Positions 1-46,865 of a stretch of DNA of 46,865 bases are shown here, piece after piece. The stretch's first letter is position 1, and each line of letters opens with the position of its first letter. Where the stretch lies: assembly GCA_031363565.1 (NCBI GenBank), contig JANLUQ010000365.1, positions 1 through 46,865 of the forward strand. Direction: 5' to 3'. Both the position numbers and the translations under genes were made by a program. The notes beneath the pieces were generated by a model. It saw nothing but the letters and a program-made list of their open reading frames with translations. It searched no databases and was not told where the DNA came from. The stretch is from Armatimonadota bacterium. GTDB lineage: Bacteria > Armatimonadota > Armatimonadia > Armatimonadales > Capsulimonadaceae.

Positions 1-636
1 AACCAGGGCGTCCGCGTCTCCCACCCGCAGCCCAACCTGCGCGGACGCATAGACGCGGGCATAGTCGGAAGGACCGCCGTTGAAGAACACTTTCCCGCCG
101 TCGCCCGGCAGGTCCGGCTCGTTCCAGACTTCATAGGACGACCCCCGCAGGCCGAGTGCGGCCCGGTAGTGGGCGGCATAGCTGCCGTTGATGCGCCCCC
201 AGGCGTCCAGATCGCTCGGCACGTCCTTCCAGCGCTGCCACTCCGCGCCGGTCTTGAGCGGCAGCGGGTTATAGGTCATGGCAAAGAGCGGGTGGATGCC
301 CAGTGCCTTCAAGCCATTCGCCAGGGAGTCCAGGGGCGCAAAGTCAATAACCGGGTTGGCCGCTGTGCCCGTGATCTGGTCGAAGGCCTGCGCGTCGGGC
401 TTGCCCCAGGCCATTTCGTAGCGGAAGTCCTGAACGCCCGCTTCCTGAAGCAGCGGCATCATCTTTTTCCAGGTTGAGGGCGGCAGGAATGGCGTCTGGT
501 AGACGCCGAATTTGGTCTTGACGAGCGGCGGCCCGCTCCACCGCCCGAAGTCCACCGTGAAGGTTTGGGCGGAAGTCGGGGGGCTGAGAAGCAGAAGGCA
601 CACCAGGGCAGATAGGTTCCAGAGAGCGCCTTTCAT
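1..636 (-). CDS. secreted clan GH-A-like glycoside hydrolase, N-terminal 212 codons; the gene runs off the left edge
   Basis: Absent from the ORF track because it has no stop in the window. Reverse translation from ATG 636..634 gives the signal peptide MKGALWNLSALVCLLLLSPPTSAQ, then FRYEMAWGKPD and SSYEVWNEPDL (NEP acid/base motif of TIM-barrel hydrolases). Its start overlaps the pepF stop as ATGA. Confidence 0.6.
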   Translation of the reverse strand, partial: MKGALWNLSALVCLLLLSPPTSAQTFTVDFGRWSGPPLVKTKFGVYQTPFLPPSTWKKMMPLLQEAGVQDFRYEMAWGKPDAQAFDQITGTAANPVIDFAPLDSLANGLKALGIHPLFAMTYNPLPLKTGAEWQRWKDVPSDLDAWGRINGSYAAHYRAALGLRGSSYEVWNEPDLPGDGGKVFFNGGPSDYARVYASAQVGLRVGDADALV

Positions 637-2441
637 AGGCTCTGCCGGTATTCGGCCCACAGCGCCTCGAACTCGCCCACCATCTCTGCCAGCACGTCGA
701 AGCCACCCTGCCAGAAGGCGGGGTTATCCAGCGTCACGCCCACCTTGTCCATGAGTTCCTGCGGAGTCAGGCTGCCGCCCGCTCCCAGCATGTGCAGGTA
801 CTTGTCGGCGAAGGCCGGACCCTCTTTCTTGGCCTGCTGGTACAGGGACAGCACCAAAAGCTCGCCGAACGAATAGGCGTAGACGTAGAACGGCGAGCTG
901 ATGAAGTGGCCGATGTAGGACCACCACAGACGGTGCTCGTCGCCAAGCTCGACCGAGTCGCCGAACATGAGCTGCACTTCGCGCTGCCAGTGCTCGCCGA
1001 ACTCCTCGGTCGTCAGCTCGCCCTTCGTCTGCCGGTGCTCGTGGATCGCCCGCTCGAAACGGTACATGGCCGTCTGGCGCGGGATCGTCGCGAACGCACC
1101 CTCGATCTTCTCGGCGTAGAGGGCCAGCTTGTCCTTGGGGGACGCCGACCTGGTGACACGCTCGAAGACCAGCATCTCGCCGAACGTGGACGCCAGCTCG
1201 GCCAGCGGCAGGGTGCCGTGGAAATTCAGCAGTGACTGCGAACGCGAGAGCGAGGCGTGGACGCCGTGCCCCAGCTCGTGGGCCAGCGTCATCACGTCCT
1301 TCATCCGGCCCAAGTAGTTCATCAGGACATAGGGGTGCAGGTCGGGCGTCACATAGGAGCAGAACGCGCCGCCCTCCTTGCCTTTCGCGGCGGGCGCATC
1401 AATCCAGTTCTTGTCGAAGAACTCCGAGGCCCGGCGGCGCATCTCGGGTGAGAAATCGCCGAAGGCGTCCAGAACGATTCCCTGCGCTTCGGGGTAGGTG
1501 ATGGTGGCCTCGGCCTCGAAGAGCGGCGCGTAGCGATCATAGTGCGTGAGCGTGTCCAAGCCTAGAATCTCTCGCTTGACCGCGTAGTAGCGGGCGACGA
1601 GTGGGTAGTTACGGACGACAGTGTCCACGACGAGGCTGACTGTCTCTTCGGCCAGCTCATTGTCCAGGTGCCGAGAGGCTTGCGGGGTCGCGAACCCGCG
1701 CAGGCGATCCTTGACGCTCTTGTCCTGCATCAGCGTATTGAAGATGAATGTCAGCGTCTTGCTGCTCTTTTGAAGGCCCTCAGTGAATGCCGCCGCCGCT
1801 TGCCGGCGCGTCTCGCGGTCCGGGTCCATGATCTTCGCGATGACCTCCGCCTGGCTCAGTTCCTCACCGCCCACCACAAATGTCGTTCCCGCCGTGGTCT
1901 CGTCGAACAAGCGGTCGAAGGCACGGCCACCGGTGTTCGCCAGCTCCTCCATCAGCCGCTCCTCGGTCTCGGACAGCATGTGCTCCCGAGCCGCCCGGAC
2001 CGTGCCGATGTAGTGATTATAGGGCGCGACCTGGGGCGCGTTTAGCAGCGGCCCGAGGACATCATCCGGCGCGGCAGCCAGTTCCAGGTCGAAGAACAGC
2101 AGCGGCAGGGCCAGTTTCGTCCCCTGTTCGCGCATCTTTTGCAGGAACGCCCCGCGCGCCGGGTCCCCCATGTCGGTCGTGAACAATAGCGAGGCGAAGT
2201 AAGCCGGCTTGGACGCCTCCTGCTGGATGCTCTCATACTCGCGCAGGGCCGCACCCAGCGTGTCGGCTGTCAGGTCAGACGCATTGATCTTACCTTTATA
2301 ATCGCGCTCAAACTGGTCGGCGCGCTCCTGCGAGGCATTCAGCACCTCATCAATGCGTGGGTCGGTAACGCCGTCGTAGAGATCGGCGAGGTTCCAGTGT
2401 ACGTCGGCGCCCAGGTCAGGCTGAATGGCTTCAGTAGTCAA
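633..2441 (-). CDS. pepF: oligoendopeptidase F family (M3B) metallopeptidase
   Basis: 602-aa ORF with the HEXXH zinc motif HELGHGVH and PepF-like length and layout. TTG start. Confidence 0.9.
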   Translation of the reverse strand: MTTEAIQPDLGADVHWNLADLYDGVTDPRIDEVLNASQERADQFERDYKGKINASDLTADTLGAALREYESIQQEASKPAYFASLLFTTDMGDPARGAFLQKMREQGTKLALPLLFFDLELAAAPDDVLGPLLNAPQVAPYNHYIGTVRAAREHMLSETEERLMEELANTGGRAFDRLFDETTAGTTFVVGGEELSQAEVIAKIMDPDRETRRQAAAAFTEGLQKSSKTLTFIFNTLMQDKSVKDRLRGFATPQASRHLDNELAEETVSLVVDTVVRNYPLVARYYAVKREILGLDTLTHYDRYAPLFEAEATITYPEAQGIVLDAFGDFSPEMRRRASEFFDKNWIDAPAAKGKEGGAFCSYVTPDLHPYVLMNYLGRMKDVMTLAHELGHGVHASLSRSQSLLNFHGTLPLAELASTFGEMLVFERVTRSASPKDKLALYAEKIEGAFATIPRQTAMYRFERAIHEHRQTKGELTTEEFGEHWQREVQLMFGDSVELGDEHRLWWSYIGHFISSPFYVYAYSFGELLVLSLYQQAKKEGPAFADKYLHMLGAGGSLTPQELMDKVGVTLDNPAFWQGGFDVLAEMVGEFEALWAEYRQSL

Positions 2442-2470
2442 GAGGGTCTCTTTTCTTGTTCAGGTGACTT

Positions 2471-2498
2471 ATTATACCCATGTGCTCAACATTGTGAA
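2471..2498 (-). promoter_or_regulatory. sigma-70-like promoter for pepF
   Basis: On the minus strand: TTCACA, 16 nt, then TATAAT within GGGTATAAT, about 30 nt upstream of the pepF TTG start. Confidence 0.4.
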
Positions 2499-2503
2499 AA
2501 AAG

Positions 2504-2532
2504 TTGCAATGTCGGGCTTGGCTGGGTACAAT
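2504..2532 (+). promoter_or_regulatory. sigma-70-like promoter for the prenyltransferase gene
   Basis: TTGCAA (2504-2509), 17 nt, TACAAT (2527-2532). The TTG the ORF track uses as a start is the -35 box. Confidence 0.5.
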
Positions 2533-2554
2533 ATCGGCAGGAAAGAGGCCATTC

Positions 2555-3460
2555 ATGTCAGCAGCTGAGACGAGGCCGCGCCATCCGGTGGCGCACGGGA
2601 TGCATCAGACGAAGGTCATTCTGGAGATGATCAAGTTCGAGCACACGGTCTTCATGCTGCCGTTTGCGCTGATGGCGGCAATCGTCGCCTCGCGCCACGA
2701 CTGGCTGATGTTCGCACACAAGGTCCCCTGGATACTGCTGGCAATGGTCGGCGCGCGCTCCGCCGCCATGGCCTTCAACCGCATCGTGGACCGGCAGTAT
2801 GATGCGCTCAACCCTCGTACGGCCAAGCGCGCCCTGCCCGCCGGGCTGCTGACCGTCCCGCAGGTCGTCGCCTTCACAGTCGTCGCGGCGGCCCTGCTTG
2901 TCTTCGCGTCTTATATGCTGAACCCGCTTGCCTTCGCGCTCTCCCCTATTGCCCTACTGCTGGCCCTTGGGTATTCCTTCACCAAGCGCTTTACGTCCTT
3001 TTCCCACTTCTTTTTGGGCCTTGCCCTTGCTGTCGCCCCGGTCGGCGCGTGGATAGCCGTCACTGGCCGGATCGAGCCGCCCGCGCTCTGGCTGGGCGGG
3101 GCTGTGGTCTGCTGGCTCTTCGGCTTCGACATCCTGTACGCCTTGCAGGACACCGAGTTCGATCGGGCGAACGGTTTGCACTCCATACCCGCGCAGATCG
3201 GCAATGTTCGCGCCCTCCTTGCCTCGCGGCTATCCCATCTCCTGATGATCGGTTTGCTGGTGATGACCGGCGTATCGGCGGGGCTTGGCGTGATCTATTT
3301 CGTTGCCGTTGCCCTGGTCGCCGGACTGATCGCCTGGGAGCAGTCGCTGGTCAAACACGACGACCTTTCGCGGCTGGATATGGCCTTCTTCACGCTCAAC
3401 GGCTACATCAGCGCCGGCCTGTTCCTGCTGACGCTGCTGGATGTCTTGACTAGGGGGTAG
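2555..3460 (+). CDS. UbiA-family aromatic prenyltransferase (4-hydroxybenzoate polyprenyltransferase-like; possibly the menaquinone/futalosine prenylation step)
   Basis: Asp-rich motifs NRIVDRQYD and QDTEFD in a multi-TM protein. ATG 2555 is preceded by GGAAAGAGG. mqnA lies nearby. Confidence 0.85.
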   Translation: MSAAETRPRHPVAHGMHQTKVILEMIKFEHTVFMLPFALMAAIVASRHDWLMFAHKVPWILLAMVGARSAAMAFNRIVDRQYDALNPRTAKRALPAGLLTVPQVVAFTVVAAALLVFASYMLNPLAFALSPIALLLALGYSFTKRFTSFSHFFLGLALAVAPVGAWIAVTGRIEPPALWLGGAVVCWLFGFDILYALQDTEFDRANGLHSIPAQIGNVRALLASRLSHLLMIGLLVMTGVSAGLGVIYFVAVALVAGLIAWEQSLVKHDDLSRLDMAFFTLNGYISAGLFLLTLLDVLTRG

Positions 3461-3463
3461 ACG

Positions 3464-4414
3464 ATGGCATTACATGAGATCGTTCCGGAACGGCGCACAC
3501 TCCACGGGCACTTTTCGCGTGATATGGCCCCATGCCTGACCATCGCCCCAGGAGATACGGTGCGCTTTCGGACGCTGGAGGCTGCGTGGAGCGTAGCACC
3601 GCGCCGGACGGGCGACCGGATCGAGGCGGTCGCGTCTTTTGAACCGCGTGATGAGGTCATGGACAGCGGCCACGCGCTCTGCGGCCCCGTCTTCGTCGAG
3701 GGTGCAGAGCCGGGCATGACCCTGGAAGTCCAGGTCAGCGAGGTCCGCCCGGCGTCTTGGGGATACACTTACGCGGGCGGGTGGTCCACACCGCTCAATG
3801 ACAGGATGGGCGTCTCCGAGGATGCTGGAGTCATCCACCTCTGGACTCTGGACGCAGACACGATGACGGGGCGCAACCAGCACGGGCACGAAGTCGCGCT
3901 GCGGCCGTTCATGGGCGTTATGGGGATGCCCGCAGACGTTCCAGGGCGGCAATCCACGACGCCGCCGCGTATCACGGGCGGCAATCTGGACTGCAAGGAG
4001 CTGGTCTCGGGTAGCTCGCTGTTCCTGCCGGTCGCCGTTCCCGGCGGCCTGTTCTCGGTCGGTGACGGTCATGCGACCCAAGCAGACGGCGAGGTATCGG
4101 GGCTGGCGATCGAGTGCCCAATGGACAATGTACAACTGACGTTTCATCTGCACCCACAGAAGACCCTGACGACGCCGCGCGCGGACACGCCCGCCGGGTG
4201 GATCACATTAGGCCTCAGTGAAGACCTGAACGAAGCGATGCAGATCGCCCTGGACGTCATGCTGGACTTAATGGGCGAGATGCACGGCCTGGAGAGGCAA
4301 GACGCGCTGGCACTGGCAAGTCTCGTCGTGGATCTCCGCATTACGCAAGTGGTCAACGGCGTCCAGGGCGTCCATGCGCTGCTGCCGCACGGGGCGCTGA
4401 AGAAGGCAGTCTAG
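3464..4414 (+). CDS. acetamidase/formamidase family protein
   Basis: 316-aa ORF with a GGNLDCKEL-type motif and FmdA/AmdA-like overall pattern. Confidence 0.75.
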   Translation: MALHEIVPERRTLHGHFSRDMAPCLTIAPGDTVRFRTLEAAWSVAPRRTGDRIEAVASFEPRDEVMDSGHALCGPVFVEGAEPGMTLEVQVSEVRPASWGYTYAGGWSTPLNDRMGVSEDAGVIHLWTLDADTMTGRNQHGHEVALRPFMGVMGMPADVPGRQSTTPPRITGGNLDCKELVSGSSLFLPVAVPGGLFSVGDGHATQADGEVSGLAIECPMDNVQLTFHLHPQKTLTTPRADTPAGWITLGLSEDLNEAMQIALDVMLDLMGEMHGLERQDALALASLVVDLRITQVVNGVQGVHALLPHGALKKAV

Positions 4415-4465
4415 TTCGCGGGGGCAGCCGCCTGGCCTTTGGGAGACCCGGATGTCATCTATACT

Positions 4466-4819
4466 TCACCGCCGACGGCTTCGTCCAGATTTTCGGCGTC
4501 GCTGGCATCCGCGCGCGTTTTGTGGTGCGGGGCCTTTTCGGCGGACACCTTGGTCCCGTGCGGAGAAGCCCTTACCTCGGTTCTCGACGATAATCGCTGC
4601 GTGGTCGGCGTGGTACTCTTGGGTGAGCAAGACCCAGCTCTCGCCCGTCATCTGGGCATGGCGCACGACATTCGTGCGAAGCTCGCCCACGATGAACTCG
4701 ATGTCGTAAATATCGCGGCCTATGCCGCCGAGGTCTTCCAGCAAGATATGCCCGATGCGCCGGGCGATTCGCAAACAGATCCCGTCGCCGGGCAGGTCCA
4801 GCGACACTATGAGTATCAT
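4466..4819 (-). CDS. anti-sigma regulatory factor-like Ser/Thr kinase (HATPase fold, RsbW/SpoIIAB-like)
   Basis: GELRTNVVRHA (N-box-like) and VENRGKGF (G1-like). The arginine-rich C-terminal tail looks unnatural, so the 3' end may be frame-disturbed. Confidence 0.5.
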   Translation of the reverse strand: MILIVSLDLPGDGICLRIARRIGHILLEDLGGIGRDIYDIEFIVGELRTNVVRHAQMTGESWVLLTQEYHADHAAIIVENRGKGFSARDQGVRRKGPAPQNARGCQRRRKSGRSRRR

Positions 4820-4881
4820 CTTGCCCACTTTCTAGCCGGCGGCTGGTCCCGCGCTATACGCTGAGGTACGCCCGAAACGGA

Positions 4882-5703
4882 TTGGAACAAACCATGACTA
4901 CGAGGATCGGCAGTGTGCCGTACCTGAACGAGAAGCCGCTGACGCGGTGGTTTTCGCACACTGAGGAGGGACGCGCCTCGGGCGTGGAGGTCATCTACGC
5001 CGTCCCGTCTGCTCTGGCGCAGATGCTTCAGGCGGGCGAGATCGCCGCCGCCCTTGTTTCGTCGTTTGAGTACTTCCGAACGCCCGGCTACGCCATCGTC
5101 CCCGGCATCTCCATCTCCGGGCAGGACAAGATCGAGTCGGTTCGGGCCTTCGCCCGCACCTCCTGGCGCAAGATCGAATCGCTGGCCCTGGACACGTCCT
5201 CGCTGACATCCGCCGCACTGCTGAAGATCCTGCTGGCCGAGCAGCTCGACGCGCATCCTGCCTTCCTGCACGCCGCGCCCGATCTCGACTCGATGCTGAG
5301 GCAGGCGGACGCCTGCCTGCTGATCGGGGACGCGGGGATGCTGGCGGATGGCAACGGCCTGAACGTCCTCGACCTGGGCCACGCCTGGCGTCGGTTGACG
5401 GGCCTGCCGTTCGTCTATGCCGTCTGGCTGGGTCAAGCGGAGAACCTCACCCCACACCTCATCCAGTCACTTACGGCGGCCAAGGCCTGGGGAGTGACGC
5501 AGACCGAGTTCATCGCCGAGGAGGAGTCGCAGCGCATCGGTGCCTCGGTCCGCCAGTGTCGGCACTATCTCACGGAAGTCATGGATTACGATCTGGGCGA
5601 GGAGCACCTGCGAGCTTTAGCAACGTTCGGGGCAAAGGCCTGGGGGCAGAAGCTGCTTCCCGCCCAGCCTGCCCCGGTCCATGTCGTGAGCGCAGCAGGT
5701 TAG
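4882..5703 (+). CDS. mqnA: menaquinone biosynthesis protein of the MqnA/MqnD family, probably chorismate dehydratase MqnA
   Basis: IGSVPYLNEKPL N-terminus and periplasmic-binding-protein-like fold pattern typical of futalosine-pathway MqnA. The start could be ATG 4894. Confidence 0.75.
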   Translation: MEQTMTTRIGSVPYLNEKPLTRWFSHTEEGRASGVEVIYAVPSALAQMLQAGEIAAALVSSFEYFRTPGYAIVPGISISGQDKIESVRAFARTSWRKIESLALDTSSLTSAALLKILLAEQLDAHPAFLHAAPDLDSMLRQADACLLIGDAGMLADGNGLNVLDLGHAWRRLTGLPFVYAVWLGQAENLTPHLIQSLTAAKAWGVTQTEFIAEEESQRIGASVRQCRHYLTEVMDYDLGEEHLRALATFGAKAWGQKLLPAQPAPVHVVSAAG

Positions 5704-5743
5704 GCACAAGGGCCACGGGTCCTGCTGATCAAGCCATGTCACA

Positions 5744-6342
5744 TTGAAGCCATGCCACGTTGAAGTGGTAATGAATGCCGCCATCATAGGTAAGCGTGGG
5801 GTCATAGTTGTGCTTGGAAAACAACGGGCGGTTCGCGCCGGAGGGCACATTGACATAGGCAACCGGCTCGGCGAAATAGGGCCGGGTCATATCCACGGGT
5901 GGTGTCCAGACCGCTCTCGTTTGGGCGACGGCCTGCGCCCAGCCAGGTCAGGAGGGCAGGCCCATCCGCCGGTGCGTGCCAGGAGCCGCCACGCACGACG
6001 CGCGCTTCACCATGAGCATAGCTGATGGGATAAGTCTGAGGATGCGCCGAGTAGTGACTATACCAGTCCAGGCACCAGTTTTCTACGTCACGCCCCCCTT
6101 CAAGCGGCCTCGATAGGCAGCCGGTAGTGCCAACCTTCCCGCCGACCGAGCCAGCGGCAGTAGGCATTTGCCTCATCCCAGGAAACGAAGCGGACTGGGT
6201 CGTCATCGCCACCCGCCGCATCGCCGTCCGCCGCCTGGGCATTGAGAAGTGGGGCAATGGTCAAGCCCGCCCCGGCCTGCACAGCGCGGCGCCGGAAGAG
6301 GCGTCGCGATGGATCGCTTCGTGCCTGGTCCTGCGCGGACAT
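5744..6342 (-). pseudogene. decayed FGE-sulfatase (SUMF1-like) domain gene with a Tat-type signal
   Basis: Frame A: SRRLFRRRAVQAGAG (twin-arginine) then VSWDEANAYCRWLG..YRLPIEAA followed by a stop. Frame B continues EGGRDVENWCLDWY...RVVRGGSW. A third frame carries the tail. The A/B break is at a G/C homopolymer near 6092-6097. Confidence 0.5.
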
Positions 6343-6349
6343 TTGGCCG

Positions 6350-8509
6350 TCACCCCTCGCCGGTGATCTTCAGCACGTCTTCCCCATACTTTTCCAGCTT
6401 GCCGGGGCCGACGCCGCTGACTTCGAGCAAGTCACCTGATGTCTGAGGCCGGGCACGCGCGATCTCCATCAAGGTCTTGTCGCTGAAAACGCGGTAGGGC
6501 GGAAGAGACTCGCACGACGCCTGCGAGGTCCGCCAGAGTTTCAGGGTGGCGAGCACGTCGTCGCTTGCCCCGTCGTCACCACCGCCCACATCAGCGCTCC
6601 GCCACCGGCTGGGGTCGCGCGGGAGCGGGGCCGCGACCGGCAGGCGCTCCTGCCAGGTCGCCCGGCCCTTGGGCGTGACCGTGCAGACAAAATAGGCGTC
6701 CTCGTCGCCCTGGTGCATCAGGCCCTCGGCGAACAATGCCTCCAAAAACTTGTCCACGGCGGCGACGGCACTGCCCCGGAACAAACCGCCGAGCGGCTGG
6801 CGCGGCGTCCCAGCATCCTTATCCCCCATCGTCCCTGCCCCACGCAGCATCTTGTTCAGGCGGGCCTTGCCAATGGCGGGCCGCAGCGCGTCCAAGGCGT
6901 TCAAAACGGAGTGGATATCAGACGGGTCTATCTGGACCGGCATCGGGATCTGCGGCAGGCGCACGGATGTGGCGGCATGCCCCTCCGGCTTGGGCGCATC
7001 GCAGTTGTCGCAGCAGAAGGGGGTTGACGGCGGCTCCTGCCGGTCTCCGAAGTAGTCCAGGATGGTCCGGCGGCGGCAGGCGGTAGTCTTGCAGTAGTCC
7101 ACGATCTCATCCAGGCGGCGCAAGCGCTCCGCCCGCTGCTTCGCCAGCCCCGCCGCGATGGAGCGGCGGGCGTCTAGCGGGAAGTCGCGCCGGGCTAGGG
7201 TCAGGGTCACGCCGTCCCCGGTCTGCGCGACGCGCTTGACGAGATCTGCCCTTTCCAGCTCGCCCAGTGCCAAACGGCCCTTGATATCGCTCCAGTCCAG
7301 GGCCATGCCCCAAGTCTTGGGCAGGCGGGCGACGTTCTCTTTGTCGGCATGGCCACGCACTTGGCCGAAAGCCTGCTCGACCGCCCCGACGGTCAGAGCC
7401 TCGTTGTCAATGAACCACTCGCGCGTGCGTCGGTCGGCGAAGTGGTACAGGATGACGCACCGGCTGCGGCGGCCATCCCGCCCGGCACGCCCCGCCTCTT
7501 GGTAGTAGCTTTCGAGGCTGTCCGGGCAGGCGCAGTGAACGACAAACCGCACATCCGGCTTGTCAATGCCCATGCCGAAGGCGTTGGTGGCGACCAGTAC
7601 CTGCCGCTCCCCCTCCAGCCACTCGCGCTGCATCTGGTTCCGCAGGTCGGCGTCCAGGCCCGCATGGTACATCCCCGCCCGCTGCCCTAGGGGCGCCAGA
7701 GCGGCATCGGCGGCCTCGAACACTTGCTCGCACTGCTTGCGTGTGGCGCAGTAGATCAGCCCGCTGCCGCCCAATGCTGACAGCTTGGGCAGGGCGCGGG
7801 TCAGCTTGTCCTCGCGTTCGTTTTCGCTTTTACAGCGATGCACGGAGAAGTGGAGGTTGGGCCGGTTGAAACCGCCGACCAGGATGAGGGGGTCATGCAT
7901 CCCGAGGTTCGTGACGATGGAGGTTTGGACGCGCGTGGTCGCCGTCGCCGTGGCGGCCAGCAGGGGCTGGTTGCCCAGCGTCTCGACCACTTCGCGCAGG
8001 CTCAAATAGTCCGGCCGGAAATCGTGCCCCCACTCGCTGATACAATGCGCCTCATCCACGACGAACCGAGCGATCTTGACGCTCCGTAGTGCGTCCATGA
8101 ACGCCCCCGACCGAAACCGCTCGGGGGCGACATACACCAGCCGCAGACGCCCCGCGCGCATCGCGCGCAGCAGGTCGTTCTGCTCATCCAATGACTGCAG
8201 CGAGGTCAGGCAGCCGCAGCCGATGCGGGCGAACTCGGGCCGGCGGTTTAGGGCGTCCACCTGATCGCGCATCAGGGCAATGAGTGGGGAAACGACAAGC
8301 GTAACGCCTTCCGAAAGCGCGGCAGGAAGCTGGAAGCAGAGCGACTTACCCGCTCCCGTCGGCATGACGACTAGCACGTCGCGGCCTTCCAGGGCCGTCT
8401 GGACCGCTTCTTCCTGCTGCGGGCGGAACTCGCTGTAACCGAAGAAGGTCTGCAAGGATTGGGACAGGTCGGATTGGGGCAGGTCAGATGCGGCATCGGT
8501 GATGGTCAT
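6350..8509 (-). CDS. recQ: ATP-dependent DNA helicase RecQ
   Basis: Walker A TGAGKS, DEAH box VVDEAHCISEWGHDFRPDY, RecQ zinc-binding Cys cluster and a C-terminal HRDC-like region. ATG 8509 is preceded by GGAGAGG. Confidence 0.92.
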   Translation of the reverse strand: MTITDAASDLPQSDLSQSLQTFFGYSEFRPQQEEAVQTALEGRDVLVVMPTGAGKSLCFQLPAALSEGVTLVVSPLIALMRDQVDALNRRPEFARIGCGCLTSLQSLDEQNDLLRAMRAGRLRLVYVAPERFRSGAFMDALRSVKIARFVVDEAHCISEWGHDFRPDYLSLREVVETLGNQPLLAATATATTRVQTSIVTNLGMHDPLILVGGFNRPNLHFSVHRCKSENEREDKLTRALPKLSALGGSGLIYCATRKQCEQVFEAADAALAPLGQRAGMYHAGLDADLRNQMQREWLEGERQVLVATNAFGMGIDKPDVRFVVHCACPDSLESYYQEAGRAGRDGRRSRCVILYHFADRRTREWFIDNEALTVGAVEQAFGQVRGHADKENVARLPKTWGMALDWSDIKGRLALGELERADLVKRVAQTGDGVTLTLARRDFPLDARRSIAAGLAKQRAERLRRLDEIVDYCKTTACRRRTILDYFGDRQEPPSTPFCCDNCDAPKPEGHAATSVRLPQIPMPVQIDPSDIHSVLNALDALRPAIGKARLNKMLRGAGTMGDKDAGTPRQPLGGLFRGSAVAAVDKFLEALFAEGLMHQGDEDAYFVCTVTPKGRATWQERLPVAAPLPRDPSRWRSADVGGGDDGASDDVLATLKLWRTSQASCESLPPYRVFSDKTLMEIARARPQTSGDLLEVSGVGPGKLEKYGEDVLKITGEG

Positions 8510-8551
8510 GGATTCCTCTCCGCGGCGAAAGAGCACCGAACGGATGTGTCT

Positions 8552-8581
8552 ATTATACCCGGCCGACCCAGTACATCACAA
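8552..8581 (-). promoter_or_regulatory. sigma-70-like promoter for recQ
   Basis: Minus strand: TTGTGA, 18 nt, then TATAAT within GGGTATAAT. Confidence 0.45.
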
Positions 8582-8733
8582 TAAGCCCTGGCGCTGCCGG
8601 CGCACAGACGGAACGTGTTGGCTACTCGATGCCTTGCCACTCACGGAGAAGGTGACTCGCGTCGCGCGCCGCCGATAGTTTCCTGAGATTCATCGGGGCA
8701 TCAATCTCTTCCCAAAGATGCTGGCGCTGAGTT

Positions 8734-9087
8734 TCAAATTCCTGCATTTTGGCTCGCTTCTTGCCTTGGCGCAGATTTTGGTCCAACTGCGACTCGATGG
8801 GTCAGCATCAGTTTTGAGCCAGGAATGACCGGCTCCTCGCGTGTCTGGTACTCCCACTCCTGCTGGAACTTGCTTCGCATCTTCTGGTTCTCTAGCCAGG
8901 CATCATCTACCTCAGTGAACTCGTGGACCGGCGGTATCGAGTAGCGAATGATGCCCGCTTCCTGCAACCGGCCCTGCATGGCTGCACTGACGAACTTCCG
9001 CCACTGGACGAACTTTCTGGATGCTTCTTGGACTGTCCCTGCTTCAACCTGTATCTTGATGGCGACGGAGAAGGCAAACTTAGCCAT
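8734..9087 (-). CDS. hypothetical protein, AT-richer, possibly frame-disrupted at its 3' end
   Basis: 117-aa ORF. A second frame continues as IESQLDQNLRQGKKRAKMQEFETQRQHLWEEIDAPMNLRKLSAARDASHLLREWQGIE down to 8622. That reads as more protein-like than the annotated tail. Confidence 0.35.
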   Translation of the reverse strand: MAKFAFSVAIKIQVEAGTVQEASRKFVQWRKFVSAAMQGRLQEAGIIRYSIPPVHEFTEVDDAWLENQKMRSKFQQEWEYQTREEPVIPGSKLMLTHRVAVGPKSAPRQEASQNAGI

Positions 9088-9113
9088 GATGTTCCTTCCT
9101 GATGCTGATAAGT

Positions 9114-10022
9114 TCAGGCGCGCGGGTGCGTTCGGTCGTAGACCTCGCGCAGACGGGCTACGTCTACGCGTGTGTAGCGCTGGGTGGTCTGGACGCTGGC
9201 GTGGCCCAGCATCTCCTGGATGGCGCGCAGATCGGCCCCGCCGGAGAGCAGGTGGGTGGCGAAGGAGTGGCGAAGGACGTGGGGGGAGATGGTGCGGGCG
9301 ATGCCGGCCTGCTTGGCGTATGCCTTGACCAGAACGAGGAAGTGATGCCGGGTCATCGGGCCGCCCCGGCGGGTCACGAAGAGGAACGGCGTCGGCGGTT
9401 TGGTCGCAAGCAGGACGGGGCGAGCACTGGCGAGGTATGCCGTCAAGGTGTCGTGGACGCCGTCGCCGAGGGGCACTTGCCGTTGCTTGCCGCCCTTGCC
9501 GAAGGGGCGGAGGAGGCGGGCGCGCAGGTCCACGTCCTCGGACTTCAGGGCGACGAGTTCCGAGACGCGCAGACCGCAGCCGTACATGGTTTCCAGCATC
9601 GCTCGGTCGCGCAGGCCCGCCGGTGTTGCCTCAGGCGGGACTGTCAGCAGGCGCTCGATCTCAGGCAGGGAGAGAGTGGTCGGGAGGCGCTGCGCGAGTT
9701 TCCCCGCCTCAACCGCGAGGGTCGGATCGGTGGTAAGATGCCCGTCACGGCACAGGAACTGCATCCAGAGCCTCACCGAGATCGTCTTGCGCGCGATGCT
9801 GGCCGGGCGCAGTCCCTGCCGCCGCAGTCCAGCCAGAAAGCTGTAGACATGCCCCGGCGTGATTGCCTTGACCTCGGCAACATCCTGGGCGGCCAGCGAA
9901 GCGAGGAACTGCGTCAGGTCATAGCGGTAAGCGGTCAGCGTGTTGGCCGACAGGCCGCGCTCGGCGGACATGTTCGCCAGGAAGGCGTCCATGAGCCGCA
10001 CTGCGTCCGCTTTTCCCTCCAC
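9114..10022 (-). CDS. xerD: tyrosine recombinase XerD-like
   Basis: LRDRAMLETMYGCGLRVSELVAL, HVLRHSFATHLL, LGHASVQTTQRYTRV and a terminal HPRA, closely resembling XerD. GTG start overlaps the upstream stop (TAGTG). Confidence 0.75.
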   Translation of the reverse strand: MEGKADAVRLMDAFLANMSAERGLSANTLTAYRYDLTQFLASLAAQDVAEVKAITPGHVYSFLAGLRRQGLRPASIARKTISVRLWMQFLCRDGHLTTDPTLAVEAGKLAQRLPTTLSLPEIERLLTVPPEATPAGLRDRAMLETMYGCGLRVSELVALKSEDVDLRARLLRPFGKGGKQRQVPLGDGVHDTLTAYLASARPVLLATKPPTPFLFVTRRGGPMTRHHFLVLVKAYAKQAGIARTISPHVLRHSFATHLLSGGADLRAIQEMLGHASVQTTQRYTRVDVARLREVYDRTHPRA

Positions 10023-11578
10023 TAAGCCACTTCCGTCGGCACGATGCGGTCATCATTTTCCTGCAAGCCGGCCTCCTGCGTCTCGACCGGACGCGCGGAG
10101 GAGGCGGGGCGAGCGCGGGTCTCGGCCCAGAAGCGCAGGATGTCTATCTTCTCCTTCATGGTCTCGGACAGCGGTATGGACTGTTTGGCGGCCTTCAGGA
10201 TGTCATCGGTCAGGATGTCGCGGTCCTGGTTAAAGGCATCGTACATGGCCGCGATGATGGCCTGCTCGATCTCCGCCCCCGAATAGCCATTGGTCGCCTT
10301 CGCCAAGGCCTTGAGATCGAAGAGCGCGGGGTCGCGCCGCCGCTTTTTGAGGTGGATGGTGAAGATGTCCTCGCGCTCCGGCTCGTCCGGCAGGTCCACG
10401 AAGAAGATCTCATCAAAGCGGCCTTTTCGGAGCAGTTCGGGGGGAAGCGCGGACACGTCATTCGCGGTCGCCACGACGAAGCAGGGGGCGGTCTTGTCCT
10501 GAAGCCAGGCGAGGAAGGTGCCGAAGACCCGCGCGGTCGTCCCGCCGTCGCTGATTCCCGACGACTGTGTCCCCGAGAAGCCCTTTTCCAGCTCGTCTAT
10601 CCAGACGATATTCGGGGCGGTGCTTTCGGCCACCCGGATGGCTTTTCGAATATTCTCCTCGCTCTGTCCGACGATGCCGCCGAAGATCTTGCCCACGTCC
10701 ATGCGGAGGAGCGGCAGCTTCCAGAGCGACGCGATGGCCTTGCTCGAGAGTGATTTGCCGCAGCCCTGAACGCCCAAAATCAGGATGCCCTTAGGGGCGG
10801 GCAGGCCGTAGTCACGGGCCTTCTCGGTAAAGGCGACGGTGCGCTTGTCCATCCAATCTTTGAGCAGGTCCAGCCCGCCGACGTCCGCGAAGGCTTCGGA
10901 GGTTCGGTAATACTCCAGGATAGCCGATTTGCGGATGATCTGCTCTTTCTCGGACAGAATAACGTCGGTGTCGAACTTACGCCGCTCGACCAGGGACTTG
11001 GCGAAGACGTTCTCGGCCTCGGTCGCCGTCAGGCCCAGGGCGGCCTGCAAGACCTGCTCACGCTCCTCGGTCGTCATCTGCGTCTGCACCTGCGGGTTAG
11101 CCCGGACGGACTCGATGATGCTGTCCAACAGCCGCCCCAAATCTTCCAGCGATGGCAGGGCGTAGTCCACGACCGTGATCTCTTTTTCTAGCTCCGCCGG
11201 CAGTTTCAGCACGGGGGACAGCAGAATTAATGTCTTGTACGAGGTCTTGAGCGCATAGGTCAGATCGCGCAGGCGGCGGACGAGGGAGGTGTCATTGAGG
11301 AACGGATGGAAGTCTTTCAGCAGGAAGACGGCCTGGTCACGCGACTCCATCACGAAGTCTAAAGCGGCCAGTGGGTCGCGCGTGGCCTCATCGCGGTTGA
11401 GCGGGTTCAGCACCATTCCCTGCGTGACGGTCCACTGGTACATCTTCTTGTTGCGGGCCTTGGTGATAGCGCGCAGGGCCTCCTCAACGCGCTTCTCCTC
11501 CCAGGAGACGACGTAGATGATCGGGTAGCGCGCCCGGATCAAAGTTTCCAGTTCCGTGTCTACTTCGCTTTGTGGCAT
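10022..11578 (-). CDS. Ycf46-like AAA+ ATPase
   Basis: N-terminus LIRARYPIIYVVSWEEKRVEEAL resembles cyanobacterial/plastid Ycf46. Walker A GVQGCGKS, Walker B IVWIDELEK. Confidence 0.8.
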   Translation of the reverse strand: MPQSEVDTELETLIRARYPIIYVVSWEEKRVEEALRAITKARNKKMYQWTVTQGMVLNPLNRDEATRDPLAALDFVMESRDQAVFLLKDFHPFLNDTSLVRRLRDLTYALKTSYKTLILLSPVLKLPAELEKEITVVDYALPSLEDLGRLLDSIIESVRANPQVQTQMTTEEREQVLQAALGLTATEAENVFAKSLVERRKFDTDVILSEKEQIIRKSAILEYYRTSEAFADVGGLDLLKDWMDKRTVAFTEKARDYGLPAPKGILILGVQGCGKSLSSKAIASLWKLPLLRMDVGKIFGGIVGQSEENIRKAIRVAESTAPNIVWIDELEKGFSGTQSSGISDGGTTARVFGTFLAWLQDKTAPCFVVATANDVSALPPELLRKGRFDEIFFVDLPDEPEREDIFTIHLKKRRRDPALFDLKALAKATNGYSGAEIEQAIIAAMYDAFNQDRDILTDDILKAAKQSIPLSETMKEKIDILRFWAETRARPASSARPVETQEAGLQENDDRIVPTEVA

Positions 11579-11594
11579 GACTGTCCTTTATATC

Positions 11595-11771
11595 TCAGAG
11601 TGGCCTGGCTAATCCTGCCGCCATGTCTTGTTTAGCGCGTTCGATGATCTCGTCGAAGCGACCGGCTTCCCAGTCTCGGGCGATCTGCTGATCCCACTGC
11701 TCCTGCCTTAGTTCTTCAAGTCGCTCCATGAGTTGATCAAGCTCTCCCGGCGTAAGTTTAGCGGCAGCCAT
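11595..11771 (-). CDS. small helical hypothetical protein (58 aa)
   Basis: MAAAKLTPGELDQLMERLEELRQEQWDQQIARDWEAGRFDEIIERAKQDMAAGLARPL. ATG 11771. The longer ORF-track version begins inside the palindromic element. The gene ends 16 nt upstream of the AAA+ gene. Confidence 0.5.
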   Translation of the reverse strand: MAAAKLTPGELDQLMERLEELRQEQWDQQIARDWEAGRFDEIIERAKQDMAAGLARPL

Positions 11772-11817
11772 TTCTATCTCTCGGATGCTCACGTCTGAAC
11801 ACTCCTGATTCGCCCCG

Positions 11818-11950
11818 GGTTGAAACCCGAGGCTCGGAAAAGCCCAGCGTACAAGGGACGCAAGAGGAAGGCAGAGACGCGGGTGAGAAGGACATTCTTG
11901 CTCAGGCTGTCCCCTGAACAGTGGGTACTTCCGAGCCTCGGGTTTCAACC
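11818..11950. repeat. MITE-like / long-hairpin palindromic element (22-bp perfect terminal inverted repeats)
   Basis: GGTTGAAACCCGAGGCTCGGAA at 11818-11839 is the exact reverse complement of 11929-11950. The inner flanks show further imperfect complementarity. Confidence 0.8.
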
Positions 11951-11972
11951 TGTGGCTATTTATCCTTGCTAT

Positions 11973-12629
11973 CTATCCTTGCTCCTCGTCACCCTGCCTC
12001 TGTCTCCGCGCTGCCTCGGCTCCTTGCCAAAGCTCCTTATAACGCTCTTGGACATAGGGGGCCAGTTGCTCGGCCAATGCCTCCGGCAACGCAAGCATCT
12101 TGATCACTTCCTGCACATCTGCAAGGTCTTTGAGGCGGGCTAGACCTGTCATGCCGGACGCCAGCTTTAGCTCGATGAGGGCGTTCAAGTTTAGGAGGCG
12201 GATGCCCTCTTGTTCCACCGCGACAAGACCCGGCTCAGGAAATGCCACCGGCTTTGGCTTGCCGTCGCCGGGGAACTCACCGGCGACAAGGAACTCGATG
12301 CGGACGCCATTTTCCGTGTCGCGTAGGTTCTTGCTGCTGGCAAAAGGCGGCCGGTAGCCGCTGCCTTCCAATGCCTCATGCAGCCTTTGCAGGCCCTCGC
12401 GCGTCACCAAAATATCCACATCTTCCGTGAAACGCCGGAAGCCGTGCAGGAACAGTGCCATGCCGCCGACCACAGCATAGTCTATACCCAGGACGTTGAG
12501 GCGGCCTGTGATGCGGCGCAGCGACTTCTGTACTTCGCTTTCGTTCTGAAAGAACATGCCACCCTCCCTGAGCGCCCAGTTCATGTCGCTGTCGAGTCTC
12601 TTCGTGTAGTCCAACGGCAAAGTGGTCAT
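11973..12629 (-). CDS. nucleotidyltransferase-fold protein (AbiEii / minimal-NTase-like)
   Basis: VVGGMALFLHGFRRFTEDVDILV (GG..., DxD) and a C-terminal KDLADVQEVI motif. ATG 12629 overlaps the upstream stop as ATGA. Confidence 0.6.
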   Translation of the reverse strand: MTTLPLDYTKRLDSDMNWALREGGMFFQNESEVQKSLRRITGRLNVLGIDYAVVGGMALFLHGFRRFTEDVDILVTREGLQRLHEALEGSGYRPPFASSKNLRDTENGVRIEFLVAGEFPGDGKPKPVAFPEPGLVAVEQEGIRLLNLNALIELKLASGMTGLARLKDLADVQEVIKMLALPEALAEQLAPYVQERYKELWQGAEAARRQRQGDEEQG

Positions 12630-13084
12630 GGCTTTGCTCCCTTTGCCAAATCCCTTTTGTCCCAATAGCGGCTGATAGTGTCTTCATCTTCTGCTAGGAT
12701 GCCATAACCGTCATAAATCGGGGAACAGTTTCGGACCAAGGGCCACTCACCAGAGGGTTCAGCCGAACCGATGGAGAGGTCACACCGTATGCTCAAATCC
12801 TCGGTGAAGTTGTGGACGCCAGCCGACATTTCCCCGCAGGCGGCCCAGTAGCCATACAGGAAATGCTGCTCCTGTTCGATCATGCCGATGACGCCTCGCA
12901 GCTCATCGTGAAAGACAAAGAAGCGGTTGACACGGATGTGAAACTGCCCAGCCCAATCAACAATCTCGTAGTCGAAAAGCACCGGGGCCGCACTCCCATC
13001 AGCACGATGCCAGCCCCAGCCATATCCAAGCTTCAAGTAAAGCAGACCGCCAACATAACTTTCCGGTGCGGCGATGTCAAGCAC
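12626..13084 (-). CDS. hypothetical protein with no recognisable family
   Basis: Open frame with GTG 13084 preceded by GGAGG at 8-nt spacing. The TTG 13111 used by the ORF track is less likely. Translationally coupled to the NTase gene. Confidence 0.5.
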   Translation of the reverse strand: MLDIAAPESYVGGLLYLKLGYGWGWHRADGSAAPVLFDYEIVDWAGQFHIRVNRFFVFHDELRGVIGMIEQEQHFLYGYWAACGEMSAGVHNFTEDLSIRCDLSIGSAEPSGEWPLVRNCSPIYDGYGILAEDEDTISRYWDKRDLAKGAKP

Positions 13085-13107
13085 TGTCGGTGCCTCCTGC
13101 CAACATC

Positions 13108-14793
13108 TCAAAGACTGATTTCGGCCCGCACGACGCCCGCCCTTTGGTGCCGCGCAAGCAGTTTAACCGTGCCGCCTTGGGGCGCGTGGACGATCCAGTC
13201 GAAGTGGGCACGGTCGTCGGTGGGGTCGGCGACGGGGCTGAAACCACTCGCGGCTTTGAGGTTGCGGCCTTCCAATTGGCCTAGCTCTTCGCGGACGCGG
13301 CCCACATGGAGCGTCGCGCCGTCGGGCAAGGTAATCTCGGCCAGGACGGGGCGAACGCTCTTGCGCTCCAGGGCGCGCTTGGAGATATCGGTGGGCAGCC
13401 AGCCGGTGTTCTGGACGACCAGGCGGACACGGTAGACGCCGTCGCCCAGGGGTTTGGCTTCGGCGGAGAGGAGTTCCAGCTTGGGGGTGATGAGGGCCTG
13501 CCAGACCAGCCAGTCGGAGTGCGGGGCGATCTCAGCTTCCAGCAGGTGCGGGGGCGGGTTGCGGAAGCAGTAGGCATAGTCCCAGCCCCCGATCTCGACG
13601 GGTCCGAGGTCGGGATGGTCGAAGGGTGCCCAGGGAACAAACCCCTTGCCATCCAGCTTCTCATCGTTCCACTGAATGAGCTTCAGGTCATCTTCAATCG
13701 GGTGCTCGCGGAACCATTCGATGAACTTGTAGTCCGTGATGCCCGCCTGACGCTGCGGGGACCAGAGTTCGGTCGTCCAGGCGTAGACGCCCAAATGGTC
13801 GTACATCCAGTCATCGAAGACGCCCGTAATGACCTCTTTGGGGTGGTACTTGAAGTCGTGGAAGACGGAGACATTTGGGTAACCGGTCAGCTCCGTTCCC
13901 TTGTCGCCGATCTTCATGAACGTCCACAAGTCCTCGGGGATCATCTCCGAGTCGGCTTTGACGCCGTAGGGGCGCAGGATAACGCCGCTGAGGGTATGAA
14001 ATGTCACCGCGCCGCAGATGTTGGGGTGCTTAACGATGAACTCGACGAGGGCGCGAATCTCCGGCTCGGAGGTCGGGAACTCGCCCGCGCCACCCTGGTC
14101 GCCTTCGGGCCGCCACTCGGAGGGGAAGTTGCGGTTTAGGTCCAGCCCTTCCTTGCTCTTTTGCAGGCGGACCTGGACGCCGTCGTAATTGGTCAAGCGG
14201 CCCTCGGGGAGCTGGCGGTAGTAGGCGCCACCGGTCTCGGTCGGGCCTCGGCGGATCAGCAGGCGAGGCTCGTCCGGGTGGGTCTTCCAGGCCCCGTTCG
14301 GATCGAGGAGGCGCATGGAAAGCAGCTTGCCGTTGCCGTCCACATCCTCGCGCTTGAGTCCCTCGATAGGCTCCTCGTCGAACGGGTAAGGCCGGGCGGA
14401 GGAGCGCAGCCAGCGCGGGGGCGTCTGCATCGCCAGCTCGGCCCCATCCGGGTTGACACGCGGGACGATGTAGAAGGCGCGGGTGTCCAGGGCGCGCGTC
14501 ACATCGGCATCGGTTCCATCCCCACTCGTCAGCCGGTGCAGCAAATAGAGGGCGGCGCTCGACGGGGACAGCTCAGTCGCATGGATATTGGCATCCACCC
14601 AAAAGGCGGGCTTCTCGTCGGCGGGACCGGTCAAGAAGCGCGTCACGGTCGCGAGCCAGATGTCACGTCCCTCGTAAGACTTGCCGATGCTGTGGACATG
14701 GACCAGGTCCGGGCGCTCGGCGGCGAACGCATGCAGCAGATGCGTAATCTCTTCGTGATTGTAGTAGCGGTCAAAGGTCAGGTCCATCGGCAT
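13108..14793 (-). CDS. M14-family zinc carboxypeptidase
   Basis: SIGKSYEGRDIWLATVT and VDANIHATELS (HxxE zinc ligands). ATG 14793 is preceded by AAGGA. Confidence 0.85.
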   Translation of the reverse strand: MPMDLTFDRYYNHEEITHLLHAFAAERPDLVHVHSIGKSYEGRDIWLATVTRFLTGPADEKPAFWVDANIHATELSPSSAALYLLHRLTSGDGTDADVTRALDTRAFYIVPRVNPDGAELAMQTPPRWLRSSARPYPFDEEPIEGLKREDVDGNGKLLSMRLLDPNGAWKTHPDEPRLLIRRGPTETGGAYYRQLPEGRLTNYDGVQVRLQKSKEGLDLNRNFPSEWRPEGDQGGAGEFPTSEPEIRALVEFIVKHPNICGAVTFHTLSGVILRPYGVKADSEMIPEDLWTFMKIGDKGTELTGYPNVSVFHDFKYHPKEVITGVFDDWMYDHLGVYAWTTELWSPQRQAGITDYKFIEWFREHPIEDDLKLIQWNDEKLDGKGFVPWAPFDHPDLGPVEIGGWDYAYCFRNPPPHLLEAEIAPHSDWLVWQALITPKLELLSAEAKPLGDGVYRVRLVVQNTGWLPTDISKRALERKSVRPVLAEITLPDGATLHVGRVREELGQLEGRNLKAASGFSPVADPTDDRAHFDWIVHAPQGGTVKLLARHQRAGVVRAEISL

Positions 14794-14902
14794 GGTGTTT
14801 CCTTGCTCCCAGCATTTATCGCCGCCCTCTTGGGGTACACTGAGGGTACGCGCTCTTGCGGGCAACGCTGCCGCTCTCCCTCATGTTACCCTGTGACTGC
14901 TT

Positions 14903-15715
14903 ATGCTTATCCGTCTCGGCTACGACATCATCTTTCAGTTTCCCGTCCCGACTCCCATGCTGCTGATGCTCAACACGCACCCCTTGGAGGCACACCGGCT
15001 GCGGGGCGAGGACCGGCCCCGGTCAGAGCCGCAGGTTCCAACCACGGAGTTCATTGACGGTTTCGGCAACCGCTGTAGCCGTCTGGTCGCGCCCGCGGGA
15101 CGTCTGCGGCTGTATTCGGAGGCCGTGGCCGAAGACAGCGGGCTGCACGAGGTCATCGCGACGGACGCGCCGCAGCACCCGATCGAGGACCTGCCGGACG
15201 AGTGCCTGACGTTCCTGCTGGGGAGCCGGTACTGCGAGGTGGCCGAGATGCTGCCCATCGCATGGGATATGTTCGGGAAGACGCCGACGGGCGGGGCGCG
15301 GGTGCAGGCGGTCTGCGACTGGGTATTCGCGAATGTGGAATTCGGCTACCAGTACGCGCGCCCGTCCAAGACCGCCCTGGACGTCTTCACCGAGCGGCGC
15401 GGCGTCTGCCGCGACTTCACGCACCTGGCGGTTACCTTCTGCCGCTGCCTGAACATCCCGACCCGCTACTGTAACGGCTACCTGGGGGACATCGGCGTCC
15501 CCCCCGACGTCAATCCCGGGGACTTCAATGCCTGGTTCGAGGTCTATTTGGGGGGCCGCTGGCACACCTTCGACGCCCGCCACAACGAGCCACGCATCGG
15601 ACGGGTGCTGCTAACGCGCGGACGGGACGCGACCGATATCGCGATGACGACGGCCTTCGGCGCGAACACGCTGGAGCAGTTCATCATCGTGACTGAAGAA
15701 GTGCCGGAGGCTTAG
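14903..15715 (+). CDS. transglutaminase-like cysteine protease family protein
   Basis: Core motif RGVCRDFTHLAVTFCRCLNIPTRYCNGY and the typical MLIRLGYDI N-terminus. Confidence 0.85.
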   Translation: MLIRLGYDIIFQFPVPTPMLLMLNTHPLEAHRLRGEDRPRSEPQVPTTEFIDGFGNRCSRLVAPAGRLRLYSEAVAEDSGLHEVIATDAPQHPIEDLPDECLTFLLGSRYCEVAEMLPIAWDMFGKTPTGGARVQAVCDWVFANVEFGYQYARPSKTALDVFTERRGVCRDFTHLAVTFCRCLNIPTRYCNGYLGDIGVPPDVNPGDFNAWFEVYLGGRWHTFDARHNEPRIGRVLLTRGRDATDIAMTTAFGANTLEQFIIVTEEVPEA

Positions 15716-15745
15716 GGGACGCTTGGGAGGCCACTAGAGAGGCCG

Positions 15746-16486
15746 CTACTTTCCCCACGGCGGGTCGGCGATGAGCTTGTCCAGAGCGGAATATGGGATG
15801 CCGACTTTGACATTCCCCTGGGTAGCCATACCGATGTAGACATTGACGGTCTTGGCGATGTTGTCGTGGACCAGAATAGTCGGTGTCTCATCAATCCCCT
15901 CGCCTTCGGCGAACCTAGCAGATGCCTTCAGCTTGTCAATTCCCTGTCCGGCATCAAACGCCTTTTGGAAAAAGGCCTTGTCCAGCCCGGCTTTAGCAGC
16001 ATAACCACCGTAGAAGCCGGGTTCAAGGTCGTCTTGGTGCGAGTAGAGTATGTCATACATCGGCCAGAACTTCCCCTGGTCGGCGGCGATCTCCGAGGCT
16101 TGCCCGGAGGGCATAGCCCATTCATGGATGCTGGGGATCGGTCGGTGAACGAAGATCAGGTTGACCTGCTTGGGATGCTGTGCCAGCATCTTCTCCAGCA
16201 AAGGCCGTGCCGCCCCGCATTGGGGGCACTGAAAGTCGCCGAACTCGGCAAGGGTATAACGCGCCCCTGCATCGCCGCGCGGTGGGGCGGCGGCGTGGGC
16301 TATGATCTGCGGCCAGTCCGCTTCCAGCTTCTCCGCGCTGAGCTTGGGCATGGGGTTTGTCGGGGGTCCCCCAGGGCGTGAACTCGCGGGCGGCTTGCCC
16401 AGGACGTTGATCGCGACGATCAGGCTGGCCAGCAGGACCACCCAAACTCCCAGCAACACGATCTTCTTTGTTCCTACCTTACCCAT
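15746..16486 (-). CDS. DsbA-family thiol:disulfide oxidoreductase (membrane-anchored)
   Basis: N-terminal TM helix and thioredoxin-fold CPQC active site (FGDFQCPQCG). Confidence 0.8.
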   Translation of the reverse strand: MGKVGTKKIVLLGVWVVLLASLIVAINVLGKPPASSRPGGPPTNPMPKLSAEKLEADWPQIIAHAAAPPRGDAGARYTLAEFGDFQCPQCGAARPLLEKMLAQHPKQVNLIFVHRPIPSIHEWAMPSGQASEIAADQGKFWPMYDILYSHQDDLEPGFYGGYAAKAGLDKAFFQKAFDAGQGIDKLKASARFAEGEGIDETPTILVHDNIAKTVNVYIGMATQGNVKVGIPYSALDKLIADPPWGK

Positions 16487-16985
16487 GCCGTTCCACTCTC
16501 CCTTGAACTCTCCGCTGAGTTTTCCGATGCAATGCCCACCACTCCCAGGTCGCCGTCAAGAGCAGCAAAGTCATCACGATCGCCGATGAGCGGCACCACG
16601 GGCAGTACGCCCCGATCTTGAAGTGCGCGACCCATTGCAGATACCACGAGTATGCCGCCCCGCCCGCTGCGATCAGCCAGATCAAGCGGCCCAGGCGGCG
16701 GTCCCAGATGTTGCTCTCCGAGCCGAGCCGCACCATGGCGAGCGTCAGCAGCACCAGGTACCCGATCAGCCCGAGCAGGGCGACGGGGACGTGATGGAAG
16801 ACGATCAGGTCTAGATGAGACCAGGCACTGGCCGCGACGATCTCACACCCGCCGTCCGCGCTGCACGGCACGTCCTGATGCATCCGCTCCTTCCACCAGA
16901 GCGTCCCAGCGATACCAGCCCCGACGAACGAGAGCGCCGCTTCAATCAGAGTACAGGTTTGACGGATGGAAGCGGCGCTCGGCAT
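16479..16985 (-). CDS. vitamin K epoxide reductase (VKOR) family protein
   Basis: Multi-TM protein with a loop Cys pair (CSADGGC) and the CPWC redox motif. Overlaps the DsbA-like gene start by 8 nt. Start is probably ATG 16985. Confidence 0.8.
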   Translation of the reverse strand: MPSAASIRQTCTLIEAALSFVGAGIAGTLWWKERMHQDVPCSADGGCEIVAASAWSHLDLIVFHHVPVALLGLIGYLVLLTLAMVRLGSESNIWDRRLGRLIWLIAAGGAAYSWYLQWVAHFKIGAYCPWCRSSAIVMTLLLLTATWEWWALHRKTQRRVQGRVERHG

Positions 16986-17008
16986 AGATTCAGATACGGA
17001 GTTCGTCG

Positions 17009-18199
17009 TCAATTCGTCAGCAGGGCGGCGGGCGTCCAAAACGCCTCATGCAGCAGGGCCATGCGCTGACCGCCGACCTCAGTGACCGCCGCTGTCCGGA
17101 CGCCTGCACCCGACGAGAGGGAAACGCGGACGACGCGGGTCAGGTCCGCCTCGCGCGAGGTCGTCCCCGGCGCGCTGTCCATACCGACCAGCCAGCACCC
17201 CACTCCCTCCGCATCCATCGAGGCCGGCTTGCGGGTGCTGGGCTGCATGGCGGCCTGCAAGGCATAAGACCGGAGCAGGGCGGGCCACATCTGATTGAAG
17301 AGTGTCGGGTTCTTGTAAAGGTCGGTGCAGACGATCTGGCCGTTGATGGTTGCGACCACGCCGATGACCCGCCCCGGCGCGTTAGCCTGGATCGGAACCG
17401 TCAGGGCGTCGGTGTAGGGCAGGACGGCCGACTGGGCAGTGCGGTTCTGGATCAAAGCCGCGTAGGTCCCCGTCGCCGTCGTCGCCCCAAAGCGATGTGT
17501 GGCCACGCCGACTGCGTTCCAGACCGGCTGCTGCTCACCGACGACTTGCATGGCGTAGCGGACCGAGGGGATCGCGATGGCGACATTCTTGCGGAAGTCC
17601 GCCGACGGCCCGCTCGACCGATGGCGCTCGACGCAGTAGGCGGCGACGCCCACCTGTGCGCTGCGGGCTGGGACGATGGTGTCCGAGGCTGCGCCCCGGT
17701 CCTGCCCGCCGCCCGGAACGACCTGCCCATCCGGCACATAGGTCGGCTGGGTGGCGGTGTTCGTCACCAGGATAAGGTTCGCGTCTCGATGCTCCCGGCC
17801 CTGCTCGGCATTGGTCACGGAGTCATCAGGCACCGTCAGGCCCTCCGCCTCGACGGGTGCAGACCCTTCCCCGTTAACGCAGGCGGCGTCCGACTCGCGC
17901 GCCGTCACGCTGCCCCTGTCCATGCCCTCCGCCAGCGTTACATACTCCGCCGGGGCGGGCCGCGCGGGCGCGGGCGCATCACCGTAGACGGGATAGACGG
18001 TCAGGTTGGCATAGGAGACGCCGGGGGCGATGTGCAGATGCCCAAACCCGTTCTGCAAGACCATCCCATCCTGTGCCGCCGACTGGGAATCGGGCGCTGC
18101 ACGATGATGGCTGACCATCTGCGCCGCCGCCACGACGACCGCGAGACCGATGACGCCCGCCAGGCCGGCGCGCGCAACCTTCGATGAGACCTGAGACAT
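17009..18199 (-). CDS. membrane-anchored extracytoplasmic hypothetical protein (possibly DUF6569/ARPP-1-like)
   Basis: ATG 18199 follows AGGAGA. TM anchor AGLAGVIGLAVVVAAA. NLTVYPVY and YCVERHR strings resemble that family from memory only. Four Cys residues. Confidence 0.55.
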   Translation of the reverse strand: MSQVSSKVARAGLAGVIGLAVVVAAAQMVSHHRAAPDSQSAAQDGMVLQNGFGHLHIAPGVSYANLTVYPVYGDAPAPARPAPAEYVTLAEGMDRGSVTARESDAACVNGEGSAPVEAEGLTVPDDSVTNAEQGREHRDANLILVTNTATQPTYVPDGQVVPGGGQDRGAASDTIVPARSAQVGVAAYCVERHRSSGPSADFRKNVAIAIPSVRYAMQVVGEQQPVWNAVGVATHRFGATTATGTYAALIQNRTAQSAVLPYTDALTVPIQANAPGRVIGVVATINGQIVCTDLYKNPTLFNQMWPALLRSYALQAAMQPSTRKPASMDAEGVGCWLVGMDSAPGTTSREADLTRVVRVSLSSGAGVRTAAVTEVGGQRMALLHEAFWTPAALLTN

Positions 18200-18341
18200 G
18201 ATCGTTTCTCCTATAAGACCTATAAGGCACGATGAGCCGAACACGAGGCCGAGAGGGCGCGCGCCGGATGAGGGCGCAGCGTGTAACACGAGTGATACGG
18301 GAGTATTATGACCGGGCGAACGCGAAAACGCAAGGGGTGGT

Positions 18342-18370
18342 TTGACAGCATTCCCCGGGCAGCGTATAAT
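18342..18370 (+). promoter_or_regulatory. consensus sigma-70 promoter
   Basis: TTGACA (18342-18347), 17 nt, TATAAT (18365-18370). Confidence 0.55.
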
Positions 18371-18377
18371 GACTCCC

Positions 18378-19532
18378 GTGACAGACCTTTCTCACCCGAC
18401 AGAGGCACCGAAGCACGCGGGGAACACCCCGTACCGCCTGCTGGATGCCTGGCGCGGCGTCGCCGCGCTCTGGGTCGTCATGCTGCATGTCCGCCTGGAG
18501 AGCACCCCCACTCTCCTATATCAATTCAGCGCAGGCGGTCATCTGGGCGTCCCGATGTTCTTCGTCATCTCCGGCTACTGCATCGCGAACGCCGCCGTGC
18601 GCTCGCTGAACGCACCCCAACCCGTGCGGCATTTCGCGACCGCCCGTATCCGCCGCATCTACCCGCCCTACCTACTTGCCTCGCTCATCGCGGTTGCCCT
18701 CTCCCTCGTACTGACATTTCTGATCCGGCATCACATCGTTCAGAGCAGCCAGATCGCCGATCTGGACCTGCTGCACCAAGGCTGGCGCTTCTACGTTGGA
18801 GCGCTGACGCTCACCCAACTCCTGCTCCACACGTCTTTCGTCATTCGGGTCTTGTGGAGTTTGTGCTACGAGGCGGCCTTTTACGCCGTCATTGCCCTGC
18901 TTCTATTCTTGGCAGTGCGGGCGAAGCAGACGCCTCGCCTGTTGGACGCCCTGGGAATCCTGACAGTCGGGACTTTGATCTGGCTGAATTTGGCCGGAGG
19001 AGTCAGCCCCTTCCCCTGGAGCCTCTGGCCGCAGTTCGGGCTGGGCGTACTCGTGTACCAGATCCTCGCACAGCCGGGACGCCGCGCCCCCCAAGCGATA
19101 TTCCTGATTTGCGCCGTTCTCGTTCTCTGGAACGCACTGCGGCACGACGCAGTCGGCTCCACCGACGGTCTTTCCGGCGGGTTTCAGGGCATTTTCACAC
19201 TCGCATTCGCGGTCGCCCTATTGCTGCTTTTCCGCTGGGATGACTGGCTAGTGGGGCGATGGCCGGTGCGGCTGTTTTCCAAAGTCGGGATATTTTCCTA
19301 CAGCCTGTACCTGATCCACCTGCTGGCGCTAGGGATCGTGACCCAGGGCCTCACCAGGCTTCACGCCTTCGGGTCTCATCCCTTGCTGCTGTACGGGGTG
19401 AAGCTGGCAGTCTGCGTCGCCGTGGGCTGGGTCTTTTTCCAGTTCTGCGAGCGGCCCTTCCTGGACACGCGGCAGCGGCAGGCGCGGCGGGAGACAATGC
19501 GAGAAACAATGGGGAAATCAGACCTGGCCTAA
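18378..19532 (+). CDS. acyltransferase family 3 (OafA-like) membrane protein
   Basis: RLLDAWRGVAALWVVMLH and GHLGVPMFFVISGYCI, with about 10 TM helices. The start is placed at GTG 18378, 7 nt after the -10 box (leaderless). The ORF-track TTG is the -35 box. Confidence 0.75.
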   Translation: MTDLSHPTEAPKHAGNTPYRLLDAWRGVAALWVVMLHVRLESTPTLLYQFSAGGHLGVPMFFVISGYCIANAAVRSLNAPQPVRHFATARIRRIYPPYLLASLIAVALSLVLTFLIRHHIVQSSQIADLDLLHQGWRFYVGALTLTQLLLHTSFVIRVLWSLCYEAAFYAVIALLLFLAVRAKQTPRLLDALGILTVGTLIWLNLAGGVSPFPWSLWPQFGLGVLVYQILAQPGRRAPQAIFLICAVLVLWNALRHDAVGSTDGLSGGFQGIFTLAFAVALLLLFRWDDWLVGRWPVRLFSKVGIFSYSLYLIHLLALGIVTQGLTRLHAFGSHPLLLYGVKLAVCVAVGWVFFQFCERPFLDTRQRQARRETMRETMGKSDLA

Positions 19533-20045
19533 AGGCCGGGAATGCTGCGGGGTGTCGCGGAGCGCCCCGAACAGCGCTAGCAGGAGCAGCAGAGGCATCT
19601 GCACGATCGAGGAAGCCTGCTCGTACAGATGGTGGAAGCGATCGAACGTCGCCAAGTCGCCGTGCGCTTGGGCGGCGTCCATCGCTGGCGTGAGGGAAAA
19701 ACCAAGGTACAGAGCCGTACAAAGCAGCAGGCCGCTGACGATCATTCCAGCCAGCGCCCAGCGGCGGGGGGCATCGCGTAGGAGCAGGGCATTCGCCAGG
19801 AGCAGCAAGACGCCGCAGGCATAGCAAAGGACGGTAAACAGATGGAGGCTGCCGCCGACGACCCCGCCGGCGACGGCGTTCTGCAAGGGGAGGTTACCTG
19901 CGAAGGCCGGGGCGGTGCGGGTGACATGGAAGGCAGTGGGCGCGACCAAAGCGCCGATGGCGACCAGCCCACCGAGCCATAAGGACAGGGCGACGGCGTG
20001 CAGGGTGCGGGCGAGGATAGGAATAAAGAGGTACATGGAAGGCAT
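19518..20045 (-). CDS. DUF4149-like membrane protein
   Basis: ARTLHAVALSLWLGGLVAIGALVAPTAF N-terminus with four TM helices. Start is trimmed so it does not overlap hisS. Confidence 0.55.
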   Translation of the reverse strand: MPSMYLFIPILARTLHAVALSLWLGGLVAIGALVAPTAFHVTRTAPAFAGNLPLQNAVAGGVVGGSLHLFTVLCYACGVLLLLANALLLRDAPRRWALAGMIVSGLLLCTALYLGFSLTPAMDAAQAHGDLATFDRFHHLYEQASSIVQMPLLLLLALFGALRDTPQHSRPLGQV

Positions 20046-20056
20046 CAAGCGGGTCT

Positions 20057-21355
20057 TCAGAGTGACGGGCGGCGGCTGCCGCCTTCCAGCCACTCGACGG
20101 CCTCAGCCAGCGGGACACGATGCTGCCAGCCATCGTACAGGCTCTTGAGCTGGATGGTGCCTGCCGCAATCTCATCGTCGCCCAGGATCAAAGCGTAGCG
20201 GGCCTGGGCGCGGTCGGCGGCCTTCATCTGCGCCTTCATGCTGCGGCCGCCGTACTCCGTCTGGGCAGAGATGCCCGCCGCCCGCAGATCGGCCAGCAGC
20301 TTCATTCCGACGGGCCGGGCGACATCGCCCTGAATGACGATGAAGGCGGTCGGAACGGGGGCGGACGGCATCTCGACGGCCAGCGACTGCAAGGCGATCA
20401 AAGCGCGCTCGACCCCCAGCCCGAAGCCGATGCCGGGTGTCGGCGGCCCGCCAATCTGCTCGACCAGCGTGTTGTAGCGTCCCCCACCCCCCAAGGCATT
20501 CTGCGCGCCAAGGTCGGGCGACTGGATTTCGAAGGCGGTCTTGGTATAGTAGTCGAAGCCGCGCACCAGGAACGGGTCCGGCTCATAGGCGACTCCGGCA
20601 TCGTTGAGGTAGCCGATTAGGGCCTCGTGGTGCGCCCGCTCATCGTCGGCGAGGTAGGCGTCGAGGGTGGGCGCAGTGGAAAGAATCTCCAGCTCGCGCA
20701 CGTTCTTGGTGTCCAGGAGCCGCAGGGGGTTTGCGTGAAAGCGGGCCTGCCCTTCCCCGCTGAACTCGGGAAGGTACGGCTCGACGTAGGCCTTCAAAGC
20801 GACCAGGTAGGCCGCCCGAGACTCGATCGAGCCGACGGAGTTAAGCTTGAGCGTCAGGTTGCGGACACCAACGCTGCGGAAGAAGGCCAGGGCCAGCCCA
20901 ATGACTTCGGCATCCAGGGCAGGGTCATCCGCGCCCAGCGCCTCGACGCCAAGCTGCTCGTGCTGCCGGTAGCGGCCTTCCTGGGAGCGCTCGTAGCGGA
21001 AGTGGGAGGCGCAGTAGTAAAGTTTGGTGACGCCGCCGCGCGCATACAATGAGTTCTCGACATAGGCCCGCAGGACGGCAGCCGTGCTTTCAGGGCGCAG
21101 GGTGAGCGAATCGCCGCCCTTTGTCTCGAACGTGTACATCTCCTTGGAGACGATGTCCGTGCCTTCACCGACAGACCGCTTGAACAAGTCGGTGGTCTCA
21201 AAAGCGGGGGTTCGGATTTCGCTGTAGCCGTAGAGGTGGCACAAGGAACGGAACTGTTCTTCCAGGTAAAGGCAGCGCGTGCTGTCATTCACCCATTTAG
21301 GGGCGTCCGGGACGAAGTCGTGTGTCCCCTTTGGTCGCTGATACTTCAGGGGCAT
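20057..21355 (-). CDS. hisS: histidine--tRNA ligase
   Basis: MPLKYQRPKGTHDFVP start, class II aaRS motifs and a C-terminal anticodon-binding domain pattern. Confidence 0.95.
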   Translation of the reverse strand: MPLKYQRPKGTHDFVPDAPKWVNDSTRCLYLEEQFRSLCHLYGYSEIRTPAFETTDLFKRSVGEGTDIVSKEMYTFETKGGDSLTLRPESTAAVLRAYVENSLYARGGVTKLYYCASHFRYERSQEGRYRQHEQLGVEALGADDPALDAEVIGLALAFFRSVGVRNLTLKLNSVGSIESRAAYLVALKAYVEPYLPEFSGEGQARFHANPLRLLDTKNVRELEILSTAPTLDAYLADDERAHHEALIGYLNDAGVAYEPDPFLVRGFDYYTKTAFEIQSPDLGAQNALGGGGRYNTLVEQIGGPPTPGIGFGLGVERALIALQSLAVEMPSAPVPTAFIVIQGDVARPVGMKLLADLRAAGISAQTEYGGRSMKAQMKAADRAQARYALILGDDEIAAGTIQLKSLYDGWQHRVPLAEAVEWLEGGSRRPSL

Positions 21356-21358
21356 AAC

Positions 21359-22351
21359 TCAGGCCGCCTCGCTCTCGTCCTCGGCAAACCGGCCCATACG
21401 GCGGAACTTCTCATAGCGCTGCGCGACCAGGGCTGGAACGGGGATATCCAGCAGCGGGGAAAGGTGACTCAGCAGGGCTGCCTTGACATTGGCCGTGGCT
21501 TCGGCGTAGTCCCGGTGCGCGCCGCCCAGCGGCTCGTCAATGATGCTGTCTATGACGCCAAGCTCCAGGGCGCGCTGGGCGGTCAGGTTCAGCACTTTGG
21601 CCGCCTCATCTTTGCGCTCCGGGTCGCGCCACAAAATGGCCGCGAAGCCCTCAGGCGGGATGACCGAGTAGACGGCATGTTCGAGCATTAGGACGCGGTC
21701 GGCGACCGCGACTCCCAGGGCGCCGCCGCTGCCACCCTCGCCGATGACGATCGAGACGATGGGAACGGGCAGGGTCACCATCTCGAACATAGAGCGCGCA
21801 ATGGATTCCGAGATGCCGCGCTCATCGGCGGCGATGTCGGCGGCGGCGGCAGCGGTGTCCACCAGGGTCACGACCGGCAGGCCGAACTTGGCGGCAAGGG
21901 CCATGATGCGGCCCGCTTTGCGGAACCCCTCGGGCCGGGCGGACCCGAAGTTCCGGTACTGGCGCTGCTTCAGGTCGCGCCCCTTTTGATGGCCGACGAC
22001 GGCGACCGGCAGTCCGTCCAGCTTCGCCAAGCCGGCGACGATCGCGCCGTCGTCGCCGAACAGGCGATCACCGTGCAGCTCCGTCCAGTCCTCAAAGATC
22101 GCGCCGATGTAGTCCAGCGTGTAGGGACGCTTGACATGGCGGGCGAGCAGGACTTTGTCCCAGGGCGACAGATCGGAGAAGAAGGAGGCCAAGACGGCGG
22201 ATTTGTGGTCTTCGAGGTCGGCGATCTGGAGGGCGAGATCCGGCGTGTTTTGCGGGTTGGCCCGGTCGGCGACGACTTGACGGAGTTTGGATAGGTTCTC
22301 GTCCAGCTCGGCGATGGATTTCTCGAAGTCCAGGACGTTCAGGCTAGGCAT
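21359..22351 (-). CDS. accA: acetyl-CoA carboxylase carboxyltransferase alpha subunit
   Basis: LDFEKSIAELDENLSKL start and the carboxyltransferase fold motif IGEGGSGGAL. ATG 22351 is preceded by GGAGG. Confidence 0.9.
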   Translation of the reverse strand: MPSLNVLDFEKSIAELDENLSKLRQVVADRANPQNTPDLALQIADLEDHKSAVLASFFSDLSPWDKVLLARHVKRPYTLDYIGAIFEDWTELHGDRLFGDDGAIVAGLAKLDGLPVAVVGHQKGRDLKQRQYRNFGSARPEGFRKAGRIMALAAKFGLPVVTLVDTAAAAADIAADERGISESIARSMFEMVTLPVPIVSIVIGEGGSGGALGVAVADRVLMLEHAVYSVIPPEGFAAILWRDPERKDEAAKVLNLTAQRALELGVIDSIIDEPLGGAHRDYAEATANVKAALLSHLSPLLDIPVPALVAQRYEKFRRMGRFAEDESEAA

Positions 22352-23312
22352 GGGTGTCCTCCACGCCCGACAGCACCAGCGGCCCGTGAACCGCGGCGCC
22401 TGCCGCCCCATTGGTCCCATTGCGGGTCAAGGCTTGGGCGTGGGCCGGAACGGCGGAGGGGCGGCCCGCCAGCAGGGTCAGCAATGTGGCGAGTGTCTGG
22501 GGCAGATCCCGGCGGGGCACGACGGCATCAATATGACCATGCGCGAGCTGCCATTCCGCCGTTTGATAGTCTTCGGGGGGTTTCTGCACGGTCGCCTGTG
22601 CGACGACACGCGCGCCAGCGAAGCCGATGGTCGCGCCGGGTTCTGCTAGGTGGACGTCGCCCAATGAGGCATAGGAGGCCAGGACGCCGGCCATGGTAGA
22701 GTCGGTCAGAACGACGAGGTAGGGCAGCCTAGCTTCGGCCAGCCGGGCGGCGGCAGCCGCGGTCTTCGCCATTTGCATCAGCGATAGCAGGCCCTCCTGC
22801 ATCCGCGCGCCGCCGCCTGTGGCAGTGAAGATCACCACGGGGAGGCGGCGCGACACGCCTTCTTCCATCGCCCGCGCGACCTTCTCGCCATGCACCGACC
22901 CCATGGAGCCGGCCATGAAATGGAAGTCGGCAACGCCCAGAACAATCGGATTGCCGACGATCTTCGCCAGTCCGACCCGGAAACTGTCGTTACCACCGGT
23001 CGCCCCGACCGCCTTGGTGAGCTTCGCCTCATAGTCCTCGAAGGGCAGGGGGTTGGTCGAGCGCAGGTCGGCGAACATCTCATGCCAGGTGCCTTCGTCC
23101 ACCGTATAGGCGATACGCTCCAGGGCCGTCAGCTTGTGATGGAACCCACAGACCGGGCAGACCTTCAGGTTCTTCTCGAAATCCTTGGTGAACAGGATCT
23201 CGCCGCAACGGGCGCACTTAGTGGCGACTCCGTCGGGAACCAGCGCAGCCGACTCGGCTGCGGGGGCGGGGGCAAATTTGGATTTACGGCGAAACCATCC
23301 GTCCGGGGGCAT
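22344..23312 (-). CDS. accD: acetyl-CoA carboxylase carboxyltransferase beta subunit
   Basis: N-terminal zinc ribbon CARCGEILFTKDFEKNLKVCPVCGFH followed by the CT-beta domain. Confidence 0.9.
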   Translation of the reverse strand: MPPDGWFRRKSKFAPAPAAESAALVPDGVATKCARCGEILFTKDFEKNLKVCPVCGFHHKLTALERIAYTVDEGTWHEMFADLRSTNPLPFEDYEAKLTKAVGATGGNDSFRVGLAKIVGNPIVLGVADFHFMAGSMGSVHGEKVARAMEEGVSRRLPVVIFTATGGGARMQEGLLSLMQMAKTAAAAARLAEARLPYLVVLTDSTMAGVLASYASLGDVHLAEPGATIGFAGARVVAQATVQKPPEDYQTAEWQLAHGHIDAVVPRRDLPQTLATLLTLLAGRPSAVPAHAQALTRNGTNGAAGAAVHGPLVLSGVEDTHA

Positions 23313-23418
23313 AAAACATCCTCGCGCATCGTGTCTTCTCGCCTTGCGGGAATTTTGGGAGAAGCCTTGCGATCTCCCATTATACCCTTACAGACAGCGA
23401 AACGCGCGGATTGTTTCA

Positions 23419-23673
23419 CTATGCCCCTATTCTCGCTCGCGCGATCCACGTCGTTCCAGCGGCGGGCTTGTCGAACCGATGGTGCCGCGTCGAGTGGGAC
23501 ATCCGCACCGTTTCCGGCGGGAGTGTGTCCAAGCCCGTGTCCGTCAAGACCGTCCCGTTTTCACTCCTTACCACCGCCTGGGGCGCGGGCTGCCCACTCA
23601 AAGTGGACGTGAAGGCGGCCGTCGAACCGGCGGAGACGGCGAGAAAGTAGGCGACAAAGCGGCGTGTTGACAT
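23419..23673 (-). CDS. small secreted hypothetical protein (84 aa)
   Basis: ATG 23673 follows a strong AGGAGG site at 7-nt spacing. Signal-like MSTRRFVAYFLAVSAGSTAAF. Confidence 0.4.
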   Translation of the reverse strand: MSTRRFVAYFLAVSAGSTAAFTSTLSGQPAPQAVVRSENGTVLTDTGLDTLPPETVRMSHSTRHHRFDKPAAGTTWIARARIGA

Positions 23674-23816
23674 AACTTGACCTCCTGGGACAAATACGGC
23701 TAGAACAAATACGGATGCGATTTTGCTTAAGCCTGATTGTCGGGGGCGGACAGAGCCGGGAAGAGACGGTAAAATCACTGGGTTCGATCGAGTCCAAAAC
23801 GGCGTGGTCCCGGCGA

Positions 23817-25001
23817 TCACGGCGAGACCGATGCCAGCGCGCGCCGGGTGCGCGGCGCAGAAGCGGGAACCGGCGGGAGGGAGGATGGGGCGTAGCCCAG
23901 CGAGGAGTGACGGATGACGAGGCGGGCGGGGAAGACTTCGGAGACGAAGGTGGCCGAGGGGTCAGCCATCCGGCGCAGAATCAGCGAGCCGGCCGTCTTG
24001 CCGATGCCATCGAAGTCCTGCGCCATCGTGGTCAGGCCAAGGTCGTCCAGGCCCGGCGGGACGACATCGTCGAAACCGACCAGGGCGATGTCTTCCGGCA
24101 CGCGCAGGCCCAGACATCGCAGTTCGGCCACGAGCGGAGGCGCCCAGAAGTCGGCCAGCAGGAACACGGCAGTGGGGGCGTCCTGGCCCATGAAGAGCAG
24201 GCGCATCTGGCTCGGGTCCAGCCGCCGGCCGCCGTCGCGCAGCAGGATCAGGTCGCGCGGACTAAATTCCAGCCCGGCATCGTGCAGTGCCTGCTGGTAG
24301 CCGCGCAGCCGATCAGCGGCGGCCTCGGTCGTCTCCATGCCGGTCAGGTGCGCGATCCGGGTGTGTCCCTGCGCGATCAAGTGCTGCGTCGCCTCGTAGG
24401 CACCCTGCAGGTTGTCGGTCCCCACAAAATCCAGTGTGAGGCCGGGGACACGGCGGTCTATGGCGACGACGGGCATCTCGGCTTGTAGGGTCCGGATCAA
24501 GTCAACATTGGCGTGTCCGCCTTCGTGCCACAGAACGACGCCCGCGAATCCGTTCTCGCGGGCGTAGCGCAGCCCCTCCGCCTCTTTCTCCGCCGCCTTT
24601 TGGTAGGTGTCGGCGTAGGTGTCGAGAACAAGCGGATGATAACCCTGCGTGCCCAGAGTCTCGTTGATGCCGTAGAAGGTGTCTGTGAACAAGGTGCCGC
24701 CGAATCGGCGCCCCAAAAGGACGCCGACGAGGTGCGGCTCGACGGCGGGACCGTAGCGGCGCGGGGCGCCCGGTTTGCGGACAGGGGGCTGGGCACGATG
24801 CCGCGCCGTGTAGCCGAGATGGGCTGCTGCCGCCAGCACGTTCAGGCGCGTCCCTTCGGAAATGAAGATGCCGTTCTGGCGATCGTTCAGCACAGTGGAA
24901 ACGACGGACTGCGAAACCTTGGCCCGCTCGGCCACGTCTTTGAGAGTGACCAGCTTGAGTGACGGCATGGCGGGTGGGACTTTCTGGATTGAGACTTTCA
25001 T
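23817..25001 (-). CDS. LacI-family transcriptional regulator
   Basis: HTH VTLKDVAERAKVSQSVVSTVLN plus a periplasmic-binding-like effector domain. The start is ambiguous: ATG 25001 or ATG 24968. Confidence 0.85.
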   Translation of the reverse strand: MKVSIQKVPPAMPSLKLVTLKDVAERAKVSQSVVSTVLNDRQNGIFISEGTRLNVLAAAAHLGYTARHRAQPPVRKPGAPRRYGPAVEPHLVGVLLGRRFGGTLFTDTFYGINETLGTQGYHPLVLDTYADTYQKAAEKEAEGLRYARENGFAGVVLWHEGGHANVDLIRTLQAEMPVVAIDRRVPGLTLDFVGTDNLQGAYEATQHLIAQGHTRIAHLTGMETTEAAADRLRGYQQALHDAGLEFSPRDLILLRDGGRRLDPSQMRLLFMGQDAPTAVFLLADFWAPPLVAELRCLGLRVPEDIALVGFDDVVPPGLDDLGLTTMAQDFDGIGKTAGSLILRRMADPSATFVSEVFPARLVIRHSSLGYAPSSLPPVPASAPRTRRALASVSP

Positions 25002-25070
25002 GCGGCATCGCAGACGACTGTCGGACGGCACAGCCGGACTCAGGACTCGACTTTATATAAAGATTGCCTT

Positions 25071-25100
25071 AGTTTACCTAGCCGCTCCTTTGTTTGTCAA
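25071..25100 (-). promoter_or_regulatory. sigma-70-like promoter for the LacI-family gene
   Basis: Minus strand: TTGACA (25100..25095), 18 nt, TAAACT (25076..25071). Confidence 0.4.
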
Positions 25101-25134
25101 GTGCCGGTGGATCCGGGTCGGGACAATCGCACAT

Positions 25135-25205
25135 GCGGGGCAGGCACGGGACAGAAAGGGCAGCCACGGAGGGTTATCCCAACCGGTCCTCCGTGCCTGC
25201 CCCGC
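25135..25205 (-). terminator. GC-rich 15-bp-stem hairpin between the deacetylase gene and the lacI-type promoter (no U-tract)
   Basis: GCGGGGCAGGCACGG (25135-25149) pairs perfectly with 25191-25205. An alternative inner stem pairs CACGGAGG (25165-25172) with CCTCCGTG (25188-25195). Confidence 0.35.
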
Positions 25206-25336
25206 CTTCCCTATATCTCCCCTGTGTATGTGATCGGCCTGGGATCTGGGTGCTGAATGCCCGCGTATCGGGGAATTCACTCGATAATTTATACGAAAAG
25301 CTTGTGTTTTCAGGCGAATTCTGTTAAAGTGTGGTA

Positions 25337-26161
25337 TTACGGCATCGTGGCCGTGGGCGCTCCAGGCAGGAGCCGGGTGGGTCGCCGCGCATGGAGGCGG
25401 CCCAGCATTTGGCTGACGGTGACGAACTGGTAGCCTTGTGCGCGCAGGCCGTCAATGATGGCGGGCAAAGCCGAGATCGTCGCGGGCGTGTCCTGATGCA
25501 GCAGGATGATCGCTCCAGGCGCGGTACGGTCCAAGACGCGCTCCCGAATGAAATCTGCTGTCGTGTCCTTGTCGTAGTCTTTGGCCCCAACAGTCCAGGA
25601 AACCGTGACATAGCCCAAGGCTTTGGCGACGCCAAGCACCTTGTCATTATACTGGACGCCGGGCGGACGCATCAGGGTCGTGTGCTGCCCGGTCGCCCGC
25701 ACGATGTCCGCGTCGCACAGGCGCAATTCGTTCGCGATCTCGTGAGGCTTCAGGGCAGGCAGGCTCTGATGGTTATAAGTGTGGTTCGCCAGCTCGAAGC
25801 CGTCGCCGGCCAGCAGTTTGGCAACGTCGGGGTACTCCTTGACGCGCAGGCCGACCAGGAAAAACGTCGCCGAAACTTTTTTTTGTTTCAGGATAGCGGC
25901 CACGGCGGGGCCATAGCGTGGGTCCGGCCCATCGTCGAATGTCAAGGCGACCTCACGAACGGACGGGTCGCCTTCCTGGAGCAAGGCTTGGCCGGGGTCA
26001 TAGTGGTCTATGCCCTTCCAGTGGCGCACCCACTCGACCGGGCTGAAGACTTTCCGCAGGGGCACCTTACGATGGGGGTTCAGCACCCAGAAGGCCAGCC
26101 CGACTCCGAAGATAACGAAGGCTCCCACAAATGGAAGCGATTTACGAACGCGAGGCGACAT
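25337..26161 (-). CDS. polysaccharide deacetylase (NodB homology domain), membrane-anchored
   Basis: NodB motifs TFDDGP and NHTYNH, with an N-terminal TM helix. Confidence 0.85.
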   Translation of the reverse strand: MSPRVRKSLPFVGAFVIFGVGLAFWVLNPHRKVPLRKVFSPVEWVRHWKGIDHYDPGQALLQEGDPSVREVALTFDDGPDPRYGPAVAAILKQKKVSATFFLVGLRVKEYPDVAKLLAGDGFELANHTYNHQSLPALKPHEIANELRLCDADIVRATGQHTTLMRPPGVQYNDKVLGVAKALGYVTVSWTVGAKDYDKDTTADFIRERVLDRTAPGAIILLHQDTPATISALPAIIDGLRAQGYQFVTVSQMLGRLHARRPTRLLPGAPTATMP

Positions 26162-26167
26162 AGGGGC

Positions 26168-26176
26168 ATTATACCA
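26168..26176 (-). promoter_or_regulatory. extended -10 promoter (TGGTATAAT) placed 6 nt from the deacetylase ATG
   Basis: Minus strand reads TGGTATAAT-GCCCCT-ATG. Confidence 0.45.
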
Positions 26177-26250
26177 GGAAAGAAGAAGCCGCGATTTCGG
26201 GGCGTATTTCAGCCATTTTTTGTGTATTTTTCATGTCCCGCAAACAGTGC

Positions 26251-26279
26251 TTGACGAACCACCCGGAATTGACTATAAT
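26251..26279 (+). promoter_or_regulatory. consensus-like sigma-70 promoter of the hspR-like/rpoZ/dnaK unit
   Basis: TTGACG (26251-26256), 17 nt, TATAAT (26274-26279). Confidence 0.55.
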
Positions 26280-26372
26280 GTAGTGGGAAAAGTATAAGGT
26301 TCACGCCCACGGCAGACCATAACGAAGTTTGCCAGAGGTTTTGACCGGAAGGTTCGTCAAGGGGTTCAGGCC

Positions 26373-26729
26373 ATGTCTGCCGGGCAACAGGACGCGGCGG
26401 AGGGCCGGCCGCTGGGAGCGCCTGAGTGGGCGGAAGCGCCGAATGAGCCGGTCTATGTCATCAGCATCGCCGCGAAGCTCGCCGGCCTGCCTTCCTGGAC
26501 CCTGCGCGTGCTGGATAAGGAAGGCATCGTACGGCCCCAGCGGACCGCCAAGGACCGCCGGCTTTATTCGGACCGGGACATCGCGCTGCTGGCGCGCATC
26601 CGCTACCTGACGGAAGAGCGCGGCGTCAACATGAACGGCGTCAGGCTGATCCTGGAGATGGAGGGCTATGGCCCGGCAAAGGAGCCGGAGACCAGGGTCC
26701 ACGAAGATCAGGCAGGCGCTCCGGAGTGA
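26373..26729 (+). CDS. hspR: MerR-family heat-shock regulator, HspR-like
   Basis: VYVISIAAKLAGLPSWTLRVLDKEGIVRPQRTAKDRRLYSDRDIALLARIRYL is the HspR-type MerR HTH. Located next to dnaK. Confidence 0.75.
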   Translation: MSAGQQDAAEGRPLGAPEWAEAPNEPVYVISIAAKLAGLPSWTLRVLDKEGIVRPQRTAKDRRLYSDRDIALLARIRYLTEERGVNMNGVRLILEMEGYGPAKEPETRVHEDQAGAPE

Positions 26730-26787
26730 GCGATTTTCGACCAGGCTCCAGGTTTTAACCAGGAATTACATAAAGGACTATTCACTT

Positions 26788-27144
26788 TTGATTTATCCAT
26801 CCGCAGACACCATCGAAGACAAGGTCAAAAGCCGGTACTCGCTTGTCGTCTTGTCCGCCAAGCGCGCCAAACAGATCAAGGAAGGGGCACCAGTCCTGAT
26901 CGAGACTACGTCCACCAACCCGCTCACTATCGCGCTCGAAGAGATCGCGGCGGGGAAAGTGACCGCGACCGAGGTGGACGCAGACATCGTGCCTCAGGCC
27001 GCTTCCGGTACTACATCCAGCGCGGGCGCAGCGCGGGCGGCGGCGCTGCCTGAGCATCGCGCAGAGGCGTTGACGGTAGAAATGTCGATGACGGAAAAAC
27101 CAACCATGGAAGAGCCTGGCGACAACGACGCCGAAGGCGCATAG
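26788..27144 (+). CDS. rpoZ: DNA-directed RNA polymerase subunit omega
   Basis: KVKSRYSLVVLSAKRAKQI and NPLTIALEEIAAGKV. TTG 26788 is 10 nt after AAGGA. The upstream part of the ORF-track frame overlaps hspR. Confidence 0.75.
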   Translation: MIYPSADTIEDKVKSRYSLVVLSAKRAKQIKEGAPVLIETTSTNPLTIALEEIAAGKVTATEVDADIVPQAASGTTSSAGAARAAALPEHRAEALTVEMSMTEKPTMEEPGDNDAEGA

Positions 27145-27153
27145 GAAAACGAT

Positions 27154-29088
<1,935 letters not shown>

Positions 29089-29250
29089 TTCTCCTGAATC
29101 GGCAAGCTCATCGAAGAGTTCTGCGGGGTCGAATGCCCTTCTGGAAACCAGCACCCGTTATTTGGTGTTGTTCCCAGAGCGGGGGCATTCGGCCCCCACT
29201 GTTTGTCACTCTAACAAAGCTTTTTCAGACCGCTCACTTAACATCATTCT

Positions 29251-30387
29251 ATGGCTAACAAACGCGACTATTACGAGGTGCTGGGAGTCACGCGGGCCGC
29301 CTCCGTCTCCGAGGTCCGCTCGGCCTACCGGAAATTGGCGGCGAAGTACCACCCGGACGTCAACCCCGGAGACAAGGGCGCTGAGGAGAAGTTCAAAGAG
29401 CTGAACGAGGCGCATGAAGTCCTCTCGTCCACCGAGAAGCGGCCATTATACGACCAGTACGGGCATGACGGGCCGGCATCGGGCCTGGGCGGCATGGGCG
29501 AGGGCGGCTTCGGCGACATCTTCGACATGTTCTTCGGCGCGGGCAGCGGGGGCGGACGGGCCTCCGGCGAGCGTGCCCGACAGCAGGCAGCGCAGGGGAA
29601 CGACCTGCGCTATGACCTGGAGGTCACGATGGAGGAAGCCGCGTCCGGCGTTCCCAAATCCTTGCGCTTGTCGCGGATGGATGCCTGTGAGACCTGCCAC
29701 GGCAACGGTTCCAAGGCAGGAAGCTCGCCCCAGACCTGTTCCGCCTGCTCCGGCGCGGGCCAGGTGCGCCATATCCAGAACACCATCCTCGGATCGTTCG
29801 CGACGGTCGCCGCCTGCGCCCGCTGCGGCGGGGCAGGCCGCGTCATCATCGACCCCTGCCCCACTTGCCGGGGGCAGGGCCGGGTACGTCAAACCGCAGA
29901 GCATACTGTGGACATCCCCGCCGGAGTGGACTCGGGGATGCGGCTGGTAGATCCCAACCAGGGCGATGTCGGCCCGCGCGGCGGGGGACGCGGCGACCTG
30001 TATGTCATCATCTATGTCCAGCCGCATCCACACTTCACGCGGCGCGGGATGGACGTTGTGCATGAGGCGGCCGTTACCTTCGCCCAAGCGACATTGGGCG
30101 ACACATTCGAGGTGCCGATCCTGGGCGGGACCGAAAAACTGACTATTCCCGAAGGGACGCAGCCGGGGACGACCTTCCGCCTGCGCGGCAAGGGCTTTCC
30201 CGATGTGAACTCGCGCAGCCCGGAGCGCGGCAGCCAGATCGTCAGCATCAAACTGAAGGTGCCCCAAAAGCTCACTGAGGAGCAGCGCCGCCTGGTCAAA
30301 GAGCTGGCGGCGGCTTCCGGCGAAACGATCCATGCCGAGGACCGTGGACTGCTGGGCAAGGTCAAGGGCGCGTTTTCGCACAAGTAG
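29251..30387 (+). CDS. dnaJ: molecular chaperone DnaJ
   Basis: J-domain HPD (YHPDVNPGD), a G/F region and four CxxCxGxG zinc-finger repeats. Confidence 0.95.
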
Positions 30388-30393
30388 GTTAAA

Positions 30394-31251
30394 ATGCGCT
30401 GGACGGAGATTATCATTGACGCGGGGCCGGAAGCGACCGACGCGGTGGGCGCGGCCTTGTACGCGGTGGGGTGCGGCGGCTTTGAGGTGCGCGAGGCCGC
30501 GGTGCCTCCCGCCATAGCTGGCTATTTACCCGTGGATGACCGGCTTGAAGACCGGTTAGGGCTACTCAAAGACGCCTTAGCCGCGCTGCCGGGCCATGGC
30601 GTCATCGGCGCGGGCACGGACCTGACCCTGCGTTATGTCGAGGAGGCCGATTGGGCGAACGCTTGGAAGGAGTTCTACAAGCCCTTCCGTGTGGGCCGCC
30701 GCCTAGTCGTGACGCCGCCCTGGGAACACCCCGAGCTGGCCCCTGACGACATCCCCCTGGTCATAGACCCCGGCATGGCCTTCGGGACCGGCAGCCACCC
30801 CACTACGCAGCTTTGCCTCGTTGCCCTGGAAGACTATGTCAGACCCGGTGCCCGCGTCGCAGACATCGGGACCGGCTCCGGCATCCTCGCCATCGCCGCC
30901 GCCAAGATGGGCGCGTCACACGTCGCAGCCAACGATAACGATCCGCTGGCTGTCCGGATCGCCCGTGAGAATGCTGCCGCTAACGGTGTCCCCGTTGAGA
31001 TCACGGATGCGCTGCCGACGGGGCAGTACGACGCTGTCGTCGCCAACATCCTGGCCGACGTCATCATCGGTATGGCAGAAGAGCTTCAGGTCCTGCTCGC
31101 GCCCGGCGGCGTCCTCCTCGCCTCCGGCATCATTGACACCCGCGAGGCCGACGTGCGGCTGGCACTGGAAGGCATCGGATTGAACCACCTGGAAACGCGG
31201 CGGCAGACGGAATGGGTCGCACTCGTCTTCCGGCAGGAGGCCGGGCACTAA
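30394..31251 (+). CDS. prmA: ribosomal protein L11 methyltransferase
   Basis: PrmA layout with SAM motif DIGTGSGILAIAAAKMGA. Conserved dnaJ-prmA-rsmE order. Confidence 0.9.
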   Translation: MRWTEIIIDAGPEATDAVGAALYAVGCGGFEVREAAVPPAIAGYLPVDDRLEDRLGLLKDALAALPGHGVIGAGTDLTLRYVEEADWANAWKEFYKPFRVGRRLVVTPPWEHPELAPDDIPLVIDPGMAFGTGSHPTTQLCLVALEDYVRPGARVADIGTGSGILAIAAAKMGASHVAANDNDPLAVRIARENAAANGVPVEITDALPTGQYDAVVANILADVIIGMAEELQVLLAPGGVLLASGIIDTREADVRLALEGIGLNHLETRRQTEWVALVFRQEAGH

Positions 31252-31404
31252 AGTACCCGTCTGGGAAGCCTGCGGCTGACCGCCCAAGGGACGGAATAGC
31301 AGGCCGGCAAAGAGCCGACTTGGCGAGTGTTCCACAATCCGCGCTCTCTCCCTCGCCCCCTGGACAGTCGGCGCAGCCTCTCAGACGGGTACTTTAGTGC
31401 CCGG
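31241..31404. repeat. MITE-like / long-hairpin palindromic element (23-bp perfect terminal inverted repeats)
   Basis: CCGGGCACTAAAGTACCCGTCTG (31241-31263) is the exact reverse complement of 31382-31404. The left arm contains the prmA stop codon. The inner flanks are partly complementary. Confidence 0.8.
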
Positions 31405-31440
31405 ACTTATTCAACCCACCATATCAGTGATTAAACCCTT

Positions 31441-32181
31441 ATGACCCACTTTTTCATTCGCCCCGACCAATTCGCCAGCGGCCTCGTCAACTTAGAGGCC
31501 GATGATGCCCACCATCTGCGCGTCGTCCTTCATGCCCAGCCAGGGCAGAAGATCGCCGTGCTGGACAACTCGGGCCGCGAGTGGCCGGCGACACTGCTGG
31601 AAATGGGTAAGACGAAAGCAGTAGCGCGGCTGGGCGAGCCGTTCTCGCCCCCCACCGAGCCGTCGGTCAAGATCACCGTCGCCCAGGCATTGCCCAAAGT
31701 CACCGACAAAATGGAGCAGGTGCTGCAGCGCGGGACCGAAATCGGCGCGAGTGGCTTCTGGGCCTTCGCGAGTGAGCGCAGCCTGACCCACCTGGAAGGC
31801 GAGCGGCACACGAAGCGGGAAGGGCGCTGGCAGGCGATCATCAAGACGGCGGCGGAGCAGGCGCACCGCGCCATCCTTCCTACCCTGCGCGTAGAGGGCG
31901 GGTTTGCCGATGTGGTAGCGGCGGCGGGCGACTTCGACCTCGTCCTACTCGCCTATGAAGGGGAGCGGGAGACAACGCTGAAGGCCGCGCTCTCAGCCGC
32001 CCCCACCCCGCCGGTCCATTTGCTGGTCATCATCGGCCCCGAGTCGGGGCTGACGGACGGCGAGGTCAAGGTGGCGCGTCGGGCCGGCATCAAGCCGGTC
32101 TCGCTCGGGCCGCGCATCCTGCGAACTGAGACGGCGGCAATGGTCATGGTCTCGCAGCTTCTCTTTGCCTTGGAGCACTAA
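31441..32181 (+). CDS. rsmE: 16S rRNA (uracil1498-N3)-methyltransferase
   Basis: RsmE/YqeU-like N-terminus (MTHFFIRPDQF...DDAHHLRVVL) and a SPOUT C-terminal half. Located after prmA. Confidence 0.88.
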   Translation: MTHFFIRPDQFASGLVNLEADDAHHLRVVLHAQPGQKIAVLDNSGREWPATLLEMGKTKAVARLGEPFSPPTEPSVKITVAQALPKVTDKMEQVLQRGTEIGASGFWAFASERSLTHLEGERHTKREGRWQAIIKTAAEQAHRAILPTLRVEGGFADVVAAAGDFDLVLLAYEGERETTLKAALSAAPTPPVHLLVIIGPESGLTDGEVKVARRAGIKPVSLGPRILRTETAAMVMVSQLLFALEH

Positions 32182-32909
32182 TCCTGTTCGTTGACATTCA
32201 CAACCACATCCTGCCCGGCGTGGACGACGGCGCGCGCAGCCTGGCCGAGGCCCTGGAGATGGCACGGCAGGCCGTCGCGGTTGGCACGGACACGATGGTC
32301 GCCACACCCCACCGTGGCTGGTTTCTGGGTCGCCCCGCCCGGCCCGGGACCGTGCGTGAACATGTGGCGAGCTTGCAAGAGTCGCTGAACCGCGCCGGCA
32401 TCCCCCTGAAGATCGTGCCCGGCGTCGAGATTAAAATGGCCCCGCGCGTCGCCGATGACCTGGTAAACGGCGAGGCCGGAACCCTGGGCGATGCAGGACG
32501 CTGGGCGCTGATCGAGCCGCCCTTCGACCGCATCCCGGCGGGCGGTCTCGAAAGCCTGCGGAAAGTGGTCGAGGCAGGCTTCCACGTCGTCCTCGCCCAC
32601 CCGGAGCGCTGCGCCGAGGTTCAATCAAGCCTCACCTTTCTCGAAGCCTGCGCCGACTTGGGCCTGACCTTTCAGATTACCAGCGGCAGCCTATTGGGCC
32701 GCTTTGGGCCGCGCGCATTGGAGACGGCCCGCGCCATCCTCGCCCGCGATGCCGACTGGCCCCTCGTGATCGCTTCGGACACCCACGACCTCCATGACCG
32801 CTCCTGTGCCCTGCTCGGCGAGGCCCGCGACATCGCCGCCGCCCTGGTCGGGGAGGAGCGCGCGTTGGAAATGGTGGACGCCCGCCCACGCGCGATGATT
32901 ACGCCTTAG
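32181..32909 (+). CDS. PHP-family protein-tyrosine phosphatase (CpsB/YwqE-like); start codon non-canonical or lost
   Basis: ILFVDIHNHILPGVDDG is the family's metal-binding N-terminus. It lies upstream of the first canonical start (GTG 32220). ATC 32181 overlaps the rsmE stop (TAATC). Confidence 0.65.
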   Translation: MLFVDIHNHILPGVDDGARSLAEALEMARQAVAVGTDTMVATPHRGWFLGRPARPGTVREHVASLQESLNRAGIPLKIVPGVEIKMAPRVADDLVNGEAGTLGDAGRWALIEPPFDRIPAGGLESLRKVVEAGFHVVLAHPERCAEVQSSLTFLEACADLGLTFQITSGSLLGRFGPRALETARAILARDADWPLVIASDTHDLHDRSCALLGEARDIAAALVGEERALEMVDARPRAMITP

Positions 32910-32959
32910 CGTCTTTTCCGACACCCCCGCAATCCGCCCTCTTGTTCTTCCAGTAAGCT

Positions 32960-32967
32960 GCCGATAA
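32960..32967 (+). promoter_or_regulatory. sigma-28 (FliA)-type -10 box GCCGATAA, 7 nt before the flgB ATG
   Basis: Exact GCCGATAA. No TAAA -35 at the canonical spacing and no Shine-Dalgarno before flgB. Confidence 0.3.
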
Positions 32968-32974
32968 TAGCGGC

Positions 32975-33370
32975 ATGGATACCAGCACTTTTACCGCGCT
33001 GTCGCAGGCCCTGGACTTAGGCTCCGCGCGCCTCCAAGCCATCTCCAACAACCTCTCCAATATCAACACGCCCGGCTTCAAGCGCCAGGACGCCACCTTT
33101 GCCGCCCTGCTCCAGTCGGCGGAAGCGGGCGACTCTTTGACGCAGGCTGCGCCCGACCCGCGCCACCTGACGTTGGGCGATGACGGCGGGAGCAGTTCGC
33201 CCGCGCTCGTGACCCAGAGCAGCGGCTCGATGCGGCCCGATGGCAACAATGTGGACATTGATGCCGAGACCAGCCGGATGGCCGCCGCCGAGATCTACTA
33301 TCAGGGCGCGGCGCAGCTTCTCAGCGGGCAGTTCTCAGGCATGAAGTATGTGATTTCAGGAGGGCGCTAA
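32975..33370 (+). CDS. flgB: flagellar basal-body rod protein FlgB
   Basis: LQAISNNLSNINTPGFKRQD rod-protein N-terminal signature. Size and position fit flgB. Confidence 0.9.
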   Translation: MDTSTFTALSQALDLGSARLQAISNNLSNINTPGFKRQDATFAALLQSAEAGDSLTQAAPDPRHLTLGDDGGSSSPALVTQSSGSMRPDGNNVDIDAETSRMAAAEIYYQGAAQLLSGQFSGMKYVISGGR

Positions 33371-33373
33371 CCG

Positions 33374-33826
33374 ATGGGATTTATGGACACGCTGGCGATC
33401 AGCGCCTCGGGCATGACGGCGGAGCGGCTGCGAATGGATGTCGTCGCCAACAACCTGGCGAATGTCAACACGACGCGCACGCCGGGCGGCGGGCCGTTCC
33501 GGCGCGAGCAGGTCGCGATGGCCCCGGCCTCGGCCTCCTTCGGCGAGACCCTGGCGGGCCTCTCCGGCGACAACGGCGGGGCGGAAGCCGTGCAGGGCGG
33601 CGTGCAGGTGTCGGGCATCGTCCCCGACATGCGCCCTTTTAAGCGCGTCTACCAGCCCGGACACCCGGACGCCGACAAGCAAGGCTACGTCAACCTGCCG
33701 AATGTGGACACCGTGACCGAGATGGTGGACATGATGGGCGCGACCCGCGCCTACGAGGCGAACGTCGCCGCCGTCGGAGCCGTCAAGGGAATGGCGATGA
33801 AGGCGATGGAGATCGGGCGGGCATAG
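33374..33826 (+). CDS. flgC: flagellar basal-body rod protein FlgC
   Basis: SGMTAERLRMDVVANNLANVNTTRTPGG and C-terminal RAYEANVAAVGAVKGMAMKAMEIGR. Confidence 0.92.
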   Translation: MGFMDTLAISASGMTAERLRMDVVANNLANVNTTRTPGGGPFRREQVAMAPASASFGETLAGLSGDNGGAEAVQGGVQVSGIVPDMRPFKRVYQPGHPDADKQGYVNLPNVDTVTEMVDMMGATRAYEANVAAVGAVKGMAMKAMEIGRA

Positions 33827-33839
33827 GCGAAACCCAGGC

Positions 33840-34273
33840 TCAGACGCTCCAGTCCACCGCCTGCACGCCGGGGATCTGCTGGAAATGCCGCAGGTTGGCG
33901 GTCACGACCGTGAGCCGCCGGTTGATGGCACTCGCAGCAACACGGCAATCGCGTGTTCCCACTCGTTTGACCGCCGCCGACCAGCTCTGATAGAGGTCTT
34001 CATCCGCCTCGGTGTACGGCAGTGTTTGGAACTGCCGCAGAAATTCCTGGGTCAGCACGAGGTCACGATAAGCAACGGGGATGAGGAGAGTGTCTTTGGG
34101 TCGGGCTGGATTCAGTTTCGCGAGGACCCCAACCGCCCCCGGAACTGCTCCTCCACAACGACGGCAGGCAGCCAGAGTTTGGCTGGCGGAACAGCCAACG
34201 CCCGCGGGTTTAAGAGACTGCTGCGTCCTCGGAAGAGAAGACTTGCAGTGTCGTTGTCCAGCGCGAAGATGGC
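33840..34273 (-). pseudogene. PIN-domain (VapC-like) toxin gene, frameshifted and without a canonical start
   Basis: The N-terminal half (AIFALDNDTASLLFRG...VVVEEQFRGRLG) is in one frame. The C-terminal half (YRDLVLTQEFLRQFQTLPYTEAD...RLTVVTANLRHFQQIPGVQ) is in another. They switch at G/C runs near 34127-34140. Confidence 0.6.
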
Positions 34274-34474
34274 CTACTCGACCAGCCCATGCTTCTGGTC
34301 TATTTCCCGCCGCGACTGTTCCATCTCTTGAAGGAACTCGTCCCACAGCGGGTCATCCGCAAACCCGCCGATGACACGGGTGAGCGGATGCTCCTCCGGC
34401 GGCGTGGTTCCGTGCGTGCCGTTATGCTCCGCTATTGGCGTCTCCACCGCGACCTTATCTTTAACGATTTCCAT
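34274..34474 (-). CDS. putative antitoxin partner of the PIN toxin (66 aa)
   Basis: Small acidic ORF ending DDPLWDEFLQEMEQSRREIDQKHGLVE, directly abutting the PIN gene. Confidence 0.5.
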   Translation of the reverse strand: MEIVKDKVAVETPIAEHNGTHGTTPPEEHPLTRVIGGFADDPLWDEFLQEMEQSRREIDQKHGLVE

Positions 34475-34521
34475 AACCGACAGTTTACCCCATCTGCCTC
34501 ATGTCCTCAACCGCATTGAAG

Positions 34522-34620
34522 AACATGATGAGCGCCACGCGCCTACGAGGCGAACGTCGCCGCCGTCGGAGCGGTCAAGGGCATGGCGATGAAGACACTG
34601 AAGATTGGAAGGGCGGCGTC
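34522..34620 (+). pseudogene. duplicated, degenerate 3' end of flgC
   Basis: 34539-34572 is identical to 33747-33780 (34 nt), and flanking similarity extends to about 70 bp. It has a 1-nt deletion relative to flgC and encodes ..AYEANVAAVGAVKGMAMKTLKIGRA. Confidence 0.8.
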
Positions 34621-34682
34621 CACTAGACCTCACCGTTCGACGACTGCCGCGCCGTCCCCTGACCGTCATCCAAAGGGTGCTC

Positions 34683-34979
34683 CTAAGAGGTTAAGTCATA
34701 ATCATCCGGCTTGGAATGGCGTTTTTCCTTTAGATAAGTCAGAAGAGTTACCCAGGCTCCACATATGCCTCCCACAAGTCCATACCACAAGCCCACATGA
34801 GGCCACCACCATTGTATATGAGCTAGACTGATATTTGGGGGGTCACAAATCAAGTAAGTTGCAAAACAGACCAAAGGCACAAATAACGTCGCCGACAGAA
34901 AAGTCAACAACAGTTTAATCCAGAGAACGTCCGTCCATCTTTTCATTTTGTATTTGACCTTTTGATGAACAGCCGCCAT
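34683..34979 (-). CDS. small three-TM membrane protein, candidate immunity protein
   Basis: AT-rich ORF with hydrophobic segments, 41 nt downstream of the glycine-zipper ORF. The position is typical of immunity genes. Confidence 0.45.
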   Translation of the reverse strand: MAAVHQKVKYKMKRWTDVLWIKLLLTFLSATLFVPLVCFATYLICDPPNISLAHIQWWWPHVGLWYGLVGGICGAWVTLLTYLKEKRHSKPDDYDLTS

Positions 34980-35019
34980 ATGGGAGGCGGCTGTTCAACT
35001 CCAAGGGTTGATCCACCGG

Positions 35020-35193
35020 CTATTCCATTGTATGGAACATCCGGTTGTAGCCCTCACCGTTTGCCCTTCTTTGGTACGCCTCTGCCGCTGCTACGCCAGC
35101 AGCGAAGCCCAGAACGCCACCTACCGGACCACCCACGCCGAAGCCGATTGCGCCACCGACCATCCCGGCGGCTATGTTCCCAACTACATGCAA
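35020..35193 (-). CDS. glycine-zipper membrane peptide (57 aa), in frame with the RHS fragment across a TAG
   Basis: Not in the ORF track (under 60 aa). Sequence: (M)HVVGNIAAGMVGGAIGFGVGGPVGGVLGFAAGVAAAEAYQRRANGEGYNRMFHTME. Only TAG plus one codon separate it from the upstream ORF. Confidence 0.4.
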   Translation of the reverse strand: MHVVGNIAAGMVGGAIGFGVGGPVGGVLGFAAGVAAAEAYQRRANGEGYNRMFHTME

Positions 35194-35196
35194 TGC

Positions 35197-35685
35197 CTAT
35201 CCACGAGTGATAGGAATGAGGCCCCCAGCAGGCTGGTTGTTACGTGAAGTTGGGAAAGACTGGGCAGAGCTCGGGGATCTAGGTGGTGGTAAATTTCGCG
35301 TTGGATCAACTGCTCCCTGATGCCCGCTGGGATCGCTGAAGTTGATGGGGTCGCTGTCGCAGTAGGCGTAGGGCTTTTGGCTCAGAACCGTGTCCCGCGT
35401 CAGGAAGCACCCGAACTCCGGGTCGTAGTAGCGCGCCCCCACCTTCAGCAGAGCCGCCGCATACGTCGGCCCGAACCCGTCCGAGCGGTAGCCGCTCTTT
35501 GCACCCCATCGGTAGGGATTCGCCGTACTTCCGCTTGAAGAGGAGACCATGCCATACCCCTGGTACGAACCCGACCACTGCACCACTGGGCTACCGTTGC
35601 CCGTCGTCTGGCGCACTGCCCCCAGGCCGTCATACAGCAGCGTCTCCCCACCGGTGCTTACCAGCCCGTTCCCGTACAGGTTCAT
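35197..35685 (-). CDS. RHS repeat-associated core fragment (orphan C-terminal module)
   Basis: YD repeat LLYDGLGAVRQTT, then the core end GARYYDPEFGCFLTRDTVL..PYAYCDSDPINFSDPSGH (DPxG cleavage motif). The frame is open upstream through a TM-like segment but has no start codon there. Confidence 0.7.
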   Translation of the reverse strand: MNLYGNGLVSTGGETLLYDGLGAVRQTTGNGSPVVQWSGSYQGYGMVSSSSGSTANPYRWGAKSGYRSDGFGPTYAAALLKVGARYYDPEFGCFLTRDTVLSQKPYAYCDSDPINFSDPSGHQGAVDPTRNLPPPRSPSSAQSFPTSRNNQPAGGLIPITRG

Positions 35686-35924
35686 ACTCGAGGAGGTCTG
35701 GTTCGACTGCGTCAGCGTTGCGTTCCCGTCAAAAGGAGCTTGTAGGATAGGCAGAAAGAAGACTGTGACGAGAAGGGTGACAAAGAGCGTCAGGAATGAG
35801 AGACATGGCCGAGAGACGTGGCCGAGAGAGGTTGGGCAGTGGGTGTGCCTGTCACGAGAAAGGTCATCGTAGGAGTCTCCTTTACAACGCGCAGCAGACG
35901 CTCGATTGTTTCTGCGATGAAAAT

Positions 35925-35953
35925 AGTGTAGAGCTTATTTCGAGGTTTGTCAA
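35925..35953 (-). promoter_or_regulatory. sigma-70-like promoter firing into the RHS cassette, toward flgC
   Basis: Minus strand: TTGACA (35953..35948), 17 nt, TACACT (35930..35925). Confidence 0.4.
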
Positions 35954-36041
35954 GCGAACCTCAAAAAATCTTATGAAATATACGTGAGGGGGAGATTTTT
36001 GGCCAACAATGCCATGTACCCTACTCTTCCAATTTACACTT

Positions 36042-36049
36042 GCCGATAA
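36042..36049 (+). promoter_or_regulatory. sigma-28 (FliA)-type -10 box GCCGATAA
   Basis: Exact GCCGATAA about 80 nt upstream of the FlgM-like ORF. No canonical TAAA -35. Confidence 0.3.
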
Positions 36050-36129
36050 CAATACAAGGCATCATATTCAAGGCAGGATGCCGCTCGAGAGGGATTTTGT
36101 CCCCACCGGTACAAATTCAGGAGGATACA

Positions 36130-36354
36130 ATGAGAGTCATTTACTCGGGGGCTTCCCCGAAACCCATAGTCGGCACATCTCGCAACGCGGCACCAGCACA
36201 GGAGGCCGGCTTTGCACCGGCCGCGACGCCGGCGCCGGCCGCTACCGTGGAGATCTCGTCTGCTGCGCGTGGGGCTTACTCCAAAGGGGAGCAGCACGCG
36301 CCCACCCACAAGATACGCCCTCTCAATATCATCTGGGGCAATAGTCCGAAATAG
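36130..36354 (+). CDS. short FlgM-like (anti-sigma-28) candidate, 74 aa
   Basis: ATG 36130 follows CAGGAGG. Disordered Ala/Pro-rich N-terminal half, then TVEISSAARG resembling the FlgM (D)KVELS motif. The C-terminal helices are short or absent. Confidence 0.3.
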   Translation: MRVIYSGASPKPIVGTSRNAAPAQEAGFAPAATPAPAATVEISSAARGAYSKGEQHAPTHKIRPLNIIWGNSPK

Positions 36355-36554
36355 CGTCTGGGTCAGCCTCGCGGTGGCCGATAGCCTCCCGCTCCGGTTT
36401 TGGAGCAGGGGGCTGTTGTTTTGTCTGCGGCCTGACGAAAAAAACTGTGACTTTCTCCAGGGCCTTATGGAACAATCCGCATGTCAAGCCGAGGGCCACT
36501 GCCGATTAGCAGGCGGCGGCCCGCCATTTTCCAGGCATTTCCCAGGAGAACTTC

Positions 36555-36875
36555 ATGAACTTATCCGCATTATCCGCGACCGCACTTCCCTCAGCGACCG
36601 GCATCTCCGATGCGGCGGCCGGCCTGCTCGGGTCGGACGCCAAGACGTCCGATTCCCCCTCCTTCGGCCAGATGCTGCAAAGCGCCTTCGGGCAGGTCAG
36701 CGCCCTCCAGGACCATTCGGCGCAGATGACCCAGGCGTTCGCGCGGGGCCAGGTCAGCGATGTCCACAGCGTCATGATCGCCTCGGAGCAGGCGACGATG
36801 GCCTTGCAGCTGACAACCCAGGTCCGCAACAAAGCGATAGACGCCTACCAGGAGATCATGCGGATCAGCATCTAG
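36555..36875 (+). CDS. fliE: flagellar hook-basal body complex protein FliE
   Basis: SFGQMLQSAFGQVSALQ...DVHSVMIASEQATMALQLTTQVRNKAIDAYQEIMRI. Confidence 0.9.
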   Translation: MNLSALSATALPSATGISDAAAGLLGSDAKTSDSPSFGQMLQSAFGQVSALQDHSAQMTQAFARGQVSDVHSVMIASEQATMALQLTTQVRNKAIDAYQEIMRISI

Positions 36876-36952
36876 GGTGCGGCGGGATTACGGCTCTGAC
36901 GGGCCGCTTTAGACAAGCCCTTTTAGGGGTCGGGACAGGGGAGCACTAAGCG

Positions 36953-38674
36953 TTGGCAATCGCAACGAGTTGGGGAGAATCACTGCGCGTCTGGTGGCAG
37001 GGCGCGACACCAGCGACGCGGGCCATGGCGACGGGCCTGGTCCTGCTGATGGTCGTCGGCCTGGCCGTCGCCGCCTCGCTGGCCGCCAGCCCGGACTACC
37101 ACGCGATCTATCACGGCGTCAGCGGCAAGGACGCCTCAGCGATCGAGGCCGTTCTGCGCGAGAAGTCCATCGCCATGCACTTCGACGACAAGGATGGGAC
37201 GATCAGCGTCCCCGCCAAGGACGAGAGCAATGCTTTTATGTATATCGAGGCGGCGGGCATCCTCTCCAAAGACACGGTCGTGGACGGCCTGGGCGATATT
37301 GATAAGATCACCATCGGCACCACGCCCGAGGTCGAGCGCCAAAGGATGCTGAACGAGGCGCAGGGGGAGCTGTCCCGCAAGCTGATGCGCCTCGACCCCG
37401 TCCAGACCGCCGCCGTCTCGCTCGCGCTGCCCAGTGAGTCGTCCTTCGTCGGCGAGGAAACGCCGCCGTCGGCCAGCGTCATCCTGACGCTCAAGCAGGG
37501 CGAGAGCCTGAGCGGGCTTCAGGTCAAGGGCATCGTCAACCTCATTGCCCATGCCGTTCCCAGCCTGACCACGCAGAACGTGGCCCTGACCGACCAGACC
37601 GGCGTCCCACTGTGGAAAGACAACGGCGCGGGCGGGGTCGGCACGGACGGCACCTTGATGGCCGAGAACGACAAGTTCAGCGAGGACAAGCGGAAAGTCG
37701 TCCAGGGCCTACTCGATCAGACGGTCGGGCGCGGCAAGGCCGTCGTCACCGTCAATGCCGAACTCAGCCAGGATGTCGTCACGCGGCGCTCGGTCCAGCA
37801 TACGCCCTCACCCGGCCTGCGGACGGGCCTGCCGGTCAGCATCCGCGACAAGCAGGAGACCTACAGCGGGGCAGGCGGGCCGGGGGCGGTGGGCGGCATC
37901 GCCGGAGCGGGTGGCAACCTGAATGTTCCTTCCTACCAGACCGGCGGCGGTGCGGCAGGCGGCGGCAAGTATTCGACGGGCGACACCGTCACCAATTATG
38001 AGAACGATGTCACCGAGACCAAGACCGAGGTCGCGCCGGGCGACCTCAAGAAGCTATCCGTCGCCGCACTCGTGGATACCAGCGTCCCTGCTGAGACGGT
38101 TGCCACGCTGAAAGAATCCATCGCCTTCGCCGTGGGCGCGCTCCCCGGCGACAACACCCGCATCGTCTCAGTCCGTCAGGTCGCCTTCGACATGAGTTCG
38201 CAGAAGGCGCAGGCCGGGCAGGCGCAGACATTGGCCTCGCAGGCACTCATGATCACCATTGCCCGTACCCTCGCCGTCTGCGCCGTCGCCATCGTCCTCC
38301 TGATCCTCCTGACGCGCTCATCCGGCCGCCGAGCCGCTTCCCCACAGCTTGCGCTGGCCGGTGGCGGGGCTAACATCGGCCTCCTGGACCCGATGCCGGA
38401 CGCCGAAATGGCCGCCATTCTGGATTCGGGCGGCGTGCGCGGCATGGAGCGTGGGATGGAGCATGTGCTGGAAGAGCGCCCGCTGACCGTCGAGGACGTG
38501 CTGGCCGAGATGCCGGACCCCGAAGGCCGCCCGCGCCGCCGGGCGCGCGCCCCCTCCATCGAGGAGCAGCAGGACCTCAAGATGGAAAGCATCCGCACCA
38601 TGATCAATGCCCACCCCGAAAGCGTTTCCCTGCTGCTCAAGGGCTGGATGGCCGACGATGTGAAAGTCTCTTAA
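36953..38674 (+). CDS. fliF: flagellar M-ring protein FliF
   Basis: 573 aa with N- and C-terminal TM helices and the YscJ/FliF ring domain pattern. TTG start after GGGGAG. Confidence 0.9.
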   Translation: MAIATSWGESLRVWWQGATPATRAMATGLVLLMVVGLAVAASLAASPDYHAIYHGVSGKDASAIEAVLREKSIAMHFDDKDGTISVPAKDESNAFMYIEAAGILSKDTVVDGLGDIDKITIGTTPEVERQRMLNEAQGELSRKLMRLDPVQTAAVSLALPSESSFVGEETPPSASVILTLKQGESLSGLQVKGIVNLIAHAVPSLTTQNVALTDQTGVPLWKDNGAGGVGTDGTLMAENDKFSEDKRKVVQGLLDQTVGRGKAVVTVNAELSQDVVTRRSVQHTPSPGLRTGLPVSIRDKQETYSGAGGPGAVGGIAGAGGNLNVPSYQTGGGAAGGGKYSTGDTVTNYENDVTETKTEVAPGDLKKLSVAALVDTSVPAETVATLKESIAFAVGALPGDNTRIVSVRQVAFDMSSQKAQAGQAQTLASQALMITIARTLAVCAVAIVLLILLTRSSGRRAASPQLALAGGGANIGLLDPMPDAEMAAILDSGGVRGMERGMEHVLEERPLTVEDVLAEMPDPEGRPRRRARAPSIEEQQDLKMESIRTMINAHPESVSLLLKGWMADDVKVS

Positions 38675-38698
38675 CACGGGGCGTATAGTGAGACAGGA

Positions 38699-38744
38699 CA
38701 TACGATTAGCATACGATTAGCGTACGATTAGCATACGATTAGGG
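38699..38744. repeat. 4 x 11-bp tandem repeat (TACGATTAG core) in the fliF-fliG spacer
   Basis: TACGATTAG occurs at 38701, 38712, 38723 and 38734. An 8-bp-stem hairpin follows at 38746-38766 (GGGCGAAC/GTTCGCCC). Confidence 0.85.
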
Positions 38745-38808
38745 AGGGCGAACACCAGGTTCGCCCACATTGATCCGCATTCCTCCTTACCGAAGAAGAG
38801 TTATCACC

Positions 38809-39822
38809 ATGGCAATACGCCCACAGCCACTCACCAACCGCAAGAAGGCCGCCATCCTGCTGGTCGCGCTCGGCCCCGAGACCGCCAGCCAGATCTTCCA
38901 GCACATGACGCAGGACGAGATCGAGAGCCTCAGCGTCGAGGTCGCCCGCATGGGGCGCGTCAACTCGAATCTGCGCGAGACCGTCGTCGAGGAGTTCCAC
39001 GAGCTGTGCGTCGCGCAGGAGTTCATCGCCGAGGGCGGCATGGACGCCGCTCGTGAGATGCTGATGAGCGCCTTCGGCGAGGAGAAAGCCAACTTGATCG
39101 TGGGCCGCGTCATGCAGGCCCTTCAGGTAATGCCGTTCGACTTCCTGAAGAAAGCCGATGCCTCCCAGATCACCACGTTCATCCAGAACGAGCATCCGCA
39201 GACCATCGCCCTGATCATCGCCTACTTGCAGCCTTCTCAGGCCGCCGCCATCCTCTCCGGGCTGCCGCAGGACCTGCGCGCCGAGGTTGCCCGCCGACTC
39301 GCGACACTCGATAAGACCCCGCCGGAAGTCATTCGCGAGGTCGAGAGCGTGCTCCAAAGAAAACTTTCCTCCGTCGTCTCCACGGACTTCAGCCATGCGG
39401 GCGGCGTCAAGGCCCTGGTCGAAGTGCTGAACTATGTGGACCGCTCGACCGAGAAGACGATCTTGGAATCGCTGTCCGAAAACAACCCGGAGATCGCCGA
39501 CGAGGTCAAGAAGAACATGTTCGTCTTCGAGGACATCATCATGCTCGACGATCGCGCGATCCAGATGGTGCTGAAGGAAGTGGATACGAAGGAGCTGGCC
39601 GTGGCGCTCAAGGGCGTCGGCGAGAACACGCAGGCACGCATCTTCAAGAACATGTCCGAGCGCGCGGCGGCCATGATGAAGGAGGAAATGGAGTTCATGG
39701 GACCGGTGCGCCTCAAGTCGGTCGAGGAAAGCCAGCAGCGCATCGTGGGCGTCATCCGCAAGCTCGAAGAAGCCGGCGAGATCATCGTCGCACGCGGCGG
39801 CGGCGAGGAGATGATCGCCTAG
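38809..39822 (+). CDS. fliG: flagellar motor switch protein FliG
   Basis: KKAAILLVALGPETASQIFQHM, MFVFEDI and a C-terminal torque-helix region. ATG 38809. Confidence 0.95.
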   Translation: MAIRPQPLTNRKKAAILLVALGPETASQIFQHMTQDEIESLSVEVARMGRVNSNLRETVVEEFHELCVAQEFIAEGGMDAAREMLMSAFGEEKANLIVGRVMQALQVMPFDFLKKADASQITTFIQNEHPQTIALIIAYLQPSQAAAILSGLPQDLRAEVARRLATLDKTPPEVIREVESVLQRKLSSVVSTDFSHAGGVKALVEVLNYVDRSTEKTILESLSENNPEIADEVKKNMFVFEDIIMLDDRAIQMVLKEVDTKELAVALKGVGENTQARIFKNMSERAAAMMKEEMEFMGPVRLKSVEESQQRIVGVIRKLEEAGEIIVARGGGEEMIA

Positions 39823-39823
39823 C

Positions 39824-40552
39824 ATGACCGCTCTGACCCCCTGGCTTCAAATGTTGGAACCGCTGACCGAACCGCCGCCCCTCCGGCTGACACCGATCGG
39901 TGGAGCTGTCCCTGCTCCGGTCGCGCCGGACCTGGACGCGCTCCGGGCCGAGGCGGAAGCGGTTCTCGCCCAAGCCCGCACTGAGGCCAATGAGCTGCTG
40001 GAAGACGCCCAGATTCAGGCCGAAGCGCTGCGCGAGGCGGCCTGGCAGGAGGGCCATTATCAGGGCCGGACGGAGGCGCGGGCGGCTGTGGAAGCCGAGA
40101 TGCGGGCAGACTGGGAGGCGCGTGGGGCGACGCTCAAGGCTGGGATAGACGCGATGGTGACACAGATCGCCGTCGCCCGCGAAGCGCTCTGGGCACGCCA
40201 GGAGCCGGAAATGGTCATGCTGGCCCTAGACATCGCCCGTCAGGTGATCAAGACCGAGGTGACGCAGAACCCCGAGGTCGTCCGTGCCCTCATCACCAAT
40301 GCCGTCCGGCGCATCACGGACAAGGACAACGTCCGCGTCCGCGTCTCCGTCGCCGACGCCCCGCGCGTCAAGGAGATGCGTCAGGATCTGCTCGAACTGG
40401 TAGATGGCCTACGTCACCTGGAGATCGTGGACGACCGCCGGATCGGCGAGGGCGGCTGCGTGATCGAGACGAATGCGGGCACGATTGACGCCAAGATTGA
40501 GACGCAGTTGTCAGAAGTGGCACGGGCGCTGGGAGTGGCTGAGAATGGATGA
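39824..40552 (+). CDS. fliH: flagellar assembly protein FliH
   Basis: Coiled-coil region rich in A, E and R, plus the FliH C-terminal domain (VRVSVADAP...[20 protein letters not shown]). Confidence 0.8.
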
Positions 40553-41897
40553 GACAATGGTCCCCCCCACCCCCATTGACCTTGCCAAGTACCGCGCCAT
40601 CGTCAGCCGGCTGGATACGGTCCGGGCCAACGGGATGGTCACGCAGGTCATCGGCCTGGTCGTCGAGAGCATCGGACCCGCCGCCCAGATCGGCGAACTG
40701 TGCGAGATCCGGCACGGCGGGCGCAGCGCGCCGACCGTCAAAGCCGAGGTGGTCGGGTTCAAGGCTAACCACCTGCTGCTGATGCCGCTGGGCGAGATGG
40801 CCGGCATCAAGCCTGGCTCCGAGGTGGTCGCGACCGGCAACATGCAGCAGGTCACGGTGGGCGACTTCCTGCTAGGGCGCGTCCTGGACGGCCTGGGCCA
40901 GCCCGCCGACGGCAAAGGCGCGCTGTACGGACCGGGGGCGAAGCAGTACCCGATCTTCGCCGCGCCACCGGACGCCATGACGCGGCGGCGCATTTCGGAG
41001 CCGGTGGGGCTGGGCATCCGGGCGATTGATGGCCTGCTGACGATGGGCAAGGGCCAGCGCATGGGCATCTTCGCCGGGTCGGGTGTCGGCAAGAGCACAG
41101 TCCTGGGCATGATCGCCCGCAACACGACGGCGGATGTGAACGTCATCTGCCTGGTCGGCGAGCGCGGGCGCGAGGTCCGCGAGTTCATCGAGAGCGATCT
41201 GGGCGAAGAAGGCCTGCGCCGCTCTGTCCTGGTGATCGCGACGGGGGATAAGCCACCGCTCGTCCGCCTGAAAGCACCACTCGTCGCCACAGCCATCGCC
41301 GAGTATTTCCGGGACCAGGGCCGGGACGTCCTCCTAATGATGGACTCGGTGACGCGGCTGGCGATGGCCCAGCGCGAGGTTGGGCTGGCCGTCGGCGAGC
41401 CGCCCGCGACGCGCGGCTACCCCCCCAGCGTCTTCGCCCTGCTCCCCAAGATTCTGGAGCGGTCGGGGACCAGCGACAAGGGGACGATCACCGCCCTGTA
41501 TACGGTCCTGGTGGAAGGTGACGACGAGAACGAGCCGATTGCGGACACGGTCCGTGGCATCCTGGATGGTCACATCTGGCTCTCACGGGACCTTGCTGCG
41601 CGGGGCCACTACCCCGCCATCGAGGTGGGCCGCAGCGTGTCCCGCGTCATGTCTCAGGTCACCTCGCCAAGCCAGCGGGCTTCTGCCGCGCGCCTGCGCG
41701 AGACACTGGCGACATTCAAGGAAGCTGAGGACTTGATCAATATCGGCGCATATGCCGAAGGCAGCAACCCGCGCATTGATGCCGCCCGCCGGCTGATCGA
41801 GCCGGCCCGGGCCTTTCTGCGGCAGGGGGTCCACGAACAGTCCACCATGGGCACGACCGTCGAGGCATTAGAAGGAATTTTCGCTGATGAAGTTTAG
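40545..41897 (+). CDS. fliI: flagellum-specific ATPase FliI
   Basis: Walker A GSGVGKST, Walker [10 protein letters not shown] and F1/T3SS-ATPase architecture. ATG 40545 overlaps the fliH end. Confidence 0.95.
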
Positions 41898-42348
41898 GTT
41901 CCGTTTACAATCGGTGCTGGAACAGCGCGAGCGCCGCGAGACGCTGGCGCAGCAGACCTTCGCCGAATCCCAGGCCGCCTTGGCACGCGCCAGCGTTCTT
42001 TTGGGCGAGATGCGCGAGGTGCGCGGGGCTTTACTGGAGGAACTCTGCCGCCGCCGGGCGGGGGCGTTCGACGCCTTCGAGACGAGGCTTTATCAGGACT
42101 ATATGCAGATCATCACGCAGTCTATCGCCGAGCAGGAAGCCTACCTGCGGGACCTGACGACCTCGTGCGAAGCGAATAAGCTGCACCTGGTCGGCACGTC
42201 GCAGGACCGGCAGGCCTTGGTGAGCGTCCGGGACCGGCATCAGCAGGCCCACAGGCTGACGGCCCTGCGGGCCGAGCAGGGAGTGATGGACGAGCTGGCG
42301 ACGACGCGCTTCAACTTTCAGCGGCGCGCACAGCAAGAAGGAAGTTAG
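41887..42348 (+). CDS. fliJ: flagellar export chaperone FliJ
   Basis: [18 protein letters not shown] start, coiled-coil composition and position after fliI. Confidence 0.8.
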
Positions 42349-42356
42349 GAAGAACC

Positions 42357-43031
42357 ATGCTGGATGAGATCAGCCGCATCAGCGCCCGGATCAGCGACAT
42401 CGAAGGCCGCATCGCCGCCCTCAGCGGCCCGGCGGCCGCCTCTACCCTTACGCCGACCGCCCCGGACGCGCCGGCATTTGCAAAGGCGCTGACGGCGGCG
42501 CAGGCGCCCGTAACCCCGTCGTCGGGCGCCGGGTCAACCCTCCTGCCAGGCGGGTCATCCGTCCCCGCCCCGCCCGCTTCCCTCGGCCCGCTGCCGCCCT
42601 TCCCAGTCGCACCGGGTGCGGCCAGCGTCATTCCCCTGCCACACATGGCCGCTGCGGGTGTGGACGGCATCATCCAGAAGTATGCGGCCCGGAACGGGCT
42701 GGCGCCTGCCCTGGTCCGCGCCGTCATCAAGACCGAGTCGGACGGCAATCCGCGCTGCGTTTCGCGGGCGGGCGCGATGGGGCTAATGCAGCTCATGCCC
42801 GCAAACGTCAAAGAGGCCGGCATCGCCGACCCCTTCGACCCGGAACAGAACATCGCGGCGGGCACCAAGCAGCTTGCGGGCCTGATGGCGCAGTATCACG
42901 GCGATCTCGACCTGGCTTTGGCGGGCTACAACGCCGGGCCGGGCAACGTCCACAAGTACGGCGGCGTGCCGCCGTTCACCGAAACGCAGAACTACATCCG
43001 CCGCGTCCGTGCCGCCATGGAGAGGGGCTAA
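42357..43031 (+). CDS. SLT-domain lytic transglycosylase (flagellar rod-insertion muramidase candidate)
   Basis: KTESDGNPRCVSRAGAMGLMQLMP and AGYNAGPGNV. Located in the flagellar operon. Confidence 0.8.
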   Translation: MLDEISRISARISDIEGRIAALSGPAAASTLTPTAPDAPAFAKALTAAQAPVTPSSGAGSTLLPGGSSVPAPPASLGPLPPFPVAPGAASVIPLPHMAAAGVDGIIQKYAARNGLAPALVRAVIKTESDGNPRCVSRAGAMGLMQLMPANVKEAGIADPFDPEQNIAAGTKQLAGLMAQYHGDLDLALAGYNAGPGNVHKYGGVPPFTETQNYIRRVRAAMERG

Positions 43032-43037
43032 TCCCCA

Positions 43038-43619
43038 GTGAAAGCCGTCATCGGGATATTCAGCGTTTTGGCCCTGCTCGGTATTGTCTACGGTCTGGCC
43101 TTCCTGGGCATCATCCCGGTCCAGAAGATGGCCGGCAAATCCCCTGCCCTGGCCTCCGCACTGGCTACGCTCCATCTCGCCAAGGGTAAGAAGGCCGCGC
43201 CCAGCACACCGCCCATCCCGGCCCCCGACCCTGAGCGTCAAGCACTCGACGCTCAGAAGAAGAAGCTAGCCGCCGATCAGGCGCAACTGGAAAAGGACCG
43301 CGCGGCTTTGGAGGCACAGAAGCGGCAAGCGCCCACGTCCCCCGACGGCAGCGCCCCGACCCCATCCTCCGACAATGTCGCCAAACTCGGCGCGATCTAT
43401 GCCACCATGTCCGCCGACGACCTCGCCCGCATCTTCGGCAAGCTGCCCGACCCGGATGTGATCGCGTCCCTGGCACAGCTTGATGAGAAGAAGGCCGGCC
43501 AAGTCCTCGCCGCCCTCCCGGTTGACCGCGCCGCCCGGCTCACGCAAAAGATGTCCCGCGTCACTGTGGCGAGCGCCCCGCCCAGCGCTCCCGCACCCTC
43601 TCCTCGGACAAGCCTGTGA
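43038..43619 (+). CDS. YlxF/MotE/FlbB-like flagellar protein with an MgtE-N-type domain
   Basis: N-terminal TM helix, a coiled coil, then IYATMSADDLARIFGKLPDPDVIASLAQLDEKKAGQVLAALP. Confidence 0.6.
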   Translation: MKAVIGIFSVLALLGIVYGLAFLGIIPVQKMAGKSPALASALATLHLAKGKKAAPSTPPIPAPDPERQALDAQKKKLAADQAQLEKDRAALEAQKRQAPTSPDGSAPTPSSDNVAKLGAIYATMSADDLARIFGKLPDPDVIASLAQLDEKKAGQVLAALPVDRAARLTQKMSRVTVASAPPSAPAPSPRTSL

Positions 43620-43746
43620 TCATCAGCACCTTGTCGCGGCTCTTATGGCCATGGCTGACCATGACCTGCGACGGGCGTAGGCCCAGCAAATCGGCAGCAT
43701 AGGCACAGCAGGCAGCATTGGCCGCACCCTTAACAGGCGGCGTCCA
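43561..43746 (-). pseudogene. 5'-truncated DUF167 (YggU-like) remnant
   Basis: PPVKGAANAACCAYAADLLGLRPSQVMVSHGHKSRDKVLMITGLSEERV matches the C-terminal half pattern of DUF167 (APP.GKAN...G..SR.K...I.G). There is no start, and an upstream in-frame stop. It overlaps the 3' end of the preceding + strand gene. Confidence 0.45.
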
Positions 43747-43755
43747 AAAGCTCTT

Positions 43756-45336
43756 TCATCCGGCCAGCGCCAGCAGCAGCATTAGGGTCGCGAAGGTGTT
43801 CTGGAAGCAGTGCGCGAGGATGGAGGGGGCCAGCGACTTGCGCGTCTCAGCCATCCAGGCGAAGACGCCGCCGAGGGTGGCGAGCGGCAGCATGGCGGCG
43901 ATGCCGACCGGGTGGACGAAGCCGAAGATCAGCCCGGTCAGGATGATGGCGGGCCAGACGCCGACCCGCAGCTTGGCGGCGTTGTAGAAGACGCCTCGGA
44001 ACAAGAACTCCTCGGTCAACGGCGCGGCCACGGTCGCAAGCCCGACGAGCATCGCCTGCACCCAGAACGAGCTCGCACCGGCCAGCAGCGGCAGGGCTGG
44101 ATTGGACGGGGCCGAGAGATGCAGGCGCGCCCCGGCGAACCCCCCGATGCCCTGCGCCAGCAGCAGCAGCGGCAGCGCGATCGCATAGCCTCCCACCCCA
44201 TACAGCAGGTTTTTCCCCAGACGGTGCGTGTTCCAGCCTAGCTCCTCGCCGATGGAAGCGCGCTTGCGCCGGGCGATCCCGATCAGCACAGCGATGGGAA
44301 CAGCCGCCCCGACCAGGTAGGCACAGAACTCCAGCACCACCAGGACGGCGGCATGACTGCCGGCGGGGAGGGACAGGAGGCGTGGCCGGAGCGAGCCGAG
44401 GAGGCCGGAATAGAAGAGCAGGTGCGGGACATGGAAGCCACCCAAGAGCCAGCCAATCAGGTCCGGCATCAGCAGATACAGGACGAACACGCCCATCAAG
44501 TCCCCTGCCCGCAGACGGCGCTCGGCGAGGGGCGTCAGCTCAGGCATCGTCGGCCACGGGTCAGGAAGGGACGCAGCTTCCTTCGGCTGGAGCCGCTGGA
44601 TGGTGAGGTAGAGCATCAGGCCCAGCCCCCCTAACCCTAGTATCCCCCCAATCAGACCCAGAGCGAGCAGCGGCGCGAGTGTCGTCAGCGCCTGCGTTCT
44701 GGCCCGCCCGTCGTAATAAGCCGCCCGCACCGGGTTTCCCTGCGACCTGTATAGAACGGCCTGGGCAGGCGCGCGCCACCAGCGGATGTTGGGCAGCGAC
44801 CGAAGCTGCGCCGCCTGGGCGTCGGTCTGGGCCGGCGTCAGGTGCGGCCCACGCGCCACCTCGCCCCACAGCCGGCCTTCCGCCGCATAGCGCCGTCCGT
44901 CCGAGGGCGAGAGGCCGACCAGCGCAGGGGGTGCGAAGGCATCCTTTGGGTCCAGCCCGTTCCGACCCGGCCCAAACAGCGGCCTGCCAAGGAGGGCACG
45001 CAGGATAAGGACGCGCCGGGCCGTTCCCGGCGAGTTCTGTCCACCCTTTTGCAAAGTCTCCGCCAATGCCAGCGCCTCCCGCAAGCCTTTAGGATCGGGC
45101 GCATCATCCCCTGGCCTCGCGAGCGAGGCGACATATGCCTGCTTGGCCGCCACGTTCGTGGACAGCATGGCGTTCATCGTCTTCTCGTCCACTTGGCCTG
45201 CGAGCTGCTGCGACAGCCGCGCGCTGTGCCGCATCGGCAGAAGATCGGCAACGCGCAGCGCGAGGAAGACGACGAGGAGGACGATTACCCAGAGCGGCAG
45301 GCGGTCTTTCCGATTTGCAGTCTGCGGAACGCTCAT
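43756..45336 (-). CDS. CPBP-family intramembrane glutamic endopeptidase with a long N-terminal extracytoplasmic domain
   Basis: C-terminal motifs EEFLFRG, FGFVH and ILAH. Confidence 0.8.
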   Translation of the reverse strand: MSVPQTANRKDRLPLWVIVLLVVFLALRVADLLPMRHSARLSQQLAGQVDEKTMNAMLSTNVAAKQAYVASLARPGDDAPDPKGLREALALAETLQKGGQNSPGTARRVLILRALLGRPLFGPGRNGLDPKDAFAPPALVGLSPSDGRRYAAEGRLWGEVARGPHLTPAQTDAQAAQLRSLPNIRWWRAPAQAVLYRSQGNPVRAAYYDGRARTQALTTLAPLLALGLIGGILGLGGLGLMLYLTIQRLQPKEAASLPDPWPTMPELTPLAERRLRAGDLMGVFVLYLLMPDLIGWLLGGFHVPHLLFYSGLLGSLRPRLLSLPAGSHAAVLVVLEFCAYLVGAAVPIAVLIGIARRKRASIGEELGWNTHRLGKNLLYGVGGYAIALPLLLLAQGIGGFAGARLHLSAPSNPALPLLAGASSFWVQAMLVGLATVAAPLTEEFLFRGVFYNAAKLRVGVWPAIILTGLIFGFVHPVGIAAMLPLATLGGVFAWMAETRKSLAPSILAHCFQNTFATLMLLLALAG

Positions 45337-45496
45337 CGGCCCGACTTCCCGTGTGGCAGGTGAACAGAAGTCAGGAGCGCGGCGCGGCGCAGAAAAGTCT
45401 GTTTCATTAGTTCATAGTGTGTGAATAGCATCTCGTAGTGCCTTCATTGTAGCACCTACGGGGAGGGGTGTCAACCGCCCCAGTAAACATGCCGTG

Positions 45497-45526
45497 TTGA
45501 CGCGGTGGCGAAGATTATGATATGAT
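45497..45526 (+). promoter_or_regulatory. sigma-70-like promoter with a leader of about 150 nt
   Basis: TTGACG (45497-45502), 18 nt, TATGAT (45521-45526), in an AT-rich intergenic region. Confidence 0.4.
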
Positions 45527-45678
45527 AACGAGCAGTGCACGCTCGCAAGTCTCATCCACGCGCTATCCCTTGATGCATAGAAGCTGAGACAGTACCGAGA
45601 TACTTATAAGCATAAAGCCCGTAAGAAAAAGTCATCAAAAGAAAGCCTTAAATTTAAGAGTCCTGAGAAAGAAAGCTT

Positions 45679-46865
45679 ATGTTAAACTCACCGCATCCCA
45701 GCGCCCCCGCCATCCAGCGGAGGCGTCGGTTCCTAGCCTCACTCCTGGTCCTGCCAGGCGTGTTCTGCCTGGCCTCCTCGGCGTTTGCCGCGACCCTGAC
45801 CGTCACCAATGCCAATGACGGCGGGGCCGGTTCGCTGCGCGGTGCCCTGGCGGCGGCCGCCGCCGGCGACACCATCACCTTCGATGCAGGTGCTTTCCCG
45901 CCATCCGGCAGCACCGTGATCACCTTGGCGACAGGCCAGCTCGCCATCAGCCAGAACCTGACGGTTCAGGGTCCGGGCGCAGGGGCCGTCACCGTCAGCG
46001 GCGGTCAGGGGGCCAGTCGGGTCTTCTCGGTCGCGGCCGGCATTACCGCCGGCCTTTCCGGCCTGACCATCGCCAACGGGGGCGCGGGCAGTCAGTTCGG
46101 CGGCGCGATCAGCAACGGCGGCACCTTGACACTGACAAAATGCAGCCTCGGAAACAACTCCGCCTACTTCGGCGGGGGCATCTATAACACCGGGACACTG
46201 ACCGTAACCGGATGTACCCTCACTGGCAACAACGGAGTCAGCGGCGGCGCGATCTATTCCAGCGGCGGCACTTTGACACTGACCAACAGCACACTCAGCG
46301 GCAACACCGCGAGCGACGGCAATGGCGGCGGCAACGGCGGCGGCATTGACAGCTCGACGGCGACCGTGACGCTGACGGGCTGCACCCTTAACGGGAACTC
46401 GGCAGGGAGCGGCGGCGGTATCAGCCGCATCGGCGGCAGCATGACAGTCACGAACTGCACGTTCAGCGGCAACGCCACCCTGAGCGGCGGATTTGGGGCA
46501 GGCATCTACAACACTGGGAGCGGCGGGAGCGGCCTTGTGCTGACCAACTGCACGCTGGCCGGTAACACGGCTTCCCAGGCAGGCAAGGGCGGCGGCATTT
46601 ACAACACGGCTGGCGCAATCATCCAGAGCTGCATCTTGAACGGTAACACTGCGCTGGGCGGCGGCCCTGACGTTTTCGGCACCATCACTTCGGGCGGCTC
46701 CAATATGATCGGCGACCCCAACGGCGTCGCCTACGGCTTCACCGGGCCGCACGATCAGGTCTATGTCAATCCCAAGTTCGATCCCAATGGGTTAAAAAAC
46801 AACGGCGGCCCCACCCAAACGATCGCGCTTCTGGCTGGCAGCCCCGCCATAAACAGCGACTACAA
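45679..46865 (+). CDS. secreted right-handed beta-helix repeat protein (CSLREA / choice-of-anchor-Q-like); runs off the right edge
   Basis: Absent from the ORF track because it has no stop. ATG 45679 gives MLNSPHPSAPAIQRRRRFLASLLVLPGVFCLASSAFA, then ATLTVTNANDGGAGSLRGAL and repeated G-G-(A/G)-I-(Y/S)-N...LT..N(C/S)T(L/F)SGN units. I read it through without finding a stop. Confidence 0.75.
   Translation, partial: MLNSPHPSAPAIQRRRRFLASLLVLPGVFCLASSAFAATLTVTNANDGGAGSLRGALAAAAAGDTITFDAGAFPPSGSTVITLATGQLAISQNLTVQGPGAGAVTVSGGQGASRVFSVAAGITAGLSGLTIANGGAGSQFGGAISNGGTLTLTKCSLGNNSAYFGGGIYNTGTLTVTGCTLTGNNGVSGGAIYSSGGTLTLTNSTLSGNTASDGNGGGNGGGIDSSTATVTLTGCTLNGNSAGSGGGISRIGGSMTVTNCTFSGNATLSGGFGAGIYNTGSGGSGLVLTNCTLAGNTASQAGKGGGIYNTAGAIIQSCILNGNTALGGGPDVFGTITSGGSNMIGDPNGVAYGFTGPHDQVYVNPKFDPNGLKNNGGPTQTIALLAGSPAINSDY

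What the first reader, a model, noticed from the sequence alone, without database searches (positions are those of the whole stretch)
33728..34620. Duplicated flgC 3' end brackets a toxin-antitoxin cassette (recombination scar)
The last roughly 70-95 bp of flgC recur about 790 bp downstream. Positions 34539-34572 are identical to 33747-33780, and the flanks are similar. The second copy has a 1-nt deletion and a divergent tail (MAMKTLKIGRA versus MAMKAMEIGRA). The two direct copies enclose exactly the PIN/antitoxin pair. This is the footprint expected if cargo entered by recombination using flgC homology, for example DNA from a relative carrying its own flgC end, or by a duplicative insertion. 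It marks the boundary of foreign DNA inside a core operon.
Basis: seen in the sequence. Interest (0 to 1): 0.7.

Follow-up and report, generated by a model that had tools for sequence, protein, structure and literature searches.

The report
Displaced flgC ends mark stacked insertions
The second copy of the flgC gene end is real: it is the former end of the gene, pushed downstream when a toxin-antitoxin pair arrived with a replacement end, and relatives show the same process repeated many times at this site inside a flagellar gene cluster.

Summary
The repeat is real. Window 33729-33822 (flgC 3' end) recurs at 34523-34614 at 87% identity, with a 35-nt exact core. The indel is 2 nt, not 1. The two copies bracket a VapBC-like pair whose PIN toxin is dead: it has lost its start codon and carries a 1-nt deletion.

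The organism is a Capsulimonadaceae bacterium (Armatimonadota). In 28 more distant relatives flgC and fliE lie 9-500 nt apart, which is the empty site. In the window's clade the gap holds 1-9 kb islands. Eleven distinct loci carry one to three truncated flgC ends, starting -35 to -141 nt before the stop.

Each remnant keeps the stop codon and neighbour that sit next to the real flgC in another genome. Three unrelated toxin-antitoxin pairs occupy the flgC-proximal slot in three lineages. No integrase was found.

In the five least-decayed pairs, 25 of 27 differences between real and remnant copies lie at third codon positions. The two copies were therefore two functional alleles.

Best explanation: sequential displacement by recombination anchored in flgC, as in Rhs and T6SS orphan arrays. 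The copy is an inner layer boundary, not the island's edge. The island runs to about 36040 and includes a dead Rhs remnant. This is a new variant of a known kind, of moderate interest.

The parts
32975..33370 (+). flgB (131 aa), part of the conserved left flank and homology anchor
   Evidence: Pfam Flg_bb_rod. Syntenic in all related loci.
33374..33826 (+). flgC, intact (150 aa). Its last ~98-111 nt (33716/33729-33826) form repeat copy 1.
   Evidence: Pfam Flg_bb_rod + Flg_bbr_C. The protein is identical in at least 20 metagenome contigs. The C-terminus is near-invariant across the family.
33840..34270 (-). PIN-domain (VapC-like) toxin pseudogene. The start codon is ATG->ATC at 34270-34268 and there is a 1-nt deletion near 34127/34128. 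Its stop lies 13 nt from the flgC stop.
   Evidence: Pfam PIN on the C-terminal part. The intact 143-aa orthologues in L094-L098 and L102 hit PIN and, below NCBIfam's curated cutoffs, VapC models. The alignment shows both lesions, shared with L093.
34274..34474 (-). Putative antitoxin (66 aa), intact. Its stop is 3 nt from the ancestral PIN start.
   Evidence: ORF. It is conserved with PIN in L094-L098, L102, L130 and L141 at 68-76% aa. It has no Pfam or NCBIfam family.
34475..34522 (.). Spacer between the antitoxin start and the clear flgC homology. It is possibly a strongly diverged stretch of flgC (-140..-99). It carries a weak promoter-like TTGAGG-17-TAAACT on the minus strand.
   Evidence: Derived features (a 5-nt deletion, 'CAGTTTACC..CCTCA') are shared by all copy-B orthologues and by L001 copy C. 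The promoter reading is by eye, scores 8/12 and was not called by the scan.
34523..34617 (+). flgC' remnant (copy B), the displaced former flgC 3' end. It is frameshifted by a 2-nt deletion, its stop codon is lost (GCG), and its tail has decayed.
   Evidence: Orthologous remnants sit at the same place in L001, L005, L094-L098 and L102.
34683..34979 (-). mem98, a small predicted membrane protein. It is inferred to be the immunity protein of the adjacent Rhs tip. Local GC is low (46-48%).
   Evidence: ORF. It is conserved after a flgC' remnant in L001, L012 and L097. No family was found. GC. The immunity role is inferred from position only.
35020..35685 (-). Rhs remnant. It comprises an Rhs-associated core fragment (35200-35685) and a glycine-zipper C-terminal tip (35023-35193) in one frame, split by a TGA at 35197-35199. 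The N-terminal ~750 aa are missing.
   Evidence: TIGR03696 Rhs_assc_core at 48 bits against a cutoff of 32.5. It is colinear with the last 240 aa of the 993-aa RHS-repeat protein of L097 (51% identity, E 1e-61), where the window's stop aligns with Q.
36130..36354 (+). orf74, a conserved small ORF upstream of fliE in close relatives. It lies near the right edge of the variable region.
   Evidence: 93-99% aa identity in L001, L006-L008, L011 and L012, with a partial match in L013. No family was found.
36555..36875 (+). fliE, the right-hand conserved flank. Its conserved upstream element starts at about 36435-36468.
   Evidence: Pfam FliE. Homology with relatives, including empty-site ones, resumes at 36435-36468.

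Best explanation
Copy B (34523-34617) is a former 3' end of flgC. It was displaced downstream, together with its old neighbour (mem98 and the Rhs module), when DNA carrying a different functional flgC 3' end plus a VapBC-like toxin-antitoxin pair recombined into the locus. The incoming DNA was anchored by homology in the highly conserved flgB-flgC genes.

The right-hand junction fell inside the resident flgC end. The gene was therefore rebuilt from the incoming end, and the resident end survived as a truncated remnant.

The flgC-fliE spacer of Capsulimonadaceae is a permissive hotspot where this has happened repeatedly. The newest layer lies next to flgC, and older layers, each headed by a flgC' remnant, lie further out.

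Two points are inferred. First, additive events are the ones that survive. A clean replacement would delete resident antitoxin or immunity genes, and the tiny spacer (12-66 nt) between flgC and the convergent neighbour leaves flgC itself as almost the only tolerated junction target. Second, once a cargo is flanked by flgC and flgC', it can move or be lost by ordinary homologous recombination, and the remnants serve as internal homology anchors.

In the window the system is now decaying. Both toxins (PIN and Rhs) are dead, while the antitoxin and the putative immunity ORF are intact.

Shown: the anatomy, the recurrence, the layering, the two-allele signature and the absence of an integrase. Inferred: the molecular route (one-sided homology plus an illegitimate join for the founding events, then two-armed homologous recombination for spread) and the role of selection.
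For: 1. Empty versus filled sites. In 28 related loci flgC and fliE are 9-500 nt apart. The window's clade has 1.1-9.4 kb islands.

2. Remnants. Eleven distinct loci carry 1-3 truncated flgC ends. All run to the stop codon, and their 5' limits vary from -35 to -141.

3. Layering. Each remnant keeps the stop codon and downstream neighbour that flank the real flgC elsewhere.
- L005 remnant to c11 matches L001 real to c11. L005 equals L001 plus 2.2 kb plus a 142-nt duplication.
- L028 remnant 1 to ADH matches L016.
- L028 remnant 2 (TGA stop) to GH26 matches L015.
- L095 remnant to the TPR-like gene is colinear with L014 real flgC and its neighbour.

4. Cargo. Three unrelated TA pairs occupy the flgC-proximal slot: PIN + 66 aa in the window's clade, YoeB/ParE + Phd/YefM in L028, and another PIN + 78 aa in L101.

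5. Two-allele signature. Real-versus-remnant differences by codon position 1/2/3 are L005 0/0/5, L028 0/0/6, L094 1/0/7, L095 1/0/5 and L102 0/0/2, and 4/0/6 in the window. For the five pooled pairs (25 of 27 at position 3), P = 2e-10 against 1/3 and 3e-6 against 1/2. The L095 remnant carries the L097-specific 'AIKG' allele.

6. Hybrid remnant. The L005 remnant differs from L001 real flgC at 7 of the first 94 nt and then at only 7 of the next ~840 nt. This is what a crossover inside the repeat would give.

7. No recombinase. 38 island ORFs from related loci were scanned with Pfam, and the precomputed annotation was checked. Only IS3 fragments turned up in L001-type loci.

8. Published analogue. 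The same logic is described for T6SS effector-immunity arrays and Rhs orphans (PMC5361080).
Against: - No donor sequence is in hand for any founding event. Microhomology at the illegitimate junctions could not be examined.
- For L005 versus L001, gain and loss (loop-out between the repeats) cannot be told apart.
- The third-position bias shows that the two copies were functional alleles. It does not prove that the allele swap and the cargo arrived in one event.
- Copy B and L001 copy C share a derived 5' flank. This implies that remnants are also copied as remnants, which the simple model does not predict.
- All 5' limits lie within the last 142 nt of flgC. The explanation offered for this (longer repeats are lost by recombination) is untested.
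- Natural competence or any other DNA-uptake route is unknown for these uncultured lineages.
Confidence: 0.72

Rival explanations
1. Site-specific integration. A mobile element with a tyrosine or serine integrase used the flgC 3' end as attB and carried a replacement end in attP, as phage 21 does at icd or SGI1 at trmE. The integrase and most of the element were later deleted, leaving only cargo.
For: The gross anatomy fits: the gene is rebuilt, a divergent partial copy sits at the far end, and serial insertions would stack. TA modules are known to stabilise such islands (PMC5006074).
Against: - No integrase or recombinase was found in any island, including the clean 2.2-kb L005 insertion that holds a single Asp-protease gene.
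- The remnant 5' limits differ in every independent event: -35, -67, -86, -98, -110, -121 and -141.
- There are no matches in viral contigs or plasmids.
- The flgC end has no unusual fold.
Confidence: 0.08
2. An in-situ duplication of the resident flgC end (tandem duplication or a long target-site duplication) occurred during insertion of a TA cassette from elsewhere in the same genome. The extra copy then decayed neutrally.
For: Tandem duplications are common. The window's copy B shows real decay: a 2-nt deletion, a lost stop codon and 3 non-synonymous codons. L096-L098 remnants are heavily decayed at all codon positions.
Against: - In the five least-decayed pairs, 25 of 27 differences are third-position or synonymous. 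This is incompatible with copies that started identical and had one copy drifting.
- The L095 remnant matches another lineage's functional allele better than its own.
- Later allele replacement of the real gene could mimic this pattern, so the rival is not fully excluded.
Confidence: 0.12
3. The remnant is a selected functional element. Candidates are a promoter or operator region for the TA operon, an antisense RNA against the flgC mRNA when read from the minus strand, or a small FlgC C-terminal peptide that interferes with rod assembly.
For: - The remnant sits directly upstream of the antitoxin start (48 nt).
- Its 5' flank is conserved among orthologues.
- Some relatives have short ORFs that end in the FlgC C-terminal helix (L005 51 aa with Flg_bbr_C, L095 48 aa).
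- The window keeps a 35-nt exact match to flgC.
Against: - The flgC-derived part decays freely in L096-L098, with 21-30 of 92 positions differing from real flgC and changes at all codon positions.
- The window copy is frameshifted.
- No significant RNA or DNA structure was found (z = -1.6 and +0.8) and there is no Rfam hit.
- The promoter scan did not call a site there.
Confidence: 0.05
4. Assembly artefact: a chimeric join or a mis-collapsed repeat in a metagenome assembly.
For: The window is probably metagenome-derived, as are nearly all comparison contigs.
Against: - The same arrangement is tiled by independent assemblies L093 and L012 at about 99-100% identity.
- Orthologous flgC-TA-remnant structures occur on single contigs from many samples and species, including a 4.1-Mb single-contig chromosome.
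- The longest exact repeat is 35 nt.
Confidence: 0.01

Closest known systems
Sequential displacement in T6SS effector-immunity arrays of Vibrio cholerae (Kirchberger et al. 2017, PMC5361080) and C-terminal displacement / orphan arrays at Rhs and CDI loci (Jackson et al. 2009 and Poole et al. 2011, as cited in PMC5361080)
   Same: - A conserved gene serves as the homology anchor.
- A new module is added next to it.
- The old 3' fragment and the old immunity gene are shifted downstream.
- Layers accumulate, with no integrase.
- Homology-facilitated illegitimate recombination is proposed for the founding events and ordinary homologous recombination for spread.
   Different: - The anchor here is a housekeeping flagellar rod gene (flgC), not the toxin gene itself.
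- The displaced pieces are ends of a core structural gene.
- The cargo includes type II TA pairs and metabolic genes as well as Rhs modules.
- The array grows from the flgC side while a separate Rhs orphan array grows from the fliE side of the same island.
Integrase-mediated insertion into the 3' end of a protein gene with a replacement end. Examples: SGI1 at trmE and dusA-targeting islands (PMC8409611, PMC5006074); phage 21/e14 at icd (from my own knowledge, not checked here)
   Same: The target gene is rebuilt by the incoming DNA. A partial, divergent copy is left at the other end. TA modules can stabilise the island.
   Different: No integrase is present. There is no fixed crossover core, because the junctions are variable. 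Cargo can be as small as 0.6-0.8 kb.
Core-gene-flanked integration hotspots maintained by homologous recombination in the flanks (general concept, from my own knowledge, e.g. Oliveira et al. 2017)
   Same: There is a hypervariable accessory region between two conserved core genes, and its content differs among near-identical strains.
   Different: The hotspot here lies inside a flagellar gene cluster. It also leaves a readable stratigraphy of duplicated flank-gene ends, which ordinary two-armed replacement does not produce.
Chromosomal integron cassette arrays
   Same: Cargo is ordered and same-orientation, new units are added at one end, repeated boundary elements separate them, and TA cassettes are present.
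   Different: There is no intI. The boundary repeat is a gene fragment with no attC-like structure, and its boundaries are variable.

Membership tests
Type II toxin-antitoxin, VapBC-like | PIN-domain toxin | tested here: met
   Pfam PF01850 on the window C-terminal part (E 5e-5) and on the intact L095 orthologue (E 1e-8). NCBIfam VapC models gave partial hits below their curated cutoffs.
Type II toxin-antitoxin, VapBC-like | Small antitoxin gene immediately upstream in one operon | tested here: met
   A 66-aa ORF at 34474-34274 has its stop 3 nt from the ancestral PIN start. The pair is co-conserved in 9 loci.
Type II toxin-antitoxin, VapBC-like | Intact, translatable toxin gene | tested here: not met
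   The window, L012 and L093 share a 1-nt deletion; the window and L093 also share ATG->ATC. Orthologues in L094-L098 and L102 are intact.
Type II toxin-antitoxin, VapBC-like | Antitoxin belongs to a known DNA-binding antitoxin family | tested here: inconclusive
   No Pfam or NCBIfam hit. Structure was not predicted.
Integrase-mediated integrative element at a gene 3' end | Integrase or recombinase gene within or beside the insert | tested here: not met
   38 island ORFs from related loci were scanned in Pfam, together with precomputed annotation. None was a recombinase. Only IS3 HTH fragments were found, in L001-type loci.
Integrase-mediated integrative element at a gene 3' end | Same crossover core or boundary in independent insertions | tested here: not met
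   Remnant 5' limits are -35, -67, -86, -98, -110, -121 and -141.
Integrase-mediated integrative element at a gene 3' end | Target gene rebuilt, with a partial direct repeat at the far end | tested here: met
Sequential displacement array (Rhs / T6SS-EI type) | Intact conserved anchor gene at the head, with truncated 3' copies of it downstream | tested here: met
Sequential displacement array (Rhs / T6SS-EI type) | Each displaced fragment keeps its former downstream neighbour, and simpler intermediate arrangements exist in other genomes | tested here: met
   L005/L001, L028/L016, L028/L015 and L095/L014.
Sequential displacement array (Rhs / T6SS-EI type) | The anchor is the polymorphic toxin gene itself | tested here: not met
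   The anchor is flgC. This is why the case is filed as a variant and not as a member.
Sequential displacement array (Rhs / T6SS-EI type) | Illegitimate junction at microhomology (HFIR signature) | not testable with these tools
   No donor (pre-insertion) sequence was found for any founding event.
Rhs polymorphic toxin locus | RHS/YD repeats and an Rhs-associated core before a variable C-terminal tip | tested here: met
   The window fragment hits TIGR03696 above its cutoff. The full 993-aa homologue in L097 has 13 RHS repeats. The window piece is colinear with its C-terminus. The window copy is truncated and carries a nonsense codon.
Integron cassette array | intI integrase and structured attC sites | tested here: not met
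   No integrase was found. The flgC end folds no better than shuffles (z +0.84).

The most novel reading that the evidence does not exclude
The flgC' remnants may be more than scars. They could make the island an integrase-free, homology-driven cassette system. Any cargo flanked by flgC and flgC' carries portable homology on both sides. It can then be looped out, taken up and re-inserted next to flgC in any relative by RecA-type recombination alone. TA and immunity genes would make each gain hard to reverse. This would be a general route by which hotspots next to highly conserved core genes grow layer by layer. The hybrid remnants of L005 and L095, and the same TA-plus-flank unit sitting in front of six different neighbours, are what this predicts. 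Vertical descent with later turnover is not excluded.
Probability: 0.3. Interest if true: 0.65.

Novelty: new variant of a known kind. Interest (0 to 1): 0.5.

Why it matters
The locus is an unusually readable natural record of how accessory genes pile up beside a conserved core gene without any dedicated recombinase. Each layer is stamped with the gene end it displaced, so the order of events can be read and checked against intermediate genomes.

It extends the displacement logic known for polymorphic-toxin loci to a housekeeping flagellar gene in a poorly studied phylum (Armatimonadota). It also links TA and immunity addiction to the survival of additive insertions rather than replacements.

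On the practical side, truncated flank-gene ends could be used as markers to find and date such hotspots in metagenomes. For the window itself the outcome is modest: an old, decaying scar with dead toxins.

Tried and rejected
- Chance: rejected. The 35-nt exact core gave 0 of 100 shuffles.
- Misassembly: rejected by independent assemblies.
- tRNA or att-type target: no tRNA or tmRNA in the window.
- Known RNA family in 32500-37000: none at E <= 1.
- attC-like or other structure of the flgC end or of the minus-strand transcript: not significant.
- Phage or plasmid origin: no exact-pattern hit in viral contigs and no blastn hit of the cassette in PLSDB.
- Integrase search in island cargo: four Pfam batches found none.
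- A further remnant at 35914-35932, suggested by a 19-nt 79% match: reading the sequence shows no flgC similarity, so it is chance. A weak protein-level match in L001 at 9631-9699 (E 0.21) was left as unproven.
- Does copy B match another lineage's real FlgC tail? None of about 70 relatives ends in KTLKIGRAAST. The CTG (Leu) codon fits the common 'ALE' allele, but the tail is otherwise decayed.
- Gene conversion as the main reason for the similarity: only a weak own-genome signal (L028, L102, L101). Remnants are generally closer to any real flgC than to each other, as expected for independent decay.
- The greedy longest-ORF gene calling mislabelled the antisense strand of the TA region in several loci. 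This was corrected by tblastn and by direct ORF reading.
Full report
**1. The observation**

flgC occupies 33374-33826 (+). It has Pfam Flg_bb_rod and Flg_bbr_C domains. Its last ~95 nt recur 792-794 nt downstream.
- 33740-33822 matches 34532-34614 without gaps at 87%.
- With a gap allowed, 33729-33822 matches 34523-34614.
- Weaker similarity (73%) reaches back to 33716 / 34510.
- The exact core is 35 nt, 33746-33780 = 34538-34572. None of 100 dinucleotide shuffles gave a match.
- The offset shifts from 794 to 792, so the indel is 2 nt, not 1.
- The second copy reads ...RAYEANVAAVGAVKGMAMKTLKIGRAAST*. The flgC stop codon has become GCG.

Between the copies lie only two minus-strand genes, a PIN-domain gene and a 66-aa ORF directly upstream of it.

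**2. The toxin is dead**

An alignment with intact 143-aa orthologues shows two lesions in the window's PIN gene. The start codon is ATG->ATC (34270-34268) and there is a 1-nt deletion near 34127/34128. Both recur in the independent assembly L093, and the frameshift also recurs in L012, so they are real. The antitoxin ORF is intact.

**3. Context and organism**

- Left flank: dnaK, dnaJ, prmA, rsmE, a CpsB-like gene, flgB and flgC.
- Right flank: fliE (36555-36875), fliF, fliG, fliH, fliI and fliJ.
- Closest genomes: Capsulimonadaceae / Armatimonadota MAGs.

flgC and fliE are 2.7 kb apart in the window, and everything between them is on the minus strand:
- the TA pair;
- copy B;
- a 98-aa membrane protein (mem98);
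- an Rhs remnant (35020-35685).

The Rhs remnant hits TIGR03696 Rhs_assc_core. It is colinear with the last 240 aa of a 993-aa protein in L097 that has 13 RHS repeats (51% identity, E 1e-61). It lacks the N-terminal ~750 aa. It also carries an in-frame TGA where L097 has Gln.

So copy B is not the edge of the foreign DNA. Homology with the nearest TA-less relative (L013) resumes at about 36041. Homology with empty-site relatives resumes at about 36435.

**4. Empty and filled sites**

A tblastn survey covered 172 fetched loci.
- 28 relatives have flgC and fliE 9-500 nt apart, typically 200-300 nt.
- About 20 loci have 1.1-9.4 kb between the two genes.

Contigs that encode the very same FlgC protein as the window differ completely in this interval. 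The site is therefore a hypervariable hotspot, and empty sites exist.

**5. The duplication is recurrent and layered**

Searching each locus with its own flgC end found extra truncated copies in eleven distinct arrangements. All run to the stop codon. Their 5' limits differ:

| Locus / copy | 5' limit (nt before stop) |
|---|---|
| Window and its orthologues | -98 |
| L001 second copy | -110 |
| L005 | -141 |
| L028 first remnant | -121 |
| L028 second remnant | about -35 |
| L101 | -86 |
| L097 second copy | -67 |

Each remnant is followed by the sequence that follows the real flgC in some other genome.
- L005 equals L001 plus a 2.2-kb insert (one Asp-protease gene) plus a 142-nt duplication.
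- The first remnant of L028, with a TAG stop, runs into the ADH gene exactly as the real flgC of L016 does.
- The second remnant of L028, with a TGA stop, runs into GH26 exactly as the real flgC of L015 does.
- The L095 remnant plus its TPR-like neighbour is one continuous 614-nt alignment with the real flgC end of L014 plus its neighbour.

This is a stratigraphy. The newest layer is next to flgC, and each older layer is headed by the flgC end it once abutted.

**6. Cargo**

Three unrelated TA pairs occupy the slot between the real flgC and the first remnant:

| Lineage | Toxin | Antitoxin |
|---|---|---|
| Window clade | PIN | 66-aa ORF |
| L028 | YoeB/ParE | Phd/YefM |
| L101 | A different PIN | 78-aa ORF |

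Other layers hold Rhs C-terminal orphans with small ORFs, TPR proteins, retropepsin-like proteases, and ADH and GH26 genes. None of the 38 island ORFs scanned from related loci is a recombinase. Only IS3 fragments occur, in L001-type loci.

**7. Two alleles, not one duplicated allele**

Differences between the real end and the remnant of the same genome fall almost only on third codon positions in the less decayed pairs:

| Pair | Codon position 1/2/3 |
|---|---|
| L005 | 0/0/5 |
| L028 | 0/0/6 |
| L094 | 1/0/7 |
| L095 | 1/0/5 |
| L102 | 0/0/2 |
| Window | 4/0/6 |

The five pairs above the window pool to 25 of 27 at position 3. The probability is 2e-10 against even spread. It is 3e-6 even if only the real copy were constrained. 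Both copies therefore spent most of their divergence as parts of working flgC genes.
- The L095 remnant carries the non-synonymous 'AIKG' variant of its sister lineage L097. It has 3 mismatches to L097's real end and 7 to its own.
- The L005 remnant is a hybrid. It differs from L001 at 7 sites in its first 94 nt and at only 7 sites in the next ~840 nt.

**8. Age and fate**

The TA pair and its remnant, with a shared derived 5' flank, occur in the window, L001, L005, L094-L098 and L102. TA divergence (77-87% nt) is in line with the neighbouring housekeeping genes (78-91%). The layer is therefore old.

Remnants decay at very different rates, from 7 to 30 of 92 positions different from real flgC. 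Decay touches all codon positions in L096-L098. The flgC-derived part is thus not under conserved constraint. No structure, Rfam family or tRNA is involved.

**9. Mechanism**

- Shown: the insertions rebuild flgC, displace the old end with its neighbour, recur with variable junctions, involve no resident recombinase, and join two different functional alleles.
- Inferred for founding events: recombination anchored by homology in flgB-flgC, the best-conserved DNA of the neighbourhood (about 90% identity versus about 80-85%), with an illegitimate join at the other end.
- Published parallel: this is the model proposed for T6SS effector-immunity arrays and Rhs orphans (PMC5361080).
- Why the join lands in flgC (my inference): the convergent neighbour ends only 12-66 nt from the flgC stop. 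Losing that neighbour (an antitoxin or immunity gene) would be selected against.
- After founding: a cargo flanked by flgC and flgC' can spread or be lost by ordinary homologous recombination. The hybrid remnants fit this.

Gain versus loss cannot be resolved for L005/L001. The shared derived flank of copy B and L001 copy C remains unexplained.

**10. Verdict**

The finding is real and correctly read as a recombination scar. It is one old inner layer of a recurrent sequential-displacement hotspot, not a recent event and not the island boundary.

It is a new variant of a known kind of process: displacement arrays, here anchored on a core flagellar gene, with TA pairs as frequent cargo. Interest is moderate.

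Noticed in passing
window 35020-35685 (-): This is an N-terminally truncated Rhs toxin remnant. An Rhs-associated core and a glycine-zipper (MccV/DUF456-like) tip lie in one frame, split by a TGA where the full-length L097 homologue has Gln. Both toxins of the island (PIN and Rhs) are dead, while the antitoxin and the putative immunity ORF (mem98, 34683-34979) are intact.
   Followed up: yes
L095, L097, L099, L101 (fliE-proximal part of the island): Full-size Rhs genes (850-1093 aa) sit next to fliE on the minus strand. They are followed toward flgC by several orphan Rhs C-terminal fragments with small ORFs. In L097 two such orphans lie between two flgC' remnants. The island thus holds two displacement arrays that grow from opposite ends.
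   Followed up: partly
window 31238-31407: A 170-nt element with 32-nt terminal inverted repeats (91% complementary, 106 nt apart) lies between prmA and rsmE. This interval carries an indel in L005 and L007 relative to the window and L001. It could be a small MITE-like or REP-like element.
   Followed up: no
window 36130-36354 (+): orf74 has a good ribosome-binding site and is 93-99% conserved upstream of fliE in close relatives. It contains a 'VEISSAA' stretch that, from memory, resembles FlgM-type anti-sigma factors. It has no Pfam or NCBIfam hit.
   Followed up: partly
window 34650-35100 and 35700-36150: Two low-GC stretches (45-48%) stand out against about 65% around them. The second has no convincing ORF. 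It carries the only sigma-70-like promoter matches of the region, on the minus strand upstream of the Rhs remnant (35953-35925 and 36006-35977).
   Followed up: no
L001 6453-6949 versus window 33827-34306: In L001-type contigs (same FlgC protein, about 99% identical flanks) the PIN gene and the last ~10 codons of the antitoxin are replaced by about 500 nt of unrelated sequence with an 83-aa ORF of unknown family. The break lies at window 34306/34307.
   Followed up: partly
L001 8726-9543 and 10256-10393 / 11183-11320: IS3-family transposase fragments (HTH_Tnp_1, HTH_21) lie inside the island. A 138-nt direct repeat (98%) flanks the Rhs fragment, and the window has only one copy of it.
   Followed up: no
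L005 5794-7785, L007 3107-4201, L100 11958-12968: Retropepsin-like aspartyl protease proteins (Asp_protease_2 / gag-asp_proteas; 336-663 aa) recur as cargo of this hotspot in several lineages. Their role is unknown.
   Followed up: no
L116 12437-17040: The same flgC-fliE hotspot in a more distant relative holds four tandem paralogues of an NAD-dependent epimerase-like gene, plus TetR and aldo-keto reductase genes (9.4-kb island). No flgC remnant was detected there.
   Followed up: no
L024 10468-12840, L027 10459-15242 and L029, L030 (flgC-fliE interval); L094 1832-8256 (downstream of flgC): In L094, flgC, the TA pair and the remnant are followed by MOSC, acetate kinase and phosphoketolase genes, with no fliE on the contig. 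The flagellar cluster may be split there. L024, L027, L029 and L030 carry Rhs-related ORFs in this interval, with no detectable flgC remnant.
   Followed up: no

Follow-up and report, generated by a model that had tools for sequence, protein, structure and literature searches.

Strain-variable insertions between flgC and fliE at a probable boundary of two flagellar transcription units in Capsulimonadaceae (Armatimonadota)

Organization of the flgC-fliE locus

The DNA studied is a stretch of 46,865 nt (hereafter the window) from a bacterium of the phylum Armatimonadota, family Capsulimonadaceae. The features at and around the gap between its flagellar genes flgC and fliE are as follows:

32940-32974, plus strand: putative sigma-28-type flgB promoter, with a -35-like box TCTTGTTC (32940-32947), a 12-nt spacer and a -10 box GCCGATAA (32960-32967)
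32975-33370, plus strand: flgB, intact proximal rod gene with the expected Pfam match (Flg_bb_rod/Flg_bbr_C)
33374-33826, plus strand: flgC, intact proximal rod gene with the expected Pfam match (Flg_bb_rod/Flg_bbr_C)
33840-34273, minus strand: PIN-domain (VapC-like) toxin pseudogene, frameshifted
34274-34474, minus strand: 66-aa ORF that abuts the PIN remnant on its upstream side, where an antitoxin gene would lie
34510-34620, plus strand: displaced pseudo-copy of the flgC 3' end, about 105 bp, with a 2-bp deletion (frameshift) and the stop codon absent
34683-34979, minus strand: 98-aa predicted membrane protein (ORF call)
35020-35193, minus strand: 57-aa glycine-zipper ORF, in the frame of the RHS-type ORF and parted from it by a single TAG
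35197-35685, minus strand: RHS-associated core-domain fragment (TIGR03696), 162-aa ORF
35925-35953, minus strand: sigma-70-type promoter-like site TTGACA-17-TACACT, facing the RHS-like gene and flgC
36042-36049, plus strand: sigma-28-type -10 box GCCGATAA, 80 nt upstream of orf74
36130-36354, plus strand: orf74, 74-aa protein with invariant PAATVEISSAAR and RPLNIIWG
36379-36426, plus strand: terminator-like hairpin (36379-36418) and T-rich run, 3' of orf74
36436-36490, plus strand: two-box motif consisting of an A-tract, CTGTGA (36445-36450), 17 nt and TGGAACAAT (36468-36476), then CCGCATGTC
36555-36875, plus strand: fliE (Pfam FliE, 1.7e-28), heading a fliE-fliF-fliG-fliH-fliI-fliJ block
36953-38674, plus strand: fliF (Pfam YscJ_FliF, 1.5e-43)

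The ORF calls and Pfam searches placed the end of flgC at 33826 and the start of fliE at 36555, as the initial annotation of this DNA had done, leaving a gap from 33827 to 36554. All five minus-strand genes or pseudogenes that it had described in this gap were found, in the antisense orientation relative to the flagellar genes, and the AT-richness that it had noted was evident from G + C contents of 0.49-0.56 at 34400-35200 and 0.50-0.54 at 35600-36200, with flanks of about 0.65.

The flagellar genes bordering the gap are well preserved. FlgC is 100% identical across 20 metagenome contigs, and the differences in flgC between haplotypes, counted by codon position, number 1, 0 and 15, with no amino-acid change. 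This distribution indicates that flgC is under strong purifying selection and thus speaks for flagellar genes that are still in use; fliE and fliF are likewise conserved under purifying selection in all haplotypes.

Upstream of flgB, the sequence follows the sigma-28 (FliA/SigD) pattern TAAAGTTT-N11/12-GCCGATAA, with a perfect -10 box and a degenerate -35 box (TCTTGTTC) in the window. An alignment of loci from Capsulimonadaceae and two other Armatimonadota loci gave CTAAAGTTT-N11/12-GCCGATAA at a fixed distance of 7 nt from the ATG. The predicted flgB promoter is therefore of textbook sigma-28 type and would be expected to be active. As the -10 box in the window also lies 7 nt from the ATG, a leaderless flgB mRNA is suggested.

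Toxin-related cargo within the gap

The PIN toxin remnant adjacent to flgC is split into an N-terminal part (34127-34273) and a C-terminal part (33840-34121) in different frames, both located by tblastn, and carries an ATC codon at the expected position of the start codon. The Pfam PIN match was confined to the C-terminal half (profile positions 55-117) of the uncorrected ORF, so that the remnant falls short of the intact toxin gene with a full PIN domain that characterises a VapBC module. After correction of the frameshift, the protein aligned end to end with the intact PIN protein of locus L020 (39% identity, E 2e-28). The 66-aa ORF in the antitoxin position had no match in Pfam or NCBIfam; it is conserved in other haplotypes with a differing C-terminus, the homology breaking at 34307, and a weak homologue (a 39%-identical stretch) adjoins the intact PIN gene of L020.

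Farther from flgC, the 98-aa membrane ORF, which also lacked family matches in Pfam and NCBIfam, is 95% identical in the L001-type haplotype and is flanked there by two flgC 3'-end copies; it could encode an immunity protein. The RHS-type ORF matched TIGR03696 with 48.4 bits (cut-off, 32.5) over residues 75-122, reaching the last profile position (76/76), and its core reads ...INFSDPSGH, thus ending in a DPxG-type motif. Homology between haplotypes breaks at 35320, precisely at the end of the TIGR03696 core, so that the ORF is divided into a conserved part (35320-35685) ending in DPSGH and a haplotype-specific C-terminal tip (35197-35319), and the tips of window/L012, L001 and L005 are unrelated to one another. 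Only 122 residues precede the tip; a large YD-repeat shell (>1000 aa) with an export signal was not found, and an in-frame hydrophobic signal-like segment upstream of the ORF has no start codon. The glycine-zipper ORF gave weak sub-threshold matches to DUF456 and microcin V. Since it continues the RHS frame after one in-frame TAG, it probably represents the part of the RHS toxin tip that was cut off. Judged from these lesions, the cargo in the window is largely decaying and the toxin cassettes appear mostly dead, which argues against the possibility, raised initially, that a toxin cassette had been deliberately embedded in flagellar regulation.

The TTGACA-17-TACACT element reported initially is present and is the best sigma-70-type match in the 32.7-37 kb region (10/12 positions). 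L001 and L005 carry it unchanged, whereas L013, which has no RHS gene, lacks it. RHS-type genes recur between flgC and fliE in several species, a recurrence that could reflect shared ancestry rather than repeated insertion.

Insertion scars derived from the flgC 3' end

The gap was initially held to contain inserted accessory cargo, and duplications of the flgC 3' end bear this out. In the window, 33716-33826 and 34510-34620 form a direct repeat that flanks the PIN cassette and leaves the flgC ORF restored; an 83-nt core of the downstream copy is 87% identical to 33740-33822, with a start-to-start spacing of 792-794 bp and a 2-bp indel. Such similarity is far beyond chance, and the copy is a true insertion scar that marks the right-hand side of the inserted PIN cassette. 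The copy at 34510-34620 had been overlooked in the initial annotation.

In two cases, the uninserted state was seen in a relative, which places the insert directly after the flgC stop codon. L010 corresponds to L001 plus a 2,211-bp insert immediately following the flgC stop, with a duplication of 142 bp, and in another species, L028 differs from an L016-like layout by a 609-bp YoeB/YefM insert and shows a duplication of 118 bp. Up to three flgC 3'-end copies are stacked at a single locus. The repeats differ in length (about 105, 114, 118 and 142 bp), and they do not share a sharply defined left edge. At the DNA level, conservation of the flgC 3' end across species is about 90%, and its last 105-142 bp are highly conserved throughout the family. 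No integrase or recombinase gene was found among the gap ORFs called or scanned, just IS3 fragments in one haplotype, and neither a tRNA gene nor another known attachment feature was found.

Diversity of the gap among strains and species

Among contigs that encode identical FlgC proteins, the gap is occupied by at least four sets of cargo, of 2.7, 3.5 and 5.6 kb plus an incompletely covered gap with a gene for a 663-aa protease, and up to three flgC 3'-end copies are present. The window haplotype was assembled independently from a second sample (L012, 98.75% identity over 3,119 bp), and the remaining haplotypes were each recovered from several samples. Across 26 Capsulimonadaceae loci, the flgC-fliE spacer measures between 106 bp and >8 kb and holds unrelated cargo, and it reaches at least 106 bp in every species of the family that was sampled. 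The cargo types include toxin-antitoxin (TA) modules, RHS tips, membrane proteins, secreted aspartic proteases and IS fragments. In the species of the window, all cargo genes seen are antisense, a uniformity for which either selection or a directional mechanism could account.

The uninterrupted arrangement anticipated for relatives was found in the outgroups (Armatimonadaceae, Chthonomonadaceae and others), where flgC and fliE are 5-40 bp apart. Moreover, the two flagellar blocks also occur apart from each other: in L216 and L217, fliE and orf74 adjoin truB in the absence of flgBC, with the motif upstream of fliE retained, and in L213 and L214, flgBC and orf74 adjoin an efflux operon in the absence of fliE.

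orf74 and the region upstream of fliE

The short plus-strand ORF once described as FlgM-like is real, whereas the FlgM label failed: none of nine family members matched PF04316 or any other Pfam model, even at E values up to 10. orf74 is nevertheless a genuine, conserved, lineage-restricted small gene. In other species its indels come in multiples of three and leave the reading frame intact, it adjoins flgC or fliE in relatives, and only eight homologues were retrieved among 5.8 billion proteins; a search among solved structures gave no match. The -10 box upstream of orf74 reads GCCGACAC, GCCGATAC, GCCGATAT or ACCGATAA in relatives, and the leader AGGCATCATATTCAAGGCAGGATGCC is conserved.

This box had been taken for the sole promoter-like signal on the fliE side. 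It does exist, but it is not the only signal, as the two-box motif lies nearer to fliE; the box belongs to orf74, which a strong hairpin separates from fliE. The hairpin has a dG of -28.8 kcal/mol (44-nt stretch 36376-36419; own folding script), and an 86-nt fold gave a z-score of -3.8, with 0 of 200 shuffles folding as well. The same hairpin occurs in L216 and L218. Many loci have a strong hairpin with a T-run ahead of the motif, at a distance of 22-62 nt and with dG -16 to -30 in the window species, L018, L034, L037 and L039, although a convincing hairpin before the fliE motif is not present in all species. The hairpin in the window would be predicted to terminate transcription.

The two-box motif (A-tract, TGTGA, TRTGGAACAAT) was present in 25 of the 25 species-level Capsulimonadaceae loci checked, whatever lies upstream, including loci where flgBC is absent. 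Its internal spacing is 16-17 nt and its distance to the fliE ATG 51-145 nt, mostly 51-97; where the strict pattern matched, it did so once per locus, always on the plus strand and upstream of fliE. The motif may represent an UP-like A-tract, a weak -35 box and an extended -10 box (TRTGnAACAAT), that is, a putative fliE promoter. A sigma-54 promoter was rejected for this motif, as TGGAACAATCCGCA gives GG-N8-GC, two bases short of GG-N10-GC (TGGCAC-N5-TTGC).

A probable insertion hotspot at a transcription unit boundary

We consider it probable that the flgC/fliE junction is a strain-variable insertion/recombination hotspot, or islet, located at the native boundary of two flagellar transcription units. 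Because the two flagellar blocks probably already run separately in the family, the locus is better described as an ordinary insertion hotspot in an unusual place than as a broken operon. The ancestor, like other Armatimonadota, would have had contiguous flgB-flgC-fliE genes behind a sigma-28-type promoter, and in Capsulimonadaceae a spacer may then have arisen at the boundary, in many cases with a terminator, together with a promoter-like element that serves fliE-fliJ separately. As fliE-fliJ has its own promoter-like element, DNA placed between the flgC stop and this element would interrupt no essential transcript. Cargo would enter directly after the flgC stop through recombination in the last 105-142 bp of flgC, the incoming piece bringing an intact flgC 3' end and a convergent cargo gene while the resident 3' end is displaced downstream as a dead copy. 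Repeated events would stack cassettes, with the newest nearest to flgC, and at the far end of the islet the RHS-core fragment would exchange C-terminal tips exactly after DPSGH. RecA-mediated integration of a circularised fragment, homology-facilitated illegitimate recombination and a site-specific recombinase acting in trans fit the pattern about equally well.

According to the reading put forward initially, a recent insertion severed fliE-fliJ from its only promoter, upstream of flgB, with impaired or rewired motility as the outcome and, if fliE depended on sigma-28, a circular dependency. The cargo is indeed inserted, the outgroups are contiguous, a sigma-28-type -10 box lies between cargo and fliE, and the minus-strand promoter-like site points toward flgC. 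However, the family-wide split with its conserved fliE-proximal motif predates the cargo of the window, relatives in which fliE adjoins truB manage without flgBC neighbours, and purifying selection on flgC, fliE and fliF extends to all haplotypes. The uncoupling is thus not borne out, and no circular dependency is evident, as the box is that of orf74, with a strong hairpin downstream; we regard a severed operon as very unlikely. The initial annotation had set against its own reading a split layout native to scar-free relatives, with a demonstrated promoter before fliE: relatives do share the split layout with a promoter-like element, but scars are present and the promoter is a predicted one. 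Wiring of the cargo into flagellar control, whether by antisense tuning of flgC, by orf74 acting as a FlgM-like anti-sigma factor or by toxin-motility coupling, would agree with the convergence of all cargo with flgC, the recurrence of RHS-type genes between flgC and fliE in several species, and the -10 box of orf74 together with its VEISSAAR stretch, which presumably resembles the IEISSQAK region of Bacillus subtilis FlgM. Yet strains with identical flagellar proteins differ completely in cargo, the PIN gene and RHS tip of the window are disabled, and orf74 has no FlgM match at the most permissive E values, which makes such wiring highly improbable.

Small integrase-less mobilisable elements, similar to CIMEs or tycheposon satellites, that use the flgC 3' end as attachment site for an external tyrosine recombinase and accrete in tandem would also produce inserts exactly after the flgC stop, a restored flgC end and flanking 3'-end direct repeats, as observed in the window, L010 (142 bp) and L028 (118 bp). 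The pattern occurs in at least two species, with up to three stacked copies, and known integrative elements that target gene 3' ends act likewise. In contrast, the expected recombinase with a fixed crossover core is not seen: the gap ORFs called or scanned include no such gene beyond the IS3 fragments of one haplotype, the repeats vary in length and left edge, and a tRNA gene or known attachment feature is absent. As the flgC 3' end is so well conserved as DNA across species, ordinary homologous recombination is enough, and we hold these elements to be unlikely. An assembly artefact, with DNA from an unrelated source placed between flgC and fliE in a chimeric contig, might be suspected because the source is probably a metagenome assembly and flgC 3'-end copies can mislead assemblers; with the window haplotype assembled independently in L012 and the other haplotypes each present in several samples, its probability is negligible.

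Two further readings seem to us unlikely: in one, the flgC 3' end would be a dedicated cassette capture site, and in the other, the fliE/flgBC split would mark an inverted flagellar hierarchy in Capsulimonadaceae. In the first, a recombinase supplied in trans would insert very small cassettes without an integrase, most of them encoding TA modules and secreted or membrane proteins, and the site would be the protein-gene counterpart of accretion arrays that target tRNA genes. In the second, transcription of the MS-ring, C-ring and export genes (fliE-fliJ) would start from a housekeeping-type extended -10 promoter and the rod genes flgBC from the sigma-28-type promoter as a leaderless mRNA, with orf74 as a new sigma-28-dependent small regulator.

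Comparison with known systems and implications

Integration hotspots between conserved core genes are known from comparative genomics of horizontal gene transfer. The hotspot that we favour at the flgC/fliE junction resembles such islets in its conserved core flanks, strain-variable content (TA modules, toxins, IS fragments and pseudogenes) and within-species turnover, but it is located within a cluster of flagellar basal-body genes that relatives keep contiguous, and insertion leaves duplications of 105-142 bp of the 3' end of the left gene, up to three deep. Genomic islands, ICEs and integrase-less CIMEs integrate at the 3' ends of tRNA or protein genes and accrete in tandem, and tycheposons are related to them. 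The restored target 3' end, the partial copy on the far side and the tandem cargo separated by partial target copies are shared with these elements, whereas here the site lacks an integrase, the repeat extents vary, the cassettes measure 0.6-2.2 kb and the target is flgC. Rhs/CDI polymorphic toxin loci have switching C-terminal tips and orphan modules. Similarly, the core in the window ends in a DPxG-type motif after which strains diverge immediately, and small downstream ORFs could be immunity genes; here, however, about 122 core residues exist without a YD-repeat shell, the signal-like segment has no usable start, the tip is cut by a stop, and no orphans carrying core fragments were seen.

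In the fla/che operon of B. subtilis, flgB-flgC-fliE-fliF are co-transcribed from a sigma-A promoter and an upstream sigma-D promoter. The order flgB-flgC-fliE-fliF-fliG-fliH-fliI-fliJ and a sigma-28/sigma-D-type promoter before flgB are common to both, but in the window a spacer, a hairpin and a second promoter-like motif divide the block after flgC, the -10 box of flgB is 7 nt from the ATG, and the cluster ends at fliJ plus two genes instead of continuing for about 30 genes. orf74 recalls FlgM in being small, located among flagellar genes and preceded by a sigma-28-type -10 box, but it has no family-model match and no C-terminal sigma-binding segment.

This locus illustrates how gene order alone can mislead: an operon seemingly broken by antisense toxin cargo is probably a tolerated, family-wide unit boundary that serves as a hotspot. 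The stacked flgC 3'-end copies, together with uninserted relatives, provide a clear record of the one-by-one addition of TA and toxin cassettes. In addition, the conserved sigma-28-type and probably leaderless flgB promoter, the separate promoter-like motif of fliE and the new flagellum-linked orf74 protein offer first leads on the control of flagellar genes in Armatimonadota, a phylum almost without genetics.

Separation of flgC and fliE in Capsulimonadaceae

The gap between flgC and fliE in the window (the islet, 33827-36554) spans 2,728 bp and harbors five minus-strand genes or pseudogenes, with a G + C content of 0.49-0.56 (34.4-35.2 kb) and 0.50-0.54 (35.6-36.2 kb) versus approximately 0.65 in its flanks. 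The ORF listing, Pfam searches (used for the four flagellar genes) and G + C content confirmed the boundaries, the gene count and the AT-richer DNA described in the initial annotation. The region is arranged as follows:

32975-33370, plus strand, flgB
33374-33826, plus strand, flgC
33840-34273, minus strand, PIN-domain remnant with its halves in different frames and ATC at the start-codon position
34274-34474, minus strand, 66-aa ORF in the antitoxin position, without a family match
34683-34979, minus strand, 98-aa membrane ORF
35020-35193, minus strand, 57-aa glycine-zipper ORF
35197-35685, minus strand, 162-aa ORF with an RHS repeat-associated core domain (TIGR03696, above its cut-off)
36130-36354, plus strand, orf74 (74 aa), with frame, ribosome-binding site and stop codon kept in another species
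36555-36875, plus strand, fliE
36953-38674, plus strand, fliF

The uninterrupted arrangement was found in the outgroups (Armatimonadaceae, Chthonomonadaceae, Firmicutes, Thermoleophilia and others), where flgC and fliE lie 5-40 bp apart. Across 26 Capsulimonadaceae loci, the spacer is 106 bp at its shortest, exceeds 8 kb at its longest and contains diverse cargo (L-numbers denote loci on other contigs compared with the window):

RHS/YD genes on the minus strand (L024, L027, L029, L030)
YoeB/YefM (L015, L028)
an intact PIN module (L020)
dehydrogenase or hydrolase genes

Furthermore, orf74 and fliE adjoin truB in L216 and L217, where flgBC is absent and the hairpin and motif upstream of fliE are kept, while in L213 and L214 flgBC and orf74 adjoin an efflux operon and fliE is absent. 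Thus, flgBC and fliE-fliJ behave as separable units in this lineage.

Two further loci deserve mention. In L020, from an Armatimonadota MAG, fliE was not found within 8 kb downstream of flgC (8450-16450); this stretch encodes the intact PIN module together with an ankyrin-like protein and sugar-metabolism enzymes, and either the islet is very large here or the fliE block has moved elsewhere. L033 (JBPBQB010000099.1), labelled as a Janthinobacterium lividum MAG, has a flgB-flgC-fliE locus of the Capsulimonadaceae type (76% FlgC identity) that includes the fliE motif specific to this family, and this contig was therefore probably mis-binned.

Decay of the islet cargo

When corrected for frame, the PIN remnant aligned end to end with the intact PIN protein of a relative (39% identity, E 2e-28). 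In the RHS-like ORF, the TIGR03696 core stops at residue 122 (...DPSGH), and this ORF shares a frame with the 57-aa glycine-zipper ORF, from which it is separated by one TAG (35194-35199) that is also found in L012. Given this single in-frame stop, the original RHS toxin tip was probably approximately 99 aa long with a membrane-active glycine zipper. A hydrophobic in-frame segment upstream of the RHS-like ATG lacks a start codon. The frame-split PIN gene, the TAG-cut RHS tip and this startless segment together indicate that the majority of the cargo in the window is disabled.

The TTGACA-17-TACACT site reported in the initial annotation (35953-35925, minus strand) is indeed the top sigma-70-type match in the region. 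A second site recognized by eye, TTGAGG-17-TAAACT (34478-34506, minus strand), is positioned 8 nt upstream of the start codon of the 66-aa ORF, with its -35 box at the junction with a dead flgC copy; a related junction sequence also precedes the third flgC copy of L001. A tandem duplication of 13 bp (GAGAGACATGGCC / GAGAGACGTGGCC, 35798-35823), common to the window and L005 and missing from L001, is located upstream of the RHS-like ORF, between the signal-like segment and an SD-ATG (approximately 35868). No tRNA or tmRNA was found by scanning, so the islet is not a tRNA-linked island.

Stepwise insertion at the flgC 3' end

The flgC 3' end is present a second time at 34510-34620, as a copy that has an 83-nt core 87% identical to the live one, carries a 2-bp deletion and has lost the stop codon. 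The PIN cassette (33827-34509) lies between this dead copy and the end of the live flgC. Three flgC 3' ends are present in L001-type contigs and likewise in L010. The latter corresponds to L001 with 2,211 bp added immediately behind the flgC stop and 142 bp of the flgC end duplicated, and its sequence past the displaced flgC copy is that found past the live flgC in L001. L028, from a second species, has an L016-like layout (dehydrogenase gene directly next to flgC) to which a 609-bp YoeB/YefM module has been added, accompanied by a 118-bp duplication. The scar and these before-and-after pairs bear out the earlier view that the cargo was truly inserted, and the two pairs show that the same kind of event recurred, not in one species alone.

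The observed pattern is as expected if a circular fragment with a flgC 3' end had entered the chromosome by a single crossover, and homology-anchored illegitimate joining would lead to the same outcome. It is conceivable that a site-specific recombinase acting in trans inserts the cassettes at the flgC 3' end; however, the repeats vary in length (approximately 105, 114, 118 and 142 bp), and the flgC-fliE site yielded no recombinase gene. The possibility that the copies are silent cassettes for gene conversion, as in pilin-like variation, was rejected, as they are frameshifted or encode nearly the peptide of the live gene, and FlgC is a periplasmic rod protein.

Different islets beside an identical FlgC

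The exact FlgC protein of the window is encoded by 20 contigs from several metagenomes, among which at least four different flgC-fliE contents (haplotypes) were observed; a genome scan assigned the window to the Armatimonadota, family Capsulimonadaceae, with OZ244065 as the best FlgC match (94% identity).

Window-type haplotype, recovered in a second, independent assembly as L012 (98.75% identity over 3.1 kb)
5.6-kb haplotype (L001 and others), with a TPR protein, IS3 fragments and a different RHS tip
3.5-kb haplotype (L005, L006), with a 364-aa aspartic protease
L010 haplotype, with a 663-aa aspartic protease

The flanks of the haplotypes are 97-98% identical, and homology is broken only from the flgC stop to 35320, the exact end of the RHS core. 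When the haplotypes are compared, flgC shows 1, 0 and 15 differences at the first, second and third codon positions, none of which alters an amino acid, indicating that the flagellar genes are maintained by selection. The islet cargo is polymorphic and decaying.

The proteases of L005 (3107-4201) and L010 (5794-7785) are large and secreted, contain at least one and up to several aspartic protease domains of the retropepsin-like type (Asp_protease_2, gag-asp_proteas) and represent an unusual kind of cargo. In L001, an 83-aa predicted membrane ORF (10533-10784, minus strand) takes the place of the PIN remnant next to the same antitoxin-position ORF, on its downstream side; relative to the window, the break is at 34307, within the 3' end of that ORF.

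Putative control elements of the separated flagellar genes

Aligning the 220 nt before fliE revealed a motif in all 25 species-level loci, consisting of AAAAaAaCcTGTgA, a spacer of approximately 16 nt and TgTGGAACAATCCgCatGTC; the internal spacing is 16-17 nt, and the distance to the ATG is 51-145 nt, mostly 51-97. Where the strict pattern matches, it does so once per locus, always on the plus strand before fliE. This highly conserved two-box motif, located at 36436-36490 in the window, is specific to the region upstream of fliE and comprises an A-tract, CTGTKA, N16/17 and TGGAACAATCCGCATGTC. We infer that the A-tract is UP-like and that a weak -35 (GTGAnn) is followed by an extended -10 (TRTGn-AACAAT); alternatively, the motif could be a regulator site. 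A sigma-54 reading has the wrong spacing, and CtrA, CRP and ECF-type readings were unsupported on inspection by eye. Asking whether other operons carry the motif, we scanned metagenomes with CCTGTKA-N16-TGGAACAAT (15 specified bases), which matched at least 120 loci, nearly all by chance; among the matches listed, only L095 and L106 had the extended consensus, both upstream of fliE, and the scan yielded no regulon information.

Just upstream of the motif, a hairpin followed by a T-run was found in the window species (36379-36418, approximately -29 kcal/mol; z = -3.8 for the 86-nt fold), as in several short-spacer species (-16 to -30 kcal/mol). Owing to an internal mismatch, it was missed by a standard terminator scan and was found with a custom script and confirmed by folding. 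An Rfam scan of 32.8-37 kb gave nothing credible, with one sub-threshold miRNA match only; the fliE motif and the orf74 leader are therefore not a known RNA family.

Both GCCGATAA boxes of the window are on the plus strand. In the flgB promoter region (32940-32977; compared with L013-L042), one lies 7 nt before the ATG within CTAAAGTTT-N11/12-GCCGATAA-N7-ATG, which is found family-wide and in two other Armatimonadota loci. This is a textbook promoter of the sigma-28 type, positioned so that the mRNA would be leaderless, and its use would imply a leaderless, sigma-28-dependent transcript for the rod genes, which are normally 'early' genes. The circular dependency on sigma-28 previously proposed for fliE would thus apply, if anywhere, to flgBC.

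The other box (36042-36049), 80 nt before orf74, is kept in relatives along with a leader segment. The conserved leader AGGCATCATATTCAAGGCAGGATGCC (36050-36130; L013, L216, L218) could form a 6-bp stem with a GGA inside or close to its loop; another GGA belongs to the AGGAGGA ribosome-binding site, and by eye the leader resembles CsrA-bound flagellin-gene leaders. The label 'FlgM-like' for orf74 was not upheld, as neither FlgM nor any other Pfam family matched, with E values up to 10 allowed, and a search of solved structures found nothing. Its frame survives 3- and 12-nt indels in another species, and only 8 homologues were found among 5.8 billion proteins, with invariant stretches PAATVEISSAAR and RPLNIIWG and always adjoining flgC or fliE. 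orf74 defines a tiny protein family.

Taken as a whole, the split is family-wide and fliE has its own conserved element, which speaks against the proposal that the insertion cut fliE off. The flgC-fliE site instead appears to be a long-standing, tolerated boundary with a putative fliE control element. We found nothing in the literature on Capsulimonadaceae flagellar loci or a flgC/fliE hotspot; the islet is a new example, in an unusual place, of a known phenomenon, the hotspot islet with accretion scars, and it additionally offers useful side observations on how flagellar genes may be controlled in a phylum that has been little studied.

What the first reader, a model, noticed from the sequence alone, without database searches (positions are those of the whole stretch)
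34683..35953. Orphan RHS-core, glycine-zipper peptide and membrane-protein cassette (polymorphic toxin/immunity layout)
Seen in sequence: an RHS-associated core end (GARYYDPEFGCFLTRD...DPINFSDPSGH) is followed by a short Pro/Ser-rich linker, then an in-frame TAG. Two codons later comes a 57-codon glycine-zipper ORF (GGAIGFGVGGPVGGVLGFAAGV), then a small AT-rich three-TM ORF 41 nt downstream. Upstream, the RHS frame stays open through a TM-like segment (LFVTLLVTVFFLPIL) with no start codon. A promoter, an RBS and a 25-codon ORF sit in another frame next to a 13-bp tandem duplication (35806-35832). Established knowledge: RHS proteins cleave at DPxG and deliver variable C-terminal toxins encoded next to immunity genes, and glycine-zipper peptides can form membrane pores. 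Inference: this is a displaced or decaying RHS toxin tip whose effector is a membrane-active glycine-zipper domain. Alternatively, it is a novel mini-RHS with a stand-alone peptide toxin.
Basis: partly seen in the sequence, partly recalled or inferred. Interest (0 to 1): 0.65.

Follow-up and report, generated by a model that had tools for sequence, protein, structure and literature searches.

The report
Decaying orphan RHS toxin tip, immunity gene
This is a leftover end piece of a bacterial contact-weapon (RHS) gene whose small membrane-attacking toxin has been switched off by a stop codon while its protective partner gene stays intact: an ordinary kind of feature, caught here in an unusual place and phylum.

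Summary
Window 35320-35733 encodes the last ~135 residues of an RHS protein (TIGR03696 core, 47.3 bits against a 32.5 cut-off). A ~40-residue linker follows, then an in-frame TAG (35197-35199), a six-fold GxxxG glycine zipper, and a small membrane-protein gene.

The TAG is a premature stop, not a gene boundary. Conspecific contigs carry TCG (Ser) there, giving an intact 221-aa ORF, or CAG (Gln). A 48%-identical C-terminal toxin region (CT) elsewhere is also continuous.

The membrane protein has two helices, not three. Its homologue follows that divergent CT, and it survives where the toxin was replaced. It has one other 50%-identity cluster among 1.84 billion representatives, and pairwise dN/dS is about 0.2. 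It is best read as the cognate immunity gene.

The RHS piece is a 5'-truncated orphan. It has no in-frame start, its 47 relatives have ragged N-termini (118-284 aa), and relatives sit behind longer RHS genes or in arrays. One contig is a core/tip mosaic, which shows tip swapping.

The cassette lies in a strain-variable island between flgC and fliE of a probable Chthonomonadales-like bacterium from glacier samples. Verdict: a new member of a known kind. Toxin and immunity functions are inferred, not shown.

The parts
35925..35953 (-). Sigma-70-like promoter, TTGACA-N17-TACACT, conserved in conspecific contigs
   Evidence: 10 of 12 matches. Identical in the window, L001 and L005.
35790..35882 (-). 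AAGGAG ribosome-binding site (35877-35882), ATG 35867 and a 25-codon ORF that is out of frame with the RHS fragment
   Evidence: The distance from ATG 35867 to ATG 35685 is 182 nt (remainder 2 when divided by 3). It is out of frame in all 11 loci examined.
35798..35829 (-). 13-bp tandem repeat, TCTCTCGGCCA[C/T]G. Two full copies here; one copy in L001 and L004.
   Evidence: Simulation shows that 0 or 3 copies would fuse ATG 35867 to the RHS frame. No such allele was seen.
35320..35733 (-). 5'-truncated RHS fragment: the last YD-type repeats plus the RHS-associated core, ending in DPINFSDPSGH
   Evidence: TIGR03696 hit at about 35320-35463. Aligns with the C-terminal part of longer RHS proteins (L008 609 aa; P0049; P0050) starting at 'DGNAPLTETNQT'. 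Weak match to PDB Rhs entry 8h8a.
35200..35319 (-). Pro/Ser-rich linker, the N-terminal part of the toxin CT. It includes the conserved QPAGGxxPITRG motif.
35197..35199 (-). Premature TAG stop. The same codon is TCG (Ser) in L007 and CAG (Gln) in L093-95; Gln also occupies it in the divergent homologue P0010.
   Evidence: The TAG allele is seen in independent runs. TAG is a genuine stop in this genome: fliE ends in TAG.
35020..35196 (-). Glycine-zipper part of the toxin CT, listed mechanically as a 57-codon TTG ORF. It ends ...AYQRRANGEGYNRMFHTME.
   Evidence: It is continuous with the RHS core in P0001 and P0010. Only sub-threshold Pfam matches: DUF456 and MccV.
34967..34996 (-). 12-bp-stem RNA hairpin between the toxin stop and the immunity start
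   Evidence: z-score -4.7, and none of 200 shuffles folds as well.
34683..34946 (-). Putative immunity gene: 87 aa and two transmembrane helices. The alternative start at 34979 would give 98 aa.
34510..34614 (+). Duplicated remnant of the flgC 3' end, marking the lower boundary of the toxin/immunity module
   Evidence: 87% identity to 33740-33822. It belongs to the ~705-bp block shared with L001.

Best explanation
The region is an orphan RHS toxin-tip/immunity module in which the toxin half is decaying.

Shown:
- An RHS gene 3' end carries the last ~135 residues of the shell/core, with the DPxxxxDPxGH end.
- It was once fused in one ORF to a ~100-residue C-terminal toxin region (CT), made of a Pro/Ser linker plus a long glycine zipper.
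- In this strain the ORF has no in-frame start codon.
- It is also cut by a single-base nonsense change (CAG or TCG to TAG) just before the zipper.
- The gene immediately downstream, an 87-aa two-helix membrane protein, is intact.
- That gene co-occurs with this CT type in a locus about 50% diverged, and it persists where the toxin has been replaced.

Inferred:
- In an intact, full-length RHS carrier the CT would be released at DPSGH after delivery. It would insert into the target cell's inner membrane and dissipate the membrane potential, as Tse5-CT and other glycine-zipper toxins do.
- The two-helix protein would neutralise it within the membrane.
- In this strain only the immunity function is likely to matter, as protection against siblings that still deliver the toxin.
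- The conserved upstream promoter may serve to transcribe the module, and hence the immunity gene.

New tips arrive by homologous recombination within the conserved core. One such mosaic is seen directly. The whole module lies in a strain-variable island between flgC and fliE.
For: Anatomy. RHS core: TIGR03696, 47.3 bits against a 32.5 cut-off.

Continuous ORF in relatives:
- P0001/L007 is 221 aa, exactly 162+1+1+57, with TCG in place of TAG.
- P0010 has a 48%-identical CT that is continuous, with Gln at that position.
- L093-95 carry CAG there but have a 1-nt deletion at window coordinate 35254. That is a second, independent inactivation.

Immunity gene:
- A 56%-identical homologue sits directly after P0010's CT.
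- It is intact in L001-L004, where the tip was replaced and the glycine zipper is gone.
- The only other cluster among 1.84e9 representatives is P0048.
- dN/dS is 0.19 and 0.28 between alleles.
- The model shows a two-helix hairpin.

Orphan status:
- There is no in-frame start.
- The 47 homologues are 118-284 aa with ragged N-termini.
- In L008 a 609-aa RHS is followed by its partner gene, then by the orphan P0005 and a membrane protein.
- L012 holds a tandem orphan array.
- Longer RHS fragments share the same junction sequence.

Tip swapping:
- The same core carries three different tips and downstream genes at the same site in conspecific contigs.
- L007 differs from L005 at 2 of the first 360 nt compared, then at 16 of the next 72. 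Downstream it is nearly identical to the window.
- Read depth spikes over the core, and a contig with another tip branches off at the DPSGH boundary (35340).
Against: - No full-length RHS gene lies in the 46.9-kb window. The module is not downstream of one, unlike classical orphans.
- A strong conserved promoter, ribosome-binding site and ATG sit just upstream. That is unexpected for a purely silent relic.
- The codon series CAG, TAG, TCG could mean the ORF was restored under selection in one lineage. That would imply translation.
- Toxicity, membrane targeting and immunity are untested.
- The CT has no significant match to any Pfam family or solved structure.
- A CT-only database search returned nothing, so its wider distribution is unknown.
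Confidence: 0.75

Rival explanations
1. Stand-alone mini-RHS or peptide toxin. Either the 57-codon glycine-zipper ORF is translated on its own from its TTG, or the ~160-220-aa 'mini-RHS' is a complete functional protein starting at ATG 35685. In both cases it would act as a bacteriocin-like membrane peptide with the downstream gene as immunity.
For: - The ORF exists.
- It has a weak resemblance to microcin V, E 0.017, below the cut-off.
- All 47 relatives found are short.
- One allele is an intact 221-aa ORF.
Against: - The peptide is continuous with the RHS core in P0001 and P0010, and residues across the junction are conserved (ITRG-x-ALHxVGN).
- By direct reading of the sequence, I see no purine-rich Shine-Dalgarno sequence before the TTG or before ATG 35685.
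- The N-termini of relatives are ragged rather than conserved.
- The short-only result is not proof that longer forms are absent. The 609-aa L008 protein shares this core yet was not returned.
- The AlphaFold2 model of the 221-aa protein is poor, pLDDT 52.
Confidence: 0.08
2. Switchable gene. The 13-bp repeat acts as a slipped-strand ON/OFF switch, or the 25-codon ORF is joined to the RHS frame by -1 frameshifting. A protein starting at ATG 35867, with a hydrophobic signal-like segment, would then be made in a subpopulation.
For: - The promoter, ribosome-binding site and ATG are conserved.
- Copy number differs between strains, 1 versus 2.
- With 0 or 3 copies ATG 35867 reads straight into LSFLTLFVTLLVTVFFLPILQAPFDG...NLYGNG.
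Against: - None of the 11 loci examined is in frame; nine have exactly 2 copies.
- The hydrophobic stretch is a C/T-rich sequence with no homology to RHS proteins.
- Both substitutions seen in the 25-codon ORF change the amino acid.
- By direct reading, I see no slippery heptamer.
- Even if switched ON, this allele would still stop at the TAG.
Confidence: 0.05
3. Programmed read-through of the TAG yields a low level of full-length toxin.
For: The stop is in frame and the downstream frame is fully open.
Against: - TAG terminates the conserved fliE gene in the same window, so the code is not reassigned.
- Sibling alleles simply have sense codons.
- The ORF lacks a start anyway.
Confidence: 0.02
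4. The ORFs downstream of the RHS fragment are unrelated genes or chance ORFs, not a toxin/immunity pair.
For: Neither ORF matches any family above threshold.
Against: - The pairing is conserved in a ~50%-diverged locus.
- Pairwise comparisons suggest purifying selection on the membrane protein.
- Its distribution is extremely narrow.
- It occupies the canonical position after DPxGH.
Confidence: 0.03

Closest known systems
Orphan rhs-CT/immunity modules of Enterobacteria, e.g. Salmonella Typhimurium LT2 (Koskiniemi et al. 2014, PMC3967940)
   Same: - A 5'-truncated rhs fragment keeps part of the core but has no translation start.
- A unique CT follows, and then an immunity gene.
- The core serves as the substrate for homologous recombination that swaps tips. 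A mosaic is seen here.
   Different: - It is not located behind a main rhs gene. It sits between flgC and fliE, on the opposite strand.
- It has its own conserved promoter, ribosome-binding site and ATG upstream, out of frame.
- The toxin is additionally inactivated by a nonsense mutation.
- The host is probably a Chthonomonadales-like member of the Armatimonadota, not a proteobacterium.
Tse5 (RhsP1)/Tsi5 of Pseudomonas aeruginosa (PMC9637101, PMC10684867)
   Same: - An RHS carrier with a small, non-enzymatic, membrane-inserting CT that depolarises target cells.
- The immunity protein has two predicted transmembrane regions and sits in the inner membrane.
   Different: - There is no detectable sequence similarity between the CTs or between the immunity proteins.
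- Tse5 is a full-length, PAAR-like, T6SS-delivered protein.
- No delivery domain or secretion system is identified here.
Glycine-zipper depolarising toxins on other carriers: EsxX (LXG, T7SS; PMC12744356), CdiA-CT ionophores (PMC11630599), CdzC/D (PMC5380434), microcin V
   Same: A long GxxxG zipper in a short hydrophobic C-terminal domain, with small membrane-protein immunity encoded next door.
   Different: - The only similarity is compositional or sub-threshold: MccV at E 0.017-0.034, DUF456 below its cut-off.
- The carrier domain is different.

Membership tests
RHS repeat-associated core domain (TIGR03696) | Profile match above the curated cut-off | tested here: met
   47.3 bits against a 32.5 cut-off, E 2.3e-12. 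Profile positions 26-76 of 76 are matched.
RHS repeat-associated core domain (TIGR03696) | C-terminal DPxxxxDPxG(H/L) autoproteolysis motif at the core/toxin boundary | tested here: met
   DSDPINFSDPSGH is present. D118, P119 and G121 are invariant in 47 relatives. Cleavage itself was not tested.
Full-length RHS/YD-repeat toxin | Long YD-repeat shell (PF05593 repeats) upstream of the core | tested here: not met
   The window fragment has no Pfam RHS_repeat hit. Only ~75 residues precede the core match. No other RYYD motif occurs in any of the six frames of the window.
Full-length RHS/YD-repeat toxin | N-terminal start codon and a delivery domain (PAAR, signal peptide or similar) | tested here: not met
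   There is no ATG/GTG/TTG in frame upstream of 35685. ATG 35867 is out of frame in all 11 loci.
Orphan rhs-CT/immunity module | 5'-truncated core fragment + unique CT + adjacent immunity gene | tested here: met
Orphan rhs-CT/immunity module | Lies downstream of a main rhs gene that shares the core | tested here: not met
   Its neighbours are a conserved 74-aa ORF with fliE on one side and a flgC remnant on the other. The feature is met in relatives L008 and L012. The rest of this genome is not available.
Orphan rhs-CT/immunity module | Recombination within the core exchanges tips | tested here: met
   L007 is a mosaic: an L005-like core joined to a window-like tip. Three different tips sit on one core at one site.
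Glycine-zipper membrane-depolarising toxin | Tandem (G/A/S)xxxG repeats in a hydrophobic segment | tested here: met
   Six glycines in register in GGAIGFGVGGPVGGVLGFAAG. The pattern is kept in P0010.
Glycine-zipper membrane-depolarising toxin | Sequence or structural homology to a characterised member | tested here: not met
   Pfam gives only sub-threshold hits. PDB hits are compositional only. The AlphaFold2 model is too poor for a fold search.
Glycine-zipper membrane-depolarising toxin | Depolarises or permeabilises target membranes and is neutralised by the cognate immunity protein | not testable with these tools
   This needs expression and membrane-potential assays.

The most novel reading that the evidence does not exclude
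The conserved promoter, ribosome-binding site and ATG, together with the 13-bp repeat, form a copy-number (slipped-strand) switch. In rare 3-copy or 0-copy variants it fuses a start codon and a hydrophobic export segment to the RHS core fragment. The 'orphan' would then be a phase-variable, stand-alone secreted mini-RHS toxin that needs no full-length carrier. In this strain the TAG would also have to revert, as may have happened in L007 through the codon series CAG, TAG, TCG.
Probability: 0.05. Interest if true: 0.65.

Novelty: new member of a known kind. Interest (0 to 1): 0.3.

Why it matters
- It adds a previously undescribed toxin-tip/immunity pair, with no family match for either, to the polymorphic-toxin repertoire.
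- It extends RHS tip-swapping to what is probably an uncultured Armatimonadota lineage from glacier habitats.
- It gives an unusually clear natural snapshot of the life cycle of such modules. At one chromosomal site there are three alternative tips, one recombinant mosaic and two independent toxin-inactivating mutations, while the immunity gene is retained and appears constrained.
- It does not change how RHS systems are thought to work.

Tried and rejected
- An exact scan of metagenome contigs with the 32-nt promoter pattern found nothing. More alleles were obtained instead through look-ups of encoded proteins.
- A homology search with the CT alone returned no hit at E <= 0.01, not even P0001. 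This is probably a composition or word-index effect. The CT's presence on other carrier types therefore stays unknown.
- The AlphaFold2 model of the 221-aa protein was unusable, pLDDT 52, so I ran no fold search.
- PDB sequence searches with the CT and with the immunity protein gave only compositional matches.
- I tested whether the window's promoter and 'MTF...' start are homologous to the start of the 609-aa RHS of L008. They are not.
- I tested whether any allele puts ATG 35867 in frame with the RHS fragment. None of 11 does.
- Runs labelled RNA-Seq (X2-X5) show flat, DNA-like contig depth and cannot be used as evidence of expression.
- I rejected the idea of a defined 'mini-RHS' protein family because the N-termini are ragged.
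- I rejected housekeeping roles for the two small ORFs.

Full report
**1. What is in the sequence**

The feature is on the minus strand. Read 5' to 3' on that strand it contains the following.

- A sigma-70-like promoter, TTGACA-N17-TACACT (35953-35925).
- An AAGGAG ribosome-binding site, then ATG 35867 and a 25-codon ORF.
- A 13-bp tandem repeat inside that ORF (35798-35829, 2.5 copies).
- In another frame, an open stretch with no ATG/GTG/TTG until ATG 35685.
- This frame encodes ...FDGNATLTQSNQTSSSMNLYGNG...KVGARYYDPEFGCFLTRD...DSDPINFSDPSGH. It matches the NCBIfam RHS-associated core model TIGR03696 above its curated cut-off: 47.3 bits against 32.5, E 2.3e-12. Pfam sees nothing.
- A 40-codon Pro/Ser-rich linker, then TAG (35199-35197), then GCA.
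- A TTG-initiated 57-codon ORF that carries six glycines in register at i+4.
- Forty nucleotides further on, a low-GC ORF (46-48% against about 65% in the flanks) for a small hydrophobic protein.

- The membrane protein has two helices, not three. AlphaFold2 gives pLDDT 72.5 with helices at residues 2-34 and 41-78, and hydropathy agrees.
- Its start is more likely ATG 34946, giving 87 aa. ATG 34979 lies in the loop of a very stable hairpin, and homologues begin at the equivalent of 34946.
- The 'TM-like' upstream segment is the translation of a C/T-rich stretch that has no RHS homology.

**2. The TAG is a premature stop**

A homology search with the 162-aa ORF returned P0001. It is 221 aa, exactly 162+1+1+57, and 94% identical. 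Its contig, L007, reads GGA TCG GCA TTG where the window reads GGA TAG GCA TTG.

Three further conspecific contigs (L093-95) have CAG at this codon. They also carry a 1-nt deletion 55 nt upstream that frameshifts the CT; this is protein P0002. L097 shares the window's TAG. Contigs of three independent public runs cover the site without a difference from the window.

A more distant protein, P0010, has a 48%-identical CT that is continuous with its RHS core. Gln occupies the same position, and the junction ITRG-Q-ALHLVGN is conserved.

TAG is an ordinary stop in this genome, because fliE ends in it.

The 57-codon ORF is therefore the severed tail of a ~100-residue CT, not a separate gene. Within this population the toxin has been inactivated at least twice, independently.

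**3. The downstream gene behaves as cognate immunity**

- P0010's CT is followed, at the same spacing, by an 85-aa protein 56% identical to the window's protein.
- In conspecific contigs L001-L004 a different tip has replaced the glycine-zipper toxin, yet the membrane-protein gene is still there and intact. The shared ~705-bp block begins exactly after the toxin's stop codon.
- An exhaustive HMMER search of 1.84 billion cluster representatives found one other cluster, P0048, at 63% identity. That copy stands alone, without a toxin.
- Between alleles dN/dS is 0.19 (7 synonymous, 5 non-synonymous changes) and 0.28. The counts are small.

This is the pattern expected of a toxin-specific immunity gene that is kept as 'orphan immunity'. 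It excludes a housekeeping role. That the protein actually neutralises the toxin remains an inference.

**4. The RHS piece is a truncated orphan**

- All 47 relatives are 118-284 aa. Their N-termini start at many different points of the same alignment: before NLYGNG, at AFG, or only at KVGARYYD. That is what truncations give, not a domain boundary.
- In a related organism (L008) a 609-aa RHS protein with YD repeats is followed by its partner gene, then by the orphan P0005 (which starts MPQVNLYGNG), then by a 136-aa multi-pass membrane protein.
- A Chthonomonas metagenome-assembled genome carries a tandem array of such orphans (L012).
- Longer fragments (P0049, P0050) run from YD repeats straight through 'LDYQLDGNAPLTETNQTSSRMNLYGNG'. 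P0049 bears the same tip type as the L001 orphan.

The short-only outcome is not proof that long carriers are absent. The L008 protein was not returned although it shares the core. The 46.9-kb window holds no second RHS core.

**5. Tips are being exchanged at this site**

Contigs that encode an identical FlgC protein have three different contents between flgC and fliE.

- The window type.
- The L001 type: the same core, a different tip, a 183-aa protein, an IS3 remnant, a TPR protein, then the retained immunity gene.
- The L005 type: the same core, a Ser/Thr/Gly-rich tip, a retropepsin-like protein and a 92-aa membrane protein.

L007 is a mosaic. Its fragment differs from L005 at 2 of the first 360 nt compared and then at 16 of the next 72. 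From there on it is nearly identical to the window. This places a crossover in the last ~20 codons of the core.

In the metagenomes, read depth rises five-fold to more than 100-fold over 35349-35445. A contig with another tip (…DPNGHSDL…) branches off at 35340, where the DPSGH boundary motif begins.

**6. The upstream promoter and repeat**

The promoter, ribosome-binding site and ATG are conserved in the window, L001 and L005. ATG 35867 lies 182 nt from ATG 35685, so it is out of frame.

Nine loci have two repeat units. L001 and L004 have one unit plus a 146-bp insertion that contains stops. No locus is in frame. Simulation shows that zero or three units would give an in-frame fusion.

I regard a switch as unlikely (5%). 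The more probable role of the promoter is to transcribe the module, including the immunity gene. That role is an inference.

**7. Mechanism proposed**

The shown steps are the anatomy, the former continuity of the ORF, the inactivations, the toxin/immunity co-occurrence, the recombination, and the narrow distribution.

The inferred steps follow from established knowledge of RHS toxins and of Tse5/Tsi5 (PMC9637101, PMC10684867), of orphan Rhs modules (PMC3967940), and of glycine-zipper toxins on other carriers (PMC12744356, PMC11630599, PMC5380434).

- On a full-length carrier the CT is released at DPSGH.
- It inserts through its glycine zipper into the target cell's inner membrane and dissipates the membrane potential.
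- The two-helix protein blocks it within the membrane.
- In this strain the toxin is dead and the locus functions, if at all, as immunity.

The delivery route is unknown. No secretion-system gene is linked to the module. I treat its position inside the flagellar cluster as a hotspot effect.

**8. Organism and setting**

The nearest genome matches to the core are Chthonomonadales and Chthonomonas metagenome-assembled genomes at 49-54% identity. The window's organism is therefore probably a related member of the Armatimonadota; this is an inference. The sequence recurs in glacier, ice and freshwater-sediment metagenomes.

**9. Verdict**

This is a new member of a known kind: an orphan, decaying RHS tip with retained immunity. 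Its toxin and immunity families are unclassified, and it comes with a clear population snapshot. Interest 0.3.

Noticed in passing
window 33716-33822 and 34510-34614; L001 about 11700-11810: The 3' end of flgC is duplicated about 790 bp downstream, at 87% identity over 83 nt. L001 carries a third such remnant. Successive islands appear to have entered at the flgC 3' end, each leaving or bringing a copy of it.
   Followed up: partly
window 33827 to about 36000, compared with L001 10454-15600 and L005 2575-5400: The flgC-fliE gap is a strain-variable island. Contigs with an identical FlgC protein hold three different gene sets there, about 2.2, 5.1 and 2.8 kb long.
   Followed up: yes
window 33840-34474 (-): A VapBC-like pair. 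The 66-aa upstream ORF is intact. The PIN/VapC reading frame seems split by a frameshift: the N-terminal 'IFALDNDTASLLF...' lies in one frame, and the C-terminal half, the only part that matches PF01850 and the VapC models, lies in another. This looks like a second decaying toxin in the same island.
   Followed up: partly
L001 about 15100-15250 and about 14260-14400; L004; L007 1-140: A roughly 138-bp MITE-like element with 11-bp terminal inverted repeats (GGTAGTGGCTC...GAGCCACTACC) and an 8-bp target duplication (CTCGTCAC). It is inserted between the promoter/ATG and the RHS fragment. L001 has a second copy.
   Followed up: partly
L005 3107-5232; L008 7033-9997; L009; L010: RHS tips rich in Ser/Thr/Gly that end in an aromatic residue are followed, in two diverged species, by a ~350-aa protein with a hydrophobic signal-like N-terminus and two retropepsin-like domains (Asp_protease_2). 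It sits in the position where an immunity gene is expected. It may be an unusual immunity or accessory type.
   Followed up: partly
window 34967-34996 (-): A 12-bp-stem hairpin (z-score -4.7) lies between the toxin stop and the immunity start. It has no U-tract. The ATG of the 98-codon ORF lies in its loop.
   Followed up: partly
window 36130-36354 (+): A conserved 74-aa ORF, divergent from the RHS promoter and just upstream of fliE. It is present in all conspecific loci and has no Pfam match.
   Followed up: partly
window 35197-35199: The codon series across strains is CAG (Gln), TAG (stop), TCG (Ser). The Ser allele is one step from TAG and two steps from CAG, so it may be a reversion of the nonsense mutation.
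   Followed up: partly
window 35737-35833: In run X6 the contig depth over the 13-bp-repeat segment is 273, against about 4 in the flanks. I have no explanation for this.
   Followed up: no
L008 7033-8862; L011 7047-8519: The longest RHS genes seen in relatives are only 490-609 aa. From my own knowledge of characterised RHS proteins, that is short for a closed RHS shell. They may be truncated themselves, or they may be a short lineage-specific form.
   Followed up: no
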